Part shown: in pieces, positions 1 to 64,000 of the stretch
Layout: each line of letters begins with the position of its first letter
Position numbering within the stretch: position 1 is the stretch's first letter
Made by a program: the position numbers and the translations under genes
Virus record (IMG/VR): IMGVR_UViG_3300025012_000043
Location: 32,001-96,000 of that record
Direction: 5' to 3' (one strand)
Length of the DNA: 64,000 nucleotides
From: a virus
The notes under the pieces: generated by a model
What the model was told of the DNA's origin: nothing
The model's database searches: none
The model's input: the letters and a program-made list of their open reading frames with translations, nothing else

Positions 1-1961
1 GGACTAAAATGCGGGACCACCCACGTATAATCTCTTATTAATCTATTAAATTCGGCCCATGCATCAATACTAGACACAAACCTGGCTGAACCATCAGCCC
101 TTTTAATACTTTGCCAATCAATGATTTTATCAAATTCGTCTTGTGATAATATGGCAGTTCTTATAGAAGTAATCAAACTTTCTTTGTATGGTGCCGTCCT
201 TAAATCTACTCCCTGTCCACTAATCTTAAATTTCTTAACTATTTCCTCTATAGTAACTGGATCCTTTGGCCGCACATGGAGATTGATCCATTCCTCGGCA
301 CTAGTATTAATTACACTAGGGTCCGCAACAACATTAAATGTTTCACTTGATATGCCATATTTAATTAAAGGATCCGGCTCAACAACATCACCCATAATAC
401 CTGGTGGTATATCAAGATTTGATGCATTGACAAATTTATTTATCTCTTCTACAGCATCCATTAATATAGGCAATTGTCTTTCATCATCTAGTGATACCAA
501 AGAAATATCTTCAATTCCAGTATAAGCCTCTCTACGAGCCTCCCTAGATCTAATTTGTGATCGTAATATAGCATCTTGAACAATATCCCCATTAGACTGC
601 TCGCCTGCTCGTATGGCAATGTCATTATAACTAATACCAATGATATCTGGTCTTACATTATGTTTAATAGGTGATAATCTAACATCAACGTCATCCAAAA
701 TATCACTAGCGATTAATCTCTTCTTAATTGACTCGGCCACTACTCCAGCTTGCATATTATCATCAGTATTCATCAATTGAATAAATTTGGGTCTTTTAGT
801 ACTACGCTGATATGATCTAACTATTGCATCACCCATATCTTCACTAGATACATATTGTGATGCTCTACTAATAAATTCTAGATCATTAATATAATAATTA
901 GATATATTACTATATCTCGCATCTATATATAATATATCAATATCATTTTTGAAGATTTGCTCTAGTACACCACTATCTTTAACTGGTGGGATATATGCTA
1001 TTGTTTTATTGCTAGGCTTGTGTTTTAATAATATGGCAAATGAATGATCATCAACTTTAATACGTTGCATAATAAAATCTTCAACTTCTTGTGTGGCGTC
1101 ACCAGACATCAGCCCAACATTGTTGGCTAATTTGAGCGCTTCACCTAATGGTAATAGTTTACCACTACGAAATTGCGTATAGATTAGCCCACTATCTTTA
1201 TCCATCCAAACATTTACTCTTGGGTTCTGTTTAATTATTTTAGTGGCTAATCTAGAATAAGCCACATCATTATTTGGCAGAACCAAATCTGTATAATTTC
1301 TACTAACTATAGTCGCACCTACTTCATCGAGTAATGTATTTAGTTGTCCTATTAAACGGCTACGTTCTTGTTGTATTTTTTGTGGTTCTGATTTTATGCC
1401 AGCATACGGATTAACACCAACTAACATTTTTGCTGGGGCGGTTATCACTTCATTAATCTGTAAAATCTTTTTATTTACATCTTTGATTTCATTTTGTAAT
1501 TTGCTAATCCTGTTAATCTCTTCAACACTCACTACTTGATTAAACCCAGCCTCAACAGAAAAAGCATGCATACTATTATTACCAACGCCAATGGAAAATC
1601 TTTGTTTACCACTATCAACAAGAATTTGGATACCATATCTATTACCTATACCACTAACACGTAATGCCTCGGTATTTGCACCATTAACAACAGGCTTCCT
1701 AACAATAAGGTCAGCTATTCTTTTATCTGTTGCGTCTATTAACGAATCGGCAGTATACCCGAGCGCGGCACGGTCTAATTGTACTACTCCCTCTTCACCA
1801 GCTATTGTCTTGTATTCAGAACGCAAATTCTCTAACTTAAGGTCTAGCTCTTGAATACGCTCTTGGGCTTCATCACTCCCGTCATTATTTACGAGTGCTA
1901 AATAGTGATCAGTATATGCCGCAACATACCTTTTTATAAACCCATTATGAGATTCTGCCAC
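1..1961 (-). CDS. Large protein downstream of portal, truncated at left window edge (possibly head morphogenesis/virion protein)
   Basis: Not in ORF track. GTG at 1961 overlaps the portal stop (TAGTG). Frame is open at both ends I translated (VAESHNGFIKRY... and ...RDYTWVVPHFS). Function inferred from position only. Confidence 0.6.
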   Translation of the reverse strand, partial: MAESHNGFIKRYVAAYTDHYLALVNNDGSDEAQERIQELDLKLENLRSEYKTIAGEEGVVQLDRAALGYTADSLIDATDKRIADLIVRKPVVNGANTEALRVSGIGNRYGIQILVDSGKQRFSIGVGNNSMHAFSVEAGFNQVVSVEEINRISKLQNEIKDVNKKILQINEVITAPAKMLVGVNPYAGIKSEPQKIQQERSRLIGQLNTLLDEVGATIVSRNYTDLVLPNNDVAYSRLATKIIKQNPRVNVWMDKDSGLIYTQFRSGKLLPLGEALKLANNVGLMSGDATQEVEDFIMQRIKVDDHSFAILLKHKPSNKTIAYIPPVKDSGVLEQIFKNDIDILYIDARYSNISNYYINDLEFISRASQYVSSEDMGDAIVRSYQRSTKRPKFIQLMNTDDNMQAGVVAESIKKRLIASDILDDVDVRLSPIKHNVRPDIIGISYNDIAIRAGEQSNGDIVQDAILRSQIRSREARREAYTGIEDISLVSLDDERQLPILMDAVEEINKFVNASNLDIPPGIMGDVVEPDPLIKYGISSETFNVVADPSVINTSAEEWINLHVRPKDPVTIEEIVKKFKISGQGVDLRTAPYKESLITSIRTAILSQDEFDKIIDWQSIKRADGSARFVSSIDAWAEFNRLIRDYTWVVPHFS

Positions 1962-3997
1962 TAATCATCCTCCGATAAAAATGCCTCAACTAGCTTATGT
2001 GACATCATTAGACGAGATTCTGTAACTGGTGCACGCTTTTTGGCCCTACTTGGTCTATTTAATATATCACTCAATACCATCTGTATATTACCAGCCTCAT
2101 TATTCTGTCCAGTTGGGGTTGGCATCCCTGGCATAATACCAGCACCAGGCCCAGCGCCAATATCATCTTGAGTAGGAGCCCCAGGCATAGGATTGACCCC
2201 ACCACCCAAGGCTGGATTATTAGCCAAACTAGCCTGTTGCTGCTCCATTTGCTTCATGGCTTCAGCGGTTTCTTGGGCTACTAGCTCTTTCTCCTTCTCA
2301 TAATCAAATCCAGCAAGTTTAGCCAATGTACGCTTAGATACTATCTTCATAGCATCAAATGCCTGGAATGCCATTGCCATATCACCAAGATTTTCCGTAT
2401 CAATCCTTGGGAAATGAATTTCAACTAAATCTACTGCATCTACTTCCTCACTCATCGTAATTACGACATAATCATTCATCATACCTTCTGCCTTAGCTGG
2501 GTCACCTCCATCAATGGGCATTTCGGGGGTCGGTGGCACACCAGGCATTGGGCGTCTACCGGCTGGCATACTGGTAATGTCATTACCAGGGATTGCCGCA
2601 GCTTCCATCACATTCTTTAAATATTCTTTAACGACCTTTGTAGTCCGCTTATTAACTATCGCCATCGTATTCGTATCGTATAATTCCCCCTCTTGCGTTA
2701 ATGCTAACGATGAAATATTAAGTCTCTTTGCGACTTTAAAACTATCAGGTAATTCACCATGCTCAGTTGCTGCCCACACTACTACCCACATAATACCATA
2801 TTTAAGCGCAAACTCCCACAATTCTTGCTGAAATTCCATGGAACGCAAAAATGGGAATTTTGTCCTGCCAGAATTCTGATAGTTAGATTTCCCCCCAGTA
2901 TCCCCAAGAATATCCGGTGGTAACATAGACCCAGTAGCAGACATGTTTTTAATTTCCGACAAATCAGATTGAACATCGGACCCCTGTATATTTGGGGTCA
3001 TAAAAGCGTACACCATATCATCACCATGGACAACAGTTGTATTTGGCCGTGGCGGTGACTTATGCTTTTTGGCTTCTTCCTGTATTTGTACTTTATTGGC
3101 CCCCTTCATGGTTATATCAAGGAAAAATGTAGACCTTGCTTTATTAATACCAGTACGCATCCTAAGAATATCTTTATATTCACGCAACCATGGTAAATGA
3201 TTTGTAAGTGTGGATAATCCTCTCCTACGATTGGTAAGAAGACTATTTTTAAAATGAAATACAAATACATCAATATTTTTTTCATCCATGCCAGCAATTT
3301 CAGCATTATCTGGCAATTTTACTTCTTTCTCTAACTGTGGATGCTGAATACAATCAATACTCTTATACCATATATCTTTCATTTCACTATTAATACTCAC
3401 ACCCTTGGCACCAGTTGCCTTAACATACTGGCGTCTGAAATAAACTGGTACGGCAACATCATCTGGATCAAATAAAATTTCCACAATTTCCTGAGGCTCA
3501 ATGTCTCGTAATGTAACCTTACCACTCTGTTTATCAACAAACAGCGCAAAGAATACTTCGCCATCAATATTATATCTATTGATATACATAGGGAAATGAT
3601 AAGGTATTTTATTGCGAGTTGATGTCCAAAATTCATCAATCACCTTTTGAATTTCTGGGATCTGCGATGTCACCCTTAGTCCCTTACCAGCCACAAATAC
3701 GGTCTTATAAAAAATCTCGCGAGCAGCAATTGGATTGGTCATTACGGCTGACCAAGCCATCTTACTTAATTCTTTGTGTGTATCAGATGTAAAGTCTCTT
3801 ATGGAATCATTGGAAGTGCCAATACTACGCCATCCAGCGTTCTCAGATTCCAATTCATTTAACATGCTAATCATAGTAGACTCATACAACTCTTTAGCCG
3901 CACCAACTGTGCGTTCTAAATGATCAACTGCTATCTCGGTATCTAATAATGACTCTTCTAGCTTTGTAACCCCAAACATTCTATTAAATATACCCAT
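1961..3997 (-). CDS. Phage portal protein
   Basis: 678 aa, follows terL. Portal-like segments (NPIAAR..., DGEVF, RRRGLS-L, LGD...SNY, ISKRT...GFDYEKE) and Pro/Gly/Met-rich disordered insert and tail. Confidence 0.8.
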   Translation of the reverse strand: MGIFNRMFGVTKLEESLLDTEIAVDHLERTVGAAKELYESTMISMLNELESENAGWRSIGTSNDSIRDFTSDTHKELSKMAWSAVMTNPIAAREIFYKTVFVAGKGLRVTSQIPEIQKVIDEFWTSTRNKIPYHFPMYINRYNIDGEVFFALFVDKQSGKVTLRDIEPQEIVEILFDPDDVAVPVYFRRQYVKATGAKGVSINSEMKDIWYKSIDCIQHPQLEKEVKLPDNAEIAGMDEKNIDVFVFHFKNSLLTNRRRGLSTLTNHLPWLREYKDILRMRTGINKARSTFFLDITMKGANKVQIQEEAKKHKSPPRPNTTVVHGDDMVYAFMTPNIQGSDVQSDLSEIKNMSATGSMLPPDILGDTGGKSNYQNSGRTKFPFLRSMEFQQELWEFALKYGIMWVVVWAATEHGELPDSFKVAKRLNISSLALTQEGELYDTNTMAIVNKRTTKVVKEYLKNVMEAAAIPGNDITSMPAGRRPMPGVPPTPEMPIDGGDPAKAEGMMNDYVVITMSEEVDAVDLVEIHFPRIDTENLGDMAMAFQAFDAMKIVSKRTLAKLAGFDYEKEKELVAQETAEAMKQMEQQQASLANNPALGGGVNPMPGAPTQDDIGAGPGAGIMPGMPTPTGQNNEAGNIQMVLSDILNRPSRAKKRAPVTESRLMMSHKLVEAFLSEDD

Positions 3998-4008
3998 TTA
4001 ATTACCCC

Positions 4009-4290
4009 TTAGACCGAAATATGACTATCAATATAGCATTTTCTATGATACTTTTGCGTCTCCCATTGATGATCTGGTGTATGAACATCACGTTGAATAA
4101 CTTTATTACAGTGTTGGCACATTTTAGTATCTGCAACACGTGCAGTATAAATAGCAGCATTCTTACGGCCACGGTTACGACGCATAATCCTTGCGCGTTT
4201 ACATCGACGGCCACAATAAACGGCGTTTTCATATACTGGGAAAAATGGCTTACTACAATTCTCATTAGCACAGATACGTTCTTCAGACAT
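4009..4290 (-). CDS. Small Zn-finger protein
   Basis: CANENC..F...YCGRRC and CQHC...HRKC motifs. Confidence 0.6.
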   Translation of the reverse strand: MSEERICANENCSKPFFPVYENAVYCGRRCKRARIMRRNRGRKNAAIYTARVADTKMCQHCNKVIQRDVHTPDHQWETQKYHRKCYIDSHISV

Positions 4291-5074
4291 TAGATTTCTC
4301 CTTTTCTTTATTATATCTAATTTCTTTACGTCGAACTACTTCTTTACGTATATTATGATTCCAGCATAGATCCTGAAAACCAGGCGGGTAATTATTTTCA
4401 ATAATCCAAAGATACACACTTTTCTTTAGTTTCTTTCTATGTTCCGCACCATCATCATTAATGTGGTCTAAGGTTAGCATATCTAAATCCATAACCAAAC
4501 AATCTGGATATGCACATTGAGGATGATCAAATAACGAATAATGAGTTAAAATATCTATTTTAATCTTACGTTTACATTTGTCTTTTAATGCTTTTTTAAG
4601 ATTATGATTCCAACACAAATCCTGGAACCCTAATGGGTAATCATTTTCAATAATCCACTCATAAAGATGTCTACCAATTTTCTCTCTGTGTTTATTGCCC
4701 CCACCATTAATATGATCTAATGTAAGCATATCAAGGTCGGTTATACCACATCCTGAGACAGCACATATTGGATACTCACATATAGAATAATGAGCCAAGA
4801 CTAAAAGTTTGCGATTTTGCCGTTTTATACGTGATTTTTGCGAACGTGTCTTCTTATTTTTTGTATGTCTTATTCGATCACGTATTTTATTTTTTTCTTT
4901 GTCTCTTATACGTCTATTCTTTTCATATTTTAAAACTTCTTCAATATTTTCTTGCCGTCGCTGTTTACGAATAGCCAATATTTTAATAGCATGTTTGTGA
5001 TATGATTTCCTATTCCATTCATTAACTTTGTCTGGGTTCGCTTCTCGCCATTTACGATTTGCTGGTGTTATCAA
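4283..5074 (-). CDS. HNH endonuclease with two tandem HNH domains
   Basis: Twice: C...C..DLDMLTLDHIN.GG/DG..HR...YP.GFQDLCWNHN; basic N-terminus. Confidence 0.8.
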   Translation of the reverse strand: MITPANRKWREANPDKVNEWNRKSYHKHAIKILAIRKQRRQENIEEVLKYEKNRRIRDKEKNKIRDRIRHTKNKKTRSQKSRIKRQNRKLLVLAHYSICEYPICAVSGCGITDLDMLTLDHINGGGNKHREKIGRHLYEWIIENDYPLGFQDLCWNHNLKKALKDKCKRKIKIDILTHYSLFDHPQCAYPDCLVMDLDMLTLDHINDDGAEHRKKLKKSVYLWIIENNYPPGFQDLCWNHNIRKEVVRRKEIRYNKEKEKSNV

Positions 5075-6855
5075 AAGTCAGCCATCCCCCATCGGTCGTA
5101 ATAACTTTTGTTTGTGGCTTCTTCATCCTCAGAGTAATATGCTGAAGCCGTCCCGAATGAAGCACTATTTATCATCGCACAAAGTAATGAATCAGGCCCG
5201 TGATCATTTTTCTTCAAGATGTTCCCATTTACATCTCTTCGCCAATTCTTAAGATCTTTGGCTAAAGTAGCCTTATACCTTTCTGGGATTCTTACCTGCC
5301 TACGTTCAAACTTCATACGCATGGCCCCGACACCCGCTTCTTTTTGTGTGGTAAAATTAATCGGACTGACCGATAATCCAAATTCTCTTTGTATGTGCAT
5401 GTTCTGAAATACATGTGAACTGTCTGGTAATACTTGTAATATATCATATCTCTTGGCAAGTTCGGCGACCAATTGATAACAATCAGTATCTGATGGTGAT
5501 GTCAATGAGTGATATGAAATGATATTAACATATTCATCTGCCATATATTGAGCAACCGTCATAGCTGTAGTACCAGCAGCCCCCCAGTCAATACCAAGTA
5601 CTGTTGCACCAAATCCTTTTTTATATTGAACATCCCTATCTGGACATATAGACATATCAACTTCATATGGATCTAAAACGAAAATGCCACGTCCGGGACG
5701 CCATCCCATATACTCAACTTCAAACGTAACTTTATCATTACGTCTCCATGCCTTACGTACCTCTTCAACTGGGAAATGCCCCCTACTAAGTCTAGCTTTA
5801 TGTTCAACTTTGTGTCCACATTTATCACATATCTTGCCTAAATCACCAGGCTGTCTCATTTTTACCTTGATGGCTGCACAACCATCTTTATACTTACATT
5901 CTGAGCATAATTCGGGGTAAATACACCCAGACGGCTTCTGGTCCAACCTAGTCTCATCTAATCTTTCTTGATAAGTAAACCGTGTCCATTTAGGCAAATC
6001 ATCTCTTGGTATATCAAAATTAAAATAGCAACCACACACCAGTTGACAATAAAGCTCATCAAATTCTGGTACGCATTTTGCACATTCACCTGTACATTCC
6101 TCACATACATCAAACGAATCCATTGCAATTTTCATGAAGCCACGGGCTTCAGCGTTGTCCCAGAAATCCTGAAAATCACCAAAAGCATGGTGAAATGTTG
6201 AGATGATCAAGTTAAATGGCGGCCTAGCCTCCTTGGTCATTGGCAATGCTTGTTTCATAAGCCCATCCGCCATTTCTGCGGCTTCGTCCAAGACCAATAA
6301 TCCCGGAGCTTTACGTAATGCTCCTAAATGGGGACCTCTCACGGCTTTTGCAGAACTAGCGACACAGCGTAAAAATGGTGTCGGTGCTGGTCCCTTTTTA
6401 TTAGTCATAGATAGTGTACGTTTATCAACAACACTGGCTACCTTTATGTCTGCATCAATATATGAACACACATACCCATAAACAATTAAAGCTTGGTCTT
6501 CTGATCCACCACATGAAAGGGCGTCAGCATCAAGAAAATACCACAATGCAAATTCAATCATTGATGCAAATAATGATTTACCGCCTCCACGAGCAGCGCA
6601 CATAATAATATCAAGACCATTTGCACGTGAACCCGTGTCAACACTTTCTCTTGCCATATGATATATCTTATTAAATACCCATTTTAAAATAGGCGGCAAT
6701 ACAAATCCATGAAACTCTTTAAAATATTCTAATGGATCATTCCTATATTTTGCACGTACGTCTGAATCAACATACGCAGTAAAATCATTAGCCAAATCAT
6801 CTAATGAAGTATATAGCCCTTTATTAGTACTATTATCTTCCAATATACCCACCAT
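5071..6855 (-). CDS. terL: Terminase large subunit with Cys-rich insertion
   Basis: Walker A AARGGGKS, Walker B LVLDEAAE, motif III ISTF, nuclease GIDWG and DHGPDS; upstream of portal. Confidence 0.9.
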   Translation of the reverse strand: MVGILEDNSTNKGLYTSLDDLANDFTAYVDSDVRAKYRNDPLEYFKEFHGFVLPPILKWVFNKIYHMARESVDTGSRANGLDIIMCAARGGGKSLFASMIEFALWYFLDADALSCGGSEDQALIVYGYVCSYIDADIKVASVVDKRTLSMTNKKGPAPTPFLRCVASSAKAVRGPHLGALRKAPGLLVLDEAAEMADGLMKQALPMTKEARPPFNLIISTFHHAFGDFQDFWDNAEARGFMKIAMDSFDVCEECTGECAKCVPEFDELYCQLVCGCYFNFDIPRDDLPKWTRFTYQERLDETRLDQKPSGCIYPELCSECKYKDGCAAIKVKMRQPGDLGKICDKCGHKVEHKARLSRGHFPVEEVRKAWRRNDKVTFEVEYMGWRPGRGIFVLDPYEVDMSICPDRDVQYKKGFGATVLGIDWGAAGTTAMTVAQYMADEYVNIISYHSLTSPSDTDCYQLVAELAKRYDILQVLPDSSHVFQNMHIQREFGLSVSPINFTTQKEAGVGAMRMKFERRQVRIPERYKATLAKDLKNWRRDVNGNILKKNDHGPDSLLCAMINSASFGTASAYYSEDEEATNKSYYDRWGMADF

Positions 6856-7318
6856 AGCTAAAATAATATTGTTTGTGATACTCTTTACACTTATCAGTCT
6901 TTCTATATTTTTCCGCCTGTTCCTTCATACAGATTCTACATTTCCTTCCACCGCTTGGGCGAATATAAGTATTTTCTTTAATAAATTTGTGTCCATTAAT
7001 ACAACAGATCTTGGCATTATTTATAGCCGCACGACCATTATTGTTCTCGATAGAATTTATTTGTGGCGTAACCTCTCTCAAATGATCAGGACGAACACAT
7101 GCGCGGTTTCTACACATATGATCCAATAAATACCCAAGCTTAATCTTTCTATTGTGGAAATACTCAAATGAAACTCTATGAGCCGGGTATTGTTTACCAT
7201 CAATTTTAAATTGGCCATAGCCACTACTATCTTTGCAAGCACCCCAATCCCAGCACCCAGTGGGACTACTGGATTCTATATCTATTTTATTAAAGAACCT
7301 TTTTTCTAAATCAATCAT
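6833..7318 (-). CDS. HNH (HNH_3-type) homing endonuclease
   Basis: CWDW..GYGQF..AHRVSF..DHMCRNRACVRPDHL and C-terminal CINGH...CRIC. Start moved to ATG 7318 to avoid overlap with the upstream gene. Confidence 0.9.
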   Translation of the reverse strand: MIDLEKRFFNKIDIESSSPTGCWDWGACKDSSGYGQFKIDGKQYPAHRVSFEYFHNRKIKLGYLLDHMCRNRACVRPDHLREVTPQINSIENNNGRAAINNAKICCINGHKFIKENTYIRPSGGRKCRICMKEQAEKYRKTDKCKEYHKQYYFSYGGYIGR

Positions 7319-7322
7319 ATTA

Positions 7323-7862
7323 TTATTTGTTCCTATATTCGAAAAGCCCGCATACCCCAGCCATTGTAACAAATTTAAACCCTAATTCCCTTTCTACCTC
7401 TTCCTTTGTCCAATGATACAAATGTGCTTCATATTTATTACCCCATTTATTATTTGACCCTTGCTCAAACTTTTGCATGGGTAATGATATAATGATCCAA
7501 TTATAGATACTTACTAACCTATCAACTACTCGTATACAATCACTCTTTTGTAAATGTTCTAATACATCTCCCGCTATAACCAGATCTGCTATGGCATATT
7601 TATAATCAAAATATCTAATATCACCAATATAAATATCTTCATAACAGGCAAGATTCTGTTTAAATGTAGTTAAATATGGTGCCCAAATTTCAACGCCATA
7701 TATTTTGCAATTTGGTGCTATCTGCTTAAACATAGTACCATATCCACCAGCACCAACCCCAAGATCAAGAATTACATCTGGTATACCAATCCCTTTTACA
7801 TAATTCACTAATGCTTCTCTTGCTGCTGGATCACTAGATGGCACAGAAACCTCCCCTATCAA
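7323..7862 (-). CDS. Class I SAM-dependent methyltransferase
   Basis: ILDLGVGAGGYG motif I, GVEIW, DLVIAGDVLEHL. Confidence 0.85.
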   Translation of the reverse strand: MIGEVSVPSSDPAAREALVNYVKGIGIPDVILDLGVGAGGYGTMFKQIAPNCKIYGVEIWAPYLTTFKQNLACYEDIYIGDIRYFDYKYAIADLVIAGDVLEHLQKSDCIRVVDRLVSIYNWIIISLPMQKFEQGSNNKWGNKYEAHLYHWTKEEVERELGFKFVTMAGVCGLFEYRNK

Positions 7863-7878
7863 TAATTAGTACTTCCAA

Positions 7879-8643
7879 TTACTCGAAGGCATGTTCTACC
7901 TCATGATAAAATGATATATTTTTAAACCTCTCACTAATCGGGATCACATGTGGTCTCTCTTGAGTTCTCATAGACCACCTAATAACTTCGTCAGTTTTAC
8001 CATAATGTGGATTACCTGGCACTGCGGCATACTTTCTATATTTTGTGAGTAACAAATCAATACTCTTTAATGATTCAAAATGAATGGCCCACACATTATT
8101 ATGTAATCGCTGCCATGAGTACTTAAAATGTGCCCCAAAAATTACGTCGTTATTATAATAAAAATCCTCCAACCCAAGATGTGATTTCTTAAATCTAATC
8201 TCTGGTATGTTTCTAAATAGTCCTATTAATGGGTCTGGCCCTGTGTTATAGATATGATATATATCACTCGCCAAATGAAACTTGGGGAATGAATATATTA
8301 AATATCTATCTGTTTTCACTAATTGATTGATATCTTTAAAAAGGCAATCACACGCCAACGCATCTGAATCAGTCCAATAAATCCAATTGAATTGTGATTT
8401 CTCTATAGCAAAGTTCCGTTGAGCCCAAAATCCAGGCCAGGGATTATGAAATATCTTAAATCTTTCATCCTTTTCTGAATTTATGATATCTAATGTCGAA
8501 TCAGTACTACCACCATCAACGATAATTAACTCGGTCGGTCCTTCAATTGAATTCATTAATTTTTTCAACCAACGTACGGTCTGACCGATCATTTGTTCTT
8601 CATTCTGACAAATCAGGTTTAGTGATATGCTATTATTAGTCAT
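7879..8643 (-). CDS. Glycosyltransferase family 2
   Basis: ICQNEE, IIVDGGSTDST, QRNFAI, DxD (WTDSD). Confidence 0.9.
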   Translation of the reverse strand: MTNNSISLNLICQNEEQMIGQTVRWLKKLMNSIEGPTELIIVDGGSTDSTLDIINSEKDERFKIFHNPWPGFWAQRNFAIEKSQFNWIYWTDSDALACDCLFKDINQLVKTDRYLIYSFPKFHLASDIYHIYNTGPDPLIGLFRNIPEIRFKKSHLGLEDFYYNNDVIFGAHFKYSWQRLHNNVWAIHFESLKSIDLLLTKYRKYAAVPGNPHYGKTDEVIRWSMRTQERPHVIPISERFKNISFYHEVEHAFE

Positions 8644-9248
8644 ATTTTATACTCAAACCTATGACAATGAAACCCCTCTGCATACACATCATCTCCAGAA
8701 AGAAACGTACCCATATATCTATTTTGTGCTATTATACGACCAATAGATATACGATTAGTATTAACCTGTGATTTAAATATTTTCAATAAAAGTTCTTTTC
8801 TATTTTTATTAATACGGCTAAAAATATTTGGCACAAAATTATAACTTGACCCACTATGATATGAAAATAATATACGATCCTTCTTTCTGGATACTGAAAG
8901 CCCAACACGTGCAGCTCTTATATGATCTTGGTGCGTATCAAACTCATATGGCGCATATATAATCATTGGCGATAATATGTCTATCTGCCCAACCATTTCA
9001 TCAATAGTATACATCTTTGTAAAATATCTTATATGAATCTTATTACCACCCAATTTTGATAACACCATATCTTGTTCATGCATTCTAGTACTGGGGACTC
9101 CACCAAATTGATCATCAGAATTGGTAATAATACAATTAATATGGATATCTTTCTTATCACAATAGTTAATTAATACTCCACCACATCCTGCTTCAATGTC
9201 ATCAATATGCGCCCCAATAAAACATACTCTGTCCATTAGAAATTCCAA
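8640..9248 (-). CDS. PIG-L/LmbE family N-acetylsugar deacetylase
   Basis: AHIDDIEAGCGG, DTHQDH, FKSQ, YAEGF motifs. Confidence 0.85.
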   Translation of the reverse strand: MEFLMDRVCFIGAHIDDIEAGCGGVLINYCDKKDIHINCIITNSDDQFGGVPSTRMHEQDMVLSKLGGNKIHIRYFTKMYTIDEMVGQIDILSPMIIYAPYEFDTHQDHIRAARVGLSVSRKKDRILFSYHSGSSYNFVPNIFSRINKNRKELLLKIFKSQVNTNRISIGRIIAQNRYMGTFLSGDDVYAEGFHCHRFEYKI

Positions 9249-9970
9249 TTAGGCGTATATGGGGCCTTTAGCTTGGCGGGTATACCAGCATAAACACCTG
9301 GTTCAGTAATGTCCTTAGTAACACAAGCCGCCATGCCAACGATGACATTATCACAAATAGATATGCCATTTCGGATAACCGCCCCAAGACCAATCCAACA
9401 GTTTTTACCAATCTCAGCCGACCCTCCAATAATGGCTCCCGTAGCAATCACTGTGTCTTGATCAATAAGACTATTATGTCCAATAGTACATCGTCCATCT
9501 ATTTTTACACCCATTGCAATAGTTGTAGAATCAAGTACTCCTCGCTCGACTAAAGTAAGTGCACCAACTTCAACACCTTCACCAAAGAAAACATTACCCA
9601 TGTGTTTAATTTGTACTTTACCACCCTTAGGCGAAATAGCAACATTGACACCTTCACTAATTACTGCCGTAGGATGGATAATAACATTTCTCATATATTC
9701 ATCTGGGGCTGGCTGACGGCCATAGTTAATTTTATTATGGATAATTGTAAATTCGTAATCAACATATTTTGTTGGATATAATTGAATATTTTCTGGTAAT
9801 ACTGGGAATTTAGATATATTAATATCATCAGCAATAATAACCAAAAGAGGGTTATTAAAAGAACGAACTCTGTCTAAATATTCTACCTTACGCGCAAAAG
9901 TAATACTATTAGGCTTAGGATTAAAAATTGAACATGTACGACTAAATTTTTGTGTGTTATACGCAATCAT
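9236..9970 (-). CDS. Hexapeptide-repeat (LpxD-like) acyltransferase
   Basis: IHPTAVI, HMGNV, KIDGRCTIGHN, IGKNCWIG, GMAACVTKDI, YAGIPAK left-handed beta-helix repeats. Confidence 0.85.
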   Translation of the reverse strand: MIAYNTQKFSRTCSIFNPKPNSITFARKVEYLDRVRSFNNPLLVIIADDINISKFPVLPENIQLYPTKYVDYEFTIIHNKINYGRQPAPDEYMRNVIIHPTAVISEGVNVAISPKGGKVQIKHMGNVFFGEGVEVGALTLVERGVLDSTTIAMGVKIDGRCTIGHNSLIDQDTVIATGAIIGGSAEIGKNCWIGLGAVIRNGISICDNVIVGMAACVTKDITEPGVYAGIPAKLKAPYTPNWNF

Positions 9971-10536
9971 TTATTGCCTCCTATGGGAACGGCGTTTATT
10001 AATTCTTGCTCAACAACATTGATTGGCCTAGTATCCTCTACAATTATCTTCATTCGTCCAGACTGTAAAGCCCTCTTAAGCCCATCTAAACATTTCGGGC
10101 ACCCAGATACCACGCCTTTTACTATGTTAATAAATTGATTTTGGGTTGATTGGGCTAATTGTAGCCTAGTAATCGCATCCTTATCACTACCAAGTAGCTG
10201 TAATATCTGGCTACGTTGTGACTCAACTTCTGTGATTAATTTTAATAATTTGGATTTAGAATTAGTATTATCAACTGGAGTATTCTGATATAAAATCCAA
10301 GTTTCCTTTTTAACCAAATCAAGATTGTCTAGTGCGGCTAGGACATGATCGAGTTTTTTGTCTAATATGTCAGGATTATCTTGGATTTTTCTATCCAAGA
10401 TAATCTTATATTCAGCGATCACGTCGATAACGTCGCTAATATCTAACTTCATATCACGAGCTATTACGTAAGATGGTTGGAGTTTTAGTGCCCTATCCCA
10501 AATCTCGTCTTTGACTTCAATAGAAATAATAGGCAT
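9967..10536 (-). CDS. Putative terminase small subunit / HTH protein
   Basis: N-terminal HTH-like segment (YVIARDMKLDISDV) then helical oligomerisation region; first gene after an intergenic gap at the head of the packaging operon. Confidence 0.4.
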   Translation of the reverse strand: MPIISIEVKDEIWDRALKLQPSYVIARDMKLDISDVIDVIAEYKIILDRKIQDNPDILDKKLDHVLAALDNLDLVKKETWILYQNTPVDNTNSKSKLLKLITEVESQRSQILQLLGSDKDAITRLQLAQSTQNQFINIVKGVVSGCPKCLDGLKRALQSGRMKIIVEDTRPINVVEQELINAVPIGGNK

Positions 10537-10579
10537 TAGTTACCTCAAAATTTATGTTTAATTCCTGTGTCTTCAAAGA

Positions 10580-10610
10580 AAATAATATTCTATTATACAT
10601 ACGTAAATTG
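10580..10610 (-). promoter_or_regulatory. Candidate promoter for packaging operon
   Basis: Minus-strand TATGTATAAT in the 80-bp gap; GAGGT Shine-Dalgarno before ATG 10536. Confidence 0.35.
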
Positions 10611-10617
10611 AATTACC

Positions 10618-11901
10618 TCATCTCCTTTTAATACGGCTACTGACATCATTGATGCCAGGTATATGAATCGTATAATTTGTTCTAGTCACTCTTAATCGAC
10701 AACTCTTAGAGTGGTATATTTGGAATGGTTTAGGTGTGAATAAAATACCACAGGCTGGATTCGCACACTTTATCTGGTTAACAACCTTAACTTTATACCG
10801 GGTCTTTTGTAAACTGGCCCTACGATCTCTACGAATGTCTCTACGCTTCTTTGTATATAATTTCACTCTACATTCTTCAATACAAAATTGTTGGTGCTTA
10901 TACCTGGTTTTAAATGACTTCCCACATACAATACACACCTTGTCATATTCTGGTATGTCAAACATATCCAAATCGATCAAAAATTTCTTGCGTATATTTG
11001 ATAGTCCCCACTTAATATACCTATTAACGGCCTGTGATGTAATATTGGTATGTGAAAACTTAATCGATCCACATCTTGGACAAGCATCAACCTTTTTAGG
11101 ACTGAAAAATACACACCCATCTCCTAGACACCTGTATGCTGATAAAATGTCTTTAATATCTTTTTGGTGAACACCCTCTATAAAATGTAACCATAATACA
11201 TCTCTCTGTCTTTTTGATAGAAACTTCTCACATTTAAGTAATTTTATTAACTTTAACCTAATTTCTGGCGTAACATATTTAGATCCAGATAATAATTTAA
11301 CTTTCATATTTTCAAATTCCCCCTCAACACTATCATTAATAACACCAGCTAGTACTGAGGCCATTTTCTTACACAACGTTAACGCATAACATTTATTTCT
11401 ACTCTTACATACACCACAATCTAAACCATTAATATGCACTATATCTTCAATTTTACCAACTGGTATGACCACATTTTGTTCGTCTTCATCAATATCAAAA
11501 TAATTAGTTAGTTTATGCTTGGCTATCTCAATTGCACTAGGATCATAAGCTATCTCTTTTCTAAACCCACTCTCTATACCATACTTAAACACCTGCCCCT
11601 TTTCAATCTGATCATAATTTTCACATGTATCTATATCACATCCCAGTACCCAATGTTCGTGCCCAAATGAACATCCATTAAATTTTGAACATCTGGCTTC
11701 ATTACACGTGCCATATTCACCATCATAATTTTGGTATAACTTATCCGGATCGCCAGCCATACATTCTGTGCCTATATCATGATAACATCCATCTCTACTA
11801 TATTTACATATATTATGCGTATGCGAATATAACAAATTCTCAATGTAGGGGCAGACTTTTGTACATTTGTTATATTTGGGGCAATTATTACAACCGGACA
11901 T
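10618..11901 (-). CDS. Cys-rich protein with sigma-70 region-4-like HTH; probable late transcription regulator
   Basis: LSKRQRDVLWLHFIEGVHQKDI...ITSQAVNRYI HTH interrupted by a Zn ribbon; many CxxC motifs; directly upstream of putative terS. Confidence 0.55.
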   Translation of the reverse strand: MSGCNNCPKYNKCTKVCPYIENLLYSHTHNICKYSRDGCYHDIGTECMAGDPDKLYQNYDGEYGTCNEARCSKFNGCSFGHEHWVLGCDIDTCENYDQIEKGQVFKYGIESGFRKEIAYDPSAIEIAKHKLTNYFDIDEDEQNVVIPVGKIEDIVHINGLDCGVCKSRNKCYALTLCKKMASVLAGVINDSVEGEFENMKVKLLSGSKYVTPEIRLKLIKLLKCEKFLSKRQRDVLWLHFIEGVHQKDIKDILSAYRCLGDGCVFFSPKKVDACPRCGSIKFSHTNITSQAVNRYIKWGLSNIRKKFLIDLDMFDIPEYDKVCIVCGKSFKTRYKHQQFCIEECRVKLYTKKRRDIRRDRRASLQKTRYKVKVVNQIKCANPACGILFTPKPFQIYHSKSCRLRVTRTNYTIHIPGINDVSSRIKRR

Positions 11902-12577
11902 TAGGTTTATCCTTCTTATTGGCTAATTTTAAAGCATTCCATGATATAGGAAAATACTTAGAACAAATAATATTTATAGCCTTCGCATATTCTTGGATCT
12001 CTAATTGCGCATGACTATCTTGTCGTGATTCCCAAAAATAAAACGCTGCCTGTAAACTCATCCTACTACGTACAGTAGTATATAAACCATAGGGGATAAC
12101 TTGCCTAATATTTTCTACGGCCACGCCACGTTCCACCCATTTATTATAGAGACTTAAAGCTGAGGCATACGCAATATTTAAATCATCCTTAAATTCATCT
12201 TTATACTCTTCTAATACCTGCCCCTGGCCCCATTTTCCTTTAGGCTCTCTAGGCACTGGGCAATAAAATTCGTAAACCCGTTTATTTCTACCAGATTGTT
12301 CATTCCAATTTGTCCCATCTTCAACATTAGAAACACCAATTACATGTTTATAATATTGTTGACGTACACATAGTGGCATCTTCACTTCGACCCATATGCC
12401 AACGCTTCGAAATGGTGACGAATGACCTTCATTGGCTAGTCGCTCAATAAATCCTGGAGTTACAACCACTACTTCTTTAACAAATGAAGCTCGTGCACAA
12501 TTCTCAATATCGACATCAACCCCATCAATTCTACATATTTTAACATATCCATGATCTAATACTTTTATTAGTTCCAT
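11888..12577 (-). CDS. thyX: FAD-dependent thymidylate synthase
   Basis: ARASF, GHSSPF, NEQSGR, ENIRQVIP, R.DSHAQLEIQEYA; RHR motif appears as YKH variant. Confidence 0.9.
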   Translation of the reverse strand: MELIKVLDHGYVKICRIDGVDVDIENCARASFVKEVVVVTPGFIERLANEGHSSPFRSVGIWVEVKMPLCVRQQYYKHVIGVSNVEDGTNWNEQSGRNKRVYEFYCPVPREPKGKWGQGQVLEEYKDEFKDDLNIAYASALSLYNKWVERGVAVENIRQVIPYGLYTTVRSRMSLQAAFYFWESRQDSHAQLEIQEYAKAINIICSKYFPISWNALKLANKKDKPNVRL

Positions 12578-12843
12578 GTTTGGTTGTCTCCGACCGTTGA
12601 ATCCTCGTGTTTATTTGTGTGTTCTTTTTCCCAAAAGAAAATGGTATCCACAATTCTAGCAATAAATTCCACTCCAGGATGCCCATGTCTATACTTACCT
12701 AGACGACTAGAGATCGTTTCTTTTCCATCCCCACCTAAAATTGCATTAACTAGCATATCTATCCCACGCAAAAAATTAGATACACCATATCCTAAACTTT
12801 TAAAATATAAGAAAAATTTATCTCTAAATATCACAAATTCCAT
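12568..12843 (-). CDS. Small conserved-looking phage protein
   Basis: ID..VNAILGGDGKETISSRLGK...D.IFFW..H pattern. Confidence 0.55.
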   Translation of the reverse strand: MEFVIFRDKFFLYFKSLGYGVSNFLRGIDMLVNAILGGDGKETISSRLGKYRHGHPGVEFIARIVDTIFFWEKEHTNKHEDSTVGDNQTWN

Positions 12844-12844
12844 C

Positions 12845-13294
12845 TTATTTCACCTTCACTCTAATACCAGTCATCCAATAATATTCAGACATTTGTGCTG
12901 GTGGTCTCGCCTCAGTCAAATAGTCCCACTTATTATGTTCTACAAATACCTGAATTGGTCCGTAAATATCAACCCCAAGTTTCAAATTATAGTCAATGCG
13001 TGCCCGTTCAAAATCCCAATCCGATCCTTTCCATGCATCAGGGAATCCATGCCCTACCACATCCGGAGTACGCCAGTTCTGTAAAAACCATATCTTTGTA
13101 TTCACATCAAATGTAACGCGTTTCCAAAATCTAATGCCTCCATCAGCCTCAAGTTTATATCGTGCCACCATATCTTGTATGATAGGTTCGTTGTGGGGAA
13201 TAGTAAATGCAGCACTTAATTCAAACTTCTCTAAATTAATAGCATGAGAGGAAATGGGCACCAATAAAATTAATAATATCAAGAATTTTTTCAT
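12845..13294 (-). CDS. Exported protein, probable outer-membrane beta-barrel
   Basis: Signal peptide MKKFLILLILLVPISSHA; alternating amphipathic strands; terminal strand YWMTGIRVKVK. Confidence 0.55.
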   Translation of the reverse strand: MKKFLILLILLVPISSHAINLEKFELSAAFTIPHNEPIIQDMVARYKLEADGGIRFWKRVTFDVNTKIWFLQNWRTPDVVGHGFPDAWKGSDWDFERARIDYNLKLGVDIYGPIQVFVEHNKWDYLTEARPPAQMSEYYWMTGIRVKVK

Positions 13295-13650
13295 TAGTTT
13301 TTGCCTTTCTTTAAGTCATTAATTCGTATGTCTAGTCTATCTTTCTCTGCTTCTAGTTCACGCAACCGTTGTCTGGCCACACTATCACTTGGCCTCTGTT
13401 CAACTCTATCCTGTACTTTCCACATCTTTTCCTGTACATACGATTTTGATTGCTCTGCTTGGTAGATCAGTAATTTGGTATTAGCTTCAACGAACCTTTT
13501 ATCAGTGACATCAACATATGATTGAAAAGCACGTTCTTTGGCAAAATAAGCATTAACACCAAGTACTGATCCCACCAGCAAGGCAAGGCTAGCGACCAAA
13601 GCAATTGCACCCTGAAAATTAAAATATTTACCAAAATTAAACTGGGTCAT
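13294..13650 (-). CDS. Single-TM coiled-coil membrane protein (holin/spanin-like?)
   Basis: Hydrophobic helix aa 14-36 then coiled coil; GGAG RBS. Confidence 0.45.
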   Translation of the reverse strand: MTQFNFGKYFNFQGAIALVASLALLVGSVLGVNAYFAKERAFQSYVDVTDKRFVEANTKLLIYQAEQSKSYVQEKMWKVQDRVEQRPSDSVARQRLRELEAEKDRLDIRINDLKKGKN

Positions 13651-13661
13651 TTGTATCTCCT

Positions 13662-15812
13662 TTATATTATACTAACATCATTTACTTTTTTAATGGTTAT
13701 AACATTATCAAACTCATCAACCAAATTTTTAAGATCAGAATGTGTAATAATCAAAATACGTTTAATCTTAGTTGATAAATATTTTAACACGTCTATTAAT
13801 ATTCTACGCTTACCATCATCTATCTTACCAATACCCTCATCTATCATTAAAATGTCTAATATATTATCTGGATTACGAACCCGCCATACTAAAAATAATG
13901 CTGCTCGAATACTTAAGTCTATCCAATACGCCTCTCCCCCGGAAAACCTAAATAATGGTAATATCTTGTCACCCTTCTTAACTAAAATCTTGAAAACATC
14001 CTTAGTACCCTCGCCAGATTTCTTTGGTTCCTTTAGTAATATTGCTATCGATACTTTTTGCCCACCATATTGTAATATATTGTTAGCAAATACCTCAATT
14101 TGGTCCTTCATAGCTTCAATTTGCATCGCTGGTACACCATTCGGGCCAAATGCCGACACCAATACATCATAAACACACTGCTCATTTACACACTCATTAT
14201 ATAATTTGGTAATCTTCTCAAGTTCGGCAAGTTTTTCAGTGTTTACCCTTATCATAGTCTCATTAGACGAAACAATACCTTGTAATTTATTGTTCTGGTC
14301 TTCTTTACTTTTTAAGTCGGCTTGGAATGAAGCGATATCAATAAGAAGTTTGATATGTTGATCACGCAACCCAATAATGATACTGGCCCCTTCTTTAATT
14401 TGCATTAATTCTATAGATATTGATGCATGCTTAATATTAGCATTATTCATTAAAGTATCTATATTATTTACATTAGCCTGAGCAGATTCCATTAATTCAT
14501 TTATATTATTACATTCAACCACTAATGGAGATATCTTGCCACACAAACTATCATATGAAGATTTAATATTAACATAATTACTTATATTATTCTCATATAA
14601 AATCACTTTAGACTGTAATTCGTCAATATCATGGCGTATACTTATGATCTCTGCAAATAATTGATCATGCTCATTTTTCATAGCAACAATTCTAGGTTGT
14701 AGTCTGTCACCACATAATGCTTCACACTTTACACTCAATATTGGGCACATATCACCGCAAGTACTTAAAGTATCTATTTGTTTTTTTAAGAAATCGATCC
14801 TAGTAATAAGCCCAGTTAAGCCTTCCTTTTTATTAATAAATACGGCCCTGTATGATACAAGTAATGCCGTATCTTTTTCTTGTTTATTTAGTATATCTTT
14901 AATATTGATCGAATTTATCTGGTTATTAATACTATCAACCTCTTTATCTATCGCAATTCTCCGGTCAACATACCCTTTTAATTGCTTTCTAATATTCCAC
15001 ATCTTTTGTGTATATTCTTCAATCTCTACCTTAATCTTTGATAAATTACTTAATTTCTCTTCTTCTAGAGCATTTTGAGTATTTATGGCACTAATCTGAC
15101 CAAATAACGATGCAGCATTGGTTTGTACGTTGGCTAGTATATTTTTGGCAATCTCTGTTTCTAGTATAAGGATATTGATTTTAATGTGTGTATCTTTTAT
15201 ATCACATAAAGCTTGCTCTATCTTGGTTGTTAAATCCTTACTATCGATATTATCAATACTAGTCTTATATTTTAATGCTTGTTGTTTAATCTCTAATAAT
15301 CTCTGTGACGCGATAGCTTGCTTTTCCTGCCATCTGTCCAAGCCAAGCATTTCAACAACCTTTTTTCTAGATTCGGTAGAAGTTAATTCGGAAAACGCTT
15401 TATCCTTGCCCTGTTGAAAATAAGCAGTCTTTATAAAAGTATCATATCCCATGCCAACTATATCATTAATTAATTTCTCCCCAGCATCCAAGGTAACGAA
15501 TTGTTGATTTGCGCCACACACATTAATATCAAGATTGGTGGTATTATTACCACGCCCCCGAGTAAGTTTGATTTGTTGAGGCAATGGAAATTGAACACTT
15601 ACTGACATATCTCCAGTAAGATCACGAATAAGATGGTCACCACCAGGAAATTCGGAGGTGCCACGTGCTTTACCCCAAACTGCATAAGTAACCCCTTCTA
15701 ATAAGCCTGACTTACCAACCCCATTATCACCACGGACTAAGGTCACTCCAGGGGGTATGTCAACGACAACATTATTCCCAAAAGCCAAAAAATTATTTAG
15801 TATGATTTGCAT
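13662..15812 (-). CDS. sbcC: SbcC/Rad50-like SMC ATPase
   Basis: Walker A GDNGVGKS, Q-loop YFQQG, long coiled coil with central Cys hook (CPILSVKC), FSGGE, LMIDEG, ITHS. Confidence 0.95.
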   Translation of the reverse strand: MQIILNNFLAFGNNVVVDIPPGVTLVRGDNGVGKSGLLEGVTYAVWGKARGTSEFPGGDHLIRDLTGDMSVSVQFPLPQQIKLTRGRGNNTTNLDINVCGANQQFVTLDAGEKLINDIVGMGYDTFIKTAYFQQGKDKAFSELTSTESRKKVVEMLGLDRWQEKQAIASQRLLEIKQQALKYKTSIDNIDSKDLTTKIEQALCDIKDTHIKINILILETEIAKNILANVQTNAASLFGQISAINTQNALEEEKLSNLSKIKVEIEEYTQKMWNIRKQLKGYVDRRIAIDKEVDSINNQINSINIKDILNKQEKDTALLVSYRAVFINKKEGLTGLITRIDFLKKQIDTLSTCGDMCPILSVKCEALCGDRLQPRIVAMKNEHDQLFAEIISIRHDIDELQSKVILYENNISNYVNIKSSYDSLCGKISPLVVECNNINELMESAQANVNNIDTLMNNANIKHASISIELMQIKEGASIIIGLRDQHIKLLIDIASFQADLKSKEDQNNKLQGIVSSNETMIRVNTEKLAELEKITKLYNECVNEQCVYDVLVSAFGPNGVPAMQIEAMKDQIEVFANNILQYGGQKVSIAILLKEPKKSGEGTKDVFKILVKKGDKILPLFRFSGGEAYWIDLSIRAALFLVWRVRNPDNILDILMIDEGIGKIDDGKRRILIDVLKYLSTKIKRILIITHSDLKNLVDEFDNVITIKKVNDVSII

Positions 15813-16150
15813 TATTGTATCTGCTTCCCATCAATTAATTTACTGGCAGAACACGCTTGGCAAATTTCAAATACAGCATTAGAACATTTTACACTATGGT
15901 TTACCATATTTCTAGACATTAACGCCACCATGTCACTAAGAATTTCATCTTTTAACGCTATATCATGCAATAATAATAAGGCACTTATACCAAGACATAA
16001 TTCGTAGGAATTATCTGCTACTTCTTTTAAAATAATCTCCTGTAAATACTTACACTTCATTGTAGGACACCCGATTTCTTGTCTATGATTATACAACGCT
16101 ATTACCTTTTCTTTAAACGCTGCTTCATCCATATAGGATATCCTTACCAA
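15812..16150 (-). CDS. Hypothetical protein
   Basis: 112 aa ORF between sbcD and sbcC. Confidence 0.5.
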   Translation of the reverse strand: MVRISYMDEAAFKEKVIALYNHRQEIGCPTMKCKYLQEIILKEVADNSYELCLGISALLLLHDIALKDEILSDMVALMSRNMVNHSVKCSNAVFEICQACSASKLIDGKQIQ

Positions 16151-17171
16151 TAATTTTTACTCTATCAATTATATCATTTCCGTATTTATCTGACAATGTA
16201 TCACAATATGCCTGAAACATTTTCTCATCATCAGTTATATCTAGGCTTTTAAATTCTTTTTTGCCTGATATTTCATACTCTATTTTTAAATCATACGCAT
16301 CATGAACTATAGGACCAATACCTCTTTCATATTCTTCTTGGGTACAAGATACCTTTAATTTTACCATCTTATTACTAATAACCGGGTCTAATAAATAATG
16401 TTCAAGTTGCGCCATCTTAATTTCTGCTATATGTGTATCACGACACCCAAGCCACAAATTGGTGGCAGACATTGTGTCTGTATCAAATAACACAACACGC
16501 TTATCACCACTCTCTCCAAAATTTGAATTCCTAATGCCCCCGACATATAATGCGCGGGTACCAATATCTTGGGGCGAATGAATATCACCAAGAAATGCAA
16601 ACTCAAAAGTTGGAATTGCTTCTAATGATTTAATGGAGGGAAAATTCTTAGATTGATTGCTTATCATTCTACTATTATTAAACTTTGCTTCAACAAATGG
16701 TAGATGAGCAAACAACACGAATTTTATACCCATCATTCTTAAATCATTACATTTAAACTCAAACCATTCAACCGTATTAGTCCTACGATGTACTTCCCAC
16801 GGCAACATAACGGCAACAATATCATCTTTAATACGAAATGTTGATTGCATTGTATCATATAAAAATACATTACTATGCAAATCAAGTGTTTTTATTTCAC
16901 TTAATAAATTTCTATCATCTGACAAATCATGATTACCAGTTAATATATGAACTCTAGTCCAATAAGGGAATGACTCCAGGAATTTATGAAATCTTAATTC
17001 TTCTGCTCCGCCTTTCTGTATATCTCTACGATGATAGATATCACCAAGCAACACAACATTCTCACATCCGTGCTCATTAACAAATTTAATAATTTTATCT
17101 AAACACTCATCGGTGTCACTAACCCATTGTGAATCTAAATGAATATCTCCGACTATTAAAACTTTGGACAT
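16125..17171 (-). CDS. sbcD: SbcD/Mre11-like nuclease
   Basis: GDIH, LGDIY, GNHD, AH, LGDIHSPQ phosphoesterase motifs; adjacent to sbcC. Confidence 0.95.
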   Translation of the reverse strand: MSKVLIVGDIHLDSQWVSDTDECLDKIIKFVNEHGCENVVLLGDIYHRRDIQKGGAEELRFHKFLESFPYWTRVHILTGNHDLSDDRNLLSEIKTLDLHSNVFLYDTMQSTFRIKDDIVAVMLPWEVHRRTNTVEWFEFKCNDLRMMGIKFVLFAHLPFVEAKFNNSRMISNQSKNFPSIKSLEAIPTFEFAFLGDIHSPQDIGTRALYVGGIRNSNFGESGDKRVVLFDTDTMSATNLWLGCRDTHIAEIKMAQLEHYLLDPVISNKMVKLKVSCTQEEYERGIGPIVHDAYDLKIEYEISGKKEFKSLDITDDEKMFQAYCDTLSDKYGNDIIDRVKIIGKDILYG

Positions 17172-17240
17172 CAGGCTACCTCCCTAATTTCTGACGCTAC
17201 CTCACGATAGCTCTCGTGGCTGATCCCCAGCCCGGCAATA
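17160..17240 (-). ncRNA. Putative TnpB omega/reRNA scaffold, 3' part
   Basis: Two stem-loops in the last codons: GGCTG-GGGAT-CAGCC (17218-17232) and GCTATC-GTGA-GGTAGC with GNRA loop (17196-17211), then GGGAGG...GATGTCCA resembling an IS605 right end. Boundaries approximate. Confidence 0.45.
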
Positions 17241-18247
17241 AGAGTGTTGATCGCAGCATTAACATCGCGATCATGAACCGTCCCACAAACGTTACACTCC
17301 CAGTACCTTACCTTCAAGCCTGATTTCCCTGTTGGACCAGAACGCGCCCCACAGGTAGAACAGGTCATGGTGGAAAACTTAGATGGCACTTCGATATACT
17401 CTCTACCGCCTGCACGGCATTTGTAAGAAAGCATTGATCGAAGTTGTCCGTGGGCAGCTGCTCCCACGGACTTGCCAAACCCTGAACGAGCCAAACCACC
17501 CAAATTATCCTTACTAATCGCAATGACTTGATTCTTGGACACTAATTCACGAGATATCTTATGATTTCTGTCCTTGCGCTGATTCTTAATCCTTTCATGA
17601 AGTCTAGCAACTTGTTTACGATTTATACCACGCTGGGCTTGGCCCAAACGGATTAAATTATTCTGTAATTCCTTGGGGTGTTCAATCTTTTCACCAGTTG
17701 AAAGTGTAAGTAAGGTAACATATCCAGGGTCTATACCAACCTGATCATCAGAAACATGAGGGATAACATTAGGTTGGGCATTTATATTTAAACACAAGTA
17801 CCAGCCAGAAGCCCGTTTAATAATGCGGCCTGAATTTATCTTGCCTTCAGGGATATCCTGTTTATGGAATTTTACTAAACCTAGCAATGGCATTCTAACC
17901 CTATTATTTAGGGGTGGTTTAATGGGGTCTGGAAATGGGATAGAATTTAACTTATTTCGACGGCCCTTAAATCTTGGCTTCCTAGAAATTTTCTTAAAAC
18001 AACGTTGCCAAGATAACCAAGTTTGATCTAACATGCCCTGTATAGTATGGCTGGGGATGCCAAGTTTGCCACTATGGCCAGTGAGTAAATTCTGAAATGT
18101 TTTTCGTGAATAATAAACCTTATCCCTGGCATCTAACTCAATTTTACGAATAGCCCAATTCCAGACAGAAGTAAGATGAAACAGCCAAGTATTTAACTGG
18201 GCCTCTTGAACCTTGGTTAACTTTAATTTACGTTGATATTGAATCAT
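17171..18247 (-). mobile_element. tnpB: TnpB (IS200/IS605 family) RNA-guided nuclease, no tnpA in window
   Basis: RuvC-I GIDPG, Zn finger TCSTC...CNVC, RuvC-III HDRDVNAAIN; RuvC-II reads ISKDN where IEDL is expected. Confidence 0.9.
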
Positions 18248-18268
18248 TCTTATTTTATCGTAGTACTT

Positions 18269-18478
18269 TCATTTGTCGTTAAACGACACACGAATTTTAA
18301 TGCCTTCTTTTTTACCTAAAGAAATTAATATATCAGCTAAATCTTTAAGTGCAAATTGAATTTGGTCATGTAAATGATACCCAGTTGGTTTATTACATTT
18401 CTCATTTATATATCTTTTCATAACATCTCGTACATCAACATTAACTTCAATATTTGTGGTGACTGATACCATTGTCAT
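18269..18478 (-). CDS. Hypothetical protein
   Basis: 69 aa, follows dnaE with GGGAG RBS. Confidence 0.55.
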   Translation of the reverse strand: MTMVSVTTNIEVNVDVRDVMKRYINEKCNKPTGYHLHDQIQFALKDLADILISLGKKEGIKIRVSFNDK

Positions 18479-18480
18479 GT

Positions 18481-21400
18481 CTACTCCCTAATTACCGCAT
18501 ATATAGTCTGCCCAACAATATCTGTTAACGCTTTGGCTATAGTATTATTCAATATATCGAGATTCACAATATCACCAACAACCTGCTTAATTAACATCCC
18601 CTCCATTTTTGATGGTTGCTTCATAAACCCAAGATTCTTGATCTTAATACCATATTGTGGCAATATTGGTTTACCAATTAATGTAAGCCCCTTGCCACGC
18701 TTACTACTGTATTTTACTATTGCCTTCAAAATAACTGGCGCAAATTTTTTGGCTAATGATGTCTTAATACACCCATAATTCACTCCACTAATAATCTTGT
18801 CATCTAAGTCTTCCGTATTAACATTAATATTCCTATCATGACATCCCTCTCGATCTATTAAAGAAACTGACCCAAATTTATTCCATGTTTGATCTTTCTT
18901 TGGATATATAACCTCAATCCCATTATTAATCCCATATATATATACGACTGATTGTGTTGGTAATGCTAGTGCCTTAGTAAGGGAGATGGCACCAACTGAA
19001 TCTGCTAATGCCTGATACAAATCCAATACTGGATCAACATCAAGAAGTCCTATAGTACCTGATTCATTTTCCAATATCTCAGCCGACTCATACTCTTCTT
19101 GCTTAACAAACCATGGCATAGTAATCATATTATTTGGTAGATCTAAACTAATCTGCCCATTCTCCATTGCTTTTTTATAGGCTGGCTTGTCAAATGCCCC
19201 AGATTCATTATATTTAATTGTCGCAGTTTTAATAGCTATACTCTTAGTACGTACATATTTCTTAATCTCTTGTATGTTTTTAACGATATCCTTCCTATTT
19301 AATGTGGGATCAAACAAAAACGCTCCAGCCAATGCTAATTGTGAAATCTGGTTAGATGGGACGCTTTTGTTACGATTAATAAAATCAGCAAAACATTTAT
19401 ATTCTCCATTCATCTCACGTTCTTTAATAACCACTTTAGCCGATGATTCACCGATTCCCTTCACAGAAGACAAGCCAATATAAATAGTATCTTTGAAAGC
19501 AGAAAATACTAGTTTTGACTTATTAATATTTGGCCTAGAGATCTTAATCCCCAATTTCTTACAGTCCGCTATTATAATTGAATGCTGGTCTGAATCAGTC
19601 ATTATAAGATTGGCGCACATAAATTCTGTAGGATAATTTGCCTTCAAATATGCGGTTATATAAGTAATAACACCATACGCCGCAGCATGAGCCTTCGGCC
19701 ACATATACCTTGCTGATGGCTTAATAAGCCCAAATATATATTCAGCGAATTCTTTTGTTTTGCCAAATCTAATAGCACTAGTTATAAATTTCTCACCCTC
19801 TTCGTCAATTTCTTTGACTAATTTTTTACCAACAACCTTGCGCAAATGATCGGCTTCGGCCATTGAATATCCAGCCACCCTACGTGCTATTTCCATGATC
19901 TGTTCTTGAAATAACATCATATAATGTGTAGGCGCAAGAACATCATCAATACATGGGTCAATTTTTGTCGGTGGCATCAACCCATTTTTAGTTCTTATAT
20001 ATTTCTCAGCCATAGACATTTTGATTACTTCATCATATGCCAAGGCCCCTGGCCTATATAAAGCATTCATGGCTATGATATGCTCAAATTCTGTAGGAAT
20101 CAATCCTTTCATCATATTTGTAAACCCATCACTTTCAGCCTGGAAAACACGACACGTATTGCCATCTTGTAATAATTTAAACGTTTTCATGTCATCAAGC
20201 GGAAGTGTATATGGGTCAATATTAACCCCGTGATTTTCTTTGATCAACTCACATGTGATCTTAATAATATCTAATGTTGTTAAGCCAAGCAAATCAAATT
20301 TAACCAGCCCTACCTTTGATGCGACATACATATCACACATAAGCGCTGTTTCTGACTCACTATTTACCTTAAATGTTGGTATTATATCACTAAACCGATC
20401 TTTTGAAATAATAACTCCCGATGCATGGATAGACACCGATTTAGGATTACCAGATAATCCCATAGCAAAATCATACCAGCTTTTATCAACACGTGGGGAT
20501 TTAAAGGCTTTCATCTTCTCCATAGCAGATATGATACTCTCTTCTTCTCTTTTGGCGGTCTCTTCAAATAACTCCTTGGGTTCCAATTCATCCAATGCCC
20601 CGAGATCTTTAATTAAATCATCTACTCGCCTACGATCTGGTTCTATTGCTCGGATGGCCTCACGAATAGCTAACTTAGTAGTCATATTATTAAATGTTGC
20701 AATCTTAGATACCTTGTCAGCACCAAAGATTGATTGAACTATCTCAATTACTTCTGGCCGCCGCCGTTGTTCAAAATCAATATCAACATCTGGAAGATCA
20801 ATACGACTGGGATTTAAAAACCTTTCAAACATGAGTTTATATTTAATCGGATCTATACCAGAAATCCCGAGAGCAAACAATACAAGACTACCAGCACTAC
20901 TTCCCCGGCCCGGTCCAATCAAGATCCCTCTTTTACGCACTTCCTTAATAACAATACCAAGGATTAGAAAGTAAGAAGAAAAATTGAGTTTCGAAATAAT
21001 CCCCAATTCATATTCTAATCTATCTTTGTACTCCTTGGTGGCAACCCCTCTAGTTTTAAGGCCCTCATAAGCAAGAGTCTTTAAATATTCATCATTGGTC
21101 TCTATGTTTGCAGGTAAGAACGACTTGGGTAATTCTGGCATATACTTACCCATTTTGAACTCTATATTATAATCTTCTAACTTTTCATAGATCTCCATGG
21201 TATTATCAAATGCTACCTTAGGAATATTTGACGCAAACTTCTCTAATTCACCACGAGTCTTCATATAATATTCAGCATTCAGAATAGCTGGCTTACTTAT
21301 GTCGTCTGGAAATTCACCATATACTACCCCACGTTTTCTATCTAAAATATGTGTACCAAACTGAAGTGATAACAGTGCATCCTGAACTTCAGCATCACTT

Positions 21401-22017
21401 TTATTTAAATAATGAACATCATTAGTAATAATCGGCTTAATATGAAACTTTTCTGCCATTTCTAACATAACATCTACCCAACCAGCTTGCATTGGTACGC
21501 CGGTTTCCATGACTTCCACATAAAGGTCATCTTTAAAAATTGATTTTAAACGAGATACTGTGGCCACAGCCTCATCAGCTTTATCATTATAAATGTCTCT
21601 AGCAATTAACCCGTGTAAACATGCAGTTGAACAGATAATGCCCTCACTAAATCTGGCAATAACATCTAATGACATTCTTGGCTTATAATAAAAATATTCA
21701 AAAGCATCAGACACTATCTTTATTAAATTTTGATATCCAATACGATTCTTAGCGATTAAAACTATATGCCCAAGTTTCTCTCTACCTTCAAATTTCCTCT
21801 CTTTTGATACATACCCCTCAATGCCTATGCCGCACTTCAAATCAAACTCTTTGCAAGCCTCGTAAAATGGAATGGCACCAAACATTGTGCCATGGTCAGT
21901 TAAACAAGCCCCCTGAAACCCAAGCTTCTTGGTATGCTCTACTATTTTCTTAGGTGATGTGGTGCCGTCCATCAATGAATAAAATGAGTGCTGGTGGCAA
22001 TGTATGAAATCTTGCAT
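18481..22017 (-). CDS. dnaE: DNA polymerase III alpha subunit (family C)
   Basis: PHP motifs HQH, TDHG, NDVH; GPGRGSSAGS, FERFLNPSR, catalytic PDVDID, HASG, KFDLLGL, KAHAAAY. Start set at MQDFIH. Confidence 0.97.
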   Translation of the reverse strand: MQDFIHCHQHSFYSLMDGTTSPKKIVEHTKKLGFQGACLTDHGTMFGAIPFYEACKEFDLKCGIGIEGYVSKERKFEGREKLGHIVLIAKNRIGYQNLIKIVSDAFEYFYYKPRMSLDVIARFSEGIICSTACLHGLIARDIYNDKADEAVATVSRLKSIFKDDLYVEVMETGVPMQAGWVDVMLEMAEKFHIKPIITNDVHYLNKSDAEVQDALLSLQFGTHILDRKRGVVYGEFPDDISKPAILNAEYYMKTRGELEKFASNIPKVAFDNTMEIYEKLEDYNIEFKMGKYMPELPKSFLPANIETNDEYLKTLAYEGLKTRGVATKEYKDRLEYELGIISKLNFSSYFLILGIVIKEVRKRGILIGPGRGSSAGSLVLFALGISGIDPIKYKLMFERFLNPSRIDLPDVDIDFEQRRRPEVIEIVQSIFGADKVSKIATFNNMTTKLAIREAIRAIEPDRRRVDDLIKDLGALDELEPKELFEETAKREEESIISAMEKMKAFKSPRVDKSWYDFAMGLSGNPKSVSIHASGVIISKDRFSDIIPTFKVNSESETALMCDMYVASKVGLVKFDLLGLTTLDIIKITCELIKENHGVNIDPYTLPLDDMKTFKLLQDGNTCRVFQAESDGFTNMMKGLIPTEFEHIIAMNALYRPGALAYDEVIKMSMAEKYIRTKNGLMPPTKIDPCIDDVLAPTHYMMLFQEQIMEIARRVAGYSMAEADHLRKVVGKKLVKEIDEEGEKFITSAIRFGKTKEFAEYIFGLIKPSARYMWPKAHAAAYGVITYITAYLKANYPTEFMCANLIMTDSDQHSIIIADCKKLGIKISRPNINKSKLVFSAFKDTIYIGLSSVKGIGESSAKVVIKEREMNGEYKCFADFINRNKSVPSNQISQLALAGAFLFDPTLNRKDIVKNIQEIKKYVRTKSIAIKTATIKYNESGAFDKPAYKKAMENGQISLDLPNNMITMPWFVKQEEYESAEILENESGTIGLLDVDPVLDLYQALADSVGAISLTKALALPTQSVVYIYGINNGIEVIYPKKDQTWNKFGSVSLIDREGCHDRNINVNTEDLDDKIISGVNYGCIKTSLAKKFAPVILKAIVKYSSKRGKGLTLIGKPILPQYGIKIKNLGFMKQPSKMEGMLIKQVVGDIVNLDILNNTIAKALTDIVGQTIYAVIRE

Positions 22018-22018
22018 G

Positions 22019-23077
22019 TTATCCTTTCTTACTGTTTCTTCTTGCGTACACATTATTAAATATTACATCCATAGTTTCTGGTAATAAAGTACTGGTTATA
22101 ATATTCAATTGTTTCTTTTCTATCGTATTCATGGCCTCCATAACCATTGATCTAATATTACCTGGAGCATGAATTAGTCCTGATATGGCATTATACCAAT
22201 CACGAGGCCGTTGCTCTTCTACTAATATACCATTTACACCATTAGTAATAACTTCTTGATATGGAACAATATTAGATGCCACTGTAACCGCACCAACCGC
22301 CGTATACTCTAACCATTTAATATTACTCTTACTCTTATTAAAAATATTGTGTTCAAGTGGTACTATACCAATATGTGGCTGAATAGATACCAATGTTTGT
22401 AGATAGTCTTTAACTGGTAACCAAGGTATATACTTAATACGAGTATCATCCTTTAGCCCTGCTGGTATCCATCCCATAAAAAACAATTTAATCTTATCAC
22501 CAAAGGTATCGAGTAACTTAATAATCGCTCCCTCTACACCCTTAAAATCATCAATATGTGAAGGCCCTCCAGCATATACTATGCGTATTTCTTTATCAAC
22601 ATTATATGGGCGCTGAGCAATAAAATTTTTGTCTAATTCAATCATATTAGGGATACAATAAATATTCCTATTATAACATTTCATTTGATTCTTTAAAAAT
22701 TCGGTAGAAACTATAACTGCATCCGCTGATTTCATAAAATTTCTAACATTTTGCTTAGCATTATTATCTATAAACTTATAGGCAGGATTTATGGGCCGTA
22801 CATTAAAGAAATCATCATCAGTTTCATATCCCACTATTGCACCAGATTCCTTTGCGGCATTCCATAACGGTTTAACTTTGTCCTCAAAATGCCTTTGGAA
22901 TATAATCATATCATAACAATACATATCAGCTATCTGTAATTCAGTAGCACAAACTATATGATATATATCAGTATTTAATTGTAAATACCAGGCTGGTAAC
23001 ATACACCGATAGTTTCCACAGCCTTGCCGATCGGAAAGCGTATATAACAATTTTCTTTTATTTACTCGCTTCCTCAT
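22019..23077 (-). CDS. GT-B glycosyltransferase (GT4-like)
   Basis: GCGNYR, FQR, YETDD, ADAVIVST, PN, GIVPL..N.FNKSKSNIKWLEY. Confidence 0.85.
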   Translation of the reverse strand: MRKRVNKRKLLYTLSDRQGCGNYRCMLPAWYLQLNTDIYHIVCATELQIADMYCYDMIIFQRHFEDKVKPLWNAAKESGAIVGYETDDDFFNVRPINPAYKFIDNNAKQNVRNFMKSADAVIVSTEFLKNQMKCYNRNIYCIPNMIELDKNFIAQRPYNVDKEIRIVYAGGPSHIDDFKGVEGAIIKLLDTFGDKIKLFFMGWIPAGLKDDTRIKYIPWLPVKDYLQTLVSIQPHIGIVPLEHNIFNKSKSNIKWLEYTAVGAVTVASNIVPYQEVITNGVNGILVEEQRPRDWYNAISGLIHAPGNIRSMVMEAMNTIEKKQLNIITSTLLPETMDVIFNNVYARRNSKKG

Positions 23078-23600
23078 CCTTCTTCTCCTCAGGCCATATA
23101 TAATTAAGTATGGGCTCTATATCATCAGTAATATCTGTTGGTAATTTCTTTAACTGGGCCTTATCTACTACTGATAAACTTCCATCAAACCCATTAAATG
23201 AATCGCCAGTCCAAAAACTAACAGTAAATTTTTGTGATGGCGAACTATCGGAACCAAGTGTAGCAATAATTTTAACCTTGTCCGTGTTTTTATATAATTT
23301 ATTATTATTAGATAATTTCCATCCACGACCCAAAAGATGTATAAATATTTTTTCTTTCTCTATAACTAATACGGCTTTCTTAAATTGAACAGTAGGTGGG
23401 GATGGTAATATTATAGAGGGGACTTCTTCCTTCTTAGATTGCTTAATAGACACCACTTTAACATCTTGTTTCCTAGATATTTTCTTATCTGTCTTCTTGC
23501 CCCTATGCTCTTCACATTTATCTAAATATGGATTAAATTTAGATTTCTCAAATACTATACCACATTGAACACACTTTTGCTGTATTTTGGATGGCGACAT
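23058..23600 (-). CDS. Hypothetical protein with N-terminal Zn ribbon
   Basis: CVQC...CEEH; GGGAG RBS. Confidence 0.55.
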   Translation of the reverse strand: MSPSKIQQKCVQCGIVFEKSKFNPYLDKCEEHRGKKTDKKISRKQDVKVVSIKQSKKEEVPSIILPSPPTVQFKKAVLVIEKEKIFIHLLGRGWKLSNNNKLYKNTDKVKIIATLGSDSSPSQKFTVSFWTGDSFNGFDGSLSVVDKAQLKKLPTDITDDIEPILNYIWPEEKKDEEASK

Positions 23601-23623
23601 ATTCTCCCCATACGATTATTTAC

Positions 23624-23926
23624 TTATTTTATCGTATTAGTGGATTCATCTAAATACTGTGGTTTGATTGGTTTGTCTTCTGGGATCTCTTTATTCTTAA
23701 AAGCTTCCCAATTTAATACTGGCTTATTTAATGCTGCAACCATATACGACAAATCATTCTTTAATTCTTCTAATGTTTCACCATATGGTGACATATAATC
23801 CGTTGTAATGGCAGTAGGTACACCATCTTTATTATAATAAGTTTCATAAATAGCAAATTGCACATTCTCATTCAAACATTTGCCATGATAAGTGCGCTTA
23901 CGAACTACGCGGTAGTTCCATGACAT
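23624..23926 (-). CDS. Hypothetical phage protein (WNYRVV type)
   Basis: MSWNYRVV...IYETYY...GETLEEL..DL..M..AL.KPVL; start trimmed from the ORF-track 23968. Confidence 0.6.
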   Translation of the reverse strand: MSWNYRVVRKRTYHGKCLNENVQFAIYETYYNKDGVPTAITTDYMSPYGETLEELKNDLSYMVAALNKPVLNWEAFKNKEIPEDKPIKPQYLDESTNTIK

Positions 23927-23927
23927 A

Positions 23928-24152
23928 TTATTTAGTTTCCACATTAGGAGTTCCCTCAATAACATCAATCTCTAAATTAACAATTTGAATAACGGCTTCC
24001 TTGTGTCTATTAATCATCTCACCCACAATACGTTGAAAATAGGGGTCAATCAATCCTAGTGTCTGAAAAATACTTACTTCGAATTCCTTGAACTTCTTGT
24101 CAATCTTTGCTTCCATCTCTACCATATGAACCCTCTCTTTTGATTCAGTCAT
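23928..24152 (-). CDS. Hypothetical protein
   Basis: 74 aa, coupled to neighbours. Confidence 0.5.
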   Translation of the reverse strand: MTESKERVHMVEMEAKIDKKFKEFEVSIFQTLGLIDPYFQRIVGEMINRHKEAVIQIVNLEIDVIEGTPNVETK

Positions 24153-24375
24153 TATTTTTACCCTCCTCGTGGGCTCCTGCCTTAGTTTTTGCCGTTGGTT
24201 TAATACTTAACAATGTTATTAACCTATCTAACTTTTCATTCGTACGTTGTAATTCTTTCATTTTTAAAACTTCTATCTGTATGCGGACTATCCCCATCTT
24301 AGCATTTTCCATATAAACTTCTGGTGAGTCAATGTCATCAATACTACTAACATCCCAAAGATTTTTAGCGCTCAT
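24145..24375 (-). CDS. Hypothetical protein
   Basis: 76 aa, AGGAG RBS. Confidence 0.55.
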   Translation of the reverse strand: MSAKNLWDVSSIDDIDSPEVYMENAKMGIVRIQIEVLKMKELQRTNEKLDRLITLLSIKPTAKTKAGAHEEGKNND

Positions 24376-24496
24376 TTATTCTCCTTTTTTAATAATGGGG
24401 TCTAATTTAATATTCACCTTATTCTTATTACGACTACGCTTATTGGATAAGCGTATATTGTACGGAGTCTTATATTTTGGATCGTCTTTAATCATT

Positions 24497-27241
24497 TTAT
24501 TTGCAGCGACTCCATCCGCAAGCCGAGCACTCTATACACTTTGACATATGCACTACGGGATTTCCACACTCAGGACAAGCTTGTTTATATGTAATCGCTG
24601 AATCATGTTTATCCTTATTTTGAACCAATTTATTTTTATTCTCTTTTGCTCCTACATGAGTTTCTATCGCCACACATATGGCATCAGATAATGATGTAAT
24701 GGTACGCCCACCCTTATAGAAAGCCGTCTCCCCAGCGGAGATACCACGAAGTTGTTTCGTGATATATTTTGTAGACACACCACACCGCATAAGTAACGAT
24801 ACCAACCTACCAAGTGCTTCGGCTTCTGCTGCGATCGGTGACCCGGACCGCCCGGCCTTAATAATAACCTCACACAACCCAATATCATCTTCATTGACAG
24901 TGATTAGTGCGTCACCGAACCCAAAAGGTATCTCATATGTACGACCAGTTGGGGCCTCGATTCTAACTCTTGGCCCAAACCCACCATTCTGCTCAATTGG
25001 TTTGGCCTGTTGTCCGGAAGTCAAAACCTGCACACCCTTTGATCCATCACGATAAATAGTTACACCTTTACAACCAAGTTTATATGATAAACGATATGCC
25101 GCATCAATATCTTCTATTGTTGCGTCCTTCTTCATATTAATAGTCTTACTAATTGAATTACCAACATATTTCTGAAATGCTGCTTGCATACGTACGTGCC
25201 ACTCGGGAGCAATATCATGTGCAGTAACAAATATATACTTAATATCTTCTGGTATATTCATCTTCTGTACTGATCCATTGTGTTCATTAAATATGACATC
25301 AAATAGATCTGGGATATTTAAATTGCGTCTACGTATTTCCTCATCAAAATCGCCATGCAATTCACTCAATTTTTTATCGCCAAACGCCATACGATTATAT
25401 GCAACGGCGTATAAAGGTTCAATGCCTGATGATACACCAGCAATAAGAGCTATTGACCCAGTTGGGGCAATGGTAGTAACAATTGCATTTCTGCGGGCCT
25501 CACCAATCTTATCTAACTCCCAAGCTGGGAATATGCCTTTCTCTTTGCCTAATTCAATACTGGCTTCAATCGCACGAGTATTAATATACCCCATGATATG
25601 TTCTGCTTGCTCTAGCCCTTGCATTGAATTATATTGAATCCGCATCTTAATAAGTGCATCAGCAAAACCCATGACACCAAGACCAATCTTTCTGGTCTTC
25701 ATGATGGCATCTTTAATCTCTTGAAGAGGTTGTGGGCTAACATCAAGCACAGCATCCAAAAACCTAACAGCCAATGGTATTAACTTATTTAATTTTTCAT
25801 AATCCCACTCATAGATAACTACACCTTCTGAATCAACCTTTTTCTTTAGCATAGCAACAAGATTAATAGACCCCAATACACATGATTCAGAGGGATATAA
25901 TATTGTCTCACCACAATTTCGCCCAAACACACCACTAGAAACAACAAATTTACCATCTTTTTTGCTCGTTATTATCCCATAATTATGATTGTCATCCACA
26001 GTTATATTATATACATCATCATATCCATAGAATCCCACTGATTTTACTTTATGATTATAATATTGAACCGCCTCATCTAAGTTTTTATTATATTTATATT
26101 TATCTCTATGCCTATGTATATTGGCAACACTATTACTATTAAATGGCATTAAACTATCGCCTTCTTTTAACTCCTTAAGTTCTACCTTCTCACCATTACG
26201 CCTAATAAATTTGTGATCTGGTGTCGCAATAACCGTCGAATCGTCATCGAGTGTGAGCTTCCAAACTTCCTTCTTTTCTCCCGTAAGCCTAGGATTTTTG
26301 CCCCATTTGATCTCTACCTGTCCATTCTCCAAATTACGTGAATACACTGGCACATCATTACCCTCTTCAACTAATTGTCTAATACTAACCGCATTACGTC
26401 CATCAGCAACGGCAATTAGTGTATCTCCAACGACACATGGGTTTGATGCTCGCAAAATCCCAAGCGATGGCGTTGGATTGTCACGATTAACTCTATCAAT
26501 CCACAATACACCTGGGTCACCAATACGCCACGCCATCGACACAATCTTATCCCATACTTCTTTGGCATCTAATTCTCCGACTTTCTCTTTATTACCATAG
26601 ACAGGAAAATATAAATTATATTTCTTACCCTCGTCTCTTGCCTTCATAAATTCATCGGTAACAGCAACTGAAATATTCATATTCTGCGCAGCACCAGAAT
26701 GCTTCATATTAATAAATTCAAGAATGTCTGGATGATGGACAGATAAAATACCCATATTGGCTGATGGTCTAATACCACCTTGATCAACTACTGACATTGC
26801 ATCAGCATAAATTTTAATAAACTGAACAACACCACGAGTCTTATATCCGGTTGACTTAATAATAGTATCTCGTGGTCTAATATTAGACCAGTCCATCCCG
26901 ACACCACCACCAGCCTTTTGAATTAAGGCAGCCTTGCGATAAGTACTAAAAATATCATCTAATGAATCCTGGACATCCAACACAAAGCACGCTGGATAGG
27001 AACATCCATTCCCAGTACCAGCGTTTACTAATGTTGGGGTATTTGGTAAAAATTCTAGATTGGCCATCATGTTAGTATATGATTCAACCAATTCTTCTTT
27101 CTTCTTCTTGGGAAGCTCTTCACAACTGGCTATATCCTTAGCTACCCGTGAAAACAATTCCTCTGGCGTTTCATATGTAGACCCCTTTTTACGAAGGTAC
27201 CTTCTACGCAGTACCGTAAGAGCATTTTGGCTTAAGTGCAT
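24497..27241 (-). CDS. nrdJ: Class II (B12-dependent) ribonucleotide reductase with intein
   Basis: FLPNTPTL, ACFV, GGGVG, NPC|GE, C.LGSINL, TTIAPTG, SISKT, YRDGS, C-terminal TSCPD-like domain and Zn ribbon. Confidence 0.95.
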   Translation of the reverse strand: MHLSQNALTVLRRRYLRKKGSTYETPEELFSRVAKDIASCEELPKKKKEELVESYTNMMANLEFLPNTPTLVNAGTGNGCSYPACFVLDVQDSLDDIFSTYRKAALIQKAGGGVGMDWSNIRPRDTIIKSTGYKTRGVVQFIKIYADAMSVVDQGGIRPSANMGILSVHHPDILEFINMKHSGAAQNMNISVAVTDEFMKARDEGKKYNLYFPVYGNKEKVGELDAKEVWDKIVSMAWRIGDPGVLWIDRVNRDNPTPSLGILRASNPCVVGDTLIAVADGRNAVSIRQLVEEGNDVPVYSRNLENGQVEIKWGKNPRLTGEKKEVWKLTLDDDSTVIATPDHKFIRRNGEKVELKELKEGDSLMPFNSNSVANIHRHRDKYKYNKNLDEAVQYYNHKVKSVGFYGYDDVYNITVDDNHNYGIITSKKDGKFVVSSGVFGRNCGETILYPSESCVLGSINLVAMLKKKVDSEGVVIYEWDYEKLNKLIPLAVRFLDAVLDVSPQPLQEIKDAIMKTRKIGLGVMGFADALIKMRIQYNSMQGLEQAEHIMGYINTRAIEASIELGKEKGIFPAWELDKIGEARRNAIVTTIAPTGSIALIAGVSSGIEPLYAVAYNRMAFGDKKLSELHGDFDEEIRRRNLNIPDLFDVIFNEHNGSVQKMNIPEDIKYIFVTAHDIAPEWHVRMQAAFQKYVGNSISKTINMKKDATIEDIDAAYRLSYKLGCKGVTIYRDGSKGVQVLTSGQQAKPIEQNGGFGPRVRIEAPTGRTYEIPFGFGDALITVNEDDIGLCEVIIKAGRSGSPIAAEAEALGRLVSLLMRCGVSTKYITKQLRGISAGETAFYKGGRTITSLSDAICVAIETHVGAKENKNKLVQNKDKHDSAITYKQACPECGNPVVHMSKCIECSACGWSRCK
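25916..26437 (-). mobile_element. Mini-intein (174 aa) in NrdJ
   Basis: Begins CVVGDT after ASNP; block B ATPDHKF; block F DVYNITVDDNHNY; ends GRN before +1 Cys (CGET); no endonuclease domain. Confidence 0.9.
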
Positions 27242-27259
27242 CTATAGTCTCCCATCTTG

Positions 27260-27733
27260 TTATTCTGAAAATCCCGCTGTACTTCCGAAACCATTCTCAC
27301 CTCGTTCAGTCTTGGGCAATTCATCAACATATTCTATACGATATACAACCGATTGATGTAGCACTAACTGCGCCAGTCGGTCTCCCCTATTAACCACTAC
27401 ATCATATTTATTGGGATTCAATGCAAACACAAGCAAAGCGCCAGTAAAGCCCTCATCTATTGTCCCATCCATAATAAGTAACTTCTTTTTAGCAAATGTT
27501 GAACTACGAGGTCTGATTGATGCCCACGTTCCCCAGGGCAATTTTATACTAATTCCAGTTGGGATATTTATCATACCACCACTCGGGACAATAATTTTCT
27601 CTTCTTCAATACATACAACCAAGTCTAAACCTATATCACCTTCTCGGGCTGGCTTTAATACCGGGGGTATAAATGCCGCATTATCTAATACTTTTACCTG
27701 TAGCCTATTGCTCATTAAACTCTCCTCCTTCAC
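27260..27733 (-). CDS. dut: Trimeric dUTPase-family pyrophosphatase
   Basis: GLDL, PRSS, GTIDEGFTG, RLAQ, RGENGFGST. Confidence 0.9.
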   Translation of the reverse strand: MKEESLMSNRLQVKVLDNAAFIPPVLKPAREGDIGLDLVVCIEEEKIIVPSGGMINIPTGISIKLPWGTWASIRPRSSTFAKKKLLIMDGTIDEGFTGALLVFALNPNKYDVVVNRGDRLAQLVLHQSVVYRIEYVDELPKTERGENGFGSTAGFSE

Positions 27734-28217
27734 AAATATTCAATGACTCACCAAGCGTAAACTCCTCTGTGAGCTCTATAAAATTTTCAGCATTTATCTG
27801 CACAATCTTATTATTTAAAATATTCCCTAATTCTCTATAATTAGTAATCCATCTAGTATTAAATTGTTTGGCGACCCATTTCATATATACTGATATCTTT
27901 ACATCTGCGTCCGCGCACAAAATGACCGATTGATGTAATTTGTTTTTATTATCTATACACCACGAAACCTCTAACCACGTACCAACAGTTGGTATTCCAT
28001 TGATATAAACTACAACAATGTTGGCCCTTTCTAAGGCCAAACGATTAACATCAACTATATAATCTGGGTCCACATCACCCATTGGTATAAATGCCCTGCC
28101 TGGCATAAATAATGTAACATTTTGGTCCTTGTTAACTAAATTGTTAATTACATCATAATAAGCCAATTTATCGGTATTATTATCAACATTCCCCGCACAA
28201 TATACAGAGACTGACAT
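27705..28217 (-). CDS. Nucleoside 2-deoxyribosyltransferase / dNMP N-glycosidase-like protein
   Basis: VYCAG, F.P, N..AL.RANIVV, TVGTWLEV (conserved Glu). Confidence 0.65.
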   Translation of the reverse strand: MSVSVYCAGNVDNNTDKLAYYDVINNLVNKDQNVTLFMPGRAFIPMGDVDPDYIVDVNRLALERANIVVVYINGIPTVGTWLEVSWCIDNKNKLHQSVILCADADVKISVYMKWVAKQFNTRWITNYRELGNILNNKIVQINAENFIELTEEFTLGESLNICEGGEFNEQ

Positions 28218-28769
28218 TTACTCCTCCATCATCCTAAGTAGTGTCATCACCCTATCAACCTCTGCCGAAGTATTCCCATTAATTAGTGACTCTAAAAACT
28301 TAATTTTATCGTGTCTAAGCATATTGAAACATATGTCTCTAATTTGTTGCATATTTGTTTCATCCTTAGTAATCCTCTTCATTATTACTTCAGCAGTATC
28401 ATAATCATCACGATTCCTTTTAATTAAGCGCCCAATCCGTTTAATCGCTGGCGCATCAATATAGACCACGCTCCATAAATATGCCTTGAGGTTCTTGCTA
28501 ATCCAGGTAACCTGTCCCTCTGTCCTAGGAACTCCATCAACCAATATAATTTCCCTATTCGTTCTATTAATGCGATCACTGATCCCTCCCATGATAGCAT
28601 CATCATTATAATAAAGATCACCATTAGCCAGATCCTTATGTGAATCAGCAAGACTTCTAACTATATCGCCAGATGAAATAAATTCTGCCCCAACTATGGC
28701 TGATACTTGTTTAGAAATGGTAGTCTTACCCGAACCAGCCGGACCGATTACCCAGAGAATTCGTCTCAT
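28218..28769 (-). CDS. Adenylate-kinase-like NMP kinase
   Basis: GPAGSGKTT, ISSGDIVR, LVDGVPRT..Q, R.RDD. Confidence 0.9.
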   Translation of the reverse strand: MRRILWVIGPAGSGKTTISKQVSAIVGAEFISSGDIVRSLADSHKDLANGDLYYNDDAIMGGISDRINRTNREIILVDGVPRTEGQVTWISKNLKAYLWSVVYIDAPAIKRIGRLIKRNRDDYDTAEVIMKRITKDETNMQQIRDICFNMLRHDKIKFLESLINGNTSAEVDRVMTLLRMMEE

Positions 28770-28808
28770 TATATACCCCTAAAAATTTATACTATACCCT
28801 TTGTATCG

Positions 28809-31454
28809 TTACACATATGTTGGTATAATATTTGTGTCTATATTAATCTCCTTACCAAAATTTGCTGCCTCTCCAGCCCTAAGCGACCCAACATTAGGGT
28901 CTTTATCATAAAACACATCAATCATTATATCAGAAGGTCCCATTCTAACCTTGGCTATATTCATTGTAATATTGCCACGTTTTCCACCAAATCTACCAAT
29001 ATCATCTAATGATTTTTTAGTAAAAATAACGACCTTGGCCGCGTCTTGTGATAATTTGTACGCACCACCAACCCCCTCAACTGATCCAAACGCTTCTGAT
29101 TTATCTTTATTCTGTTGTGCAACGGTAACAATACACAACGGATCACGAGGATTCATTGCTCTATTTTGTAATAGTGAACTAGCAACATCTAATACTTCCC
29201 ATTTCTTCCCTACTTTATTATCTGATTTAATTAATTGAACATAATCAATAAACACATGTTTACATCCAAATTTTAATCTATGATATTCAATGATGCCCAT
29301 GATCTCTGAAATAGTAAAATTATTTGGCACTATAACATATCCAGGAGAAGAACGAAGCCGATTATATGAATCCATCATCTTTTGCCATTCTACTGACCCT
29401 TGAGGATACTTCCCAAGCCTAATCATCGTATTTGAAAGATCACAATCAATAGATATCATTCTTGTCCAAATGTCATCCCTAGACATTTCAGCAGAAATGA
29501 ACAATGATGGTTCCTGTGATATGGTGATGACATCATTAAACCAATTTACGGCGACAGATGTTTTACCAACACCAGTATGCGCGGCTACCATATGCACATA
29601 TCCTAATTCCAACCCAGACCAAGCTGTATTAAGTGTCGCCCATCTCTCAGATAATGGTGTACCAAGAATCGCCTTGCCGGATTTAGACCGCTCTATGTAA
29701 AGGTCTGAGAACCTATCAGCTAGATCTTGTGTTGATGATGTAACCATAGTATTTCTACGATCATTAATCTCAACTATTGAAGCACGATGTTCCTGCATGA
29801 TAACATCTACTGGTTTGTCTATATCCATAGACTCTGCCAATAATTTCGCCGCCACCTTGCTAGCACTACGTCGCATATGCAATTCTTTAATCTGTTGAAT
29901 ACAAAACTCAACATCTAAATTATGTTTCTGTAACGTTGCCCAATATTGTTGCAATGGTTTTTTAATGGTACTTAGTAAAATTTCTTCAGATATGGTGCTA
30001 TATTTCATCAAACATGAACACACAGTCTTATATAGATCTGAATTATTACGTACATAAAATTCGTGCTCAGCGATCTCGTGCCTGACAGTATAGGCAAATT
30101 CCTTATCTTCGACCATTAATTTAATAATAGTACTCTCGGCTTCCTTATTATGTATGTCCCTTGGATTTGACGAATATGTGATGAAATAATCAAGCGCATT
30201 ACAAATATTATACTTGATCTCTATATATTTAGATGCCATCTCACGATAAACCGTACTAAATTTATTAATATATTTACACACTACATCCAAGAATTTTATC
30301 TCTTCCGTTAATCCAGGTACCACACTATAAGCATTATCAATATAGAAATGGATGGGATGTACACTGGCATTAATATATTTACCAATCCCATCGGCCCCAA
30401 ATTCTTTCAATATCTCATCTGGATCTCCGCCCTGCAATACAACAAATGATACAAATATATTACCATATATAGTAAACTCATCAGCGATTTTTATCAACTC
30501 TCTCTTACCTGGCTCATCACCATCTGGTATTAATACTACTTCATTAACTTTATATTTAGACAACGCCCCAATTAAAACTGGTGATAGAAATTTAGACAGA
30601 CCACAAGTAGCTATTGTATTTTTAAGCCCGTGTGAATACATCTGTAATAAATCAATTTGTCCTTCTACCACGTTCAATTTATAATTATTATTTCTCAATT
30701 CCTTTCTAGCTAAATTAAGCCCATAAATCGAAGTCTCATCATACATCTGAGAACTTGATGATGACCCGACATATTTAACACTACCAGAAAATGGTCTTGT
30801 ATAAAATTGTGTGGCGTGTCCACTACTATTAAACACTGGGAATACTATGGCATTATCCCACATCATTGGATTACATAAATCAATGTCCTTCAAATCAGTG
30901 TATGGTATGGTAGTACCAAGTTTCCTAGTAATGGCTTCATGTAACCACTGGGTGGATACCGTATACCCTATCTTAAATGTTTTTAGGGTTTCAATATCAA
31001 TCTTACGTTCATTTACCATAAAAACAGATGAATCACCCAAATCCCCGAGAAGCGCTTCGTGGCATACTTCAACCACAGCATCATAAATTTTAGAGTGGAA
31101 GATGTGACGGGAGTCTTGCGAGGAATCGAGGAAGGGGGTTAGATCTATATTATATCGTTCAGCAAGTAACTGAGTGGCCTCAATTACTTCAACACCCTCA
31201 GCAAACTGTACGAAGTCAATCGCATTGCCGCCACGTTTACATCCGAAACAGTAAAAATAATGTTCACTTATTTCACCCGTAGTATTTACTTTGAACGATG
31301 GCACACTCTCCGAATGAAATGGGCAACAGAAGGCAGAATTAACACCCTGTACCTTACCATCTTCTCCAGTGTGCTGTTTGACCAACTCAATCAAACTTAC
31401 CTTATTTAGAACTAAACCTATAGCACCAGTCAGATTAGTTAAACGTAATCCCAT
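28809..31454 (-). CDS. DnaG primase-DnaB helicase fusion
   Basis: CHC2 finger CPFH...CFGC, TOPRIM VEGQID/DGD/DPD; helicase AAHTGVGKT, ISAEM, IDYVQL, AQQN, AKVRMG. Confidence 0.92.
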   Translation of the reverse strand: MGLRLTNLTGAIGLVLNKVSLIELVKQHTGEDGKVQGVNSAFCCPFHSESVPSFKVNTTGEISEHYFYCFGCKRGGNAIDFVQFAEGVEVIEATQLLAERYNIDLTPFLDSSQDSRHIFHSKIYDAVVEVCHEALLGDLGDSSVFMVNERKIDIETLKTFKIGYTVSTQWLHEAITRKLGTTIPYTDLKDIDLCNPMMWDNAIVFPVFNSSGHATQFYTRPFSGSVKYVGSSSSSQMYDETSIYGLNLARKELRNNNYKLNVVEGQIDLLQMYSHGLKNTIATCGLSKFLSPVLIGALSKYKVNEVVLIPDGDEPGKRELIKIADEFTIYGNIFVSFVVLQGGDPDEILKEFGADGIGKYINASVHPIHFYIDNAYSVVPGLTEEIKFLDVVCKYINKFSTVYREMASKYIEIKYNICNALDYFITYSSNPRDIHNKEAESTIIKLMVEDKEFAYTVRHEIAEHEFYVRNNSDLYKTVCSCLMKYSTISEEILLSTIKKPLQQYWATLQKHNLDVEFCIQQIKELHMRRSASKVAAKLLAESMDIDKPVDVIMQEHRASIVEINDRRNTMVTSSTQDLADRFSDLYIERSKSGKAILGTPLSERWATLNTAWSGLELGYVHMVAAHTGVGKTSVAVNWFNDVITISQEPSLFISAEMSRDDIWTRMISIDCDLSNTMIRLGKYPQGSVEWQKMMDSYNRLRSSPGYVIVPNNFTISEIMGIIEYHRLKFGCKHVFIDYVQLIKSDNKVGKKWEVLDVASSLLQNRAMNPRDPLCIVTVAQQNKDKSEAFGSVEGVGGAYKLSQDAAKVVIFTKKSLDDIGRFGGKRGNITMNIAKVRMGPSDIMIDVFYDKDPNVGSLRAGEAANFGKEINIDTNIIPTYV

Positions 31455-31503
31455 CCAGATACCTCACTTAATAAGATAAATACTTATCGCTACAAAAATC
31501 AAT

Positions 31504-32244
31504 TTAACTACTCGTCCCATAATAAGGTACATCAACCTCGAACATTTTACCTAGTTGACACATATCACACTTCCATTCCCATGAAAGATGTTCCTCCACT
31601 GGAATCCAAGTATTCGTCCAATAAAACCCAGGTTCTAATAAACCAGACTTAGGGTCGTAATCTTTACCAGTAGGTAATACACGTTTGTGAGATTTGTCTT
31701 TGATTTTTAATACCTCCTCTTGGTTTGGAGGGGGGTTAGGAGGAAGTACTAAAAACGAATCTACTACTTTTGGATCTACTGCTATGGATCTACTAAAATC
31801 GGATCCGGATTGTTTTCCGGTTATTGGCCCGGATCGCTTTCCGGTGTCAGGCCCGGATCGCTTTCCGGTTCCGGAACCGGATCCTTTTCCGGAAGGTTGT
31901 TCTTGCTTAACGTCTTCATCAAATGTTTCTTTCCATAAAAACTTATATTCATTATTATAATGTTTTAATCTATTAATGCCACTAGGTGGGATAATTTTAA
32001 TATATCCACCCATACTTAATATATGCAATAAACGATAAACTGTGTCCTCTTTCAACTTAACTTTTTCAGCTATTACAGCCTGTGATGGGTAACATCTACC
32101 ATTTTTGCCGCTATAACTTGATAATACACCATATAATAATTTGGCCGAAGGTGGTAAATCTTCGGCCTCTAATACACAATTTGGTATAAACACACCTATA
32201 AATACTTTATATGGGATAAATACATCTCCTTCTTTCATACTCAC
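31504..32244 (-). CDS. Replication initiator-like protein (N-terminal winged HTH)
   Basis: LPPSAKLLYG...CYPSQAVIA...L...GYI; central 8-aa repeats; next to primase-helicase. Confidence 0.75.
   Translation of the reverse strand: MSMKEGDVFIPYKVFIGVFIPNCVLEAEDLPPSAKLLYGVLSSYSGKNGRCYPSQAVIAEKVKLKEDTVYRLLHILSMGGYIKIIPPSGINRLKHYNNEYKFLWKETFDEDVKQEQPSGKGSGSGTGKRSGPDTGKRSGPITGKQSGSDFSRSIAVDPKVVDSFLVLPPNPPPNQEEVLKIKDKSHKRVLPTGKDYDPKSGLLEPGFYWTNTWIPVEEHLSWEWKCDMCQLGKMFEVDVPYYGTSS
31757..31799 (+). promoter_or_regulatory. Three GATCTACT-type repeats, candidate DNA unwinding element
   Basis: gaatctact 31757, ggatctact 31772, ggatctact 31786, adjacent to the iterons. Confidence 0.5.
31805..31892. repeat. 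Four 16-bp iteron-like repeats at 24-bp period
   Basis: ccggattgttttccgg, ccggatcgctttccgg (x2), ccggatccttttccgg at 31805, 31829, 31853, 31877. Confidence 0.9.
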
Positions 32245-32254
32245 CTCTTTATTA

Positions 32255-32953
32255 TTATTTTAGCCCCCATTTACGTTTATTAATCTCTCTCACCTCTCGC
32301 ATAGCCTTTTCTGTGGCTTGTCTCTCCCTAACTTCCCTAAATTCTGCGTCCATAAGTGCGACTTCTAACACAGTTGCCTTTCTAGTTGGGATATTTTTAA
32401 TCCATTGTTGAGAGCGTTCCATGGCCTCAAGCCTTCTTTGAAATTGAACTTCCTTTAATTGTTTCTGTCGTTTTAGTGCCGACATAATATATGGTAATTC
32501 TGTGCCACCATCTCTATTTTTAATATTTTCTATTATTTGTTGTACATCTTGAATATTAAATTCTGATCCAATGTCTAAAATCATTTTAAATTCTGTTTGA
32601 TTAAAATCGTGCTCTAATACAGTATTACATAAATAGTGATATACTTGTTTATGCTCATCACCCCAATCCAGCGGAAACTCTTTAACTACAGCTTTCTTAT
32701 CACACATATATTTCAATAAATTATTATAATCTGCTGACCCCATGATCGGCAAATACCAATCCTGTGTACCACCATAACTATTACAATTGTCTGATTTTTT
32801 ACGATTCCACCATGCAGCAATTACTCTAAGTACATAATTATTACCATAATATTCTATATCACAAATATCATATTGGATATCTGGGCGGATATCTTGTAAA
32901 CGTTCTAACAATTCCCTGCCAAACTTTGACATTACTCGCACATATGCCTCCAA
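32255..32953 (-). CDS. Hypothetical protein (replication module)
   Basis: 232 aa, upstream of the initiator; start uncertain. Confidence 0.55.
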   Translation of the reverse strand: MEAYVRVMSKFGRELLERLQDIRPDIQYDICDIEYYGNNYVLRVIAAWWNRKKSDNCNSYGGTQDWYLPIMGSADYNNLLKYMCDKKAVVKEFPLDWGDEHKQVYHYLCNTVLEHDFNQTEFKMILDIGSEFNIQDVQQIIENIKNRDGGTELPYIMSALKRQKQLKEVQFQRRLEAMERSQQWIKNIPTRKATVLEVALMDAEFREVRERQATEKAMREVREINKRKWGLK

Positions 32954-32965
32954 AACAGATTAAAT

Positions 32966-32995
32966 TGCCCCCACACCTTGATAGGTGTGGGGGCA
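32966..32995 (-). terminator. GC-rich hairpin, probable terminator
   Basis: Perfect 13-bp stem tgcccccacacct-tgat-aggtgtgggggca after the small-ORF array; U-tract weak. Confidence 0.55.
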
Positions 32996-33002
32996 GGTAA
33001 TA

Positions 33003-33194
33003 CTAATGTTCTCCGCGCAGCACTCTGATCATATATCCTCTAAGAGCTACTATCCTATATCTAAATTCCGGGCTTATATCTATTTTACTAGCTCTTAAAG
33101 GATTTAGTGCTACATCAGTATCTAATACTAAGTTAGTAGCTTGACGCAATCTTTCCTTTTTAGATTGAAATCCATAAATCATTGTCATAACCAT
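33003..33194 (-). CDS. Small helical-hairpin protein (array member)
   Basis: Two amphipathic helices, coupled to neighbours. Confidence 0.5.
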   Translation of the reverse strand: MVMTMIYGFQSKKERLRQATNLVLDTDVALNPLRASKIDISPEFRYRIVALRGYMIRVLRGEH

Positions 33195-33424
33195 ATGACA
33201 AAATCAATCCTTTCTATTAAATCAGTAATTCTCATACGAATATTTATCGCGTCATCAATGATGTACAAATATTTATTGGCATTGCGCAACTCACTCATAA
33301 TCTGTATCATCCTATGTATTCGAAATTCCATTTCACTAATACTTGGTGACATCATAAGGCTTATGTTGTAAATATGGAAAGCTTTTGCGTTGTAATTTAT
33401 TAATATCTCTATATAAATCATCAA
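33185..33424 (-). CDS. Small helical-hairpin protein (array member)
   Basis: Likely starts at the internal MMSPS. Confidence 0.5.
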   Translation of the reverse strand: MMIYIEILINYNAKAFHIYNISLMMSPSISEMEFRIHRMIQIMSELRNANKYLYIIDDAINIRMRITDLIERIDFVIWL

Positions 33425-33533
33425 TCTGATGAGCTATGTCACAAAATATATCATCATTTGTGGTATATAGTTGATATGCGGCTCCTATTAATCGCATCTT
33501 TACCCTGGCCAAATAAAGTAATTTATTTTCCAT
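33336..33533 (-). CDS. Small helical-hairpin protein (array member)
   Basis: MENKLLYLARVKMRL, similar to the next two ORFs. Confidence 0.6.
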   Translation of the reverse strand: MENKLLYLARVKMRLIGAAYQLYTTNDDIFCDIAHQIDDLYRDINKLQRKSFPYLQHKPYDVTKY

Positions 33534-33714
33534 ATTTTTGCTCCCAACCCAAATCTAAAATTAATACCCCAAGTTTGCAAGTAGCATTATAGATAGCCAT
33601 AATATTAACATATAATTCAGAAAATTCTCCCTTATTATCCCATTTGGAAACCAAAAGAGCAGCGATTGATAATTTGCCTCTCACCCTAGATAAGTACATC
33701 CATTTATTTCTCAT
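33523..33714 (-). CDS. Small helical-hairpin protein (array member)
   Basis: MRNKWMYLSRVRGKL. Confidence 0.6.
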   Translation of the reverse strand: MRNKWMYLSRVRGKLSIAALLVSKWDNKGEFSELYVNIMAIYNATCKLGVLILDLGWEQKYGK

Positions 33715-33940
33715 ATATACCCAATACGCGTAATTTATTAATATATATATATAATACCACTATTCTTCTTGTTATTTTATAAAAAGGTTCTTTAGACTTT
33801 GCAAGATATATTGTTCGTCTAATATCGTCATATGGCATAACAGCCTGTGCATCTAATAACTTATTTTCTATCTGTTCTAACCAGAGTTCTTTATTGATCA
33901 TATTTTCTATCTGTTCTAACCAGAGTTCTTTATTGATCAT
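33704..33940 (-). CDS. Small helical-hairpin protein with duplicated N-terminus
   Basis: MINKELWLEQIEN twice. Confidence 0.6.
   Translation of the reverse strand: MINKELWLEQIENMINKELWLEQIENKLLDAQAVMPYDDIRRTIYLAKSKEPFYKITRRIVVLYIYINKLRVLGIYEK
33862..33939. repeat. Perfect 39-bp tandem duplication
   Basis: tattttctatctgttctaaccagagttctttattgatca twice. Confidence 0.95.
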
Positions 33941-34127
33941 ATTTACACAAATTCTTACATAAATAATGATGTAATTTCCATATCTTTTTAAAAATTTTGC
34001 GACTAATTCCTTTTGAATTATTGTGTTGCCATTGACATGCCCTTAATAATAATGTGTTTATTTCTGCTAATTTTTCATGTTCGGGCCTCATATAAACACT
34101 CATCATTTTTTCCTCTTTATCGGCCAT
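33930..34127 (-). CDS. Small helical-hairpin protein (array member)
   Basis: HEKLAEINTLLLRA...IFKKIWKL. Confidence 0.5.
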   Translation of the reverse strand: MADKEEKMMSVYMRPEHEKLAEINTLLLRACQWQHNNSKGISRKIFKKIWKLHHYLCKNLCKYDQ

Positions 34128-34128
34128 A

Positions 34129-34365
34129 TTATATTATATCAGGCCGTACTAAAAACATATTGTTGATTAATTTATCAAATTTTAGTATTAAAACTGTATT
34201 ATGCGGAAATATGCCATTCAAAATCCATTGACAATGAAAAAGCTTGTTGCCTAAATAATAATCAATACGTTTACCCACTTTCTTTTTCATATTATTCCCC
34301 AATAATAACATTCGAATGACAATCAACCAAATTAATAAGTTTTGTGATAAGTATTTGTGACACAT
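34129..34365 (-). CDS. Small protein (array member)
   Basis: Probable true start at the internal MKKKVGK (about 34290). Confidence 0.4.
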   Translation of the reverse strand: MCHKYLSQNLLIWLIVIRMLLLGNNMKKKVGKRIDYYLGNKLFHCQWILNGIFPHNTVLILKFDKLINNMFLVRPDII

Positions 34366-34413
34366 TCATCGCACTTAAGAGATATAAAGCATAATGTAAT
34401 TTATAATTTAATT

Positions 34414-34909
34414 TTAACTTAATATTTTCTTCATTTCGCATATCATCTCCTCCACCCTTTCTATCGCAATTGGTGTATAATTAATTTGCTCAACTGATAC
34501 ACATATATGTATACCAGCAATATTGGTATTATTATTATGGGTGTGCCCGTGTATATTTGGCAATTCTGGATCGATCACTGGCTGATGGCTAAATATCATA
34601 TTATCAACTATAATTGGCCTTTTGTGTGCCACTATCCCCAATTTAGCCCAAAATCCTACCGATTTATGATCATGGTTACCCGTAATTAAGACAATAGTAC
34701 CCTTCAATTTCCGTGGCCATTCCCTTAAATTCTCGGCCCGGCCTAAGGCAAAATCACCAAGATGGTACACGACATCGCCCTGATTGACAACTGAATTCCA
34801 TCGCCCTATAATTTCATCATTCATTTCTTCAACAGATGCAAAGGGTCTATTACAATATTTAATAATATTAGCGTGGCCGAAAATGAGTGTCAGCAATTAG
34901 ATAAATCAT
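34414..34909 (-). CDS. Calcineurin-like metallophosphoesterase split by a +1 frameshift
   Basis: GGAGG + ATG 34909 gives MIYLIADTHF; +1 frame continues GHANIIKYCNRPF...HLGDF...GNHD...SH.P...HGHTH. Confidence 0.85.
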
Positions 34910-35144
34910 GCGGACCACCTCCTTTATACTTAGATTTAACATTCCTTGAAACAAATTTAAGATCAATTTTGTCCCATTTTCGGTCCAATATTGGGATTTT
35001 TAATTCTAAAGTTTTTTGTTTTAAAAATTTATTAGTTTCCGTATTGCCAATTAATAATGTAGCATATCCTTGCGTATTAATTTTTGGTGGTCTAACATCA
35101 AGATATATCATGTGCCGTCGTATCCTCCCACATCTTTTGGCCAT
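34890..35144 (-). CDS. Hypothetical protein
   Basis: Likely starts at MIYLDV after GGAGG. Confidence 0.45.
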   Translation of the reverse strand: MAKRCGRIRRHMIYLDVRPPKINTQGYATLLIGNTETNKFLKQKTLELKIPILDRKWDKIDLKFVSRNVKSKYKGGGPHDLSNC

Positions 35145-35461
35145 CCAATTATTTTTAATATCTTTTCACATACATTATATATTTTGAGTTCATATTTCTC
35201 TAATCCATCATCATTATCATATTCACACGGCCTTTTAATACTAAGGATTAATTTTAACATTTTACCATCAACAAGATCCGACATAGACGTTGCCTTAACA
35301 CATGAATTAAATGTCACCCAGATAAATGTTGCATCATTATCTTTTGGTCGATCATTTGCCATACTACCAACCATTTCATATAATAATAACCAAAAATGTT
35401 GTATGTCAATAATGGCCAATCTTTCAACATCAATCATTTGTTTAGACATTATTATCTCCAA
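35108..35461 (-). CDS. Hypothetical protein
   Basis: 117 aa. Confidence 0.5.
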   Translation of the reverse strand: MEIIMSKQMIDVERLAIIDIQHFWLLLYEMVGSMANDRPKDNDATFIWVTFNSCVKATSMSDLVDGKMLKLILSIKRPCEYDNDDGLEKYELKIYNVCEKILKIIGWPKDVGGYDGT

Positions 35462-35736
35462 AATTCATCATCGTGTTCACTATAAATGGTGTATCCATAA
35501 TCCTCAAGCCCTTCGATGAATTCTATAGCAAAATTTCCACCATATCGTTCAAATGCATTATAGGATGTTTTCCCTATTTTATATATGTGTATATATCCCA
35601 TACTAGTAGTAAGTAGTAAATCACCATTTTTATTTCCTTTTTTCTTTATGCGCCAACCTTTCTCACCAGCTATCCTCCGCAATATTTTTTCTGTTAAACG
35701 ATGCCCACGGCCACCGATTCTATATGCTGTGCTCAT
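35452..35736 (-). CDS. Hypothetical protein
   Basis: 94 aa, AAGGGG RBS. Confidence 0.55.
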   Translation of the reverse strand: MSTAYRIGGRGHRLTEKILRRIAGEKGWRIKKKGNKNGDLLLTTSMGYIHIYKIGKTSYNAFERYGGNFAIEFIEGLEDYGYTIYSEHDDEFWR

Positions 35737-35865
35737 TAGTCATTCCCCTTTATAACTGCTTTTGGTATCTTTGGGATTGATTATTTGACGTTGCGAATAT
35801 TGGACAATTATATAAGAAATATGTAACTTATGTGTGTGCCTTAATTAGACGAAGGGAGAATGAGA

Positions 35866-35904
35866 AGTTATCTGGCCCAGGTTAATAGTTTGGGCCAGAT
35901 AACT
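35866..35904 (-). terminator. Hairpin after exported-protein cluster
   Basis: 14-bp stem agttatctggccca / tgggccagataact, pyrimidine run after it on the minus strand. Confidence 0.55.
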
Positions 35905-35932
35905 ATTTAAAAATTAAGTACGTCGTACCTTA

Positions 35933-36286
35933 TTACCTGGTAATAGTCCCAATACTTGGAGCGCCAGGTATTGTACTTGGTGTATAGGTATATGACGAAG
36001 AAGCACATGCACCTACTTGCGTCCCATTCGTTGCATTAACATAATATACAGTAGTACCAGTCGCCTGTAATGGGCCAGTAATATTTATATTAGCCCCAGA
36101 AGTAACACTTGAAGAAGTGGCCCCATATTGGGACCCATTACATGAACCAGTCCAAGCCTTAATTTGAACTGTTATTGATACGTTATCAATAGAATATGGG
36201 GCAATTACTGGGATAGTTTCCGCATTACTTATTCCCGCTACCAGTATTAAACAACATGTTAACAGGGCTACTAGGATCTTGTGCAT
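35933..36286 (-). CDS. Exported beta-sandwich (FN3-like) protein
   Basis: Signal peptide ending ISNA; Thr/Ser-rich strands, YYVNA.N, terminal PGAP. Confidence 0.55.
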   Translation of the reverse strand: MHKILVALLTCCLILVAGISNAETIPVIAPYSIDNVSITVQIKAWTGSCNGSQYGATSSSVTSGANINITGPLQATGTTVYYVNATNGTQVGACASSSYTYTPSTIPGAPSIGTITR

Positions 36287-36773
36287 AAATATCTCCTTCT
36301 TTTGGGGTGGTGTTATCTAGTGCGTATGGTGGATCGGTGTATACCCATGGCACACTAAATGCTGATTTAAATTGTACTCCTTTGTCGTCTACTTTTACCG
36401 AAATGGCCCGCAAAGAAAATACTAATGATCCATTTGGTCTAGAATCGCGTATATAATCAACATTATGATTGTCCCATATATTCCAAGTACCAACCCATTG
36501 ATTTAAACTTGGGGTCCATTCTAACGGATTATTAATATAAGCAACTGGTACCAAACTAGTGGTATTTTGCCCAGCAAATATTTCATATCCTGTTATTTCT
36601 CTATCTGGTGTGTTATCCATCAATGTATTGTCATCATATACTGGAGGTTGATTAAATACAAGAATGTGAATAGCATTTGGGTCTCTGGGGGTATTATCAA
36701 TAACACTCCCATCACCCCCACCCCCGCCACAGCCAATTAATATAATCAACATTATTATATAAGTATATTTCAT
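36225..36773 (-). CDS. Lipoprotein with FN3-like domain
   Basis: Lipobox LIGC then GGGGG linker; ITGYEI, FSLRAI, SAFS. Confidence 0.6.
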   Translation of the reverse strand: MKYTYIIMLIILIGCGGGGGDGSVIDNTPRDPNAIHILVFNQPPVYDDNTLMDNTPDREITGYEIFAGQNTTSLVPVAYINNPLEWTPSLNQWVGTWNIWDNHNVDYIRDSRPNGSLVFSLRAISVKVDDKGVQFKSAFSVPWVYTDPPYALDNTTPKEGDIYAQDPSSPVNMLFNTGSGNK

Positions 36774-36809
36774 ATATTTTGTAATACATACAATTAATAC
36801 AAATTAATA

Positions 36810-37178
36810 TTATGGCCTACGTATTGGTGTAATTATGATCGGCTTATCTGGGGTAGTTGATGGGGTGCCAGCAGGAGGACAAGGCCACGGGAAATCTGGA
36901 CTCCATGCTGACTCTTCTAGTGTGACTAACCTTGCCATGGCAGTAAATAAATGATCTTGGCCAGCATTGGTGTGTTCAATAGTACATGAAGTATTGGTTG
37001 TGGTACATATAACAACGTTATCCATTTTTACTATATAAGTAACTGGTAATTTCTCTGGTTCTATTGAAGTATTGTCAGTGTAAGTTGTTACTGGGTCCCA
37101 GGATACAGTACGTGTTACTGCAAAAGCATTAAGAACCAAACACCCCAAAATCATTAAACATAAAAATATATGTTTCAT
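36810..37178 (-). CDS. Exported FN3-like protein
   Basis: Signal peptide ending AFA; VSWDPVTTYTD, TY.V, FTAMA, ESAWS. Confidence 0.65.
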   Translation of the reverse strand: MKHIFLCLMILGCLVLNAFAVTRTVSWDPVTTYTDNTSIEPEKLPVTYIVKMDNVVICTTTNTSCTIEHTNAGQDHLFTAMARLVTLEESAWSPDFPWPCPPAGTPSTTPDKPIIITPIRRP

Positions 37179-37187
37179 TTTGGCACC

Positions 37188-37406
37188 TCATTCTAATAGA
37201 TGGTCCAATTGGTTACATGATCTCCAAGCATATAATTCCCACGGGCCTAAATATCCGGCAATTTGGTTTTCTTTTGTGGCAAAGGTTTGAGCAGTTCGAT
37301 ACCCTTCTTCCCATGAAATAAAACAGTCTCTGTGCCATGGACGATCATAAATATCTTTTCTATGCCACCACCTAATTGGTCTTTTACACCCAACGCAGGT
37401 TTCCAT
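37188..37406 (-). CDS. Small Zn-finger protein
   Basis: CVGC...WHRDC; GGGAGG RBS. Confidence 0.5.
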   Translation of the reverse strand: METCVGCKRPIRWWHRKDIYDRPWHRDCFISWEEGYRTAQTFATKENQIAGYLGPWELYAWRSCNQLDHLLE

Positions 37407-37570
37407 GATGCCCTCCCTTTCATTCTAGTTTAAATACCATAATAAAAGAAGTGACACTATTGAGTGCCCTAATTGTGTTCTGCATCATGCCAACTACTTC
37501 CCATCCTTGAAATAGATAGTCATCCACATAATCAGTAAGTACATATCTAAATAAGAATCGTTCTGGATAA

Positions 37571-38989
37571 TCATGCAATTCTTGATATATCATCTATATA
37601 TTCTGTACTAATTTTTTGTGGTTTTAAAAATATTTTTTCATTATGTTTTATATGTTTCTTAAATACTGGATGTTCATCGAACAAATGAACAACAATTGCT
37701 TTTTCCTTATCTGGGTGTAATCGGATAATTCTGCCAATTAGCTGCTGGCTATCCTGCGTATCGTGTGCTATCACTACCGCTGAACACTTAGGTATGTCTA
37801 TACCCTCTTTACATAGTGTTGAAATAACAAGCTCAATATCCCCATTCCTAAATTTATCAAATAGGGCCACCCTATTATAAGTTTCTGCATATATTTCAAC
37901 AGCATTTGGCAACAATGCTTTAATATTATTGCCATGTTCTATGTTTCTTACGGAAATTAGTGTAGAATGACCATTAGATGTCAATTGGGCTGCGGCGTTT
38001 GCTACCAACTCAGTTCTCTCTTTATATGAATCAATGTGAAATTCTCGCAATGTATTATATACTTTACAATTTAATAAATGTGATTTATTTGGTGGTATAT
38101 ATCTTGGTGGGACTTTAAGATAATAAACATGTGGGCGTACTAGCCATCCTTCATTGATGAGTCTGCGCATGTCAACTGAATAATTAATTGGCCCTGACGC
38201 TGCTTCAAGATCTAGGTCTTTTCCATCGAGTCTTCGCATAGTGGCCGTAAAAAACGCCGCGAATCGCGCATTTTTAAAACCACTTGAGAGATCAAAAATC
38301 GTTTTTGCCGCGATCCGGTGGCACTCGTCAACAATAAGGAATCTCGTATCTTCAACAAGCGTAATTTTATCACTCCTATTTGGCGACGCATCTTCCTTGT
38401 CATAAATTCCCTCCAAAGATTGTACCATGGCTACCGTAATATCTTTTGGATCACAGATTGAATCACCAACTATGCCAATTTCAGTATTGAGCATTTCTTT
38501 TAATACTTTAACTGTCTGATACAATAAAACCGTACTATTTGTTAACACTGTCGTCTTTACACCAACTTTGGCTATTGCATCCCCCATAATGATTGTCTTG
38601 CCACCACCAGTAGCAATTTCGTGTGCAGTCTTACGACGTTTTAAAATGTCATCAACTGCAGCAATTTGATAATCCCGTAACTTAAATTTGGCACTTATCG
38701 GTAATGGGCTGCCAATAATATCAGCCCCAATATCATCATTTTCTATATGTGAAAGTATGTTATAAGATCGAAGGATTGTTTGTACTTTATTTAATAGGCC
38801 AACACGGAAAATCATTGTTTTACTAAACCGATAAATTGGGTGTGGGCGATAACCATACTGTCTAGAAGAATAAGCTGCTTGTTTGGAAATATATGAGCAT
38901 TCTTTTCTTAATTCATTAAATACATTCTCCGGTATTTCATCAAGTATTTGACCATAGACATTATCAACCTTAATCCGGATTATGTTCAT
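37571..38989 (-). CDS. Superfamily 2 helicase (UvsW/XPB-like)
   Basis: LRDYQ, ATGGGKT, DECH, TAT, EGIDIP, QLIGRIIR. Confidence 0.93.
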   Translation of the reverse strand: MNIIRIKVDNVYGQILDEIPENVFNELRKECSYISKQAAYSSRQYGYRPHPIYRFSKTMIFRVGLLNKVQTILRSYNILSHIENDDIGADIIGSPLPISAKFKLRDYQIAAVDDILKRRKTAHEIATGGGKTIIMGDAIAKVGVKTTVLTNSTVLLYQTVKVLKEMLNTEIGIVGDSICDPKDITVAMVQSLEGIYDKEDASPNRSDKITLVEDTRFLIVDECHRIAAKTIFDLSSGFKNARFAAFFTATMRRLDGKDLDLEAASGPINYSVDMRRLINEGWLVRPHVYYLKVPPRYIPPNKSHLLNCKVYNTLREFHIDSYKERTELVANAAAQLTSNGHSTLISVRNIEHGNNIKALLPNAVEIYAETYNRVALFDKFRNGDIELVISTLCKEGIDIPKCSAVVIAHDTQDSQQLIGRIIRLHPDKEKAIVVHLFDEHPVFKKHIKHNEKIFLKPQKISTEYIDDISRIA

Positions 38990-39347
38990 TAATTTTCAAT
39001 AACTCCATGTCAAGTGCAATATCGACATATGACATTGCCTCACTAAGACCGTCTTTGTCAACTGGTGTCCCCTCATTAAATTTAGTGGACAACAAAGTAT
39101 TAAACTCTTCAATTATTTTTTTCATATTAGTAAGTACCTGAATGTCATTACTATATGACATTTGTTTCTCCTTTTCTATAAAATGCAATCCAAAACATTT
39201 AGTATAAGTAATAATATCATCACCATATATTGGTGCTTCCCATGACTCTCTTGGTCGTGGTTTGGCACCAGTACCGCCACAGGAGGGACAGCGTTTACAC
39301 CCATCTGGTATGCGATCATCATCAATTAGTGGTCTATATAGCACCAT
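38970..39347 (-). CDS. Hypothetical protein, possibly two fused small ORFs
   Basis: CPSCGGTG N-half; internal AAGGAG + ATG (MSYSND). Confidence 0.45.
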   Translation of the reverse strand: MVLYRPLIDDDRIPDGCKRCPSCGGTGAKPRPRESWEAPIYGDDIITYTKCFGLHFIEKEKQMSYSNDIQVLTNMKKIIEEFNTLLSTKFNEGTPVDKDGLSEAMSYVDIALDMELLKINEHNPD

Positions 39348-39709
39348 TATTCTCCAACTCCTATATTATTCCATTTCTGTGCTGGATTTTTAGATTGTAC
39401 CACAGTAAGTACCCTCGATACTGCATTATAATTCATTTCAGCACATCGAAGAGCTCGATACAATATATCTATTTTTACATTCGTTTCCGTTGATTTATTC
39501 TTAGATTTAATCGCCATCATCTTGGCGTGTAATTGTGAAAATAGATTATACTCATTAGCAAAATGAGGCAACAGCGGTGCTATAACCTCAATATTATCAG
39601 ACTGAGGTATGGACTTCATGGGATAAATAAATTCTACCAAATCATTGGCATCGACATTCTCAATATTTACTACACTAACATTAAGTTTAGCCTGTGGCTC
39701 TGGAATCAT
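39347..39709 (-). CDS. Hypothetical helical protein (recombination module)
   Basis: 120 aa between resolvase and helicase. Confidence 0.5.
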   Translation of the reverse strand: MIPEPQAKLNVSVVNIENVDANDLVEFIYPMKSIPQSDNIEVIAPLLPHFANEYNLFSQLHAKMMAIKSKNKSTETNVKIDILYRALRCAEMNYNAVSRVLTVVQSKNPAQKWNNIGVGE

Positions 39710-40223
39710 TAACGGCTCCTAAAAATATTGGAAATGGTATCGCTATAAGCTCATCACCCATTGCTTCAAAGTCCCATGGTAATTCATTGTCATCTATTAC
39801 CACTCTAATAGAAGACTTCAAAACCTTATGTATTACGTTTTGTTTAGATTTTGGGTACTTGCCCTCTAGTAATTCCTCAATACGCATTATTACTACCATA
39901 TTTTCATCTTGACCATATTTGGGTTTTATAATTAATACAGGAATCCTGTTTGATATCGCAGCTTCCTTTTTTATCCCTTGCCACCATTCATTCTTTATTG
40001 AAAACAGAGGGTAAAACTTGCGTGGGTGTTTCTTTCTAAATGATCTGGGAGCGTAGTCACGTAACTTACACTCGATTAAAAATGTAGCTGTCTTTATATC
40101 ACCGAGCATACTAGAGTCCTTAAATCTAGACCCCTTACTAGATTGTCCATATTGACGGCAACTACCCAATAAACTAGCTATATGACGCTCCATACCAGCC
40201 CACGTGCTCTTAGATGTAGCCAA
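39687..40223 (-). CDS. PD-(D/E)xK nuclease, Holliday junction resolvase-like
   Basis: ER.IA..L, GDI, LIECK, W...KKEA...P.LI. Confidence 0.75.
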   Translation of the reverse strand: MATSKSTWAGMERHIASLLGSCRQYGQSSKGSRFKDSSMLGDIKTATFLIECKLRDYAPRSFRKKHPRKFYPLFSIKNEWWQGIKKEAAISNRIPVLIIKPKYGQDENMVVIMRIEELLEGKYPKSKQNVIHKVLKSSIRVVIDDNELPWDFEAMGDELIAIPFPIFLGAVNDSRATG

Positions 40224-40257
40224 TTACAAGACTCCTTGTGTGTGTCATTATATGTGA

Positions 40258-41349
40258 TCACTCAGATATTACAGTATTTTCAGCCTCTCCTAAGAGCCCA
40301 TTAGTATCTCTATTAATTAGAGCTTGTACACATTTAGCCCGTACCTCTTCCAATAATCCCAAATCAGTTACAAGCAACTCTTTAAATTTGTTCTCTCCCA
40401 TTGCCTTCTTATCCCCAAATGAGAACCAACTACCAGTAGTCTTAATAATGCCGCACATTTTCGCCACACCAAATGTATCATCAACAATATCAACACCAGT
40501 GTCTAGGTTGACAATGAACTCTGCTGGCTCATTCACACGTGCCACTTTATTCTTCATTACTCTATACGCTACCTTGATAGCGACTTCCTCTTCCACCATC
40601 TTAGTAGGAGTAAGTGGCACTTTACGTCTAATACTCTCAGTTTTACGCGCATACATTTCATATGAAATAAAAAACCCTGCCGTATTACCGCCAGCAGCCT
40701 TCTTATTAGATCCATAGGTCACCATTGGGTTTGCGCGTTCTTGGGAGATGAAGAGAACGAAACATGCCGGGTTCATATTGAGATATGAGTTGACTTTTGG
40801 TAACATTTCAGCCATTAACTGTGCTGATGCAGCCTTAAGTCTACCTTGGTCAACCGTTGCTGCTTCCATCTTTACTTTTGGCACTAAGGCAGGTATTGAA
40901 TCTAAAATGATAAGATTATACTCCCTACTCTTGATCAATTCAATAAGGATATCAATCCATTCCTCCCCAAACAAGGGATCAAGTAGAACACCATCCTTAT
41001 CTACCCTTTCATCTTTCGATGAAATAATGAACAGTTTGGCTGGATCGATACCCATATTCTTAGCAAATTTCATATCAAATGTTCCCTCAACGTCAAGGAA
41101 CGCTACCTTACCATTGTCCTTCTGAACTCTTGTGGCAAAACAAGTGGATAGTAGGGTCTTACCCGATTGCTTCTCACCCCACACTAATCCCATTCTGCCA
41201 CCAAGAAATCCATTAGTACCAAGGGCTAAGTTCAAACTCAACACCCCTGAATCAAGTAAGATGGGTAGACGCTCTGTCCGGTCTACACCGGACATCATGG
41301 TCGTCGCTCCGTAGCGAGAATTAATTACATCTACAACGCTTTTTGCCAT
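40258..41349 (-). CDS. recA: RecA/UvsX recombinase
   Basis: LNLALG, GEKQSGKT, FLDVE, ILDSIPALVP, ISQER, GG, KNKVA, GSWF. Confidence 0.95.
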   Translation of the reverse strand: MAKSVVDVINSRYGATTMMSGVDRTERLPILLDSGVLSLNLALGTNGFLGGRMGLVWGEKQSGKTLLSTCFATRVQKDNGKVAFLDVEGTFDMKFAKNMGIDPAKLFIISSKDERVDKDGVLLDPLFGEEWIDILIELIKSREYNLIILDSIPALVPKVKMEAATVDQGRLKAASAQLMAEMLPKVNSYLNMNPACFVLFISQERANPMVTYGSNKKAAGGNTAGFFISYEMYARKTESIRRKVPLTPTKMVEEEVAIKVAYRVMKNKVARVNEPAEFIVNLDTGVDIVDDTFGVAKMCGIIKTTGSWFSFGDKKAMGENKFKELLVTDLGLLEEVRAKCVQALINRDTNGLLGEAENTVISE

Positions 41350-41420
41350 TTTTTGCCTCCTATTACAAAATGCAATTTCCTATGGCAATTAGCGCACATG
41401 ACGTCTACTACGTTACCCAT
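41331..41420 (-). pseudogene. Relic of an HNH endonuclease C-terminus
   Basis: Translates MGNVVDVMCANCHRKLHFVIGGKKWQKAL*; contains the recA RBS. Confidence 0.55.
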
Positions 41421-41424
41421 TGGA

Positions 41425-42720
41425 TTAAAGCTTCGCTAATGCTTCAACTAACGCATTTAGCCTTTCTTCTGACCACGTTGTAATTGACAATTCAGTAATG
41501 TCCTTATACGGACCATGCACAGTAGCTAGGAAATCAATCATATCCTTATCCGGCTTACCGGCAAATTTAATCTCAAATGTTTTGTTAATCAAATCAACAC
41601 GGCTGGTTGAAGTTTGACTTGTGCCACCAGTTAGCTTAGAGTAAGTAACCTTCATTCCGGGTTCTGGCTCTCCAGTAGGCTCATCAGCCTGCCTTTCACT
41701 AGGCTCTGGATTGTTTACTGCATTGATGAGCAACTGGATATTACCATTAGCACACAGATCAGAAATCCAAGCTGCTCCATTCTTAATTTCCTGCAAATTT
41801 GATGTATTGGCTAACCATTTAAAATAATCAAACTCATTTGTATCAATAAGATGACCAAACGATCTACCAGTAAAACGCTTACCGACATCTACAATTAATG
41901 CGCGAACAGCAGTATATTTATTGATATCATCTAGAGTTGGAAATCCGCCACCAAGAGCCTTGGGCTGTTCGCCCACAGGAAGGGCTGCTGATTCCCCCTC
42001 GCCAGAGATTTTACCAGTAGAGACAAATTCCCATGCCTTTACTGGATCAACGTTTTCAAATGCAAGGATCTGTTCAAATGAAATCATACTATAATCGACA
42101 TCCTCATTAAATACTGATGGATCCTGGGCCTCAGCTTTATAAGTAACCTGTTGCCCATTCTTCTCCCGCCATATGAGAATATCACGCCCAGCCAAAGAAT
42201 TCTTAGCAGTAATGATCCGCACAAATTCACTACGAAGTTCGTTACCAAACTTGAGTACCATTGGTAAATTGGCTTCATAATTCCACAGTGTGATAGTGTG
42301 CTGCGGCGTCATGCCAAGATGACTATCAACCTCAACACCACCACGCTTCCGTTTCTGGTCCCTAGGGGTCAACATATTAAACATTGGGTCTAACTTACCA
42401 CACAATCCTGCGGCACATTCACGCTTTGCACCACGCGCAGTACCCTGAATATTACACAAGAAAGTACGATATTTACGGACAGTCTGTCGCGTTACTGGGT
42501 TTGTAACACTGGGTACTCTATGATACCACCCCGATACACATTCAGACTCAACTAGGTCAGTGACACCGGCACTACATGCACATGTAACATTGGGCCAATT
42601 AGGATAATATCCATCCTTACCACATTTCTTACACTTAAACGGCATAAGAATACGAACTTTATATTTCTTATTATCTTCAATCTTCATAAACCCAAAACGG
42701 GTATCTTTCCAGGCGCACAT
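41425..42720 (-). CDS. Probable single-stranded DNA-binding protein (gp32-like OB fold) with Zn motifs
   Basis: FMKIED...VRIL, WYHRV, GRDILI.R...VTY pattern; directly upstream of recA. Confidence 0.55.
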   Translation of the reverse strand: MCAWKDTRFGFMKIEDNKKYKVRILMPFKCKKCGKDGYYPNWPNVTCACSAGVTDLVESECVSGWYHRVPSVTNPVTRQTVRKYRTFLCNIQGTARGAKRECAAGLCGKLDPMFNMLTPRDQKRKRGGVEVDSHLGMTPQHTITLWNYEANLPMVLKFGNELRSEFVRIITAKNSLAGRDILIWREKNGQQVTYKAEAQDPSVFNEDVDYSMISFEQILAFENVDPVKAWEFVSTGKISGEGESAALPVGEQPKALGGGFPTLDDINKYTAVRALIVDVGKRFTGRSFGHLIDTNEFDYFKWLANTSNLQEIKNGAAWISDLCANGNIQLLINAVNNPEPSERQADEPTGEPEPGMKVTYSKLTGGTSQTSTSRVDLINKTFEIKFAGKPDKDMIDFLATVHGPYKDITELSITTWSEERLNALVEALAKL

Positions 42721-42768
42721 ACTTAGTCTCCTTCGGGGCTCTGCCCCATCATTTAATGACTACTTGGC

Positions 42769-43008
42769 TCAAATACGTGGTTCGTCTGCTAGCTTGCTCG
42801 CCAAAAATCTAATGGCACTGTCGCTAGTAACATTTGGTCCTAGTCCCTTTTCTACCTCCTTTGCTAAGTGATATGCTGCATCGAAGAGTCTTATGCGTGA
42901 TTCTTCGAATGCTTCAACATAATCATCAGACTCAGAGGTAATTTCAGCCCGGACTGAATTGAAATTACCCATATTAAATGTGACACCAAGTGATACACTA
43001 TATTTCAT
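42769..43008 (-). CDS. Small conserved-looking phage protein
   Basis: SVSLGVTFNMGNFNSVR motif. Confidence 0.6.
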   Translation of the reverse strand: MKYSVSLGVTFNMGNFNSVRAEITSESDDYVEAFEESRIRLFDAAYHLAKEVEKGLGPNVTSDSAIRFLASKLADEPRI

Positions 43009-43116
43009 CTTTTAACCCCCACAATTAATGTTCAGATAATTTATCGAATACAGACCACGATTCCACAACAAATACATTTCTTTTATTCTCACCCTTATAT
43101 GGCATAACCATATACC

Positions 43117-44298
43117 TTATTCATTATAAATATCAAAATGCACTGTGTCTTCCTTTAAAGGACCAGTTGATCCCCATAGAATTGGAATATTATACTCTTC
43201 TTCAAATGCCCTAATCCAAGCTTTAGATTCTTGTGAAAGATCTTCGGCTTTGTTAACTTTATAATCTTTGACATTTAAATAATCAAGGAAGCACAAACCG
43301 ATACCAGTGAACCGATTGATCATTGCAGTCTTCTTAAATTGTTCATGAGAAAATTCAAATACCCGCCTAACCCTTTTTGTAACTGTTGTGATCTCCTTAA
43401 AAGAGCCTTCTGGTGCACCAGCCCTTCTTTCAACCTCTGCCCACGTAATTTCCTGAGAACCCATAGAACCACTATCACCAGCCACCCTAATAGGATAAGG
43501 ACGAATAACGCCAATAATGTCAGTAACCACTAGTGGTGAAATACCGGCCTCACTTACCCATCCTCCAGCGTTGGTGTCCCTTGATGTAGTTTTTGGATAT
43601 AAACCGTGGTGCAATGAAAGGACTGATCCCTGCGTCCCCTCCAATAGCACCGACTCACCATCGTCGATTAACTGATTAATCATTTCTGTCGTATCACAAC
43701 AGAATTCCTTAATCCCTGGCCAATCTTTAGCTAAAACCACTGGTCCACGTGGTGATGCACCACGCCAAATCTTATCTGCCAATGCAGCACCACACCCTTC
43801 ACGCGTTGATCCAACCATCTTCCATAGGTCATTAGCACTTAACTTATCACATTTTGTGCACGGATCAACGATTTCTGGAAGTCCCTGCTTAATATCCTGC
43901 CATGCCTTACATTCCATTGGCTTATGAGCATAATCACAAGGCTCAGCCTGTCCATATTCGGCCAACGTATGTTTAGGCTCAATAATAACCACGTTTGGAT
44001 GAATAAAAACACGTTTTTCAATGTTTGGATCGTATTTCTTAATCATTTCAATCTCTTTAAAGAATAACTCTGGAATGATCATCCCACCGGCACCAATGAT
44101 CAACTTGGCATCCATCCGGGTCCACCCACAAGGGATTGTCTGCATGACGACTTTATCGCCATTATAATAAATTGTGTGTCCAGCGTTAGGAGCCCCAGTT
44201 CTCACGTGTACACTATAGTCGTCAGCAATAACATTGGCAATCTTGCCCTTGCCTTCTGATCCAGCGGCCCCTCCCACCAATACTGTTACTTTAGACAT
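43117..44298 (-). CDS. purZ: PurZ/PurZ0-type adenylosuccinate synthetase homolog
   Basis: GSEGKGK (Ser14 where PurA has catalytic Asp), PNAGHT, GST..G, LEGTQG, YP.TTSRD, YPIRVAG, TTVTKR.RRV, FLDY, STGP. Confidence 0.75.
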   Translation of the reverse strand: MSKVTVLVGGAAGSEGKGKIANVIADDYSVHVRTGAPNAGHTIYYNGDKVVMQTIPCGWTRMDAKLIIGAGGMIIPELFFKEIEMIKKYDPNIEKRVFIHPNVVIIEPKHTLAEYGQAEPCDYAHKPMECKAWQDIKQGLPEIVDPCTKCDKLSANDLWKMVGSTREGCGAALADKIWRGASPRGPVVLAKDWPGIKEFCCDTTEMINQLIDDGESVLLEGTQGSVLSLHHGLYPKTTSRDTNAGGWVSEAGISPLVVTDIIGVIRPYPIRVAGDSGSMGSQEITWAEVERRAGAPEGSFKEITTVTKRVRRVFEFSHEQFKKTAMINRFTGIGLCFLDYLNVKDYKVNKAEDLSQESKAWIRAFEEEYNIPILWGSTGPLKEDTVHFDIYNE

Positions 44299-44312
44299 TT
44301 AGTCTTCTCCTT

Positions 44313-44361
44313 ATTATTTCTTTTTATGGTTACAATTAGCACATTGATACTTAAAACAATC
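44313..44361 (-). pseudogene. Probable relic of an HNH C-terminus
   Basis: Intergenic frame reads DCFKYQCANCNHKKK* just before the purZ RBS. Confidence 0.4.
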
Positions 44362-44613
44362 TCAATTTGGGATTACTTCTTCTCCTTCTTCCTCGCTCTC
44401 ATATTGATCCTTTAGTATATCCATAATAAGATATTCAATAAACATTTCTACTTCATCCTTTGCCTTCACACTAAGCTGTACATTTAAATTCCCAATTGCC
44501 TCCTTAACCAGTGCGTCCCGGATTTCCTCATATCTTGGGAAAAGATATTCGGCTATTTGTGCTTCCTGTTCATCTGTCAATCCTGGTAATGCATCATATT
44601 CTTCATCAGTCAT
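44362..44613 (-). CDS. Highly acidic small protein
   Basis: 83 aa, D/E-rich, helical. Confidence 0.6.
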   Translation of the reverse strand: MTDEEYDALPGLTDEQEAQIAEYLFPRYEEIRDALVKEAIGNLNVQLSVKAKDEVEMFIEYLIMDILKDQYESEEEGEEVIPN

Positions 44614-44614
44614 A

Positions 44615-44833
44615 TTACTCTCCCTCTCCTTCTTCTGATGTCTCTTCTTCTATATCCCCTGAATCAATCTCAAACGCAATATAGGTTTTACCACTCTCCT
44701 CGTCTACAATAATCTGTGCCTCTGGTCCCTCCTCATTAGCCTCCTCTGTAGGCTCTTCCTCTGAAGCCACTACCGGAACTGGCTCACCTGGGTCTATCGC
44801 AGTTTCAAACTTGTCATCATCACTAGGCATCAA
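44615..44833 (-). CDS. Extremely acidic small protein
   Basis: 72 aa, only two Lys and no Arg; GGAGG RBS. Confidence 0.6.
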   Translation of the reverse strand: MMPSDDDKFETAIDPGEPVPVVASEEEPTEEANEEGPEAQIIVDEESGKTYIAFEIDSGDIEEETSEEGEGE

Positions 44834-46680
44834 TTACTACCTCCATTCGCTTGTTCAACAAGCTTATTAAACTCCTCTTCTGAATATATCGCAACATCTT
44901 TGTGTGTTGACAACTGTCTAACAGTATTTACTATAGCACTATTACCAAATTTGCCATAAATAAATCCAGTAATATATGGAGCAAACTGTGAAACAACCCT
45001 ACCGCCATATTTATTTATAATGTTTTCATATTTAATTCTATCTCTATCATAGAGTAAACCATCGATAAAAAAGGTTTTATTATATAGTGGATGGTCAAGG
45101 GATTGCTTGAAATATTTAAACATTGTTCGGACAAATTGAATTTTATTGGTCTCCATAAATCCTAAAAGTTTACTGATGGTGATACTATCAAACCCAATAC
45201 GTGATAATGTTGTATCGGTAAAAATGTGCTTGGTAATTAAATTTATATACATACTATTAAAATTTTTCATGATCTCGTTGCATTCTTTGATATTTAAAAA
45301 TGGAATAATGATATTTAAAAATTCACCAGGCATCTCTCTACTTTTTTGAACTCCCTCAAATATTAATTTGTATTCATTATCCACTATCTCTATTGAATCT
45401 ATGACTGTATAAATATCATTTAAGTTAATTATATCATGTCTGTGTAAAAAATCGGCCATCACATATTTATCAACTGTCGGACAAAATTTGTCAATCCACA
45501 CCTGAATACTATTTAATACGACTGTTGGGCACCTAGGATTAATACAATATATATTGCCATTACTAATATCAACACTATGCTTACATTTTGGACACGAAGA
45601 TGTGATGAAGGGTGTTTTATTACTCCCATACTTTTTGTCTAAAACCAACACATCATTTACATTTGTACCAGTAAACATATCACCAACACAATAATTACCA
45701 ATATCCTTAGTAGTAAAATTGGGGAAAGTTTTGTAAAGTGTATAATTTGATTTATCTATTGTTACATATTGGTCTTTAGTATCAAACTCACCACCAAAAT
45801 TAAATGCAACTACTGGTATGATACGTACTTTACCACCATCAATCATCGTATCCCATGAGATATTAAGAACCGCCAGCAAATTATTGGCCCCTATATTAGT
45901 GGTTACACCCCATTGGTTCAATGTTTTCATAGATAAAAGTTGAATCATTTCCATACTACTATATGATGTCAATATCTTATTACATTTGTATGGTAAATTG
46001 CCACCGCCAATCATTAACTTAGCACTTTCTATAGTACGCGTCCATTTGGGTATTGTCGTATTCAGCATAGTCGCTGTCTTAAACCCAACATTTCTAAATG
46101 TCTCAAATAGATCATCAATAGTATCTGCCACGGACTGAGTAAAAGAAGCATAGGTAACAATAAAATCACATTCTAATATCCGTTCATCTGGAATTGGTGA
46201 AGTAAGTAATTTATACAATTCGAGCTCTGGTAATTTAGACAAAATCGCCCCGTGGATATACCCATCAGCAGCTACCATCCGTCCAAGGGGCATATTATTC
46301 AAAAAATAAATGTTATGTGTTATATCTACATACAAACCCAGACTAACAACCCACAATGCACTAACTATTTGTTTATTCCTAATCTCTAATCGTATGTTTG
46401 GCACATCAGGTAAAAATATTACAGACAAATAATCTGAATATTTACCAGATAATTTATAATTGATGGTTGACCAATCCGATAACTCAGTAATATTATTAAT
46501 ATCATTAAATATATTACTATGTTCCATCTTGCCTTCTGGCAATACAAACTTTTCACCCCTAGCTAAATAATGATTGGGCAAAACGCTTGCTAATTTATCA
46601 ACATCCTCAGTTTTAACAATATCATACAATTCTTTATTTGTCATAGAACCCTCCATAAATTTGTCCGCAAAGTTTCTCAA
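44830..46680 (-). CDS. Degenerate NAD-dependent DNA ligase (LigA)-like protein
   Basis: Colinear with LigA including C4 Zn finger (CPKC...CINPRC) and BRCT (KTFFIDG...GGRVV...YSEEEF); KxDG appears as LPDV. Confidence 0.75.
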   Translation of the reverse strand: MRNFADKFMEGSMTNKELYDIVKTEDVDKLASVLPNHYLARGEKFVLPEGKMEHSNIFNDINNITELSDWSTINYKLSGKYSDYLSVIFLPDVPNIRLEIRNKQIVSALWVVSLGLYVDITHNIYFLNNMPLGRMVAADGYIHGAILSKLPELELYKLLTSPIPDERILECDFIVTYASFTQSVADTIDDLFETFRNVGFKTATMLNTTIPKWTRTIESAKLMIGGGNLPYKCNKILTSYSSMEMIQLLSMKTLNQWGVTTNIGANNLLAVLNISWDTMIDGGKVRIIPVVAFNFGGEFDTKDQYVTIDKSNYTLYKTFPNFTTKDIGNYCVGDMFTGTNVNDVLVLDKKYGSNKTPFITSSCPKCKHSVDISNGNIYCINPRCPTVVLNSIQVWIDKFCPTVDKYVMADFLHRHDIINLNDIYTVIDSIEIVDNEYKLIFEGVQKSREMPGEFLNIIIPFLNIKECNEIMKNFNSMYINLITKHIFTDTTLSRIGFDSITISKLLGFMETNKIQFVRTMFKYFKQSLDHPLYNKTFFIDGLLYDRDRIKYENIINKYGGRVVSQFAPYITGFIYGKFGNSAIVNTVRQLSTHKDVAIYSEEEFNKLVEQANGGSN

Positions 46681-47623
46681 TTTTAACTCTAAACTGTGGC
46701 GTATATGAATTACTTCTATTTAATAAATTAATATACAAATCATATACAGACATAGTGTCTAACATTTTAGATAACACCTTATAGTATAAAGGGTCAATAG
46801 TTTTAAATGCCACTCTCACTATACTGGTGATCTTATCATTTGGCCGTTCTTGTAACATTTTAATATGAATATCTGTAACTATTTCGTATAATTTCCTCAT
46901 CTCCATATCAACAACAAAATCTAATAATATGTCATTACGTTTTTGGTTTAATTGATTAACTCCTGCAAATGGTATGTCATCACCATTCAATATCGCACAT
47001 TTATCAATATCTGAATACCATATAGCCGGATATGCAACAATAGAGGACCGCTTGATAGTTTTGTGATCCAACATACCAATCTCACTATTCAATATGGCTA
47101 CTGCTTTCTTAATCATCCCAACCTGTGTCTTTATTGGCTCACCATGTGTATATACCATTCTCATTATTCTGGTCTGATCGCACATCAAGATATTTACTAT
47201 ATTAGCTTCGGTGTCTTTATTAATTATACCACTTAATATATATTCATTTGGTAAAAATGTGTACTTTTCTGGGACCATACACCTAATAATACCATTAACA
47301 TATAATATATATATATTTTCAGTATATTTACTAAATATATCATTTAAGCACCTTACTGCAAGATCATTAGATAATGATGTTAACAAGGAATAAGTGGTAG
47401 GTCGATGAGTAAAAAGACGAGAGATGATGGGGAGTAAATAAGGGGGGACATTAAATTGAAGTTTTCTTTGTTCAGTTTTACCACCAATATTAAAATATCC
47501 GATCGTAATATCAACCTTATCAAATGATATGAAATTAACATATACTGGGGGGACCAGTAATTCACTAAGCCCCCCAACCTTAGCATATTTAATCGCTTCC
47601 CGTAGAGATGTAAATTCAGCCAT
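46634..47623 (-). CDS. DUF932-like protein (divergent)
   Basis: IRCMVPEKY..LPN and ILNSEIG...SSI.AYP.I...C..LNG resemble DUF932 motifs. Confidence 0.45.
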   Translation of the reverse strand: MAEFTSLREAIKYAKVGGLSELLVPPVYVNFISFDKVDITIGYFNIGGKTEQRKLQFNVPPYLLPIISRLFTHRPTTYSLLTSLSNDLAVRCLNDIFSKYTENIYILYVNGIIRCMVPEKYTFLPNEYILSGIINKDTEANIVNILMCDQTRIMRMVYTHGEPIKTQVGMIKKAVAILNSEIGMLDHKTIKRSSIVAYPAIWYSDIDKCAILNGDDIPFAGVNQLNQKRNDILLDFVVDMEMRKLYEIVTDIHIKMLQERPNDKITSIVRVAFKTIDPLYYKVLSKMLDTMSVYDLYINLLNRSNSYTPQFRVKIEKLCGQIYGGFYDK

Positions 47624-47632
47624 AAATTTTTA

Positions 47633-47728
47633 TGGACATTAGGTATTAGACACCTCTCTAATTTGGGTTTCTTAAGCCTTAGTTAATTTAAGCTTTAATT
47701 GTGTTTGAATCATTTATTATTTTATCGT
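47633..47728 (-). pseudogene. tnpB: Internally deleted tnpB relic
   Basis: ATG 47713: MIQTQLKLKLTKA*ETQ-IREVSNT* matches the start (MIQYQRKLKLTKVQEAQ) and end (EIREVA*) of the intact tnpB; same upstream ACGATAAAATAA and downstream ATGTCCA. Confidence 0.8.
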
Positions 47729-47741
47729 TATATGGGGATCA

Positions 47742-48197
47742 TCAAATAGTATTTTCAAGACAAAATATGCTACCTAATGTTGCTTTTCTATTTGGTCTAT
47801 ACATATAATTCAATTTTAAATAAAATTGAAACCAATCTTTTCCAAAATTGGCACCAGCCCATTTGTCTTTATGAAGCAAATTTGGATAGGTTAAAACTGC
47901 CCAATACAAAGCAGAATCAGACAATGTATTATTTTCATATTTGGCCTTATACCCAAATTCATGTGCACGACCAAGCCATTTAGCTAAATTATAAACCCCA
48001 TTTTGTTTAAACACCTCACATATAATATAAAACTTATGTGAATTTACCCTATGTGAGGCAGGTCCACCACAACATCCCCATGTCTTAATCCATGATTTCA
48101 TATTAATTTTCTTTATTAAATTTCTCATAGCGGGATCTACAAATTTATAATCAATATTATCTGGTGGCATAACTATAGTACCATATGATTTCATCAT
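47742..48197 (-). CDS. Hypothetical protein with TYW3-like N-terminal motif
   Basis: VDP.M..LI..IN...I.T..CCGG. Confidence 0.45.
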   Translation of the reverse strand: MMKSYGTIVMPPDNIDYKFVDPAMRNLIKKINMKSWIKTWGCCGGPASHRVNSHKFYIICEVFKQNGVYNLAKWLGRAHEFGYKAKYENNTLSDSALYWAVLTYPNLLHKDKWAGANFGKDWFQFYLKLNYMYRPNRKATLGSIFCLENTI

Positions 48198-50505
48198 CGT
48201 TGTGGTTGGTGAGTATAAAAATTACTCATGGCATCACGAATTTTACTCAATTTATTATATAATTGATTCTTATGTACTTCTATCCCAGCATTATTTAACA
48301 TAAATATTGTATCATGCATGGCACATCTTAATGGATATATCGTACTATTTTTACCTGTGTCTATCCGTATAATCCTGCCCATATCTCCCCTCCAATACCT
48401 GGCATTCATTTAGCTGCTCCTTTATATCTTCTTTCCTACGAAAATCAGAAGCTTTATTATTTTCCTTCTTTTCTTTGCCTACATTATTCATCACGCGTAG
48501 CCGATGATGGATATATAACCCATATATATTATCTTCAAGATGCTTTATTTCTTTATATAAGCCGCGATAACGAGTCATCAAATGATAATTATCATTTCTA
48601 AAAAGGGCATAACAATTTAATATATTCATCCACATCTCATATAAATGATGCCACGTATCTTTACCCTCGTGCATTAAACATCATCCTTCTATATAATTTT
48701 TCCAAAGCAATCACAACCTCCTCATCATCAAGCTCCTTAGCCATAATCCACTGCATAACAATTTGGAGATTAACTGGGTCAATATCTCCCTTGGGGAAAA
48801 AAGTATTTGCTAAGAAATCAGCAGTATCTTCAATTGATTCTGGTGCAATCAAAAATTTCGGTGGAATAGCCATATTATTTCCTCCTTCTATCTAATTCAA
48901 ACTGCATGTCTCTATATTTATATGCATTTATTTCCCGGTCTTCAATTATCATTGATATATTATGTACAATTATAGAAATATGATATCTAATAGATAAAGG
49001 ATTACGAAGATCACCAACTGTTATACCACAACATATACCATAAGTGAACCATAATCGCTGCCTAATATCACGTAATGCAATTAAGTTACTATAACGTTTA
49101 ATATAGGGATTACGACGATCAACAATAGGCATATCTATTTTAGTCCTTCTTCAATCACTTTATATAAATTATCTTCTAACATAAATATTTTACCACTTAC
49201 CCCCTCTATTTTCCTATCTATAAAAGAGCTAACAATAATGATATTCTGATATCGATCATCTCGCACAATAACGCAGTTATTTGTATAATTGTACGCATCA
49301 TTTAAAAGATCTCTGATATCAGATAGACGATCAATAGCATCGAAAATTGTCAAACTAGTTTTATTAATTTGATCACAAAAAACACTTTGTTTATACATTA
49401 TCTCCACCTCGACCAGTAAACTTCCCAACAATAAGATTTTAATTGAGATATCCTTATTCTTAATCCCTTGCTTAGTGGTATATCTGTACTGATTGATATT
49501 GATTTTTTTATATAAATAATTATATTATATAATATATCAGCCTTATGATAAAACATGATAGTTTATTGCCTTATTGACATCATATGTAATATGTATTACA
49601 TAATTTTTAATACTATGTATTCGTTTAAATATATGATCTGGATACCCGACATTACTGTCATATAAGTAAATTATTGCATTCCCTAATAATCTTCTAATTT
49701 GTAAACCGACATCTTTATTAGAGCCCATATTAGAATCCATTATCACCATCCCACCCATACCAATAATAATCATTAAATTTTACCTCTAACGCTAAGATTT
49801 TATCATACAACCTATCACTAATTATTATCCCTATATTGTCAGTGGTATCTCCAAGTAGGGTTATTATTTGTGCTGTGTATATATTATGTGCTAGTGATTT
49901 CATCCTCTTTCGCTTTTTCAAGACCGCCCCCATTTTCAATAATCACCTTGCGCAATTGATCTACTATAGTTTGTGGGAGGATTATTTCACCAGATATACT
50001 GGCATGATATGCATTTATATAATTCTTTAGTATTTCCTGTTGTTTCTGTTGAATTCTATAACGTCTAACCCGGATCGATACCTGATAACGATTGAACTCA
50101 ATTTCACAGGATTCGCATCGGGCCTTCTTTGGGACCGTATCTGGCATCAAGTGTTCAAGCGGGGGTACTATAAAATACTCTTGATGATTTTTGGCCTTAT
50201 TGATATTTCCTATTACATCCTTCCACCCATTACACTTACTAAATATCTTGGGGTCAAGAATGTCACGGTTCATTTGATTCTTGTTCCCATCTCCTTTTTG
50301 CCAGTTTCGCCCATTTCTCAGCCTTTATGACAAATTGATCTATAGATGGGTGGCAAATTGATTGATTCTCTGGTAATCCCTCCAATACCTCGACAATTGC
50401 ATTATGTGCGATCGTTGCATGATAATTTGCTTTACTATTAACTGGTATAAGACTAATGTTATTAAGTGCCATCATCGTACGATAATATGCAGTAGATTTT
50501 CTCAT
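48194..50505 (-). other. Second array of small coupled ORFs, mostly helical-hairpin paralogs
   Basis: ORFs 48194-48409, 48351-48674, 48661-48873, 48875-49132, 49135-49431, 49543-49773, 49730-49939, 49884-50273, 50263-50505, plus an unlisted 52-aa ORF (MFYHKADIL...) near 49400-49556. Confidence 0.55.
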
Positions 50506-50506
50506 T

Positions 50507-51256
50507 TTATTTTTGCCCTATAAATTTATTAGCGAGACTAGTTAATTGAGCAAATATGATACCAATTCTTGCAGATGATACTCCCCAATATGCTCCTACC
50601 TTCTTGTTAATGTTTATGCACCCGGAGCGCCATTTACCTCTACGAAATTCAAAATCAGATATACTGCCACTACAAGTACCACCACATGTAATACATGGCC
50701 CAGTATCTTTCCCACATAGTATATTAAATAAATCAACGGCCTTCTTGGCTTTTTGTTTCCCTAAAAATTCTCTAAATTTCTCAACTTCAAGTTTAGACTC
50801 AACTATTTTATCTGTACCCGATTGTCGTGCTGTTCCAGATAAAACCTCTTCTCCAAATACTGTTGTATATTCAATTGGACCATGACATTTAGGACATTTA
50901 TCATATTTCTTTACCGCCCATATCTTACATGAACAATGGGGGAGTAAATTACGATTACAAATTTTTCTTATGTAGTCCTGAACACTCTTTACACCACCAT
51001 CTAATAGATATCCTAAACAAGGACTTGTACCAGTACCTTCTTTGAAAGTCTTGACTTTCTTGAGACGTTTTACAACCCCGACCATGAATTCCTGCCGAAT
51101 ATCATCCGTGGTACAAAATGAAAGTAAGGATGGGGGAAATTTTACTGGTAAACCGCGTTTATTGATTTGATCATAAACTTCTTGGAATAATTTTTCCTTG
51201 TCATCATTAGACGGCTCAGAGATAGATATGTTAGACATAGATATACCCATTACCAC
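50507..51256 (-). CDS. Phage sigma-70-family factor with Zn-ribbon inserts
   Basis: Region 2-like DDIRQEF.VG...GYL...VQDYIRK; region 4-like KVGAYWGVSSARI; CxxC inserts. Confidence 0.7.
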   Translation of the reverse strand: MVMGISMSNISISEPSNDDKEKLFQEVYDQINKRGLPVKFPPSLLSFCTTDDIRQEFMVGVVKRLKKVKTFKEGTGTSPCLGYLLDGGVKSVQDYIRKICNRNLLPHCSCKIWAVKKYDKCPKCHGPIEYTTVFGEEVLSGTARQSGTDKIVESKLEVEKFREFLGKQKAKKAVDLFNILCGKDTGPCITCGGTCSGSISDFEFRRGKWRSGCININKKVGAYWGVSSARIGIIFAQLTSLANKFIGQK

Positions 51257-51496
51257 CTACCTTTCCGGGTTGTGGACTGATAATAGCCTACTTTTTGGGT
51301 TTAAGTAATTCTTCTTTGGTCGCTGTCGCTATCTCTTCTACTTTGTCCTTGAGGGTCTTACGTGTAGACTCTAAATCACCGATTACTTCCTCAAATGCGT
51401 CATCAAGTTGTTTCTGATATTCGATTTTAGGATCTACCTTAACTGTGGGCATAATAACCTCCGTAGTGAGTATTTATGTAACTCAAACAAACAATA

Positions 51497-51742
51497 CTAA
51501 TGAGCAATTTGCCACATATTATTATGCCAATACAAAGACTTAGTTGCCCCAGTTTTTATGTTAAGTATGTCCACACGTACCCATTTGGCATACTTCGTGC
51601 GCCATGATCTAGTTATTATATACCCCGATTTCCTTCTTCTATCTAACACTTCCTCTTGCTTTTGCGTTAGTTTTACTTTCTTCCAATCATCAATTTTTAT
51701 CTCTAAATATTGTCTCCTCGTATACATATTGGATTGCCGCAT
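51497..51742 (-). CDS. Hypothetical protein
   Basis: Basic, 81 aa. Confidence 0.45.
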   Translation of the reverse strand: MRQSNMYTRRQYLEIKIDDWKKVKLTQKQEEVLDRRRKSGYIITRSWRTKYAKWVRVDILNIKTGATKSLYWHNNMWQIAH

Positions 51743-51983
51743 CTAAAGACATTGATTGCCTATTAGTTGGATTGGTGATTTCGTATACTGAATACCAATC
51801 ATCAGCACCAAGCTCAATAGTATAACTCTTATTACCCCTAACGGATACGAAATTATCTGGGTGTTTTGATAAATAATTTAATAATATCTTTTCATATTCA
51901 GTCCGGGTAAAAATAGTAACTTCCTGGGTTGCTCCGCCTAAATAATTATCTAATACAAGTTGCATACCCTCATTTCTCCTCAT
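51690..51983 (-). CDS. Hypothetical protein
   Basis: 97 aa. Confidence 0.45.
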   Translation of the reverse strand: MRRNEGMQLVLDNYLGGATQEVTIFTRTEYEKILLNYLSKHPDNFVSVRGNKSYTIELGADDWYSVYEITNPTNRQSMSLDAAIQYVYEETIFRDKN

Positions 51984-52353
51984 TTAATTTAATTGTGTAC
52001 ATCTTTCCACCATTTGAATACACTATATCCTTAATACCACAATCACGGGCCAGTTGCAAACAACCTTTACATGGCCTAGCATTCTTTAGACCAGCCCTAA
52101 TAGACAAAAGTGTTGCGCCCTTAGTATGTGATGCCCAGTTTAAGGCCCTCATCTCTGCATGAGCCTTATCCTTAATTTTACCATAAGAAGAGGGCATGGG
52201 ACAAGTTTTCCCTTGAACATTGGTGGCAATTGACAGAAAAGATCGCCCTATGACCATAGCTACATGCTTATATCTAATATGATCTGAATTGATAGTATAT
52301 GCCTCAGCACGCTTCACAAAAGCCGAAATACGTTTACTCGGTTTGTCTTCCAT
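51970..52353 (-). CDS. Cytidine/dCMP deaminase-fold protein
   Basis: HAE and ARPCKGC Zn motifs; GIK.IVYS. Confidence 0.85.
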   Translation of the reverse strand: MEDKPSKRISAFVKRAEAYTINSDHIRYKHVAMVIGRSFLSIATNVQGKTCPMPSSYGKIKDKAHAEMRALNWASHTKGATLLSIRAGLKNARPCKGCLQLARDCGIKDIVYSNGGKMYTIKLNEEK

Positions 52354-52355
52354 AA

Positions 52356-53386
52356 CTATTTTATCGCAAGATAAGTATTTATGTAATATTTCATCCTTCC
52401 AATTGTTTCCTCAACAATAGTACAATGCAGTAATCCTTCCCCACTAATTGAAACAAATGCAGTACTATTACACTTGCCATGGTCTGAACCACCGACTAAT
52501 TTAGATTTTTTATACCCAGGCCCATGTTGAAATACTTTAATTAAATCTTCCGCTAAGTCCTTAATTGATAATAACGCAAATATTTCACTGCCCAACATTC
52601 GCCTCCCTAGAGTATTTGTTAATCTGAGTTGCTTCTCCACACATATTTAATAATAATTTGTGCAATGTTGTGACATAAATTGTCATATATGACAAAATAA
52701 TTGATACATTATACGTTGAAAATGTATTTATGTCATTCAAAAAGTCATTAAATATCAATACTCGTGTTATAAAATTCTCTAATAAGTCTATCTCTAATTT
52801 TGTCTTACCAATCAACTTTACACCCTTTCATTTTATGGTCTGCATATACTGCGCCATAAAAATATATAAAAATATAATATAGTTCTCTACTAATAAACCA
52901 ATGTCGCGATATGTTATTTAAAGTAGGATCGACACAATGACCAGCAAATACTCTAGCGTGACCAGCAATCCAAATTAATTCTGAATTAGTTAGTGGTCGT
53001 TGTAATCCAGGCTCCTCCATCGGCATCAATGTCAACCCCTTGTATATTGTGTGTAATTTTTAGATGTTCCAATAGACAGTCTAAATCTGGGAATGAAACT
53101 AACCGTTCACACGAATTACATACCCATTCCGTACCATGTAATTTTCTAAACCCAATCATTTCAAGCTGTGTCATACTTTATTAGTAATTTTGCCATCAGC
53201 ATCAGCAATAACCCTAATAAATTTATTCTGGACAAGCTCCCCATACTGAGCTTCTGTTAAGAAGTCACCAGGTAGTGGGCTATGCATATTTACACATCTA
53301 GTGACACGAAATTGGTTGCTGGCTACACCTTTTACTCGTTCTACATATACAGTACGAAAAATAGTCAACTCACCATTTTTAACCAT
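52356..53386 (-). other. Run of small hypothetical ORFs
   Basis: 52356-52640, 52585-52815, 52805-53035, 52986-53174 (C2H2 finger CNSC...HLKITH), 53171-53386. Confidence 0.5.
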
Positions 53387-53443
53387 GTATTTCTCCTTAG
53401 TGTGGTATAAACCTATTGATACACAATAAAATAATATTCATAT

Positions 53444-53932
53444 TTATATTGTAATATTGTTCTCTGTTGAGAAATCCGCTATTAGTCGGCCCTCCAAATG
53501 ATGATATTCATGTTGGAAAATCCTAGCCAAAAATCCATTGAGAGGACAATTAGTAGTTCTGTTATTATTTATATCGGTGAATGATACTCGTATATTTTCA
53601 TTTCTGGCAATTAATATATTGATACCAGGTACTGACAAACATCCTTCATTAATTATTTTCATAGAAGTATCTTTATGTAAAATAATCGGGTTAATAAATA
53701 TCATCTTACGTCCAGCATAATGTATTATAAATATGCGTTTATTGATACCAACCTGTGGAGCAGCCAAACCAACACCAGTAGGGTTCTTTTCTAGGGTATA
53801 ATGCATATTTCGTATCATTGTTTTAATTGTTGGTGTTATTTCTTCAACCTCAGTGTTGACTCCTTTTAAAATCTTTAAATCATCAGTATTAAACGCATTT
53901 AATATTCGTAATTTGTGTGTGTGTAGTTTCAT
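53444..53932 (-). CDS. def: Peptide deformylase
   Basis: GVGLAAPQVG, EGCLS, QHEYHHLEG. Confidence 0.95.
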   Translation of the reverse strand: MKLHTHKLRILNAFNTDDLKILKGVNTEVEEITPTIKTMIRNMHYTLEKNPTGVGLAAPQVGINKRIFIIHYAGRKMIFINPIILHKDTSMKIINEGCLSVPGINILIARNENIRVSFTDINNNRTTNCPLNGFLARIFQHEYHHLEGRLIADFSTENNITI

Positions 53933-53950
53933 ACTACCCTCCTTTATTTA

Positions 53951-54340
53951 TTACTTCTTGATTTTATACTGCCCAGCCTTCAAACGCTGTGCCTTAACCT
54001 CCGTACCTGCCCACGCAGACGCATCCTTCTTGAGTGGAAACCCGCCACATAATACTGATCCATCCTTAGCATAAACAGTCCATCCATCGTTCTCACTAGC
54101 CATTACTCCAGTAGCAGACTCGATGGTGGTTACTACTGCTGCTCCTGTGGTCTCATCAACAGTACTGGCTACTTCGTTCATCTCATCCTCCTTGGGTTGC
54201 CTAGCGGCTTTCGATTCCGCTGGCTCGTGTAGGAAACAATACGGCAACATGTTTTTGAAAATAATATCTGCTGGCGCTTTACATCTAATACACTTATACT
54301 TCTTTGGATCAAACTGAATTTCAGTTTCCGTCTTGTTCAA
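53951..54340 (-). CDS. Hypothetical protein with N-terminal Zn finger
   Basis: CIRC...YCFLH. Confidence 0.5.
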   Translation of the reverse strand: MNKTETEIQFDPKKYKCIRCKAPADIIFKNMLPYCFLHEPAESKAARQPKEDEMNEVASTVDETTGAAVVTTIESATGVMASENDGWTVYAKDGSVLCGGFPLKKDASAWAGTEVKAQRLKAGQYKIKK

Positions 54341-54926
54341 TCTTTTTTGCCTCCTTCCTCCCCATCAAATAATTAACAGCCTTTTCTAAAATTTCAACCG
54401 AATCACTAGCATAACCCAAAACGGAATTACACAGTGCACAAAGCAATCCCCTTATTTCTCCTGTAATATGATCATGATCCACACAAAAACCACCTAATGG
54501 TTTGGGATCATTAGTACCACAAATAGCACAAACATACTCTTGGTCCTTTAACATGTTATCATACTGTTCGATGGTAATACCATAGACACGTTTTAGTCTC
54601 CATCTTTTACCAGATTTCGCCATAGATTTCTTCCCATTTGGTGATGTCTGGTATTTTTTCTTAGACTTCTGTGTAACCAATTTACCTTTGGGTGTAGCCT
54701 CATATTTTTTCTTCCACTTCTTCATAGATATCTTGCCTATAGGTGTGGCCCTATATTTTTCTGAATTCGCATTCACACAAGGCTTACATTGAGATCGTAC
54801 CCCATCTTTCTTTCGCGCATCCTTATAAAATTCATCTTTAGATTTTTCAACTTTACACTTAGAGCAAATTTTCATTTTTTGCACTATAATGCTCATACCA
54901 TCTCTTCCGAGCCACACCTTTAACAA
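54321..54926 (-). CDS. Endonuclease VII-family homing endonuclease
   Basis: CSKC...CKPC, YGIT..QY, CAIC, VDHDH.TG.IRGLLC..CN..LG; true start probably internal. Confidence 0.9.
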   Translation of the reverse strand: MLKVWLGRDGMSIIVQKMKICSKCKVEKSKDEFYKDARKKDGVRSQCKPCVNANSEKYRATPIGKISMKKWKKKYEATPKGKLVTQKSKKKYQTSPNGKKSMAKSGKRWRLKRVYGITIEQYDNMLKDQEYVCAICGTNDPKPLGGFCVDHDHITGEIRGLLCALCNSVLGYASDSVEILEKAVNYLMGRKEAKKIEQDGN

Positions 54927-55203
54927 TACAGACCTCCTTATATATCTCTCTTATTTTAACATCTGTATCATTATTAATTCGTACCAATAACACCATTCTG
55001 TTTGTAGTCACCATATTAAAATATTTTGGTACACTGTAAAGGTGTCCTTTAGTACAATCCCACCCATATGCAAATGCAGTATATTGATGTGTAAACCCCA
55101 AATCTTCTAGTAATGCTAGTGTATTGTCGTTGTCTGTTGATGTATATACAAATACATTTGGGTCACCTACTAGCATATAAACAGCATAATGTCTTCGCGC
55201 CAT
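54859..55203 (-). CDS. Hypothetical protein
   Basis: 114 aa. Confidence 0.45.
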   Translation of the reverse strand: MARRHYAVYMLVGDPNVFVYTSTDNDNTLALLEDLGFTHQYTAFAYGWDCTKGHLYSVPKYFNMVTTNRMVLLVRINNDTDVKIREIYKEVCIVKGVARKRWYEHYSAKNENLL

Positions 55204-55206
55204 TAG

Positions 55207-56472
55207 TTATTCTCGTACCGGTATGACTTCACCGAATGGCACCTTACTCGCACCTCCTACAACCACCCATAATACTGGATAGTCTGGTTTTTTAGAGGGG
55301 AATGAACCAAAAGTGTCTGTTAAATATACCAATACCTTTGGCTTTATCCTCTCTTTTGTTACACGCTTAAACACTGGCCGAAAATCTGTCCCACCACCTC
55401 CTTTAAATTTAATTTTGCCAGGCAATTGCCACACATTCAGTGAATTGGCCTCAATAAATTCATGTACATTGGCATCACATGTCATTATGTAGGTACGTTT
55501 AGATAAATGCGCCATACCAATTAGTTCAGCAAGAAACCTTCGTAGCATGTTGTCATCTATTGAACCACTGGTATCAATGGCTGCAACTATATCACCAACC
55601 TGTGTACCATATGATGATGGCATGAAAAACCCAATAGCATGAGACTTCTTTGAAGGATAAAGTTTAGTACGTTGATATCCACGACACTTGGATTCCATTA
55701 AATTCTTTAGTCTCACCCACCAATCAACCTGTGGTTCCAATATCTCTTTGATCAATCTATCCAGTCCAGCGGGTAATTTACCCTGCCCAGCGGCCCTGGC
55801 AACTTGTGTAGCTTTTACAATGGCATGTTTAACCTTTGTATTTTCATGATCTTCTCTCTGTTTCTGAATATGTGTATCAAATCCTGAAGGATTGCCATGT
55901 ATAGGACATTTATTATCTCCGTCACTACCATCACCATCACCATCATCAGATACACTCTGGCTATCCTTGCTATTCCCACTGCCACCACAATTACATTTTA
56001 TTTTTTTAGCTTTCTCCAGTAATACCTTATAAACTTCCTCAGCAACCACCTCATCTAATTTTATATCTTTCATAGATTGGATTTTGACAAGTGCGGCATC
56101 ATTCCACAAAGATATCTCTGTATCTCGTTGATTGAATGATATACTGTTCTTCTCTAGTAGGTGATTATCAACGATGTCCGCTGCGATATTAAATAATTGC
56201 TTGTCTTTATTCATCCCCCTTTGCATGTGATCCATAATGACATGAACTATTTCATGGCATAATGCAAATTTGATATTTTCAATGGATCCCAGCAACTTTA
56301 TTCTATTTGCATTCCAATATAAATTATATCCATCTGTTCCCATGATGGATACTGATTCTGTTTCTATGATTGGAAGAGACAATAATATCGTGGCCCAAAA
56401 TGGATGATCTCTTAACAGTTGGATCTTTGCTGCACTCATCATCTCTTTGGCATCAGTGACAACGGTTACCAT
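55207..56472 (-). CDS. DUF2201 metallopeptidase-vWA protein
   Basis: HPFW, TDG, HEIVH, MIDAS IDTSGS, GGGGTDFRPVF, YLTD; start at MVTVV after GGAGG. Confidence 0.9.
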   Translation of the reverse strand: MVTVVTDAKEMMSAAKIQLLRDHPFWATILLSLPIIETESVSIMGTDGYNLYWNANRIKLLGSIENIKFALCHEIVHVIMDHMQRGMNKDKQLFNIAADIVDNHLLEKNSISFNQRDTEISLWNDAALVKIQSMKDIKLDEVVAEEVYKVLLEKAKKIKCNCGGSGNSKDSQSVSDDGDGDGSDGDNKCPIHGNPSGFDTHIQKQREDHENTKVKHAIVKATQVARAAGQGKLPAGLDRLIKEILEPQVDWWVRLKNLMESKCRGYQRTKLYPSKKSHAIGFFMPSSYGTQVGDIVAAIDTSGSIDDNMLRRFLAELIGMAHLSKRTYIMTCDANVHEFIEANSLNVWQLPGKIKFKGGGGTDFRPVFKRVTKERIKPKVLVYLTDTFGSFPSKKPDYPVLWVVVGGASKVPFGEVIPVRE

Positions 56473-56496
56473 TAACCCTCCTGGGGCATAAAGTGG

Positions 56497-56524
56497 TTGG
56501 GTGGGGCATTTCTGCCCCACCCAA
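56497..56524. promoter_or_regulatory. Intergenic hairpin between MoxR and vWA genes
   Basis: Perfect 12-bp stem ttgggtggggca-tttc-tgccccacccaa with no U-tract on the minus strand. Confidence 0.5.
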
Positions 56525-56528
56525 TTTA

Positions 56529-57578
56529 CTATTTTTGCTGCAACAGATTCATTATTTTCTTGATGATTGGCTTAAACTTGTCTTCTTGAATCTCTACCAC
56601 TTTATCCAGGAATGAGGTTTTTACATCCACGATAAACTTCATTTGAAATTCTGGTGGTATTACTTCCAGAAACATGACAAGATGTTTTGCAATCTTGTGT
56701 GACATCGTTTGTTTATTGGCATAATGAAGAACCGCATACACAGTGGCAAACTGATTTGATAGTTCCATACTTTTAAATCCATCGGGGATTCTACCTTCCT
56801 CAACAATCGCCCGCACATCGACTTTAGCAAACGTCTCAAAATATGCTACGAAACTGACCGCAGCACCTTCACCAACACATGCATATGCCAGGTCATTAAC
56901 AGTTGTTAAGGATCTCTTATCAACGTTCATCCATTTATCACCGAGAGCCCCAGTAAGAACATCAGACAACATTACCCAAGTGCGTGGAGTTGGGCTTGCA
57001 TATTGATCCGGCATCAGCTTTAAGAGAAGGTCTGGCTGATAATCAAGAAACGATATAATCTGGGTGGCAACCCCAGTATCTTTTGCATATGCTTTCCAAT
57101 CTTGTAGAGATGATTCTACAATAAAATTTACTAACCGTGTCTTGAATGGTACGGAAGGCTCGTTGATATATGCGAAATCCTCGCGCCTATTACCAGCTAG
57201 AATAATGCGGGTTTGTGGTGGGGCTTCCCAGTTGTCTAAACTACGATCTAAAACTATACGCAGAGCCGCATTCTGTACTGATGGCTCTGCGCATGAAAAT
57301 TCGTCAAACATCAATATAGTAGGTTCATTGATGATAGGCAGGAAGTCCGCACGTGCCCATTTACTCACCCCATCTTTCATATAGGGGATACCACGTATCT
57401 CACTAGGTTCAAATTGGGCCAGCCGAATGTCAATAAATCGCATCTTGTTTTCTTTTGAAATTTGTTTAATAATACTACTCTTTCCTAAACCTGGGGCTCC
57501 CCATAAACCTATTGAAACTTGTGGTGAATTCATTATTACTGTGCGGATCAATTCCTTAACCTTACCAATTGTCGGCAT
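56529..57578 (-). CDS. MoxR-like AAA+ ATPase
   Basis: WGAPGLGKS, DIRL, MFDE, VQNA, AGNR, PTPRTW; paired with DUF2201/vWA. Confidence 0.9.
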   Translation of the reverse strand: MPTIGKVKELIRTVIMNSPQVSIGLWGAPGLGKSSIIKQISKENKMRFIDIRLAQFEPSEIRGIPYMKDGVSKWARADFLPIINEPTILMFDEFSCAEPSVQNAALRIVLDRSLDNWEAPPQTRIILAGNRREDFAYINEPSVPFKTRLVNFIVESSLQDWKAYAKDTGVATQIISFLDYQPDLLLKLMPDQYASPTPRTWVMLSDVLTGALGDKWMNVDKRSLTTVNDLAYACVGEGAAVSFVAYFETFAKVDVRAIVEEGRIPDGFKSMELSNQFATVYAVLHYANKQTMSHKIAKHLVMFLEVIPPEFQMKFIVDVKTSFLDKVVEIQEDKFKPIIKKIMNLLQQK

Positions 57579-57620
57579 GAACTCTCCTTAGGATAGTGTG
57601 GCACAATGGTAATACAATAA

Positions 57621-57980
57621 TTAGAAGTACTGCCCCACCGATGAATCATAAAACATGACAGACACATCATACCCAAGTGATATAAATTGAAGCAATATCG
57701 GGTAATTTAATGCATTAACACCACTAGGATAAAATATTATAAGGGTCTTACTCGGTACTAATCCTTCTCCATGAAATTTTAATACAGCACTCACACCAAT
57801 AGTTGGCCCATCCCGGATATTTTCAATCTCATCTGATTGAATCATTGGTTCACCAGGGGTCTTATGACGACGCAATGGTGTTACTCTAACAATATTTTCA
57901 TACTGTTTCACATCATTACCACATGATTCACACTTTGGCCCAACACATTCAGTTTTACAATACACACAAAAATACTTCAA
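57621..57980 (-). CDS. Hypothetical protein with Zn ribbon
   Basis: CVYC...CESC. Confidence 0.5.
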   Translation of the reverse strand: MKYFCVYCKTECVGPKCESCGNDVKQYENIVRVTPLRRHKTPGEPMIQSDEIENIRDGPTIGVSAVLKFHGEGLVPSKTLIIFYPSGVNALNYPILLQFISLGYDVSVMFYDSSVGQYF

Positions 57981-58003
57981 CTACTCCACCCCCTTTCAAA
58001 ATA

Positions 58004-59179
58004 TCAATCTACACAAAAAATATCACCAAACCCAGCTGCCAAAAAGTTAAGTAGTATACCTCTTTTAATCTTTAACTTCTTGACATCTAATGCCATACCA
58101 AATTCCCTATATTTCTTTATTAACCCTATAAATGTCTCCTTGCTGTGAGTATTAAATGATCTATTTTTATTATATTGTATAAGGTTTAAAAATTTAAATA
58201 TACTATCCTTATTATGATATGCATGATAATCAAACATAGCCTGCCCTAATGATCGTTCTGATACATTCCATACATGAGGTTCACGTGCAGTAATAGTTAA
58301 TTGCCCATTATGACACAAATAGGAAAGTATTAGCCACACATGCGGGTTGTAATACCCAGTCTTTGATGGCTGTAATCTCTCACATAAATCCTTATGCGTA
58401 CACTCCCAATGAAGTCCTCTAAATACTGAATCTAAATCAAAAACTGTTGAATTTATTCTTTGCAATACAGTTATCAGGTCAGTAATATTTTTAATATGTG
58501 TCATACATATTCGCAAATATACAGAATAATTGCCTGAATCTGGTATTGGATTATATGGAGTATCTGTTTCAAACAGATTTGCTGCAACAAGCAAATCACC
58601 CAAACAAACAATAAATGGACGTGGTAAAAATGATGGGAAATTATTCGTATCATTTATTTTGTCGATCGTTGGTAGATGTTTAACCCAAATTGCCTCAAGA
58701 ATGTATGGGCCTGGTAGAGTAATAGTGTGTTTGCGTATGTCCATTGTATATCTCTGCCATATAGCAGACAAAAATTTTAGTCTAGTTATTATCTTTTCTA
58801 CTAATATATACTCTTTTGTGCAAAAATATAAATATGACACACTATTAAATGCCAACGATATAAGCATTGGATCAACATTTAATAAAAAGTCTTTAAAAAA
58901 CGTCTCATTTGGATTATCATATTTATCCATTGATTCTCTATATATGGTACGTGATTTATACATTCTATAAAATTCAGAATATACCCATATCATTGACGCT
59001 CGATATACCACTGTATCTTGTCGTCCATTTGACGACAATACATACTTATAATGCTCAAACAATTTTAATAGTTGTGAATGTGGCTCTATTTTATCATTAG
59101 TACCAATCGCACGTAATAAATCGATGTTGTCGTTCTTTAAATCATGCCCACTTATTAGTGCGATATCCACATTAGTCAT
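58004..59179 (-). CDS. Large hypothetical protein
   Basis: 391 aa, no motif recognised. Confidence 0.6.
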   Translation of the reverse strand: MTNVDIALISGHDLKNDNIDLLRAIGTNDKIEPHSQLLKLFEHYKYVLSSNGRQDTVVYRASMIWVYSEFYRMYKSRTIYRESMDKYDNPNETFFKDFLLNVDPMLISLAFNSVSYLYFCTKEYILVEKIITRLKFLSAIWQRYTMDIRKHTITLPGPYILEAIWVKHLPTIDKINDTNNFPSFLPRPFIVCLGDLLVAANLFETDTPYNPIPDSGNYSVYLRICMTHIKNITDLITVLQRINSTVFDLDSVFRGLHWECTHKDLCERLQPSKTGYYNPHVWLILSYLCHNGQLTITAREPHVWNVSERSLGQAMFDYHAYHNKDSIFKFLNLIQYNKNRSFNTHSKETFIGLIKKYREFGMALDVKKLKIKRGILLNFLAAGFGDIFCVD

Positions 59180-60329
59180 GTATCTGCCTCCGTAATATTT
59201 TGCATGCGATCATTGATGAGTCCCTGATCAAAAATGGCCCAGCTAATTCTTTATATTCAGCGATTTCTCGGTTTTCTACACAACGCTTAATTTTAGAAAA
59301 CCGTTTCTTGGTTAGCCTGATATTGGCATCAACTGCTATACCAATACCAAGTTGCCCCAATTCCTCAAATGTTCGCTTCTCCTCCACAAGTATATCATCA
59401 AAAACACCATCTAATTGTTTTTCATCTAATTCGCCCTTATACCAACTAGACAATTTTGTTGAATAATTACTAGTCAATATATATGCGCCACCAATAGATT
59501 GACTGAAATAATATACTGCCAATCTCTCATACCTACTAGAACTGGTGTATATTTCATTAAACACATCAACATATCGAACATCTTCAGGATTATGCAAAAT
59601 ATGCCGCAAATACATCTTCTTAATAGAGGGATGCGACACTAAATTAAGCGGTACTTTTATTGGTAACTCTTGCCCATTATAAATATATCTAAATATTTCA
59701 CTAATCCCATATGTTCTATTATTTGCCACTTCATTAGTAATCAACGATAATGCCTCAAAAATCCTTTTAAACATTGGGATTGTGTGTTTAAATTGATCAA
59801 GCCTTTTATGTCCACATACTGCGGTAGTATATTGTTGCACACTAATTAAATTAGTCCATTCGAGATGTTGTAACCTATACATCAATCCTATATGCGTAAG
59901 AACACGTTCACCATATAAAAAATAAAGAACAAGCAAAACACAAGCCACATAATCGTGTTTGATATGTCTTATGCTTTCAATTAGTGGATCTGGTACATAA
60001 GTTGGTGATTTATATATATCATGTCGATATTGATACAATAAATAGGATATAGATGAAAAAGCATCATCGACTGTATATTTGTATATTGGTTGTGTATTTA
60101 ATGGCCCAATATAAATTTGACTGACATCTCTAATGGGCTCAATATCTACCCATAAATCCTCTAAATCATTTAATAACATTGATATATCCTCATGTATATC
60201 ATACCTATATATACTAAAAGCTACTTGTAATAGGAAATTATCAATTTCCTTCCGCATTACTAGGCCCTTCACACTTAAACTGTTTAAGTACTTTCTGTGT
60301 ATTATCCCATTGTTCTTTTGTAAACCCAA
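59172..60329 (-). CDS. Large hypothetical protein
   Basis: Likely start at MRKEID (about 60257). Confidence 0.6.
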   Translation of the reverse strand: MGLQKNNGIIHRKYLNSLSVKGLVMRKEIDNFLLQVAFSIYRYDIHEDISMLLNDLEDLWVDIEPIRDVSQIYIGPLNTQPIYKYTVDDAFSSISYLLYQYRHDIYKSPTYVPDPLIESIRHIKHDYVACVLLVLYFLYGERVLTHIGLMYRLQHLEWTNLISVQQYTTAVCGHKRLDQFKHTIPMFKRIFEALSLITNEVANNRTYGISEIFRYIYNGQELPIKVPLNLVSHPSIKKMYLRHILHNPEDVRYVDVFNEIYTSSSRYERLAVYYFSQSIGGAYILTSNYSTKLSSWYKGELDEKQLDGVFDDILVEEKRTFEELGQLGIGIAVDANIRLTKKRFSKIKRCVENREIAEYKELAGPFLIRDSSMIACKILRRQIHD

Positions 60330-60621
60330 GGTTTAGAAAAGTATTGAGATCTGGAACCTCTGCCTTTATATTCAAAAACCTACCATCACAAATGTGTTTA
60401 TTGTTAATGTATTTATCTCCACATATATATTTACCATTAAGATCAATATAATGTACATGTGTATATGGCACCATAAAAGCACGATCTACTTCTTTTTTAT
60501 AATACGATATAAGTACTATAATTGCTGCAACTGCATTAATTCCAAGGATTATCCATGGAGCAGATGCTGGGATATTACCCTTAATACCACTTAATGGATC
60601 ACTCTTCTTATTTGTCGCCAT
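60241..60621 (-). CDS. Single-TM hypothetical protein
   Basis: WIILGINAVAAIIVLISYY. Confidence 0.5.
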   Translation of the reverse strand: MATNKKSDPLSGIKGNIPASAPWIILGINAVAAIIVLISYYKKEVDRAFMVPYTHVHYIDLNGKYICGDKYINNKHICDGRFLNIKAEVPDLNTFLNLGFTKEQWDNTQKVLKQFKCEGPSNAEGN

Positions 60622-61990
60622 TGATCTTCTCCACCATTTGTTGTAGCCCAGTTACTGCTTGGGCCTTTTGTGCGCGTTTAATGACAAAAATACTGATCAT
60701 ATTGGTCGTGAGTGGCCCAATAGACATGCCCATTTCATATAATACTGGCATATCCTTTAAGGCCCATGACAAATTAGACATCTTCATTGAATAAGACGAA
60801 CCCAATACATCATCCATATTTGCGCCAATTCTCTTTGCGATCTCTGCAACATACCTAATCGGAGCATATGTATAATTAGCAACATTCATTCGCCATATAC
60901 CAGCCAATACTTTTAATATAATGTTTCTATTAATAACACTCATACCATCATTCCCCAGTGCCAAAGCACCACAATACCAAGTTTGTACCGAAATGTCTCT
61001 GTGTTTATGTAAGTTTAAATAATCTGATACAGATGGATTGATTCCCAATACGGTTTTGCCATAATTATATGAAGTAATCTGTTCGTGCATCTCTGGGATA
61101 CCTATTAATGATATTCCTGACATATTGATATTACTATCCACAAGTTTGCCCATCAATGATGTGAGAGTTTTCTTATCAGCATATCCTGGTATTTTCTTGC
61201 CCATACCCAGAATAAATCGATTGACAACTGACATATTACCACTATAATAATTCAATAATTCTTGTGGTTGTTGTAATAAACACAATTTAAATGGTGTTGA
61301 ATTTAAAATTTGCTCTGGTATATCAATGATTATATTTATATATGAAGACAATATGCACATATTAACAAGTGATTTTACGCATTCAGCATACAGCTTTAAA
61401 TAAGATGGCGTATCATATTTAGGGGATAATAACTCGAGCATATTAGTAATATCTATTTTGGGCATGGTTTTTATTACGCTTAAACAATATTCAGCAGTGT
61501 ATATTAAATGATCAACACAATTTTTATGATCAATTTGATACAATATACGGGATAACTCAAAATCATTAGAATCTCTAGCATTTCTATGAGAAAACTCACC
61601 CTTTCCCTTATAACCACTCGAATCGCTATATTGTATATTTACCGATAAAACATTTGCATATTGTTTATATCGGTCAATCACTGTTTGTGGGATGTCCCAT
61701 CCATATTTCATTAATAACAAACATAATATATTGTCCAATTGTTTGTGATCACATTTAGATATTATGGGTACCCATTTATTAATCAATGGTGTTTTATCAC
61801 ACACATACTCAGATCGCATCAACGAAAGAGCCTCACCAATATATGGATAAAGTGGTGCCCATTTATCACCATGATATAAACTGATTAGCCGATCAATCTG
61901 ATCTATTGCTAATAGCGGTACATTAATATCTTCACTGCCATCAGCCATATATCCTGGCAGAAAGATTGCTGCATCAATGTTTACCCTCAT
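60608..61990 (-). CDS. Large hypothetical protein
   Basis: 460 aa, GGAGG + GTG start. Confidence 0.6.
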   Translation of the reverse strand: MRVNIDAAIFLPGYMADGSEDINVPLLAIDQIDRLISLYHGDKWAPLYPYIGEALSLMRSEYVCDKTPLINKWVPIISKCDHKQLDNILCLLLMKYGWDIPQTVIDRYKQYANVLSVNIQYSDSSGYKGKGEFSHRNARDSNDFELSRILYQIDHKNCVDHLIYTAEYCLSVIKTMPKIDITNMLELLSPKYDTPSYLKLYAECVKSLVNMCILSSYINIIIDIPEQILNSTPFKLCLLQQPQELLNYYSGNMSVVNRFILGMGKKIPGYADKKTLTSLMGKLVDSNINMSGISLIGIPEMHEQITSYNYGKTVLGINPSVSDYLNLHKHRDISVQTWYCGALALGNDGMSVINRNIILKVLAGIWRMNVANYTYAPIRYVAEIAKRIGANMDDVLGSSYSMKMSNLSWALKDMPVLYEMGMSIGPLTTNMISIFVIKRAQKAQAVTGLQQMVEKINGDK

Positions 61991-62180
61991 TCACATCCTC
62001 CGTTGTAGGTGTAGTAGTAATCACCCTAGGATCAAAACGATATACTATTTCTGATTTGAGCAATTTATCCACAAGAATCTGCATTGCTGCAAACTCAGCA
62101 TCATTCCCAGCCTGTGCCTTTATTTTCATATATAAATCAACGTTAATTTTCACATCAAATGAAGAATTATTTCGTTCCAT
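61974..62180 (-). CDS. Hypothetical protein
   Basis: 68 aa, GAGGAG RBS. Confidence 0.5.
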   Translation of the reverse strand: MERNNSSFDVKINVDLYMKIKAQAGNDAEFAAMQILVDKLLKSEIVYRFDPRVITTTPTTEDVNEGKH

Positions 62181-62183
62181 ATA

Positions 62184-62576
62184 TCACTCCTCTGTTTGAC
62201 CGTTCTTTGGTCGTATCTCCCATCGCAGATATGGAGACTTTTTGTTGTTCAATTCCGCAGTACGCCGCAATTTCAAATATTCCCCTGATAGAAAATCATC
62301 ATTTTCAATGAGGGGATAAAAAGTTTTATCAAATTCCTGCCATACTTTAGCCCAAGCAGTGTCTGTACGTGAATTACCAGCAATACTCAATTCAAGTTTT
62401 TCTTTTGTGAATACAATTTTTTCCGATAACAACCCATGATTTTCACACAATTCTTTAATTAAAACTTCCCTACATTTTTTATTCATTATTTCGGCCTTAT
62501 CTAGAGCCTTCTTGGATAACATGTATTTACTAACTATTCCTTGTACTCTTTTAGACAATGACTCAAATATAACCAT
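62184..62576 (-). CDS. Hypothetical protein
   Basis: 130 aa, AGGAG RBS. Confidence 0.55.
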   Translation of the reverse strand: MVIFESLSKRVQGIVSKYMLSKKALDKAEIMNKKCREVLIKELCENHGLLSEKIVFTKEKLELSIAGNSRTDTAWAKVWQEFDKTFYPLIENDDFLSGEYLKLRRTAELNNKKSPYLRWEIRPKNGQTEE

Positions 62577-62724
62577 TCTTTCTCCTTCGTATAGTTTTAT
62601 TAATTTTGTTCACTATATTTACCAAACAAGAAAACACATATTCAATCATCTTCAGTATTGTTATACAAATAACAACCGACACCATAAGAAACAGATACGC
62701 AATACCCAATATAAAATATTCCAT
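62563..62724 (-). CDS. Small membrane protein
   Basis: Not in ORF track; MEYFILGIAYLFLMVSVVICITILK..., 53 aa, GAGGT RBS. Confidence 0.5.
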   Translation of the reverse strand: MEYFILGIAYLFLMVSVVICITILKMIEYVFSCLVNIVNKINKTIRRRKNGYI

Positions 62725-62744
62725 TATTACCTCTATTTATTAAT

Positions 62745-63395
62745 TTACAGGATTAAAGAAGGATTACTACAACCTAATATATCAGCACCATAAGTAACTA
62801 GCACCAATGCATCACTATGAGATTTGATGCCCCCAGCTGCTTTAATTATTATTTTTTTACCAGAGCTTCTTATGGTGTCTCGAATTGATAAAACATGATC
62901 ATTCCTTGTGCCTCCCTTTATACCTGAAGCGGTTTTAATATTACCTCCAGTTTCTAGTATTAAATTAGTGACTGTAACAATTTGTTTCTCTGTTAATGTC
63001 GGAGTTTCTATTATCCATCGGATCTCTGCATTAGTAGATAAAAATACCTCAATTAGTTCTGTGCGTACACAATCCCACATCTCACTCTGCATATACACTG
63101 GATTGATCACAATATCCAATATAGATGCAAATCCACAAAGATCTGATATCTCTGTAAGCTTGGAAGCAATTGATGTGTCACCATTTGGGTATCCTACTAC
63201 ACCAATAATATCAAATTTATTCCTATAACTTGAATCCTCGATAAATTCACGCAATTCTATGATATTTACAAATGACGAAGGGAAACAAATCCCCTTAATA
63301 CCCAAAGAAGAAACTTCATTTATATATTTATAAATAGACCCCAAACTTATATTTTTATTTAGTATGGCTGCTTCTATTATTTTTGGGCTAATCAT
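62745..63395 (-). CDS. deoC: Deoxyribose-phosphate aldolase
   Basis: VVGYPNG, LDIVIN, IIET, Schiff-base IKTASG, IKAAGGIK, GADILGCS. Confidence 0.9.
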   Translation of the reverse strand: MISPKIIEAAILNKNISLGSIYKYINEVSSLGIKGICFPSSFVNIIELREFIEDSSYRNKFDIIGVVGYPNGDTSIASKLTEISDLCGFASILDIVINPVYMQSEMWDCVRTELIEVFLSTNAEIRWIIETPTLTEKQIVTVTNLILETGGNIKTASGIKGGTRNDHVLSIRDTIRSSGKKIIIKAAGGIKSHSDALVLVTYGADILGCSNPSLIL

Positions 63396-64000
63396 AGGCC
63401 CTGCAAAAATGTAGCTGCAGTTTTATCATTTTTCTTTATGGCGGCTTTAACTAACACTGGATATAAATCGCCTATCTGATCTTTAGTAAGTGGTACGGTC
63501 TTTAGCTGTTGCAACATTCGCATTAAGCAATTAAACATATGGTTTCTTTGGTATCCTTCCTGGCGAAGAGTTTCACGAAACCTATCCCATGATTTACATA
63601 TTGCCTTCGCAAATAACTCATCACTTGGCGTGCTGCCCCACATTCTTCTAAAGTGCCACAAACAAAACCATTTATATATTTCATCTGGCACTTTCTTATC
63701 TCTAAGTATGGTTACTGTGATTGGGCGTAATAAATAAAAATCATTAAATCCATAACAAAACCGTGGCAATTTTTTATTATCACCACCAAATTTTTTAATT
63801 AATCTATCAATTATGGCATCCCATCTATCAATCACCATTAACTTATATTTACTGCAATCTATATCCATGAAACTAGCATCCCAATTCAATATAACTCCAA
63901 CATTAGAAGCATGCCTATTCATAAACTCCATCGTTAAAAATTTGTCTGCTATTAACCCTAGTGGTTGATATAGTAGATTAGTGGCTGCGCCACCACGTAT
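63392..64000 (-). CDS. Hypothetical protein, possibly truncated at right edge
   Basis: Frame of the 63392-63931 ORF stays open to base 64000. Confidence 0.55.
   Translation of the reverse strand: MRGGAATNLLYQPLGLIADKFLTMEFMNRHASNVGVILNWDASFMDIDCSKYKLMVIDRWDAIIDRLIKKFGGDNKKLPRFCYGFNDFYLLRPITVTILRDKKVPDEIYKWFCLWHFRRMWGSTPSDELFAKAICKSWDRFRETLRQEGYQRNHMFNCLMRMLQQLKTVPLTKDQIGDLYPVLVKAAIKKNDKTAATFLQGL

What the first reader, a model, noticed from the sequence alone, without database searches (positions are those of the whole stretch)
17150..18272. TnpA-less TnpB that appears to insert just inside a gene start and supply a recoded replacement start
Seen: the upstream gene ends ATGA, and that ATG (18272) opens MKVLR* (ATG AAA GTA CTA). 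Then come CGATAAAATAAGA, tnpB, and GGGAGG...TGATG overlapping sbcD, which starts MSKVLIVGDIH (ATG TCC AAA GTT TTA). The sbcD N-terminus therefore appears on both sides of tnpB with different codons. The tnpB 3' end has RNA hairpins but I see no strong terminal TnpA hairpin. Established: TnpB guides come from DNA flanking the right end and cut element-free alleles. Inference: a fitness-neutral, RNA-guided homing element whose guide would be the conserved sbcD 5' region, spreading between co-infecting phages by recombination. Caveat: the duplication is only four codons.
Basis: partly seen in the sequence, partly recalled or inferred. Interest (0 to 1): 0.72.

Follow-up and report, generated by a model that had tools for sequence, protein, structure and literature searches.

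The report
TnpB element patching phage sbcD start
A selfish RNA-guided nuclease gene (tnpB) that has lost its transposase sits five bases into a phage's sbcD repair-nuclease gene, and its own right end supplies a new ribosome-binding site and start codon, so the phage gene still works while the element's guide RNA points at uninterrupted copies of that gene.

Summary
Four independent relatives without tnpB start sbcD at the ATGA stop/start overlap with the upstream small ORF (MKILIVGD). The window keeps that ATG to the left of tnpB.

A pseudoknot conserved across the TnpB family, with a compensatory change in the window, puts the right end at ...GATGTCCAA (17164). The element therefore supplies only the ribosome-binding site, ATG, TCC and AA. 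AAA GTT TTA is native sbcD and is the start of the predicted 16-nt guide (17163-17148). The old ATGAA matches the family's target motif (NTGAA).

Both TnpA hairpins are gone. The right one is replaced by an unstructured GGGAGG segment. The left stub codons (GTA CTA) are probably a relic of an uninterrupted allele, but this is not proven.

TnpB looks selected. It departs at 4 of 124 conserved columns, has an 80%-identical ungapped relative, and gives a confident fold. The canonical RuvC-II glutamate is Ser in the 121 closest family proteins, with an invariant Glu in strand 5.

RNA-guided homing is plausible but untested, and no empty allele was seen in four sequencing runs.

Four other phage loci of the same family open the downstream gene from their right end. 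This scan has noted similar cases on other DNA. I rate it a new variant of a known kind.

The parts
18269..18478 (-). Upstream 69-aa ORF. Its stop TGA overlaps the ancestral sbcD ATG (ATGA).
   Evidence: The same ORF and ATGA overlap occur in the tnpB-less relatives L016, L020 and L022.
18268..18272 (-). ATGAA: the ancestral sbcD start codon plus two bases. It is the predicted transposon-adjacent motif (TAM) next to the left end.
   Evidence: Eight elements of the family carry (T/A/C)(T/A)GAA where conservation begins at the left end: L002, L004, L014, L034, L037, L114, L115, L116. Seven of them have the left hairpin, 16-18 nt downstream; L037 has none. The family's right-end motif is TTCAA. 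Meers et al. (PMC10055086) report that TAM and right-end motif differ at only a few positions. All four empty alleles have ATGAA here.
18255..18272 (-). Stub mini-ORF ATG AAA GTA CTA CGA TAA (MKVLR*).
   Evidence: It ends 7 nt before the tnpB ATG, so it may pass ribosomes from the 69-aa ORF on to tnpB (inference).
18261..18267 (-). AGTACTA: probably a relic of sbcD codons 2-4 from an uninterrupted allele. Alternatively it is the first bases of a degenerate left end.
   Evidence: All eight left ends listed for the TAM start with C after it, seven with CA/CG and L037 with CAG. The window does not. Both copies encode K-V-L whereas the relatives have K-I-L. DNA similarity alone is not significant.
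18248..18260 (-). CGATAAAATAAGA: all that is left of the left end. The subterminal hairpin is gone.
   Evidence: Left ends of TnpA-less relatives are 72-79 nt long with a hairpin (L002, L003).
17171..18247 (-). tnpB, 358 aa, intact.
   Evidence: Pfam. ISDra2 TnpB in the PDB, E 4.6e-20. AF2 pLDDT 86.7, pTM 0.77. Departs at 4 of 124 family-conserved columns. An 80%-identical ungapped relative, P0017.
17164..17300 (-). Omega-RNA scaffold overlapping the 3' end of tnpB. Stem 1 is 17232-17228 paired with 17222-17218. Its loop triplet GGA (17226-17224) pairs with UCC (17168-17166) as the pseudoknot. The 5' limit of the scaffold is approximate.
   Evidence: The architecture follows ISDra2 (PMC10097598).
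17173..17186 (-). TAGGGAGGTAGCCT: a 14-nt unstructured segment where relatives have the right-end hairpin (omega-RNA stem 4). It contains the Shine-Dalgarno GGGAGG (17184-17179).
   Evidence: Alignments; sequence.
17164..17172 (-). Right-end tail GATGTCCAA. It holds the last bases of the tnpB stop (TGA, 17173-17171), the new sbcD ATG (17171-17169), the Ser codon TCC, two thirds of the Lys codon, and the 3' strand of the pseudoknot.
   Evidence: It aligns with the family tail GA(G/T)G(T/C)TCAA. L003 and L037 have GATGTTCAA with the ATG at the same offset of -8.
17148..17163 (-). Predicted 16-nt guide AGTTTTAATAGTCGGA, covering sbcD codons 3-8 (last base of Lys3 to first base of Asp8).
   Evidence: It lies directly 3' of the pseudoknot, as in ISDra2. 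It is unique in the 112.6-kb record.
16125..17171 (-). sbcD (Mre11-type phosphoesterase), now starting MSKVLIVGDIH.
   Evidence: Pfam Metallophos. Fifteen homologues aligned.

Best explanation
A TnpA-less IS200/IS605-type tnpB plus omega-RNA module is fixed five bases inside phage sbcD.

Shown:
- It lies directly after ATGAA, which is both the old start codon plus AA and the family's target motif.
- Its right-end tail does several jobs at once. GGGAGG is the ribosome-binding site. UGAUG couples the tnpB stop to a new AUG. AUG UCC AA restores the reading frame, giving M-S-K instead of M-K. UCC is also the 3' strand of the guide-RNA pseudoknot.
- The two hairpins that TnpA needs have been lost, so the element cannot transpose.

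Inferred:
- The RNA made from the tnpB 3' end carries sbcD bases 6-21 of the uninterrupted gene (17163-17148) as its guide.
- TnpB with this RNA cuts uninterrupted sbcD alleles (ATGAA followed by the guide match) in closely related co-infecting phages.
- Repair from the tnpB-bearing genome then copies the element in, or excludes the rival's markers. The carrier itself is safe, because its target is preceded by TCCAA rather than the TAM.
For: Anatomy:
- Four independent empty alleles exist.
- The stem-1 and pseudoknot structure is 98% paired (pseudoknot helix 97%) in 13 family sequences, against 27-48% when the partners are slid. Pseudoknot pair types are GAA/UUC, GAG/CUC and GAU/AUC. The window has GGA/UCC, a compensatory change.
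- The TAM NTGAA is found beside eight left ends of the family.

Selection on TnpB:
- It departs at 4 of 124 columns that are at least 95% conserved. The family mean is 1.8 and the 95th percentile 5.1.
- P0017 is 80% identical, has no gaps, and ends in the same ...IREVA.
- The AF2 model has pLDDT 86.7.
- D173, D326 and D328 are kept. Glu286 is invariant in 121 of 121 close family proteins and lies in strand 5.

Recurrence:
- L003 and L037 have an ATG at -8 in the tail, opening ORFs of 1146 and 34 aa. L012 and L040 also open the downstream gene from the tail.

Patchiness:
- SbcD proteins with one extra residue after Met (MSK, MST, MGK) are scattered among MKIL sisters on the tree.

The concept of TnpA-independent homing into phages or plasmids is proposed in PMC13565253.
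Against: - The canonical RuvC-II Glu is Ser245, so cleavage is not assured. This holds for all 121 close family proteins aligned, and for the family loci that still have TnpA and intact ends (L004, L009, L014).
- Stem 4, which contacts the WED domain in ISDra2, is missing, so the RNA may bind poorly.
- The four known empty alleles match the guide poorly. L016, the only one compared base by base, matches at 11 of 16 positions, with mismatches close to the TAM, so they are unlikely targets now (from the sequences).
- The left junction is not the canonical TAM/left-end junction.
- There are no RNA data.
Confidence: 0.6

Rival explanations
1. Immobilised passenger. The element inserted once by TnpA supplied in trans from a host copy, then lost both hairpins. 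It now persists only because deleting it would take away the ribosome-binding site and start codon of sbcD. TnpB has no present role.
For: - Both hairpins are lost and there is no TnpA.
- The canonical RuvC-II Glu is absent.
- The same tnpB-bearing sequence, without a single difference, was found in all four runs examined.
- L029 shows that tnpB can be deleted while the tail stays.
Against: - Amino-acid conservation is at family level, including every invariant acidic residue.
- The 80%-identical relative has no gaps.
- The pseudoknot kept its pairing through a two-sided change.
- Selection merely to keep the frame open for translational coupling would not preserve these features.
Confidence: 0.28
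2. The element inserted after codon 4 (CTA) and itself carries ATG TCC AAA GTT TTA as a recoded copy. The guide begins at ATAGTC.
For: K-V-L is encoded on both sides with different codons.
Against: - The family right end and the pseudoknot 3' strand align to GATGTCCAA, and in ISDra2 the guide starts directly after the pseudoknot.
- ATGAA matches the family TAM, whereas GTACTA does not.
- The DNA similarity of the two copies is at chance level.
Confidence: 0.06
3. A domesticated RNA-guided regulator of the TldR kind. A nuclease-dead TnpB would bind DNA through its guide to repress a phage or host gene.
For: The RuvC-II Glu is missing. Phage-encoded TldR proteins are known (papers listed).
Against: - RuvC-I and RuvC-III Asp residues and an invariant strand-5 Glu are retained.
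- There is no C-terminal truncation.
- The same active-site pattern occurs in family members with TnpA and intact ends.
- The guide has no second match in the phage, and its own site lacks the TAM.
Confidence: 0.05

Closest known systems
IS200/IS605-family TnpB with omega RNA (OMEGA), e.g. ISDra2 (PDB 8EXA, 8H1J) and the Geobacillus ISGst elements (Meers et al., PMC10055086)
   Same: - The TnpB fold and domains.
- A guide RNA that overlaps the 3' end of tnpB.
- A pseudoknot formed by the last bases before the guide.
- A 5-nt TAM beside the left end that resembles the right-end motif (TTGAA against TTCAA here; the ISDra2 TAM is TTGAT).
- The guide is the DNA flanking the right end.
   Different: - No TnpA, and neither subterminal hairpin, so no stem 4.
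- The canonical RuvC-II Glu is replaced by Ser, with a conserved Glu in strand 5.
- The element lies inside the first two codons of a phage gene, and its right-end tail doubles as ribosome-binding site and start codon.
Free-standing homing endonuclease genes of T4-like phages (Seg, Mob) and intron-encoded ones
   Same: - A nuclease gene wedged between or into conserved replication and recombination genes.
- Present in some relatives and absent in others.
- Expected to act during co-infection.
- The cost to the carrier is neutralised.
   Different: - Target recognition would be by RNA guide plus TAM.
- The carrier is protected by separating the TAM from the target, not by sequence polymorphism.
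- The host gene is rescued by a translational patch rather than by splicing.
IStrons (group I intron plus IS607/IS605 TnpB; PMC10690162)
   Same: A TnpB element that sits inside a gene and removes its own fitness cost. One RNA segment serves more than one function.
   Different: There is no intron (Rfam scan negative). Rescue is at the level of translation start, and adds one residue to the protein.
TnpB clades with a rearranged RuvC-II site (Altae-Tran et al. 2023, PMC10691335)
   Same: The canonical Glu is lost throughout a clade, with a conserved substitute Glu placed in strand 5. Some such branches are enriched in viruses.
   Different: Which named branch this clade belongs to was not determined. 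Activity of this arrangement is untested.

Membership tests
IS200/IS605 TnpB-omega RNA element | TnpB protein with RuvC and zinc-ribbon domains | tested here: met
   Pfam PF01385, PF07282 and PF12323. ISDra2 TnpB, E 4.6e-20. AF2 pLDDT 86.7.
IS200/IS605 TnpB-omega RNA element | RuvC catalytic D-E-D triad | tested here: inconclusive
   D173, D326 and D328 are present. The canonical Glu position is Ser245 in 121 of 121 close family proteins. Glu286 in strand 5 is invariant in the same 121. Active-site geometry was not measured.
IS200/IS605 TnpB-omega RNA element | Omega-RNA scaffold at the tnpB 3' end with a guide-adjacent pseudoknot | tested here: met
   Stem 1 and the pseudoknot covary across 13 sequences. 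The window keeps the pairing through a two-sided change.
IS200/IS605 TnpB-omega RNA element | Subterminal left-end and right-end hairpins recognised by TnpA | tested here: not met
   The left end is reduced to 13-20 nt. The right hairpin is replaced by 14 unstructured nt.
IS200/IS605 TnpB-omega RNA element | Y1 transposase TnpA in the element or genome | tested here: not met
   No PF01797 match in the 112.6-kb record, which is estimated 76% complete.
IS200/IS605 TnpB-omega RNA element | The family TAM lies directly 5' of the element | tested here: met
   ATGAA in the window against NTGAA beside eight left ends of the family.
Homing endonuclease gene (functional class) | Presence/absence polymorphism at one locus among relatives | tested here: met
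   Four empty alleles against the window. SbcD N-terminus types are patchy on the tree.
Homing endonuclease gene (functional class) | The nuclease cuts the empty allele and the element is copied in | not testable with these tools
   Needs a cleavage or co-infection assay.
TldR (nuclease-dead TnpB-like repressors) | Loss of RuvC catalytic residues or a C-terminal truncation, with a guide matching a promoter | tested here: not met
   Two Asp residues and the strand-5 Glu are retained, and the protein is full length. The guide has no other match in the phage.
IStron | A group I intron around the element | tested here: not met
   The permissive Rfam scan of 16500-18800 found no intron.

The most novel reading that the evidence does not exclude
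This TnpB family is pre-adapted to colonise the first codons of essential phage genes.

- Its target motif (NTGAA or TTGAT) looks like a start codon plus two bases.
- Its right-end tail (GGGG)AGGTTCAA needs a single G-to-T change to become an in-frame ATG at -8. The adjacent hairpin can be swapped for a free Shine-Dalgarno sequence.
- The result is a translational counterpart of a self-splicing intron. An RNA-guided homing element could spread among co-infecting phages at almost no cost.
- When tnpB is later deleted, a one- or two-residue N-terminal scar is left behind. L029 shows this, and the MGK and MST forms of SbcD may be further cases.
Probability: 0.35. Interest if true: 0.82.

Novelty: new variant of a known kind. 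Interest (0 to 1): 0.68.

Why it matters
TnpB is the ancestor of Cas12. Its known role is to keep a transposon in place after TnpA has excised it.

A TnpA-less copy in a phage, aimed at the uninterrupted form of the gene it sits in, would be a natural RNA-guided homing element. That role has been proposed in theory, and plasmid experiments have been interpreted that way, but I found no documented case in wild phages.

The overlapping code in the right-end tail is compact. One short stretch serves as pseudoknot strand, nuclease-gene stop, ribosome-binding site, host-gene start and frame repair. It shows how a selfish element can enter an essential gene without an intron.

The locus also gives a fully specified test: protein, scaffold, TAM and 16-nt target. 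It offers a small TnpB with an unusual active site and a guide RNA that lacks stem 4.

Tried and rejected
- GenBank phages hold nothing similar, by DNA or by the SbcD protein.
The contigs of P0017 (the closest TnpB) and of the SbcD proteins starting MGK or MST (P0008, P0010, P0012) could therefore not be read.
- Contigs of four public runs, from four studies, were laid on 15800-19600. All were identical to the window, some bridged both junctions, and no joint skipped tnpB. Contigs drop rare variants, so this says nothing about whether empty alleles are absent.
- The Rfam scan found no known RNA family.
- No empty-site relative of L003 was found in viral contigs.
- The stub compared with the right flank as DNA gave p about 0.9.
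- The guide has no second target in the phage. The only other hit has 3 mismatches, no better than the control pattern gives.
- The single-sequence fold of the 3' region is not unusually stable (z = -0.4).
- The promoter and terminator scans were uninformative, with no terminator found.
- I first took GGGAGGTAGCC to be the scaffold end. That placed the guide on the start codon and matched nothing, so I dropped it once the pseudoknot was found.
- I first took L029 to be a never-occupied site for L012. I rejected this because L029 keeps L012's right-end tail.
- The 10-nt repeat AATTAGGGAG (17180-17189 and 18484-18493) is about what chance gives in 1.5 kb.
Full report
**What is there**

The window is part of a 112.6-kb IMG/VR phage record. 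The minus strand carries, in order:
- dnaE (18481-22053);
- a 69-aa ORF (18269-18478);
- tnpB (17171-18247);
- sbcD (16125-17171);
- a 112-aa ORF;
- an SbcC-like ATPase gene.

GenBank phages hold nothing similar. The stretch occurs in 20 public groundwater, soil and sediment runs from 16 studies.

**Empty sites**

A DnaE search found a relative with 80% identity (L016, the same phage as L017 and L021). An SbcD profile found three more relatives in metagenomes: L020, L022 and L025. None of the four has tnpB. In all of them the small ORF ends ...AAATGA, and sbcD starts at that ATG: ATG AAR ATY CTY ATW GTN GGN GAY, which is MKILIVGD. The ATG at 18272 is therefore the ancestral sbcD start, and tnpB is an insertion inside the gene.

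**Where the element ends**

Thirteen loci of the same TnpB family were collected at first (51-68% identity). More were added later from viral contigs and bacterial genomes.

Canonical members end ...CAGGAATC, then a hairpin, then GAGG(T/C)TCAA. Three have a Y1 TnpA directly upstream (L004, L009, L014). Canonical members carry a matching hairpin at the left end.

In ISDra2 the last bases before the guide (-6 to -2, GUUCA) form a pseudoknot with a loop about 100 nt upstream. The guide-adjacent hairpin is stem 4 (PMC10097598).

In this family, the loop of a covarying stem pairs with tail positions -5 to -3:

| Loop / tail | Loci |
|---|---|
| GAA / UUC | four loci |
| GAG / CUC | four loci |
| GAU / AUC | L007, L012 |
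| GAG / UUC (one wobble pair) | L002 |
| GUG / CUC (one mismatch) | L014 |
| GGA / UCC (two-sided change at the middle pair) | the window |

Of the cells in the stem-1 plus pseudoknot structure, 98% are paired (97% in the pseudoknot helix alone), against 27-48% when the partners are slid by one to three columns.

This fixes the window's right end at ...CAGAAAT / TAGGGAGGTAGCCT / GATGTCCAA, with the last base at 17164. The guide then starts at 17163: AGTTTTAATAGTCGGA.

**The target motif**

At eight left ends of the family, conservation begins with (T/A/C)(T/A)GAA followed by C. These are L002, L004, L014, L034, L037, L114, L115 and L116. Seven of them carry the left hairpin, 16-18 nt downstream of the motif; L037 has lost it. 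This is one base away from the right-end motif TTCAA. Meers et al. describe the same relationship between TAM and right-end motif (PMC10055086). In the window the motif is ATGAA, which is the old start codon plus AA. All four empty alleles have it.

**How sbcD survives**

The insertion follows base 5 of the gene. The tail supplies ATG TCC AA. With the flanking A GTT TTA this reads M-S-K-V-L, in frame and one residue longer than the ancestral M-K-(I/V)-L.

The ATG comes from a G-to-T difference from the family consensus: GAGG becomes GATG. Its A is also the last base of the tnpB stop (TGATG).

Fourteen unstructured bases containing GGGAGG stand where relatives have stem 4. They put a free Shine-Dalgarno sequence 7 nt before the ATG.

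So about 20 bases act at once as the end of the TnpB coding sequence, its stop, the ribosome-binding site, the host-gene start, the frame repair, the pseudoknot strand and the right-end motif.

**The left stub**

After ATGAA the window reads AGTACTA and then CGATAAAATAAGA, and then the tnpB ATG. The left-end hairpin is gone.

The eight left ends listed above start with C (CA or CG) after the motif. The window's does not. The stub encodes K-V-L, as the working copy does, whereas the relatives have K-I-L. I therefore think, at about 70%, that AGTACTA is a relic of an uninterrupted allele. It could have been joined illegitimately to the inner left end while the right side recombined within sbcD.

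The DNA match is only 5 of 7 and not significant on its own, so coincidence remains possible. The right-hand K-V-L codons are native sbcD.

**Is TnpB alive?**

- The ORF is intact.
- It departs from the family at 4 of 124 columns that are at least 95% conserved. The family mean is 1.8 and the 95th percentile 5.1.
- Its closest relative (P0017, seen only in Logan assemblies) is 80% identical without a gap and ends in the same ...IREVA.
- AlphaFold2 gives pLDDT 86.7 and pTM 0.77.
- The canonical RuvC-II Glu is Ser245 in the window's TnpB and in all 120 close relatives aligned with it. Asp173, Asp326 and Asp328 are kept.
- Glu286 is invariant in the same 121 sequences and lies in strand 5. Altae-Tran et al. 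describe such an arrangement for rearranged clades that they expect to be active (PMC10691335).
- Activity is plausible but untested. Loss of stem 4 is a second unknown.

**Evidence bearing on homing**

- On an SbcD tree built without the N-termini, the window (MSK) is sister to a protein starting MKIL.
- P0010 (MST) is sister to the empty L016 protein.
- Two MGK proteins lie elsewhere on the tree.
- MSK, MST and MGK all fit a tail of the form ATG NNN A(A/C) joined to the flank.
- The known empty alleles match the guide poorly. L016, the one compared base by base, matches at 11 of 16 positions, so they are not present-day targets.

**Other loci of the family**

- L003 and L037 have GATGTTCAA, with the ATG at -8 opening ORFs of 1146 aa and 34 aa.
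- L012 (in front of a DnaN-like clamp gene) and L040 have also lost stem 4 to a segment containing a Shine-Dalgarno sequence. They keep pseudoknot pairing (GAU/AUC and GGU/ACC) and open the downstream gene from the tail.
- L029 is a 96%-identical relative of L012 without tnpB. It still has L012's tail (GGGAGGTGTTTGATG..TCAA). It is therefore a deletion scar, not a never-occupied site.

**Literature and earlier notes**

TnpB-driven retention of transposons, IStrons, phage-encoded TldR and rearranged RuvC clades are all known. TnpA-independent homing into phages or plasmids is discussed as a concept (PMC13565253). In the papers I searched, I found none describing a right end that rebuilds a host gene's start, and none documenting a TnpA-less phage TnpB aimed at its own empty site.

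This scan's earlier notes report similar start-codon insertions of TnpB elements in other phages. I verified only the sequence features of the L003 case.

Noticed in passing
L029:1030-1075 compared with L012:3922-4000 and L012:5080-5114: L029 lacks tnpB but keeps the right-end tail of L012's element (GGGAGGTGTTTGATG, then two codons ending TCAA) as the start of its DnaN-like clamp gene. It looks like a deletion between the old Shine-Dalgarno (CGGAAGAGGT) and the one inside the tail (CGGGAGGT). The loss of the element left a permanent N-terminal scar.
   Followed up: partly
L003:5081-5093 and L037:2283-2295: Two further family members have the tail GGGGATGTTCAA. Its ATG at -8 is in frame with the downstream gene (a 1146-aa tail-fibre-like protein and a 34-aa membrane peptide). 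L037 has also lost the left-end hairpin but keeps the canonical TTGAA/C junction.
   Followed up: partly
window 17490-17540 (tnpB residues about 236-252) and residue 286: The 121 closest family proteins all have Ser at the canonical RuvC-II Glu position (motif S-K-D-N) and an invariant Glu in strand 5 (Y-I-E-V), just before the zinc ribbon. This is a rearranged active site that includes members with TnpA and intact ends.
   Followed up: partly
window 17180-17189 and 18484-18493: The 10-nt AATTAGGGAG in the segment that replaced stem 4 is identical to the dnaE stop / 69-aa-ORF ribosome-binding region (DnaE ends ...IRE*, TnpB ends ...IREVA*). The patch may have been copied from the phage's own upstream junction. 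However, one such repeat is expected by chance in 1.5 kb.
   Followed up: partly
P0008, P0010, P0012 (SbcD homologues, alignment A1): These SbcD proteins start MGKIL or MSTIL instead of MKIL. This is what a right-end tail of the form ATG NNN A(A/C) joined to the flank would give. They may be further occupied or scarred alleles.
   Followed up: no
L009:3440-3560: Just upstream of the left end of L009's element lies an inverted copy of a family right end (the reverse complement of ...CCCCTAGC..GGGGAGGTTCAA). This suggests nested or head-to-head insertions.
   Followed up: no
L003:2147-3313 (minus strand): The same phage contig carries a second, unrelated TnpB (388 aa) with the canonical RuvC-II motif AEDLN.
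   Followed up: no

Follow-up and report, generated by a model that had tools for sequence, protein, structure and literature searches.

An NMP kinase, an NDT-like protein and a dUTPase homologue, encoded side by side in the genome of an uncultured phage, most likely serve, to judge from their sequences, to clear adenine nucleotides for DNA built with 2-aminoadenine (Z). We consider it quite likely that the three form a nucleotide-pool-editing module of such a Z phage. A route of this kind, which runs through the enzymes DutZ and DmtZ, is already known from small soil phages, for which it was described in 2026 (PMC12884076); the new part is the kinase, with its candidate role.

The window, a stretch of 64,000 nucleotides (positions 32,001 to 96,000 of the virus record IMGVR_UViG_3300025012_000043), carries the trio on the minus strand between a primase-helicase and a class II RNR, as the initial annotation had described; all the open reading frames were found and the overlapping or abutting gene ends confirmed (Table 1). 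The three same-strand genes are translationally coupled: the ATG of the NDT-like gene directly abuts the TAA stop of the kinase gene, with GGAGGAG within the last kinase codons, while the last 11 nt of the NDT-like gene overlap the ATG of the dUTPase gene, which is again preceded by GGAGGAG. Only 18 nt separate the end of the dUTPase gene from the ATG of the RNR gene, whose product has barrel and TSCPD domains and an intein (Pfam). ATG 27715 is almost certainly the start codon of the dUTPase gene; we rejected GTG 27733 (ORF 27260-27733), as the ATG yields a protein of 151 aa that matches a 99%-identical database protein (P0048). With blastn, the trio had no match in a collection of 50,697 phage genomes. 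The primase-helicase is syntenic with the primases of the related loci L005 and L014-L016 and of Bacillus phage vB_BpsS-140, and DnaE homologues come after the trio in L014, L015 and vB_BpsS-140; a PolA-type DpoZ was not seen in the region examined.

Table 1. The trio, its neighbours and the PurZ0-like gene (positions within the window).
Feature	Position	Strand	Remarks
DnaE-type polymerase	18481..22053	-	1190-aa ORF
Class II-type RNR with intein, downstream	24497..27241	-	Pfam Ribonuc_red_lgC 7e-122, TSCPD, Intein_splicing; source of deoxyadenosine nucleotides
DutZ-type trimeric dUTPase homologue	27260..27715	-	151 aa from ATG 27715
DmtZ-like NDT-fold protein	27705..28217	-	170 aa
NMP kinase (adenylate-kinase family, short LID)	28218..28769	-	183 aa; first gene of the trio
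Primase-helicase, upstream neighbour	28809..31454	-	Pfam Zn_ribbon_DnaG, Toprim, DnaB_C
PurZ0-like succino-amino-deoxyadenylate synthetase	43117..44298	-	393 aa; Pfam Adenylsucc_synt 1.4e-50

The source contig (112.6 kb, 76% complete) encodes the pathway enzyme that the trio would serve, a PurZ0-like synthetase. [quoted passage not shown] Phylogenetically it groups with the PurZ of other phages carrying the trio (support 0.97), on the PurZ0 side, and its NCBIfam PurZ score is 199.9, below the cut-off of 300. The phage probably replaces adenine with Z in its DNA. Other PurZ phages (S-2L, phiVC8, SH-Ab 15497) achieve the same ends, dATP removal and dGMP supply, with DatZ plus MazZ or DUF550-DUF5664 proteins, which have unrelated HD and MazG-like folds. 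Searches of the 76%-complete contig for YfbR/DatZ, HD, MazG, DUF550, DUF5664 and PurB gave no match, three near-complete trio genomes held no HD or YfbR protein and no MazG above cut-off, and the contig carries one dUTPase only.

That dUTPase matches the Pfam dUTPase family at 1.4e-23, with motifs I-V of trimeric dUTPases all in the alignment, and scores slightly below the NCBIfam dut cut-offs. It falls within a 62-tip clade that includes the DutZ of Ghobes and Wayne (0.984; all tree supports are SH-like values from FastTree). All seven dUTPases from genomes that we take to be PurZ-free lie outside this clade, against a small non-Z background of these seven and 18 others of unknown context. 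Motif II reads RSS[T] instead of RSG[L] in 62 of 62 clade members, as against RSG in 24 of 25 sequences outside, and Thr replacing Arg after the aromatic residue of motif III is a further clade-wide signature. The atypical motifs to which the initial annotation had drawn attention (GDIGLDL, RSSTFAKK and IDEGFTG) are all present, and the RSS[T] element proved general to the clade. The Phe found for Tyr in motif III does not mark it: Tyr is retained in characterised DutZ, and just 11 of the 62 members have Phe. We therefore rejected Phe as a marker of purine specificity.

DutZ is a Dut-like pyrophosphatase that converts dATP, dGTP and dUTP to dNMPs (Poubanne et al., NAR 2026, PMC12884076). By homology to it, the dUTPase of the trio is predicted to have the same three substrates, and membership of the DutZ clade speaks for the earlier suggestion of a purine dNTP pyrophosphatase analogous to MazZ. 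Identity to characterised DutZ is 34-40%, and motif III is IDEGFTG here and IDAGYRG in Ghobes and Wayne. The base-binding hairpin after it also differs (GALLVFA here, G[EP]LF in characterised DutZ, GELF[AS]G in the Ghobes and Wayne proteins); purine activity is therefore not assured and the substrate preference may differ.

Pfam, PHROGs and NCBIfam placed the NDT-like protein in no family above threshold, its Pfam Nuc_deoxyri_tr2 match (0.0024) being below the cut-off, yet its AF2 model (pLDDT 90.5) has a DNPH1/NDT/MilB-like fold, with 4p5d (rat DNPH1), 8pqt (an NDT) and 4jem (MilB) as the top Foldseek matches. Its characterised counterpart, DmtZ, is an NDT-fold hydrolase that splits dAMP into adenine and deoxyribose-5-phosphate and moves the latter onto the Z base, using a Tyr6/Asn77/Glu103 triad with Asn where Asp is usual, an Asp12 proposed for 6-amino recognition (D12A and D12R are inactive) and a lid residue, Trp124, contributed by the second subunit (PMC12884076). 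Profile alignment to the DmtZ group (hhalign, probability 97.3, E 2.3e-11) finds a partner for each of five DmtZ residues probed by mutagenesis or modelling: it pairs Y6 with Y6, D12 with D12, P39 with P57, N58 with N77 and E83 with E103 (NDT-like residue first); Y6, N58 and E83 are invariant or almost so across the NDT-like family, and D12 and P39 are invariant. Residues of the phosphate pocket correspond as well (V11, N13, V78 and G79 to V11, Q13, V98 and G99 of DmtZ). Identity to Ghobes DmtZ is 26% over a 76-residue core. Trp124 has no clear counterpart; the hhalign alignment ends before this region, and the nearly invariant Y111 or W114 are candidates. The family has an extra 40-residue C-terminal helix and a conserved acidic tail, which DmtZ does not.

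In the NDT tree, whose deep nodes are unsupported, the protein lies in an Asn-type group with Ghobes and Wayne DmtZ, apart from the Asp-type proteins. When the 50,697 phage genomes were searched with tblastn, a Ghobes-like DmtZ homologue was the one match, and only three clusters of the DmtZ-like family were found below E 1e-10 among 1.84 billion representatives. We predict by homology to DmtZ that the protein is a dAMP N-glycosidase and deoxyribose-5-phosphate transferase; the suggestion that it destroys dAMP, as an analogue of DatZ, thereby gains backing from the alignment of every functional residue of the DmtZ triad along with Asp12 and Pro57.

Co-occurrence with purZ in other loci had been set beforehand as a refutation test of the proposed functions. 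A pattern scan of IMG/VR with the NDT-like protein alone gave no match, and a profile built from a sub-alignment of a diverse 37-sequence NDT alignment retrieved 33 loci. In 19 of these an Asn-type NDT is directly followed by Dut, and both subfamilies do co-occur with PurZ, which is present in 15 of the 19 (13 within 10 kb and two elsewhere in the record). No adjoining Dut was found in 14 Asp-type NDT loci or in L044, where a residue other than Asn or Asp holds that position; just one of these 15 records, that of L044, has a PurZ-like gene. The difference gives a Fisher p of ~3e-5 for lineages that are not independent, and since most loci of known context were retrieved with PurZ or NDT queries, the association is biased. 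Among Duts retrieved without a PurZ query, the one from a PurZ-free genome has RSG, and those of two PurZ loci have RSS. The order kinase-NDT-Dut after a primase-helicase recurs in L005/L006 and L014-L016, and a PurZ with Ser13 is encoded in each of the three such records whose completeness is 92% or more.

The closest characterised systems are the DmtZ and DutZ of Ghobes (gp53 and gp55) and the DmtZ-DutZ fusion of Wayne (PMC12884076). As in these phages, the NDT-like gene lies directly upstream of a DutZ-type dUTPase to which it is coupled, that dUTPase is the only one in the genome, and a PurZ0-like gene is found, DatZ and MazZ are not. The present phage differs in being low in GC, replicated by DnaE and larger than 112 kb, whereas Ghobes and Wayne are actinophages of 43-45 kb, and its NDT-like gene is 15 kb from purZ instead of beside it. 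Another related system, in vB_BpsS-140 (MH884512), has a syntenic series of genes (purA-like ... recA ... helicase ... primase, adk, dut, DnaE) whose replication-module proteins are 24-34% identical to those here. That phage also has a Ser13 PurZ and an NDT-family gene, but the latter stands elsewhere on the opposite strand, and its PurZ belongs to the PurZ (Asn-type) branch, not to PurZ0.

By analogy with these systems, the DutZ-type dUTPase would convert dATP, along with dGTP and dUTP, to monophosphates, both removing dATP and supplying PurZ0 with dGMP. The DmtZ-like enzyme would next split the dAMP into adenine and deoxyribose-5-phosphate and may, in addition, transfer the latter to free Z base, giving dZMP. 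The kinase, going by its linkage, would phosphorylate a 6-aminopurine deoxynucleotide, the conversion of dZMP to dZDP being the most likely reaction; on the same grounds it could instead run in reverse and drain dADP made by the RNR into dAMP for destruction. The accessory functions that the initial annotation had proposed for the three proteins have fared differently: those of the dUTPase and the NDT-like protein now find support in their homology to the enzymes described in 2026, and for the kinase the argument is one of linkage and of an adenylate-kinase-type NMP site.

The kinase is a short-LID enzyme of the adenylate-kinase family that is catalytically complete as far as its residues tell. 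Its Pfam matches are AAA_17 (1e-13) and ADK (1e-9; 39.1 bits against a cut-off of 26.8), and the structures nearest to its AF2 model (pLDDT 86) are UMP/CMP kinase 1uke and AK1, at TM 0.75-0.80. Alignment with E. coli Adk shows no long LID and conservation of G7, G12, K13, G32, D33, R36, D84, P87, R88, Q92, R119, R123, R156 and D159. With adenylate and UMP-CMP kinases (E. coli Adk, vertebrate AK1, the Dictyostelium enzyme) it shares the fold, the P-loop, the Arg36/Arg88/Gln92 NMP site and the catalytic Arg and Asp residues, and its LID is short as in AK1; it differs in its ~22% identity to E. coli Adk and in a KR[IL][ST]KD motif of its own. Its best NCBIfam adk score, 54.8 bits against a cut-off of 168, places it outside the adk equivalog/subfamily models, which stand for true AMP kinase orthologues.

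The kinase is part of a narrow family of phage proteins that has to date turned up in PurZ phages only. Among the 50,697 phage genomes its one match came from the PurZ phage vB_BpsS-140, whose adk neighbours dut. In locus L067, PurZ and a DutZ-type Dut flank a divergent homologue with DGFPRT..Q and KRLSKD motifs. When IMG/VR was scanned with the kinase profile, nothing came up beyond relatives already known and proteins that matched in the P-loop alone. The gene is conserved alongside the NDT-Dut pair in several PurZ phage lineages. We infer from this conserved linkage and the adenylate-kinase-type NMP site that the kinase may act on dZMP. In the published view dZMP phosphorylation is credited to the host GMP kinase, and no paper within the set of literature searched connects an adenylate-kinase-like enzyme with Z phages. 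We tentatively propose, as a possibility that we rate somewhat below even, that it is a dedicated phage kinase for dZMP (a 6-aminopurine dNMP) that together with DutZ and DmtZ makes up a self-contained line from dATP through dAMP and dZMP to dZDP in large DnaE-replicated Z phages. The linkage could also reflect shared ancestry and not function, because the trio sits in a vertically inherited replication module.

The reverse reaction, in which the kinase would mainly turn RNR-made dADP and ADP into dAMP and ATP to feed DmtZ and would not be a dZMP kinase, strikes us as rather unlikely. It would suit the position of the RNR directly downstream in the same gene string and the Adk-type NMP site with Gln92. 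Enzymes of the dUTPase family act on triphosphates, so dADP would otherwise escape them, and the DatZ enzymes of PurZ phages reportedly remove dADP besides dATP. However, the RNR stands apart in L014-L016, vB_BpsS-140 and L067, and one enzyme could well act in both directions.

Less probable still is an ordinary housekeeping role of the three genes in the nucleotide metabolism of a large phage, with no tie to Z; the dUTPase would exclude uracil, the NDT-like protein would salvage or clean up other nucleotides, and the kinase would serve replication as a general (d)NMP kinase. The dUTPase does keep all five motifs intact, characterised DutZ still hydrolyses dUTP, the one dUTPase of this genome must handle dUTP too, and a replication and RNR module is where such enzymes are expected. 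Against this, nearly all records of sufficient length that carry the Dut clade and the Asn-type NDT have PurZ as well, which is not so for the sister Asp-type NDTs or for the RSG-type Dut of a genome that is 86% complete; the NDT-like protein has the equivalents of DmtZ Asp12 and Asn77, unlike usual NDT-family hydrolases; and PurZ is present on a contig in which no other dATP-removing enzyme was found. That the NDT-like protein is an N-glycosidase for another (d)NMP and another base modification, in the manner of MilB, BcmB or DNPH1, with the PurZ-like protein functionally unlinked, appears very improbable: the CMP/hmCMP glycosidases MilB and BcmB and the hmdUMP hydrolase DNPH1 are among its structural neighbours, and its unassigned family and added C-terminal helix and tail would fit, but the Asp12 whose substitution abolishes activity is invariant, as is the triad Asn, the published DmtZ and DutZ are themselves arranged as an NDT followed by, or fused to, a Dut, and no pyrimidine hypermodification genes were seen adjoining the NDT-like gene.

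As a module for editing the nucleotide pool, the trio would extend the DutZ/DmtZ adenine-purging route beyond the small actinophages to large, low-GC, DnaE-replicated uncultured phages by way of very divergent members. It also points to signatures that separate Z-linked from ordinary enzymes, namely the RSS[T] motif II of Dut and, in the NDT, the Asn-type triad together with Asp12 and Pro. The kinase family is a candidate for the missing phage-encoded phosphorylation step; if it is a dedicated dZMP kinase, a step so far credited to the host GMP kinase would have been taken over by the phage, and, should that role be confirmed, the minimal gene set for producing Z-DNA in a heterologous host would change.

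As far as homology, conserved functional residues and co-occurrence with PurZ show, the dUTPase appears to be a purine dNTP pyrophosphatase of the DutZ type and its NDT-like neighbour a dAMP-destroying enzyme of the DmtZ type, as the initial annotation had proposed. That proposal repeats an already published mechanism, since both the work on DutZ and DmtZ of PurZ0 phages (Poubanne et al., NAR 2026, PMC12884076) and a 2025 preprint, in which NDT and dUTPase domains were independently associated with dZ phages, precede it. DutZ is a Dut homologue encoded by PurZ0 phages that converts dATP, dGTP and dUTP to monophosphates; among the PurZ0 genomes examined dutZ was found in 98 of 98 and dmtZ in 85 of 98, with 77 of the 85 dmtZ genes being fusions (PMC12884076).

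The window covers bases 32001-96000 of a single IMG/VR viral contig of 112.6 kb (76% complete by CheckV), on which the minus strand carries every gene around the trio. Gene order and reading of the DNA bore out the claim of three coupled genes between primase-helicase and ribonucleotide reductase (RNR), and the translational coupling of the trio is real: the NDT ATG directly abuts the kinase stop TAA, with GGAGGAG within the final kinase codons, and the gap from the dUTPase stop to the RNR ATG is 18 nt. The coordinates first assigned were confirmed except for the dUTPase start, which was corrected. The GTG at 27733 used there and in the ORF list is unlikely, because the ATG at 27715 has a second GGAGGAG ahead of it and lies inside the NDT gene, with which the dUTPase shares 11 nt; a database protein 99% identical to the dUTPase also has 151 aa.

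Positions of the trio, its flanking genes and the PurA-family gene in the window
Feature	Position	Strand	Remark
Class II-type RNR with intein	24497-27241	-	intein, Pfam Intein_splicing, residues 277-421
dUTPase	27260-27715	-	
NDT-like gene	27705-28217	-	
Kinase	28218-28769	-	
Primase-helicase	28809-31454	-	
PurA-family gene	43117-44298	-	GSEGKGK, Ser at the position of the essential Asp13 of E. coli PurA

The kinase-NDT-Dut order after primase-helicase recurs in two further groups: a 178-kb relative (L005/L007; PurZ 84% identical), with identities of 69% for the kinase, 38% for the NDT and 63% for the Dut, and two further lineages (L014-L016), with identities of ~30%, ~32% and ~50% respectively. 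The 178-kb relative has an additional 239-aa ORF between primase-helicase and kinase (L005:8240-8959) that is absent from the window, and its RNR is longer (1186 aa) and aligns to the window RNR in two blocks, an alignment that points to a different or larger insertion. Elsewhere in the window, a TnpB-like gene (Cas12f1-like_TNB, OrfB_IS605) lies at 17171-18247, with the DnaE gene on one side and a calcineurin-like phosphoesterase gene on the other.

[quoted passage not shown] Among 87 sequences (SH-like support), one 62-tip clade (support 0.984) unites the window dUTPase, the other trio Duts, the Dut of Bacillus phage vB_BpsS-140, all PurZ-adjacent Duts in the tree and the Ghobes and Wayne DutZ. 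Outside it fall the dUTPases of E. coli, Twort, another Staphylococcus phage, 0105phi7-2 (Bacillus), RP13 (Ralstonia), V1VFA-S (Rhizobium) and Pureglobe5 (Arthrobacter), seven genomes that presumably lack PurZ. The motifs described as atypical are present, and part of them are true clade markers: motif II RSS occurs in 62/62 sequences inside the clade and 1/25 outside (RSG in 24/25), and Thr directly following the aromatic residue of motif III in 52/62 and 3/25. The Phe that replaces Tyr in motif III (11/62 inside, 0/25 outside) is ruled out as a clade marker, since characterised DutZ retains Tyr. In a less retrieval-biased test, a Dut sub-clade of no known context was used to scan IMG/VR; PurZ adjoined both RSS-type Dut loci, and the one RSG-type Dut came from a 185-kb genome, 86% complete, without PurZ. 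The hairpin after motif III reads GALLVFA in the window dUTPase but G[EP]LF in characterised DutZ, so that the base preference of the window enzyme may differ.

The NDT-like protein had no match in PHROGs or NCBIfam and only a Pfam match below the cut-off (0.0024). Its relatives are few: when all 1.84 billion cluster representatives were scanned with HMMER, only 3 clusters scored below 1e-10 and 38 below 1e-3. In their alignment Y6, D12, P39, G79 and E83 are invariant, while N58 and Y111 show almost no variation. The AlphaFold model built from this alignment is confident (pLDDT 90.5), and its nearest solved structures, rat DNPH1, an NDT and MilB, are the neighbours reported for DmtZ. In 50,697 phage genomes tblastn gave a single match, to Gordonia phage Archimedes and its DmtZ homologue of the Ghobes-like kind. 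An HMM made from relatives of the window protein alone recovers the Wayne DmtZ-DutZ (6e-18) and Ghobes DmtZ (1e-14). Profile-profile comparison with the DmtZ-group alignment (probability 97.3, E 2.3e-11) pairs Y6, D12, P39, N58 and E83 with Y6, D12, P57, N77 and E103, five of the key DmtZ residues Tyr6, Asp12, Pro57, Asn77, Glu103 and Trp124 (PMC12884076), and V11, N13, V78 and G79 match the modelled phosphate-pocket residues V11, Q13, V98 and G99. The Trp124 lid has no clear counterpart, and the window family is extended at its C-terminus by a long helix and a conserved acidic tail that actinophage DmtZ lacks. The final ~30 residues, INAENFIELTEEFTLGESLNICEGGEFNE (window 27705-27800), are nearly unchanged in relatives 53-70% identical overall; this conservation is mostly at the protein level, because the overlap with the ribosome-binding site and start codon of the dUTPase gene is limited to the final few codons, and the tail could be a docking peptide. 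Three database proteins of 225-252 aa (P0015, P0037, P0039) begin with another domain and have the Asn-type NDT domain as their C-terminal half; one of 37 family members scanned has a weak Pfam match to DUF1599 ('nucleotide modification associated domain 1'), which may be a further fusion partner of this subfamily.

Scanning IMG/VR with the NDT profile gave 33 loci, in 19 of which an Asn-type NDT has a Dut immediately after it or fused to it. PurZ lies within 10 kb in 13 of these 19 and elsewhere in the record in 2 others, both 100%-complete genomes (178 and 166 kb); the remaining four are two short fragments and two loci without independent information. An Asp-type NDT ('DLRM', no Pro) is found at 14 of the 33 loci, and these together with L044, a jumbo phage, include no Dut adjacent to NDT (0/15) and a single PurZ-like gene, that of L044. 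The anticipated co-occurrence with purZ was thus found (15/19 against 1/15; Fisher p ~3e-5, a value that overstates independence, many loci being closely related). The jumbo phage (L044/L049, IMGVR_UViG_3300032132_000001, 395 kb) has direct terminal repeats, a PurZ-type gene with GSTGKGN and Asn at the NTP site, and an NDT-family gene with neither Asn nor Asp at the triad position. A separate viral NDT subfamily (L028, L030-L033, L036-L041, L043, L045) retains YLAGPID and the Glu nucleophile, lacks the Pro, and carries Asp in 'DLRM' as well as the motif N[AP][SP]NWLFG; an adjacent Dut was never seen there, and PurZ occurs in 0/13 records (9.9-166 kb).

In the PurA-family protein of the window, the Asp of the TKLD site is retained, which is also the case in the Ghobes and Wayne PurZ0, whereas PurZ of Acinetobacter phage SH-Ab 15497 has Asn at this position. 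It falls on the PurZ0 side of a quick tree, and its closest solved structures are archaeal PurA and the 'PurA-like' phage enzyme 7vf6, with phiVC8 and S-2L PurZ ranking lower. The 76% complete contig has one dUTPase, and a search of it for YfbR/DatZ, HD, MazG, DUF550, DUF5664 and PurB domains found none; in three trio genomes with a completeness of 92% or more, neither HD nor YfbR domains were found, and no MazG match passed the cut-off. In vB_BpsS-140 (L003, MH884512), the Dut groups with the window trio clade (support 0.865), while the PurZ, whose NTP site is FANY, joins SH-Ab 15497 PurZ, which is of the Asn type (0.905), so that by sequence PurZ and helper genes seem to have differing histories in this lineage.

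The kinase is a short-LID member of the adenylate/UMP-CMP kinase fold, far under all NCBIfam adk cut-offs. Because it keeps G7, G12, K13, G32, D33, R36, D84, P87, R88, Q92, R119, R123, R156 and D159 in alignment with E. coli Adk, it should be enzymatically active, and the NMP site is of the adenylate type (PRxxxQ). Its distribution is so far confined to PurZ phages. A search of 50,697 phage genomes gave one match, the vB_BpsS-140 'adk'. In this phage, which has a PurZ with Ser13, primase is followed by an adk-dut pair; DnaE is also present, an NDT-family gene lies elsewhere, and the replication module is syntenic with that of the window. A more distant homologue, recognised by its DGFPRT..Q and KRLSKD motifs (HMM 6e-8, hhalign 1e-4), lies between PurZ and a DutZ-type Dut whose start it overlaps, an independent instance of a kinase inserted between these two genes; its small contig (L067:2048-4138, IMGVR_UViG_3300031280_000244) reads, in order, gp32-like SSB, PurZ, ADK-like P-loop kinase, DutZ-type dUTPase and DnaB. 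The literature credits dZMP phosphorylation to host GMP kinase, and our search found no paper tying such a kinase to Z synthesis. Linkage and the adenine-type NMP site are consistent with a kinase that acts on dZMP or, alternatively, one that drains RNR-made dADP toward dAMP; altered specificity is expected mainly because an adenylate kinase returning dAMP to dADP would run counter to a Z genome.

What is new here is that large phages replicated by DnaE carry very divergent members of the DutZ/DmtZ type, that simple sequence signatures mark the Z-linked subfamilies, and that the pair has a conserved kinase as partner.

Follow-up and report, generated by a model that had tools for sequence, protein, structure and literature searches.

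A PurZ-type synthetase of a previously uncharacterized branch in large DnaE-encoding phages and the case for a 2-aminoadenine genome

Whether a large phage carrying a bacterial-type replicase might have exchanged adenine for 2-aminoadenine (Z) is the question raised by a single gene in the window, that is, the whole 64,000-nucleotide stretch analyzed here (positions 32,001 to 96,000 of IMG/VR record IMGVR_UViG_3300025012_000043). The source is a large uncultured groundwater/soil phage, whose 112.6-kb contig is approximately 76% complete (CheckV) and, as the initial annotation had remarked, AT-rich (36% G+C). Assembled contigs from some 20 sequencing runs in 16 studies of groundwater, soil, and sediment contained the stretch, and a megablast search with 20 kb against 50,697 phage genomes gave no match. 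The gene in question (43117 to 44298, minus strand) encodes a 393-aa Ser-type homologue of PurA, predicted from its residues to be a GTP-using N6-succino-2-amino-2'-deoxyadenylate synthase.

The reading frame is open and intact, starting at an ATG (44298 to 44296) with a GGAG ribosome-binding site approximately 8 nt upstream, and every motif listed in the initial annotation of a PurA-fold protein was located within it. The P-loop GSEGKGK occupies residues 13 to 19, and Ser14 (codon TCA, 44257 to 44259, minus strand) aligns with Asp13, which is the catalytic Asp in E. coli PurA; because TCA differs from GAT and GAC at all three bases, this serine did not result from a single-base sequencing error. 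YPIRV was found at residues 268 to 272 (43483 to 43497) and TTVTKRVRR at residues 304 to 312 (43363 to 43389). Alignment of the query with four PurZ sequences, three PurZ0 sequences, and PurA revealed that YPIRV, G-D-S-G, and TTVTKRVRR are common to the query and to crystallized PurZ and PurZ0, unlike PurA. The P-loop signature G-S-(E/C) was present in 118 of the 118 P-loop-containing proteins among the best 120 metagenome homologues, as well as in all 70+ readable GTDB homologues. The protein matched Pfam PF00709 (E 1.4e-50) and PHROG 1211 (E 4.4e-66). The PHROG-derived name "2-aminooxy adenylosuccinate synthetase" was rejected as proof of PurZ, since the Asp-type gp250 of mycobacteriophage Bxz1 bears the same name in RefSeq. 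An AlphaFold model (pLDDT 91.4), built on the cluster representative P0001, one residue apart from the window protein (P101T), had its best fold match in Pyrococcus horikoshii PurA (5K7X; TM 0.92 by target), followed by PurZ0 (7VF6) and phiVC8 PurZ.

The NTP-base site, F337-L-D339-Y340 by alignment (FLDY, residues 337 to 340; 43279 to 43290, minus strand), is a hybrid F-x-D-Y site. Its Phe337 and Tyr340 are those of ATP-using PurZ (NFxNY), corresponding to the NTP-site residues F295/Y298 of phiVC8 PurZ (bioRxiv 10.1101/2025.10.22.683976), whereas Asp339 aligns with the Asp of PurZ0 (SMAD/SFAD/TMLD) and of PurA (TKLD). The alignment also placed S377-T-G-P (43159 to 43170, minus strand), the same four residues with which PurA contacts guanine, at a position where ATP-type PurZ has an aromatic residue and Gly. 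In E. coli PurA, this guanine-contacting role falls to S414 to P417, as established from PurA structures. Taken at face value, these residues make GTP the most likely donor of the PurZ-like enzyme. A further feature is a four-Cys insert of approximately 40 residues (about 115 to 157; 43828 to 43956, minus strand) with C121, C130, C147, and C150 in the arrangement C-x8-C...C-x2-C, located immediately before the nucleotide-phosphate loop GSTREG and modeled with a pLDDT of 76 to 90. This insert, probably zinc-binding, is carried by most of the query clade and is missing from PurA, PurZ, and PurZ0 in the alignment.

A careful maximum-likelihood phylogeny (IQ-TREE, 69 rows) against PurA, PurZ, and PurZ0, a check suggested in the initial annotation, grouped the query with the Ser-type proteins, all of which split from bacterial and archaeal PurA with support of 100/99. 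The query fell in a clade of 18 rows of large-phage proteins (100/93), outside characterized PurZ and PurZ0 and outside the clade of PurZ and Bps140. It was also separate from the PurZ0 group (94/77), to which 13 metagenome rows belonged; the order of the two along the backbone had no support, and a sister relation is possible. The earlier designation as PurZ0-type was therefore borne out for the retained NTP-site Asp and not for group membership. The query scored below the NCBIfam cut-off for PurZ (NF038379; 199.9 bits, cut-off 300) and below those of both PurA equivalogs (NF003295, 264, cut-off 368; TIGR00184, 211, cut-off 396).

Judged by its sequence, the protein is a member of the PurZ superfamily (Ser-type) and not a PurA. 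It has the P-loop Asp-to-Ser change, PIRV, G-x-S-G, and TTVT(K/N)xxRR, and it forms one clade with PurZ and PurZ0 that excludes PurA; with PurA it shares the PF00709 fold, and it lacks the catalytic Asp, an equivalog score at the cut-off, and clustering with that family. It also differs from ATP-using PurZ, having GSEGKG, C-F-L-D-Y, and STGP versus GSTGKG, N-F-x-(N/Q)-Y, and an aromatic residue at the Ser414 position. With respect to PurZ0, the Asp is retained, while the protein lies outside the PurZ0 group and its phage has no PolA of the DpoZ-1 type. The best explanation appears to be a PurZ-type enzyme from a branch that had not been characterized before. No PADLOC model matched the protein. 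Cellular genomes contain a large sister clade of Ser-type homologues that have these motifs, encoded in an operon alongside a CapP-like peptidase and DUF7002; the Ser signature alone thus need not mean a Z genome, and this clade warns against calling Z genomes on that signature by itself.

Three minus-strand genes at 27260 to 28769, 15 kb from the PurZ-like gene, bear directly on the genome question. The first encodes a short NMP kinase of the adenylate / UMP-CMP kinase type (183 aa; 28218 to 28769), a candidate kinase for dZMP and other dNMPs. The second encodes an NDT-fold, DmtZ-like protein (170 aa; 27705 to 28217), a predicted dAMP N-glycosidase / deoxyribose-5-phosphate transferase, and the third, which overlaps its end, a dUTPase homologue (157 aa; 27260 to 27733), a candidate DutZ converting dATP/dGTP/dUTP to dNMP. 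The overlapping pair has the same order as the two domains that are fused in the DmtZ-DutZ protein of phage Wayne. Directly downstream of the trio is a gene for an intein-containing ribonucleotide reductase large chain (24497 to 27241, minus strand).

By alignment, Tyr6, Val11, Asp12, Pro39, Asn58, and Glu83 of the NDT-like protein correspond to Tyr6, Val11, Asp12, Pro57, Asn77, and Glu103 of Ghobes DmtZ, mutation of which abolishes or lowers activity, Tyr6/Asn77/Glu103 (Ghobes numbering) being the catalytic triad, complemented by Asp12 and Pro57 (PMC12884076). In profile comparisons (hhalign), the probability was 92.6% for Ghobes DmtZ and 83% for the DmtZ domain of Wayne, and the sole match among the 50,697 phage genomes was the DmtZ gene of the PurZ0 phage Archimedes. 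Foldseek matched its model to MilB, BcmB, DNPH1/Rcl, and NDTs (E 3e-4 to 1e-3; TM about 0.5 to 0.66), with unrelated flavodoxin-like folds scoring alongside. In Pfam, the query was below the NDT cut-off (E 0.0024), and the orthologue of relative G009 was above it. The dUTPase homologue shares 40% identity with the DutZ domain of the Wayne fusion and has Phe in place of the Tyr of Duts in motif III. Its BLAST identities of 36 to 39% to Z-phage Duts and canonical Duts alike do not separate the two, and in the tree it lies outside the characterized DutZ group as well as outside six canonical phage Duts.

Gene contexts of relatives were examined in IMG/VR loci and whole records. The full trio is kept in G006 and G009, and the kinase and Dut in G008. 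The 170-aa N-terminal part of a 300-aa Dut ORF in G007, considered as a Wayne-type NDT-Dut fusion, is not NDT-like (hhalign 1.3%; alignment). In NCBI, dutZ occurs in 98 of 98 PurZ0 genomes and dmtZ in 85 of them (PMC12884076). The trio appears to be the set of helpers that has been described in PurZ0 phages (PMC12884076).

The replication genes are of a different kind. A DnaE-type family C DNA polymerase (1190 aa; PHP, Pol III alpha, fingers, and HhH; 18481 to 22053, minus strand) was the only polymerase found, and phmmer detected no family A polymerase, PrimPol, DatZ, or MazZ in the whole 112.6-kb contig (about 76% complete), in which the HD, MazG, and DUF550 families also gave no match. DatZ, MazZ, and PolA were likewise missing from G006 (92% complete) and G009 (100% complete), in both of which DnaE was again the only polymerase found. 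What the initial annotation had stated for the window, namely DnaE as the only polymerase and no DatZ or MazZ, thus extends beyond it. Its proposal of a different toolkit fits the DnaE replicase and the missing DatZ, MazZ, and PolA, but not the trio, which lies within the window; the phage truly differs from PurZ0 phages in its polymerase family, its size, and its lineage. DnaE and the query-type PurZ-like clade occur together in all six of the large relatives checked. The PurZ-like gene belongs to a conserved purZ-X-recA-...-helicase module, in which a RecA/UvsX-like recombinase (40258 to 41349, minus strand) is preceded by a conserved 431-aa protein (41425 to 42720, minus strand) without a match in Pfam, PHROGs, NCBIfam, or PDB sequences, its position being filled in relatives as well. 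A glycosyltransferase gene adjoins dnaE and is kept in G006. A PurB-like lyase is encoded by three more distant relatives (G007, G008, and G009), adjoining the PurZ-like gene in G008; none was found in the query contig or G006, nor among the larger ORFs of the window.

Among the closest known systems is the PurZ0/DutZ/DmtZ system of Gordonia phages Ghobes and Archimedes and Arthrobacter phage Wayne (PDB 7VF6; PMC12884076). Shared with it are the P-loop Ser with Glu kept (GSE), the NTP-site Asp, the lack of DatZ/MazZ, and a Dut homologue next to an NDT-fold enzyme with DmtZ catalytic residues in the Wayne gene order. However, identity to PurZ0 enzymes is only about 30%, in a separate clade; the query has GSEGKG, F-x-D-Y, and the four-Cys insert, whereas PurZ0 has GSEAKG, M/F-A/L-D-Q, and no insert. 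Moreover, the query-type phages are AT-rich, 100 to 180 kb in size, and encode DnaE, in contrast to the 43- to 45-kb PurZ0 actinophages with a DpoZ-1 PolA, and, unlike in the PurZ0 system, the helper pair is accompanied by an NMP kinase and the Dut lies outside the DutZ group. Another is the classical PurZ-DatZ-MazZ cluster with DpoZ or PrimPol (phiVC8, S-2L, SH-Ab 15497, and PMBT28; PDB 6FM1, 7ODX). Its PurZ shares the superfamily, the Asp-to-Ser change, PIRV, TTVTK, and the Phe/Tyr at the F295/Y298 positions, but has GSTGKG, Asn/Gln at the Asp339 position, and an aromatic residue at that of Ser377 (ATP use), against GSEGKG, Asp, and Ser in the query; the query phage, in turn, lacks the DatZ, MazZ, DUF550, PolA, and PrimPol of that cluster.

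Archaeal short PurA (P. horikoshii, PDB 5K7X/2D7U), the best sequence and fold match of the query (6e-47; TM 0.92), shares its short architecture and the GTP-site residues Asp and STGP, but has the catalytic Asp and xxTRV, has no Cys insert, and is split from it in the tree at 100/99. Among isolated phages, the best match was gp48 of Bacillus phage vB_BpsS-140 (MH884512; 31.8% identity). This phage has a similar module (purZ, an approximately 400-aa protein of unknown family in the position of the 431-aa neighbor, recA, ..., helicase, and primase) and an adk-dut pair; however, it is a 55-kb phage, and its gp48, unlike the query, groups with ATP-type PurZ (NFANY). Like the query phage, mycobacteriophage Bxz1 (cluster C1, 156 kb) is large and encodes both DnaE and a PF00709 protein, but its gp250 keeps the Asp (GYGDAGKG), has ATRHG, and is a long-form PurA-like protein rather than PurZ.

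In the pathway that we propose, NTP, most likely GTP, would activate O6 of a purine monophosphate, followed by addition of aspartate as in PurA, with dGMP rather than IMP as the acceptor, yielding N6-succino-2-amino-dAMP. Host PurB would then remove fumarate to give dZMP, a step that the phage PurB-like lyase may perform in the more distant relatives, and phosphorylation of dZMP, by the NMP kinase of the phage and an NDP kinase of the host, would yield dZTP. The DmtZ-like enzyme would destroy dAMP, and the phage DnaE, with dATP depleted, could write 2-aminoadenine opposite T. The basis of this reading is family membership, residues, gene linkage, and co-occurrence, from which we infer the substrates, the donor nucleotide, and Z in the phage DNA, where it probably replaces adenine. 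With somewhat less assurance, we favor extending this picture to a 100- to 180-kb groundwater/soil lineage that would make a Z genome by means of DnaE. Its enzymes would include a PurZ branch of the GTP type, bearing an insert that binds zinc, together with a DmtZ/Dut pair and a dedicated NMP kinase; some members would add a PurB of their own.

A clearly less likely alternative is PurZ-type chemistry without full replacement, in which reshaping of the dNTP pool, partial or conditional Z, or counter-defense would leave packaged DNA mostly adenine. Consistent with it, neither a DatZ-type dATP triphosphohydrolase nor a Z-selective PolA was found in the contig, G006, or G009, the Dut lies outside the DutZ group, and the related Ser-type enzymes beside a CapP-like regulator in cellular operons suggest roles outside genome chemistry. 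However, PurZ0 phages make Z-DNA although they lack DatZ, using helpers of these same DutZ/DmtZ types (PMC12884076), S-2L has a non-selective polymerase and depends on the removal of dATP (PMC8065100), and the NDT-like protein has all the DmtZ residues, including the adenine-specifying Asp12. More doubtful is another purine, either a further modified Z or an N6/C2-substituted purine made from a substrate other than dGMP. The separate clade, the unique four-Cys insert beside the nucleotide-phosphate loop, the hybrid F-x-D-Y site absent from characterized enzymes, and the glycosyltransferase adjoining dnaE and kept in G006 would accommodate such a product, but the substrate-side signatures all match PurZ and PurZ0, the helpers belong to the Z pathway, and no further base-modifying enzyme is linked to the PurZ-like gene. 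Very improbable is an ordinary auxiliary PurA raising AMP synthesis from IMP during infection, which the Asp-type PurA-like gene of Bxz1-type mycobacteriophages, themselves large DnaE phages, may exemplify and which would suit the PF00709 fold and the archaeal PurA as best PDB sequence match, because the catalytic Asp is replaced by Ser throughout the clade, the split from PurA is supported at 100/99, the scores are under every PurA equivalog cut-off, and an AMP-boosting role makes no sense for a gene linked to a predicted dAMP-destroying enzyme.

The replacement of adenine by Z, which we consider probable, would be of broad consequence. Published Z-genome phages, as described in PMC12884076 and PMC8065100, are small, fall into seven gene-sharing groups, and use family A DpoZ, or PrimPol in S-2L; our literature search found no paper linking PurZ with DNA polymerase III. 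If true, this lineage would represent the first system for Z-DNA beyond the small PolA/PrimPol phages and would imply a bacterial-type replicase able to copy Z-DNA. The pathway would be portable to a bacterial-type replisome and of use for engineering Z-DNA in cells. The Z base would also be far more common in viromes of soil and groundwater than its occurrence in isolate collections indicates, and the PurZ family would gain at least one functional branch, distinguished by a donor site of the GTP type and an additional insert that binds metal.

The parent contig, of which the window is bases 32001-96000, is a linear IMG/VR viral sequence of 112,589 bp, 76% complete by CheckV, and its G+C content of 36% agrees with the AT-rich phage proposed in the initial annotation; the minus strand holds nearly every gene. 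The PurZ-like gene (43117-44298, minus strand) is open, encodes 393 amino acids and has a GGAG ribosome-binding site 5′ of its start. Its product has an adenylosuccinate-synthetase fold (PF00709 in Pfam, 1.4e-50; PHROG 1211, 4.4e-66), and the motifs reported at first reading were all found in their places in the minus-strand ORF: the GSEGKGK P-loop with Ser14 (codon TCA, 44259-44257), YPIRV (residues 268-272), TTVT within TTVTKRVRR (residues 304-312) and FLDY (residues 337-340). The closest solved structure by sequence was the short PurA of the archaeon Pyrococcus horikoshii (6e-47), followed by PurZ0 of Gordonia phage Archimedes (7VF6; 7.5e-39) and, lower in rank, the PurZ proteins of phiVC8 (3e-31) and S-2L (3e-19). 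The confident AlphaFold model (pLDDT 91.4, pTM 0.90), built on 60 relatives with a first row one residue apart from the window protein (P101T), ranked the solved relatives by fold in the same order.

The protein was aligned with four characterised ATP-type PurZ proteins (phiVC8, SH-Ab 15497, S-2L, and PMBT28), three PurZ0 proteins (Archimedes, Ghobes, and Wayne), and the PurA proteins of E. coli, three more bacteria and, in the short form, one archaeon. This alignment revealed that Ser-type proteins share Ser at the Asp13 position, (Y/F/H)PIRV in contrast to xxTRV in PurA, a G-(N/D/T)-S-G loop and TTVT(K/N)xxRR, and that our protein carries every one of these signatures. At the donor-base site, PurA (TKLD) and PurZ0 (S-M/F-A-D or T-M-L-D), both of which use GTP as the donor, have an Asp, and the corresponding sequence in ATP-type PurZ is N-F-x-(N/Q)-Y; the C-F-L-D-Y of our protein combines a retained Asp with a Phe and a Tyr like those of phiVC8 PurZ, in which F295 and Y298 stack on the donor base (bioRxiv 10.1101/2025.10.22.683976). 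Its S-T-G-P is identical to that of PurA, whereas ATP-type PurZ has an aromatic residue and Gly there. From the retained Asp together with S-T-G-P, GTP is predicted to be the donor nucleotide.

A careful IQ-TREE analysis of 69 rows (LG+C20+F+G4 by PMSF) split all Ser-type proteins from PurA, including the archaeal short PurA (100/99), while leaving the backbone order inside the Ser-type clade unresolved. Well-supported lineages within it included the clade of our protein, with 18 metagenome proteins (100/93), ATP-type PurZ grouped with Bacillus phage vB_BpsS-140 (100/98), PurZ0 including 13 metagenome rows (94/77), and one wholly cellular clade (100/100). The protein also scored under the NCBIfam cut-offs for archaeal-type PurA (264 versus 368 bits) and PurZ (200 versus 300 bits) and belongs to neither curated family. 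Its own clade, the sub-cut-off scores and the retained Asp thus indicate a predicted donor site that is PurZ0-like in a protein outside the PurZ0 group. The proposed PurZ0-type synthetase is therefore borne out as a Ser-type enzyme apart from PurA that keeps the donor-site Asp, but not as a PurZ0 member, and the suggested phylogeny separated it from PurA and placed it inside neither the ATP-type PurZ nor the PurZ0 lineage; it belongs to the PurZ superfamily and to neither named subgroup. In most members of its clade, some 40 inserted residues that include four Cys (C121, C130, C147, and C150 in our protein) lie just ahead of the GSTREG loop. This insert, which PurA, PurZ and PurZ0 lack in the alignment, is probably a zinc-binding element.

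Ser-type homologues bearing the same motifs were also found at 455 loci in GTDB, and in all five genomes checked the cellular gene was an extra copy alongside canonical PurA. Most fall into one clade, in which a P-loop kinase is fused N-terminally to the Ser-type PurA; this fusion was followed by a DUF7002 protein at all 54 loci examined and preceded at 40 of them by an M78 peptidase matching CBASS CapP. The three-gene operon occurs in at least 54 bacterial and archaeal genomes (GTDB loci L017-L084, e.g., L017:4029-7719, L030, L061, and L079), and the fusion and DUF7002 had no PADLOC model and no matching paper in the literature searched. It looks like a cellular system, possibly for defence, rather than a phage genome-chemistry module, and may represent a defence or nucleotide-modifying system not yet described. 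As Ser-type enzymes occur in such an operon, the Ser signature alone is no proof of Z-DNA, that is, DNA containing 2-aminoadenine (Z). The PHROG-derived name is likewise misleading as evidence of PurZ, since gp250 of Mycobacterium phage Bxz1 (L233:18833-20161), named ‘2-aminooxy adenylosuccinate synthetase’ in RefSeq, is a long-form, PurA-like protein that retains the catalytic Asp (GYGDAGKG). Bxz1 is a large, DnaE-encoding mycobacteriophage.

The absence of visible DatZ and MazZ held across the whole contig, in which no HD-domain, MazG or DUF550 family match and no phmmer match to DatZ, MazZ, DpoZ/PolA or the S-2L PrimPol was found. The idea of a different toolkit, however, held only in part: a trio in the window appears to match the helper set (DutZ and DmtZ) published in 2026 for PurZ0 phages. 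Archimedes proteins used as phmmer queries matched two neighbouring genes at a distance of 15 kb from the PurZ-like one, for an NDT-like protein and a dUTPase homologue. The tightly packed trio of these two and the gene upstream, flanked by primase-helicase and ribonucleotide reductase genes, comprises an NMP kinase of the ADK or UMP-CMP kinase type (28218-28769, minus strand), the NDT-like protein (27705-28217, minus strand), and the dUTPase homologue, whose gene overlaps the 3′ end of the NDT-like gene (27260-27733, minus strand). In the published pathway, DutZ converts dATP to dAMP and dGTP to dGMP, the NDT-fold enzyme DmtZ hydrolyses dAMP, and Wayne has a DmtZ-DutZ fusion with an N-terminal NDT and a C-terminal Dut domain (PMC12884076).

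Y6, N58 and E83 of the NDT-like protein align with the catalytic triad of Ghobes DmtZ (Tyr6/Asn77/Glu103), and V11, D12 and P39 align with its Val11, Asp12 (adenine-specifying) and Pro57. With hhalign, the match to Ghobes DmtZ had a probability of 92.6% and that to the Wayne domain 83%, and the sole tblastn match among 50,697 phage genomes was Archimedes gp53, which is the positional counterpart of Ghobes gp53 (DmtZ) and aligns at the catalytic residues. The model (pLDDT 80) matched MilB, BcmB, DNPH1/Rcl and nucleoside deoxyribosyltransferases with moderate TM-scores and unrelated flavodoxin-like folds interspersed; the same structures are reported as matches of the Wayne domain (PMC12884076). 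These alignments mark the protein as DmtZ-like. The Dut is harder to assign: it shares 40% identity with the Wayne DutZ domain and 34% with Ghobes DutZ, canonical phage Duts are as similar to it as DutZ in BLAST, and it scores slightly below the NCBI dUTPase cut-off (101 versus 102.6). A quick tree joined the Duts of this phage group into one cluster, separate from six canonical phage Duts (99 SH-aLRT) and likewise from the DutZ group. Its DutZ role is a candidate one, based on linkage rather than on sequence.

Relatives of the PurZ-like protein are encoded at 190 IMG/VR loci, and near-identical sequence was present in assembled contigs from about 20 sequencing runs on groundwater, soil and sediment in 16 studies. 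The closest relative (G006; 83% protein identity, a 178-kb record, 92% complete) is collinear with our contig at 65-78% nucleotide identity. It was analysed as a whole record together with G007, G008 and G009; all four have DnaE and one Dut, and none has homologues of DatZ, MazZ, PolA or PrimPol or the HD or MazG families. The full trio is present in G006 and in G009, which is 100% complete. A PurB-like lyase gene, absent from our contig and G006, occurs in the other three and adjoins the PurZ-like gene in G008. DnaE was found in 10 of 50 IMG/VR records bearing a PurZ-like gene; G009, G023 and, with terminal repeats, G013 are complete genomes among these. Four are smaller (G018, G036, G037, and G038, with loci L129, L159, L160, and L161; 35-50 kb, 46-93% complete), so the pairing of DnaE with PurZ is not confined to the large-phage clade; in three of these (L129, L160, and L161), the PurZ-like gene has a DatZ homologue close by, and L129 additionally has MazZ/DUF550. 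Most small records are of the Wayne-like type with PolA and Dut. The complete record G010 (locus L116; 183,765 bp, terminal repeats), in which a family A polymerase adjoins the PurZ-like gene, with a weak HD-domain match and neither DnaE nor Dut, is a large phage carrying the other toolkit type.

The order purZ-like gene, conserved protein of about 430 residues and recA is shared by the large relatives and vB_BpsS-140, which also carries an adk-dut pair. In the window, the middle gene (41425-42720, minus strand) encodes a protein of 431 residues whose N-terminus is Cys-rich and which is conserved at this position in relatives; it had no match in Pfam, PHROG, NCBIfam or PDB, shows weak similarity to gp50, its positional equivalent in vB_BpsS-140, and could be an SSB, a recombination mediator or part of a Z module. 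Directly upstream of the PurZ-like region, a 616-aa ORF (44830-46680, minus strand) has a weak NAD-dependent DNA ligase match in its C-terminal part only (PHROG 3869, E 1.9e-6). Other minus-strand genes encode a ribonucleotide reductase large chain with an internal intein (PF14890) and a TSCPD domain (24497-27241), a TnpB/Cas12f-like protein (OrfB_IS605 and TNB) between dnaE and an SbcD-like phosphoesterase (17171-18247), a group-1 glycosyltransferase directly downstream of dnaE, whose end overlaps the dnaE end and which is kept in G006 (22019-23077), a peptide deformylase (53444-53932), and a MoxR-like AAA ATPase that forms a pair with a DUF2201 metallopeptidase/VWA protein (55207-57578).

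The 2026 survey sorts Z-phages into seven groups, in which the type of family A polymerase, DpoZ-1 or DpoZ-2, goes with PurZ0 or PurZ (PMC12884076), and S-2L uses a PrimPol (PMC12884076, PMC8065100); no paper joining PurZ with polymerase III was found in the literature searched. The closest system by mechanism is the PurZ0/DutZ/DmtZ pathway of actinophages. Unlike the known Z systems, our phage has a DnaE replicase, its genome size, the Cys insert and an attached kinase, and some of its relatives carry a phage PurB-like lyase; these features are new with respect to the literature searched. The initial annotation stands in its observations and in part of its interpretation. As the best explanation, it is fairly probable that a GTP-type PurZ branch would start Z synthesis, that the DmtZ-like, Dut and kinase helpers would work with it toward Z-DNA, and that DnaE would copy the resulting Z-DNA.
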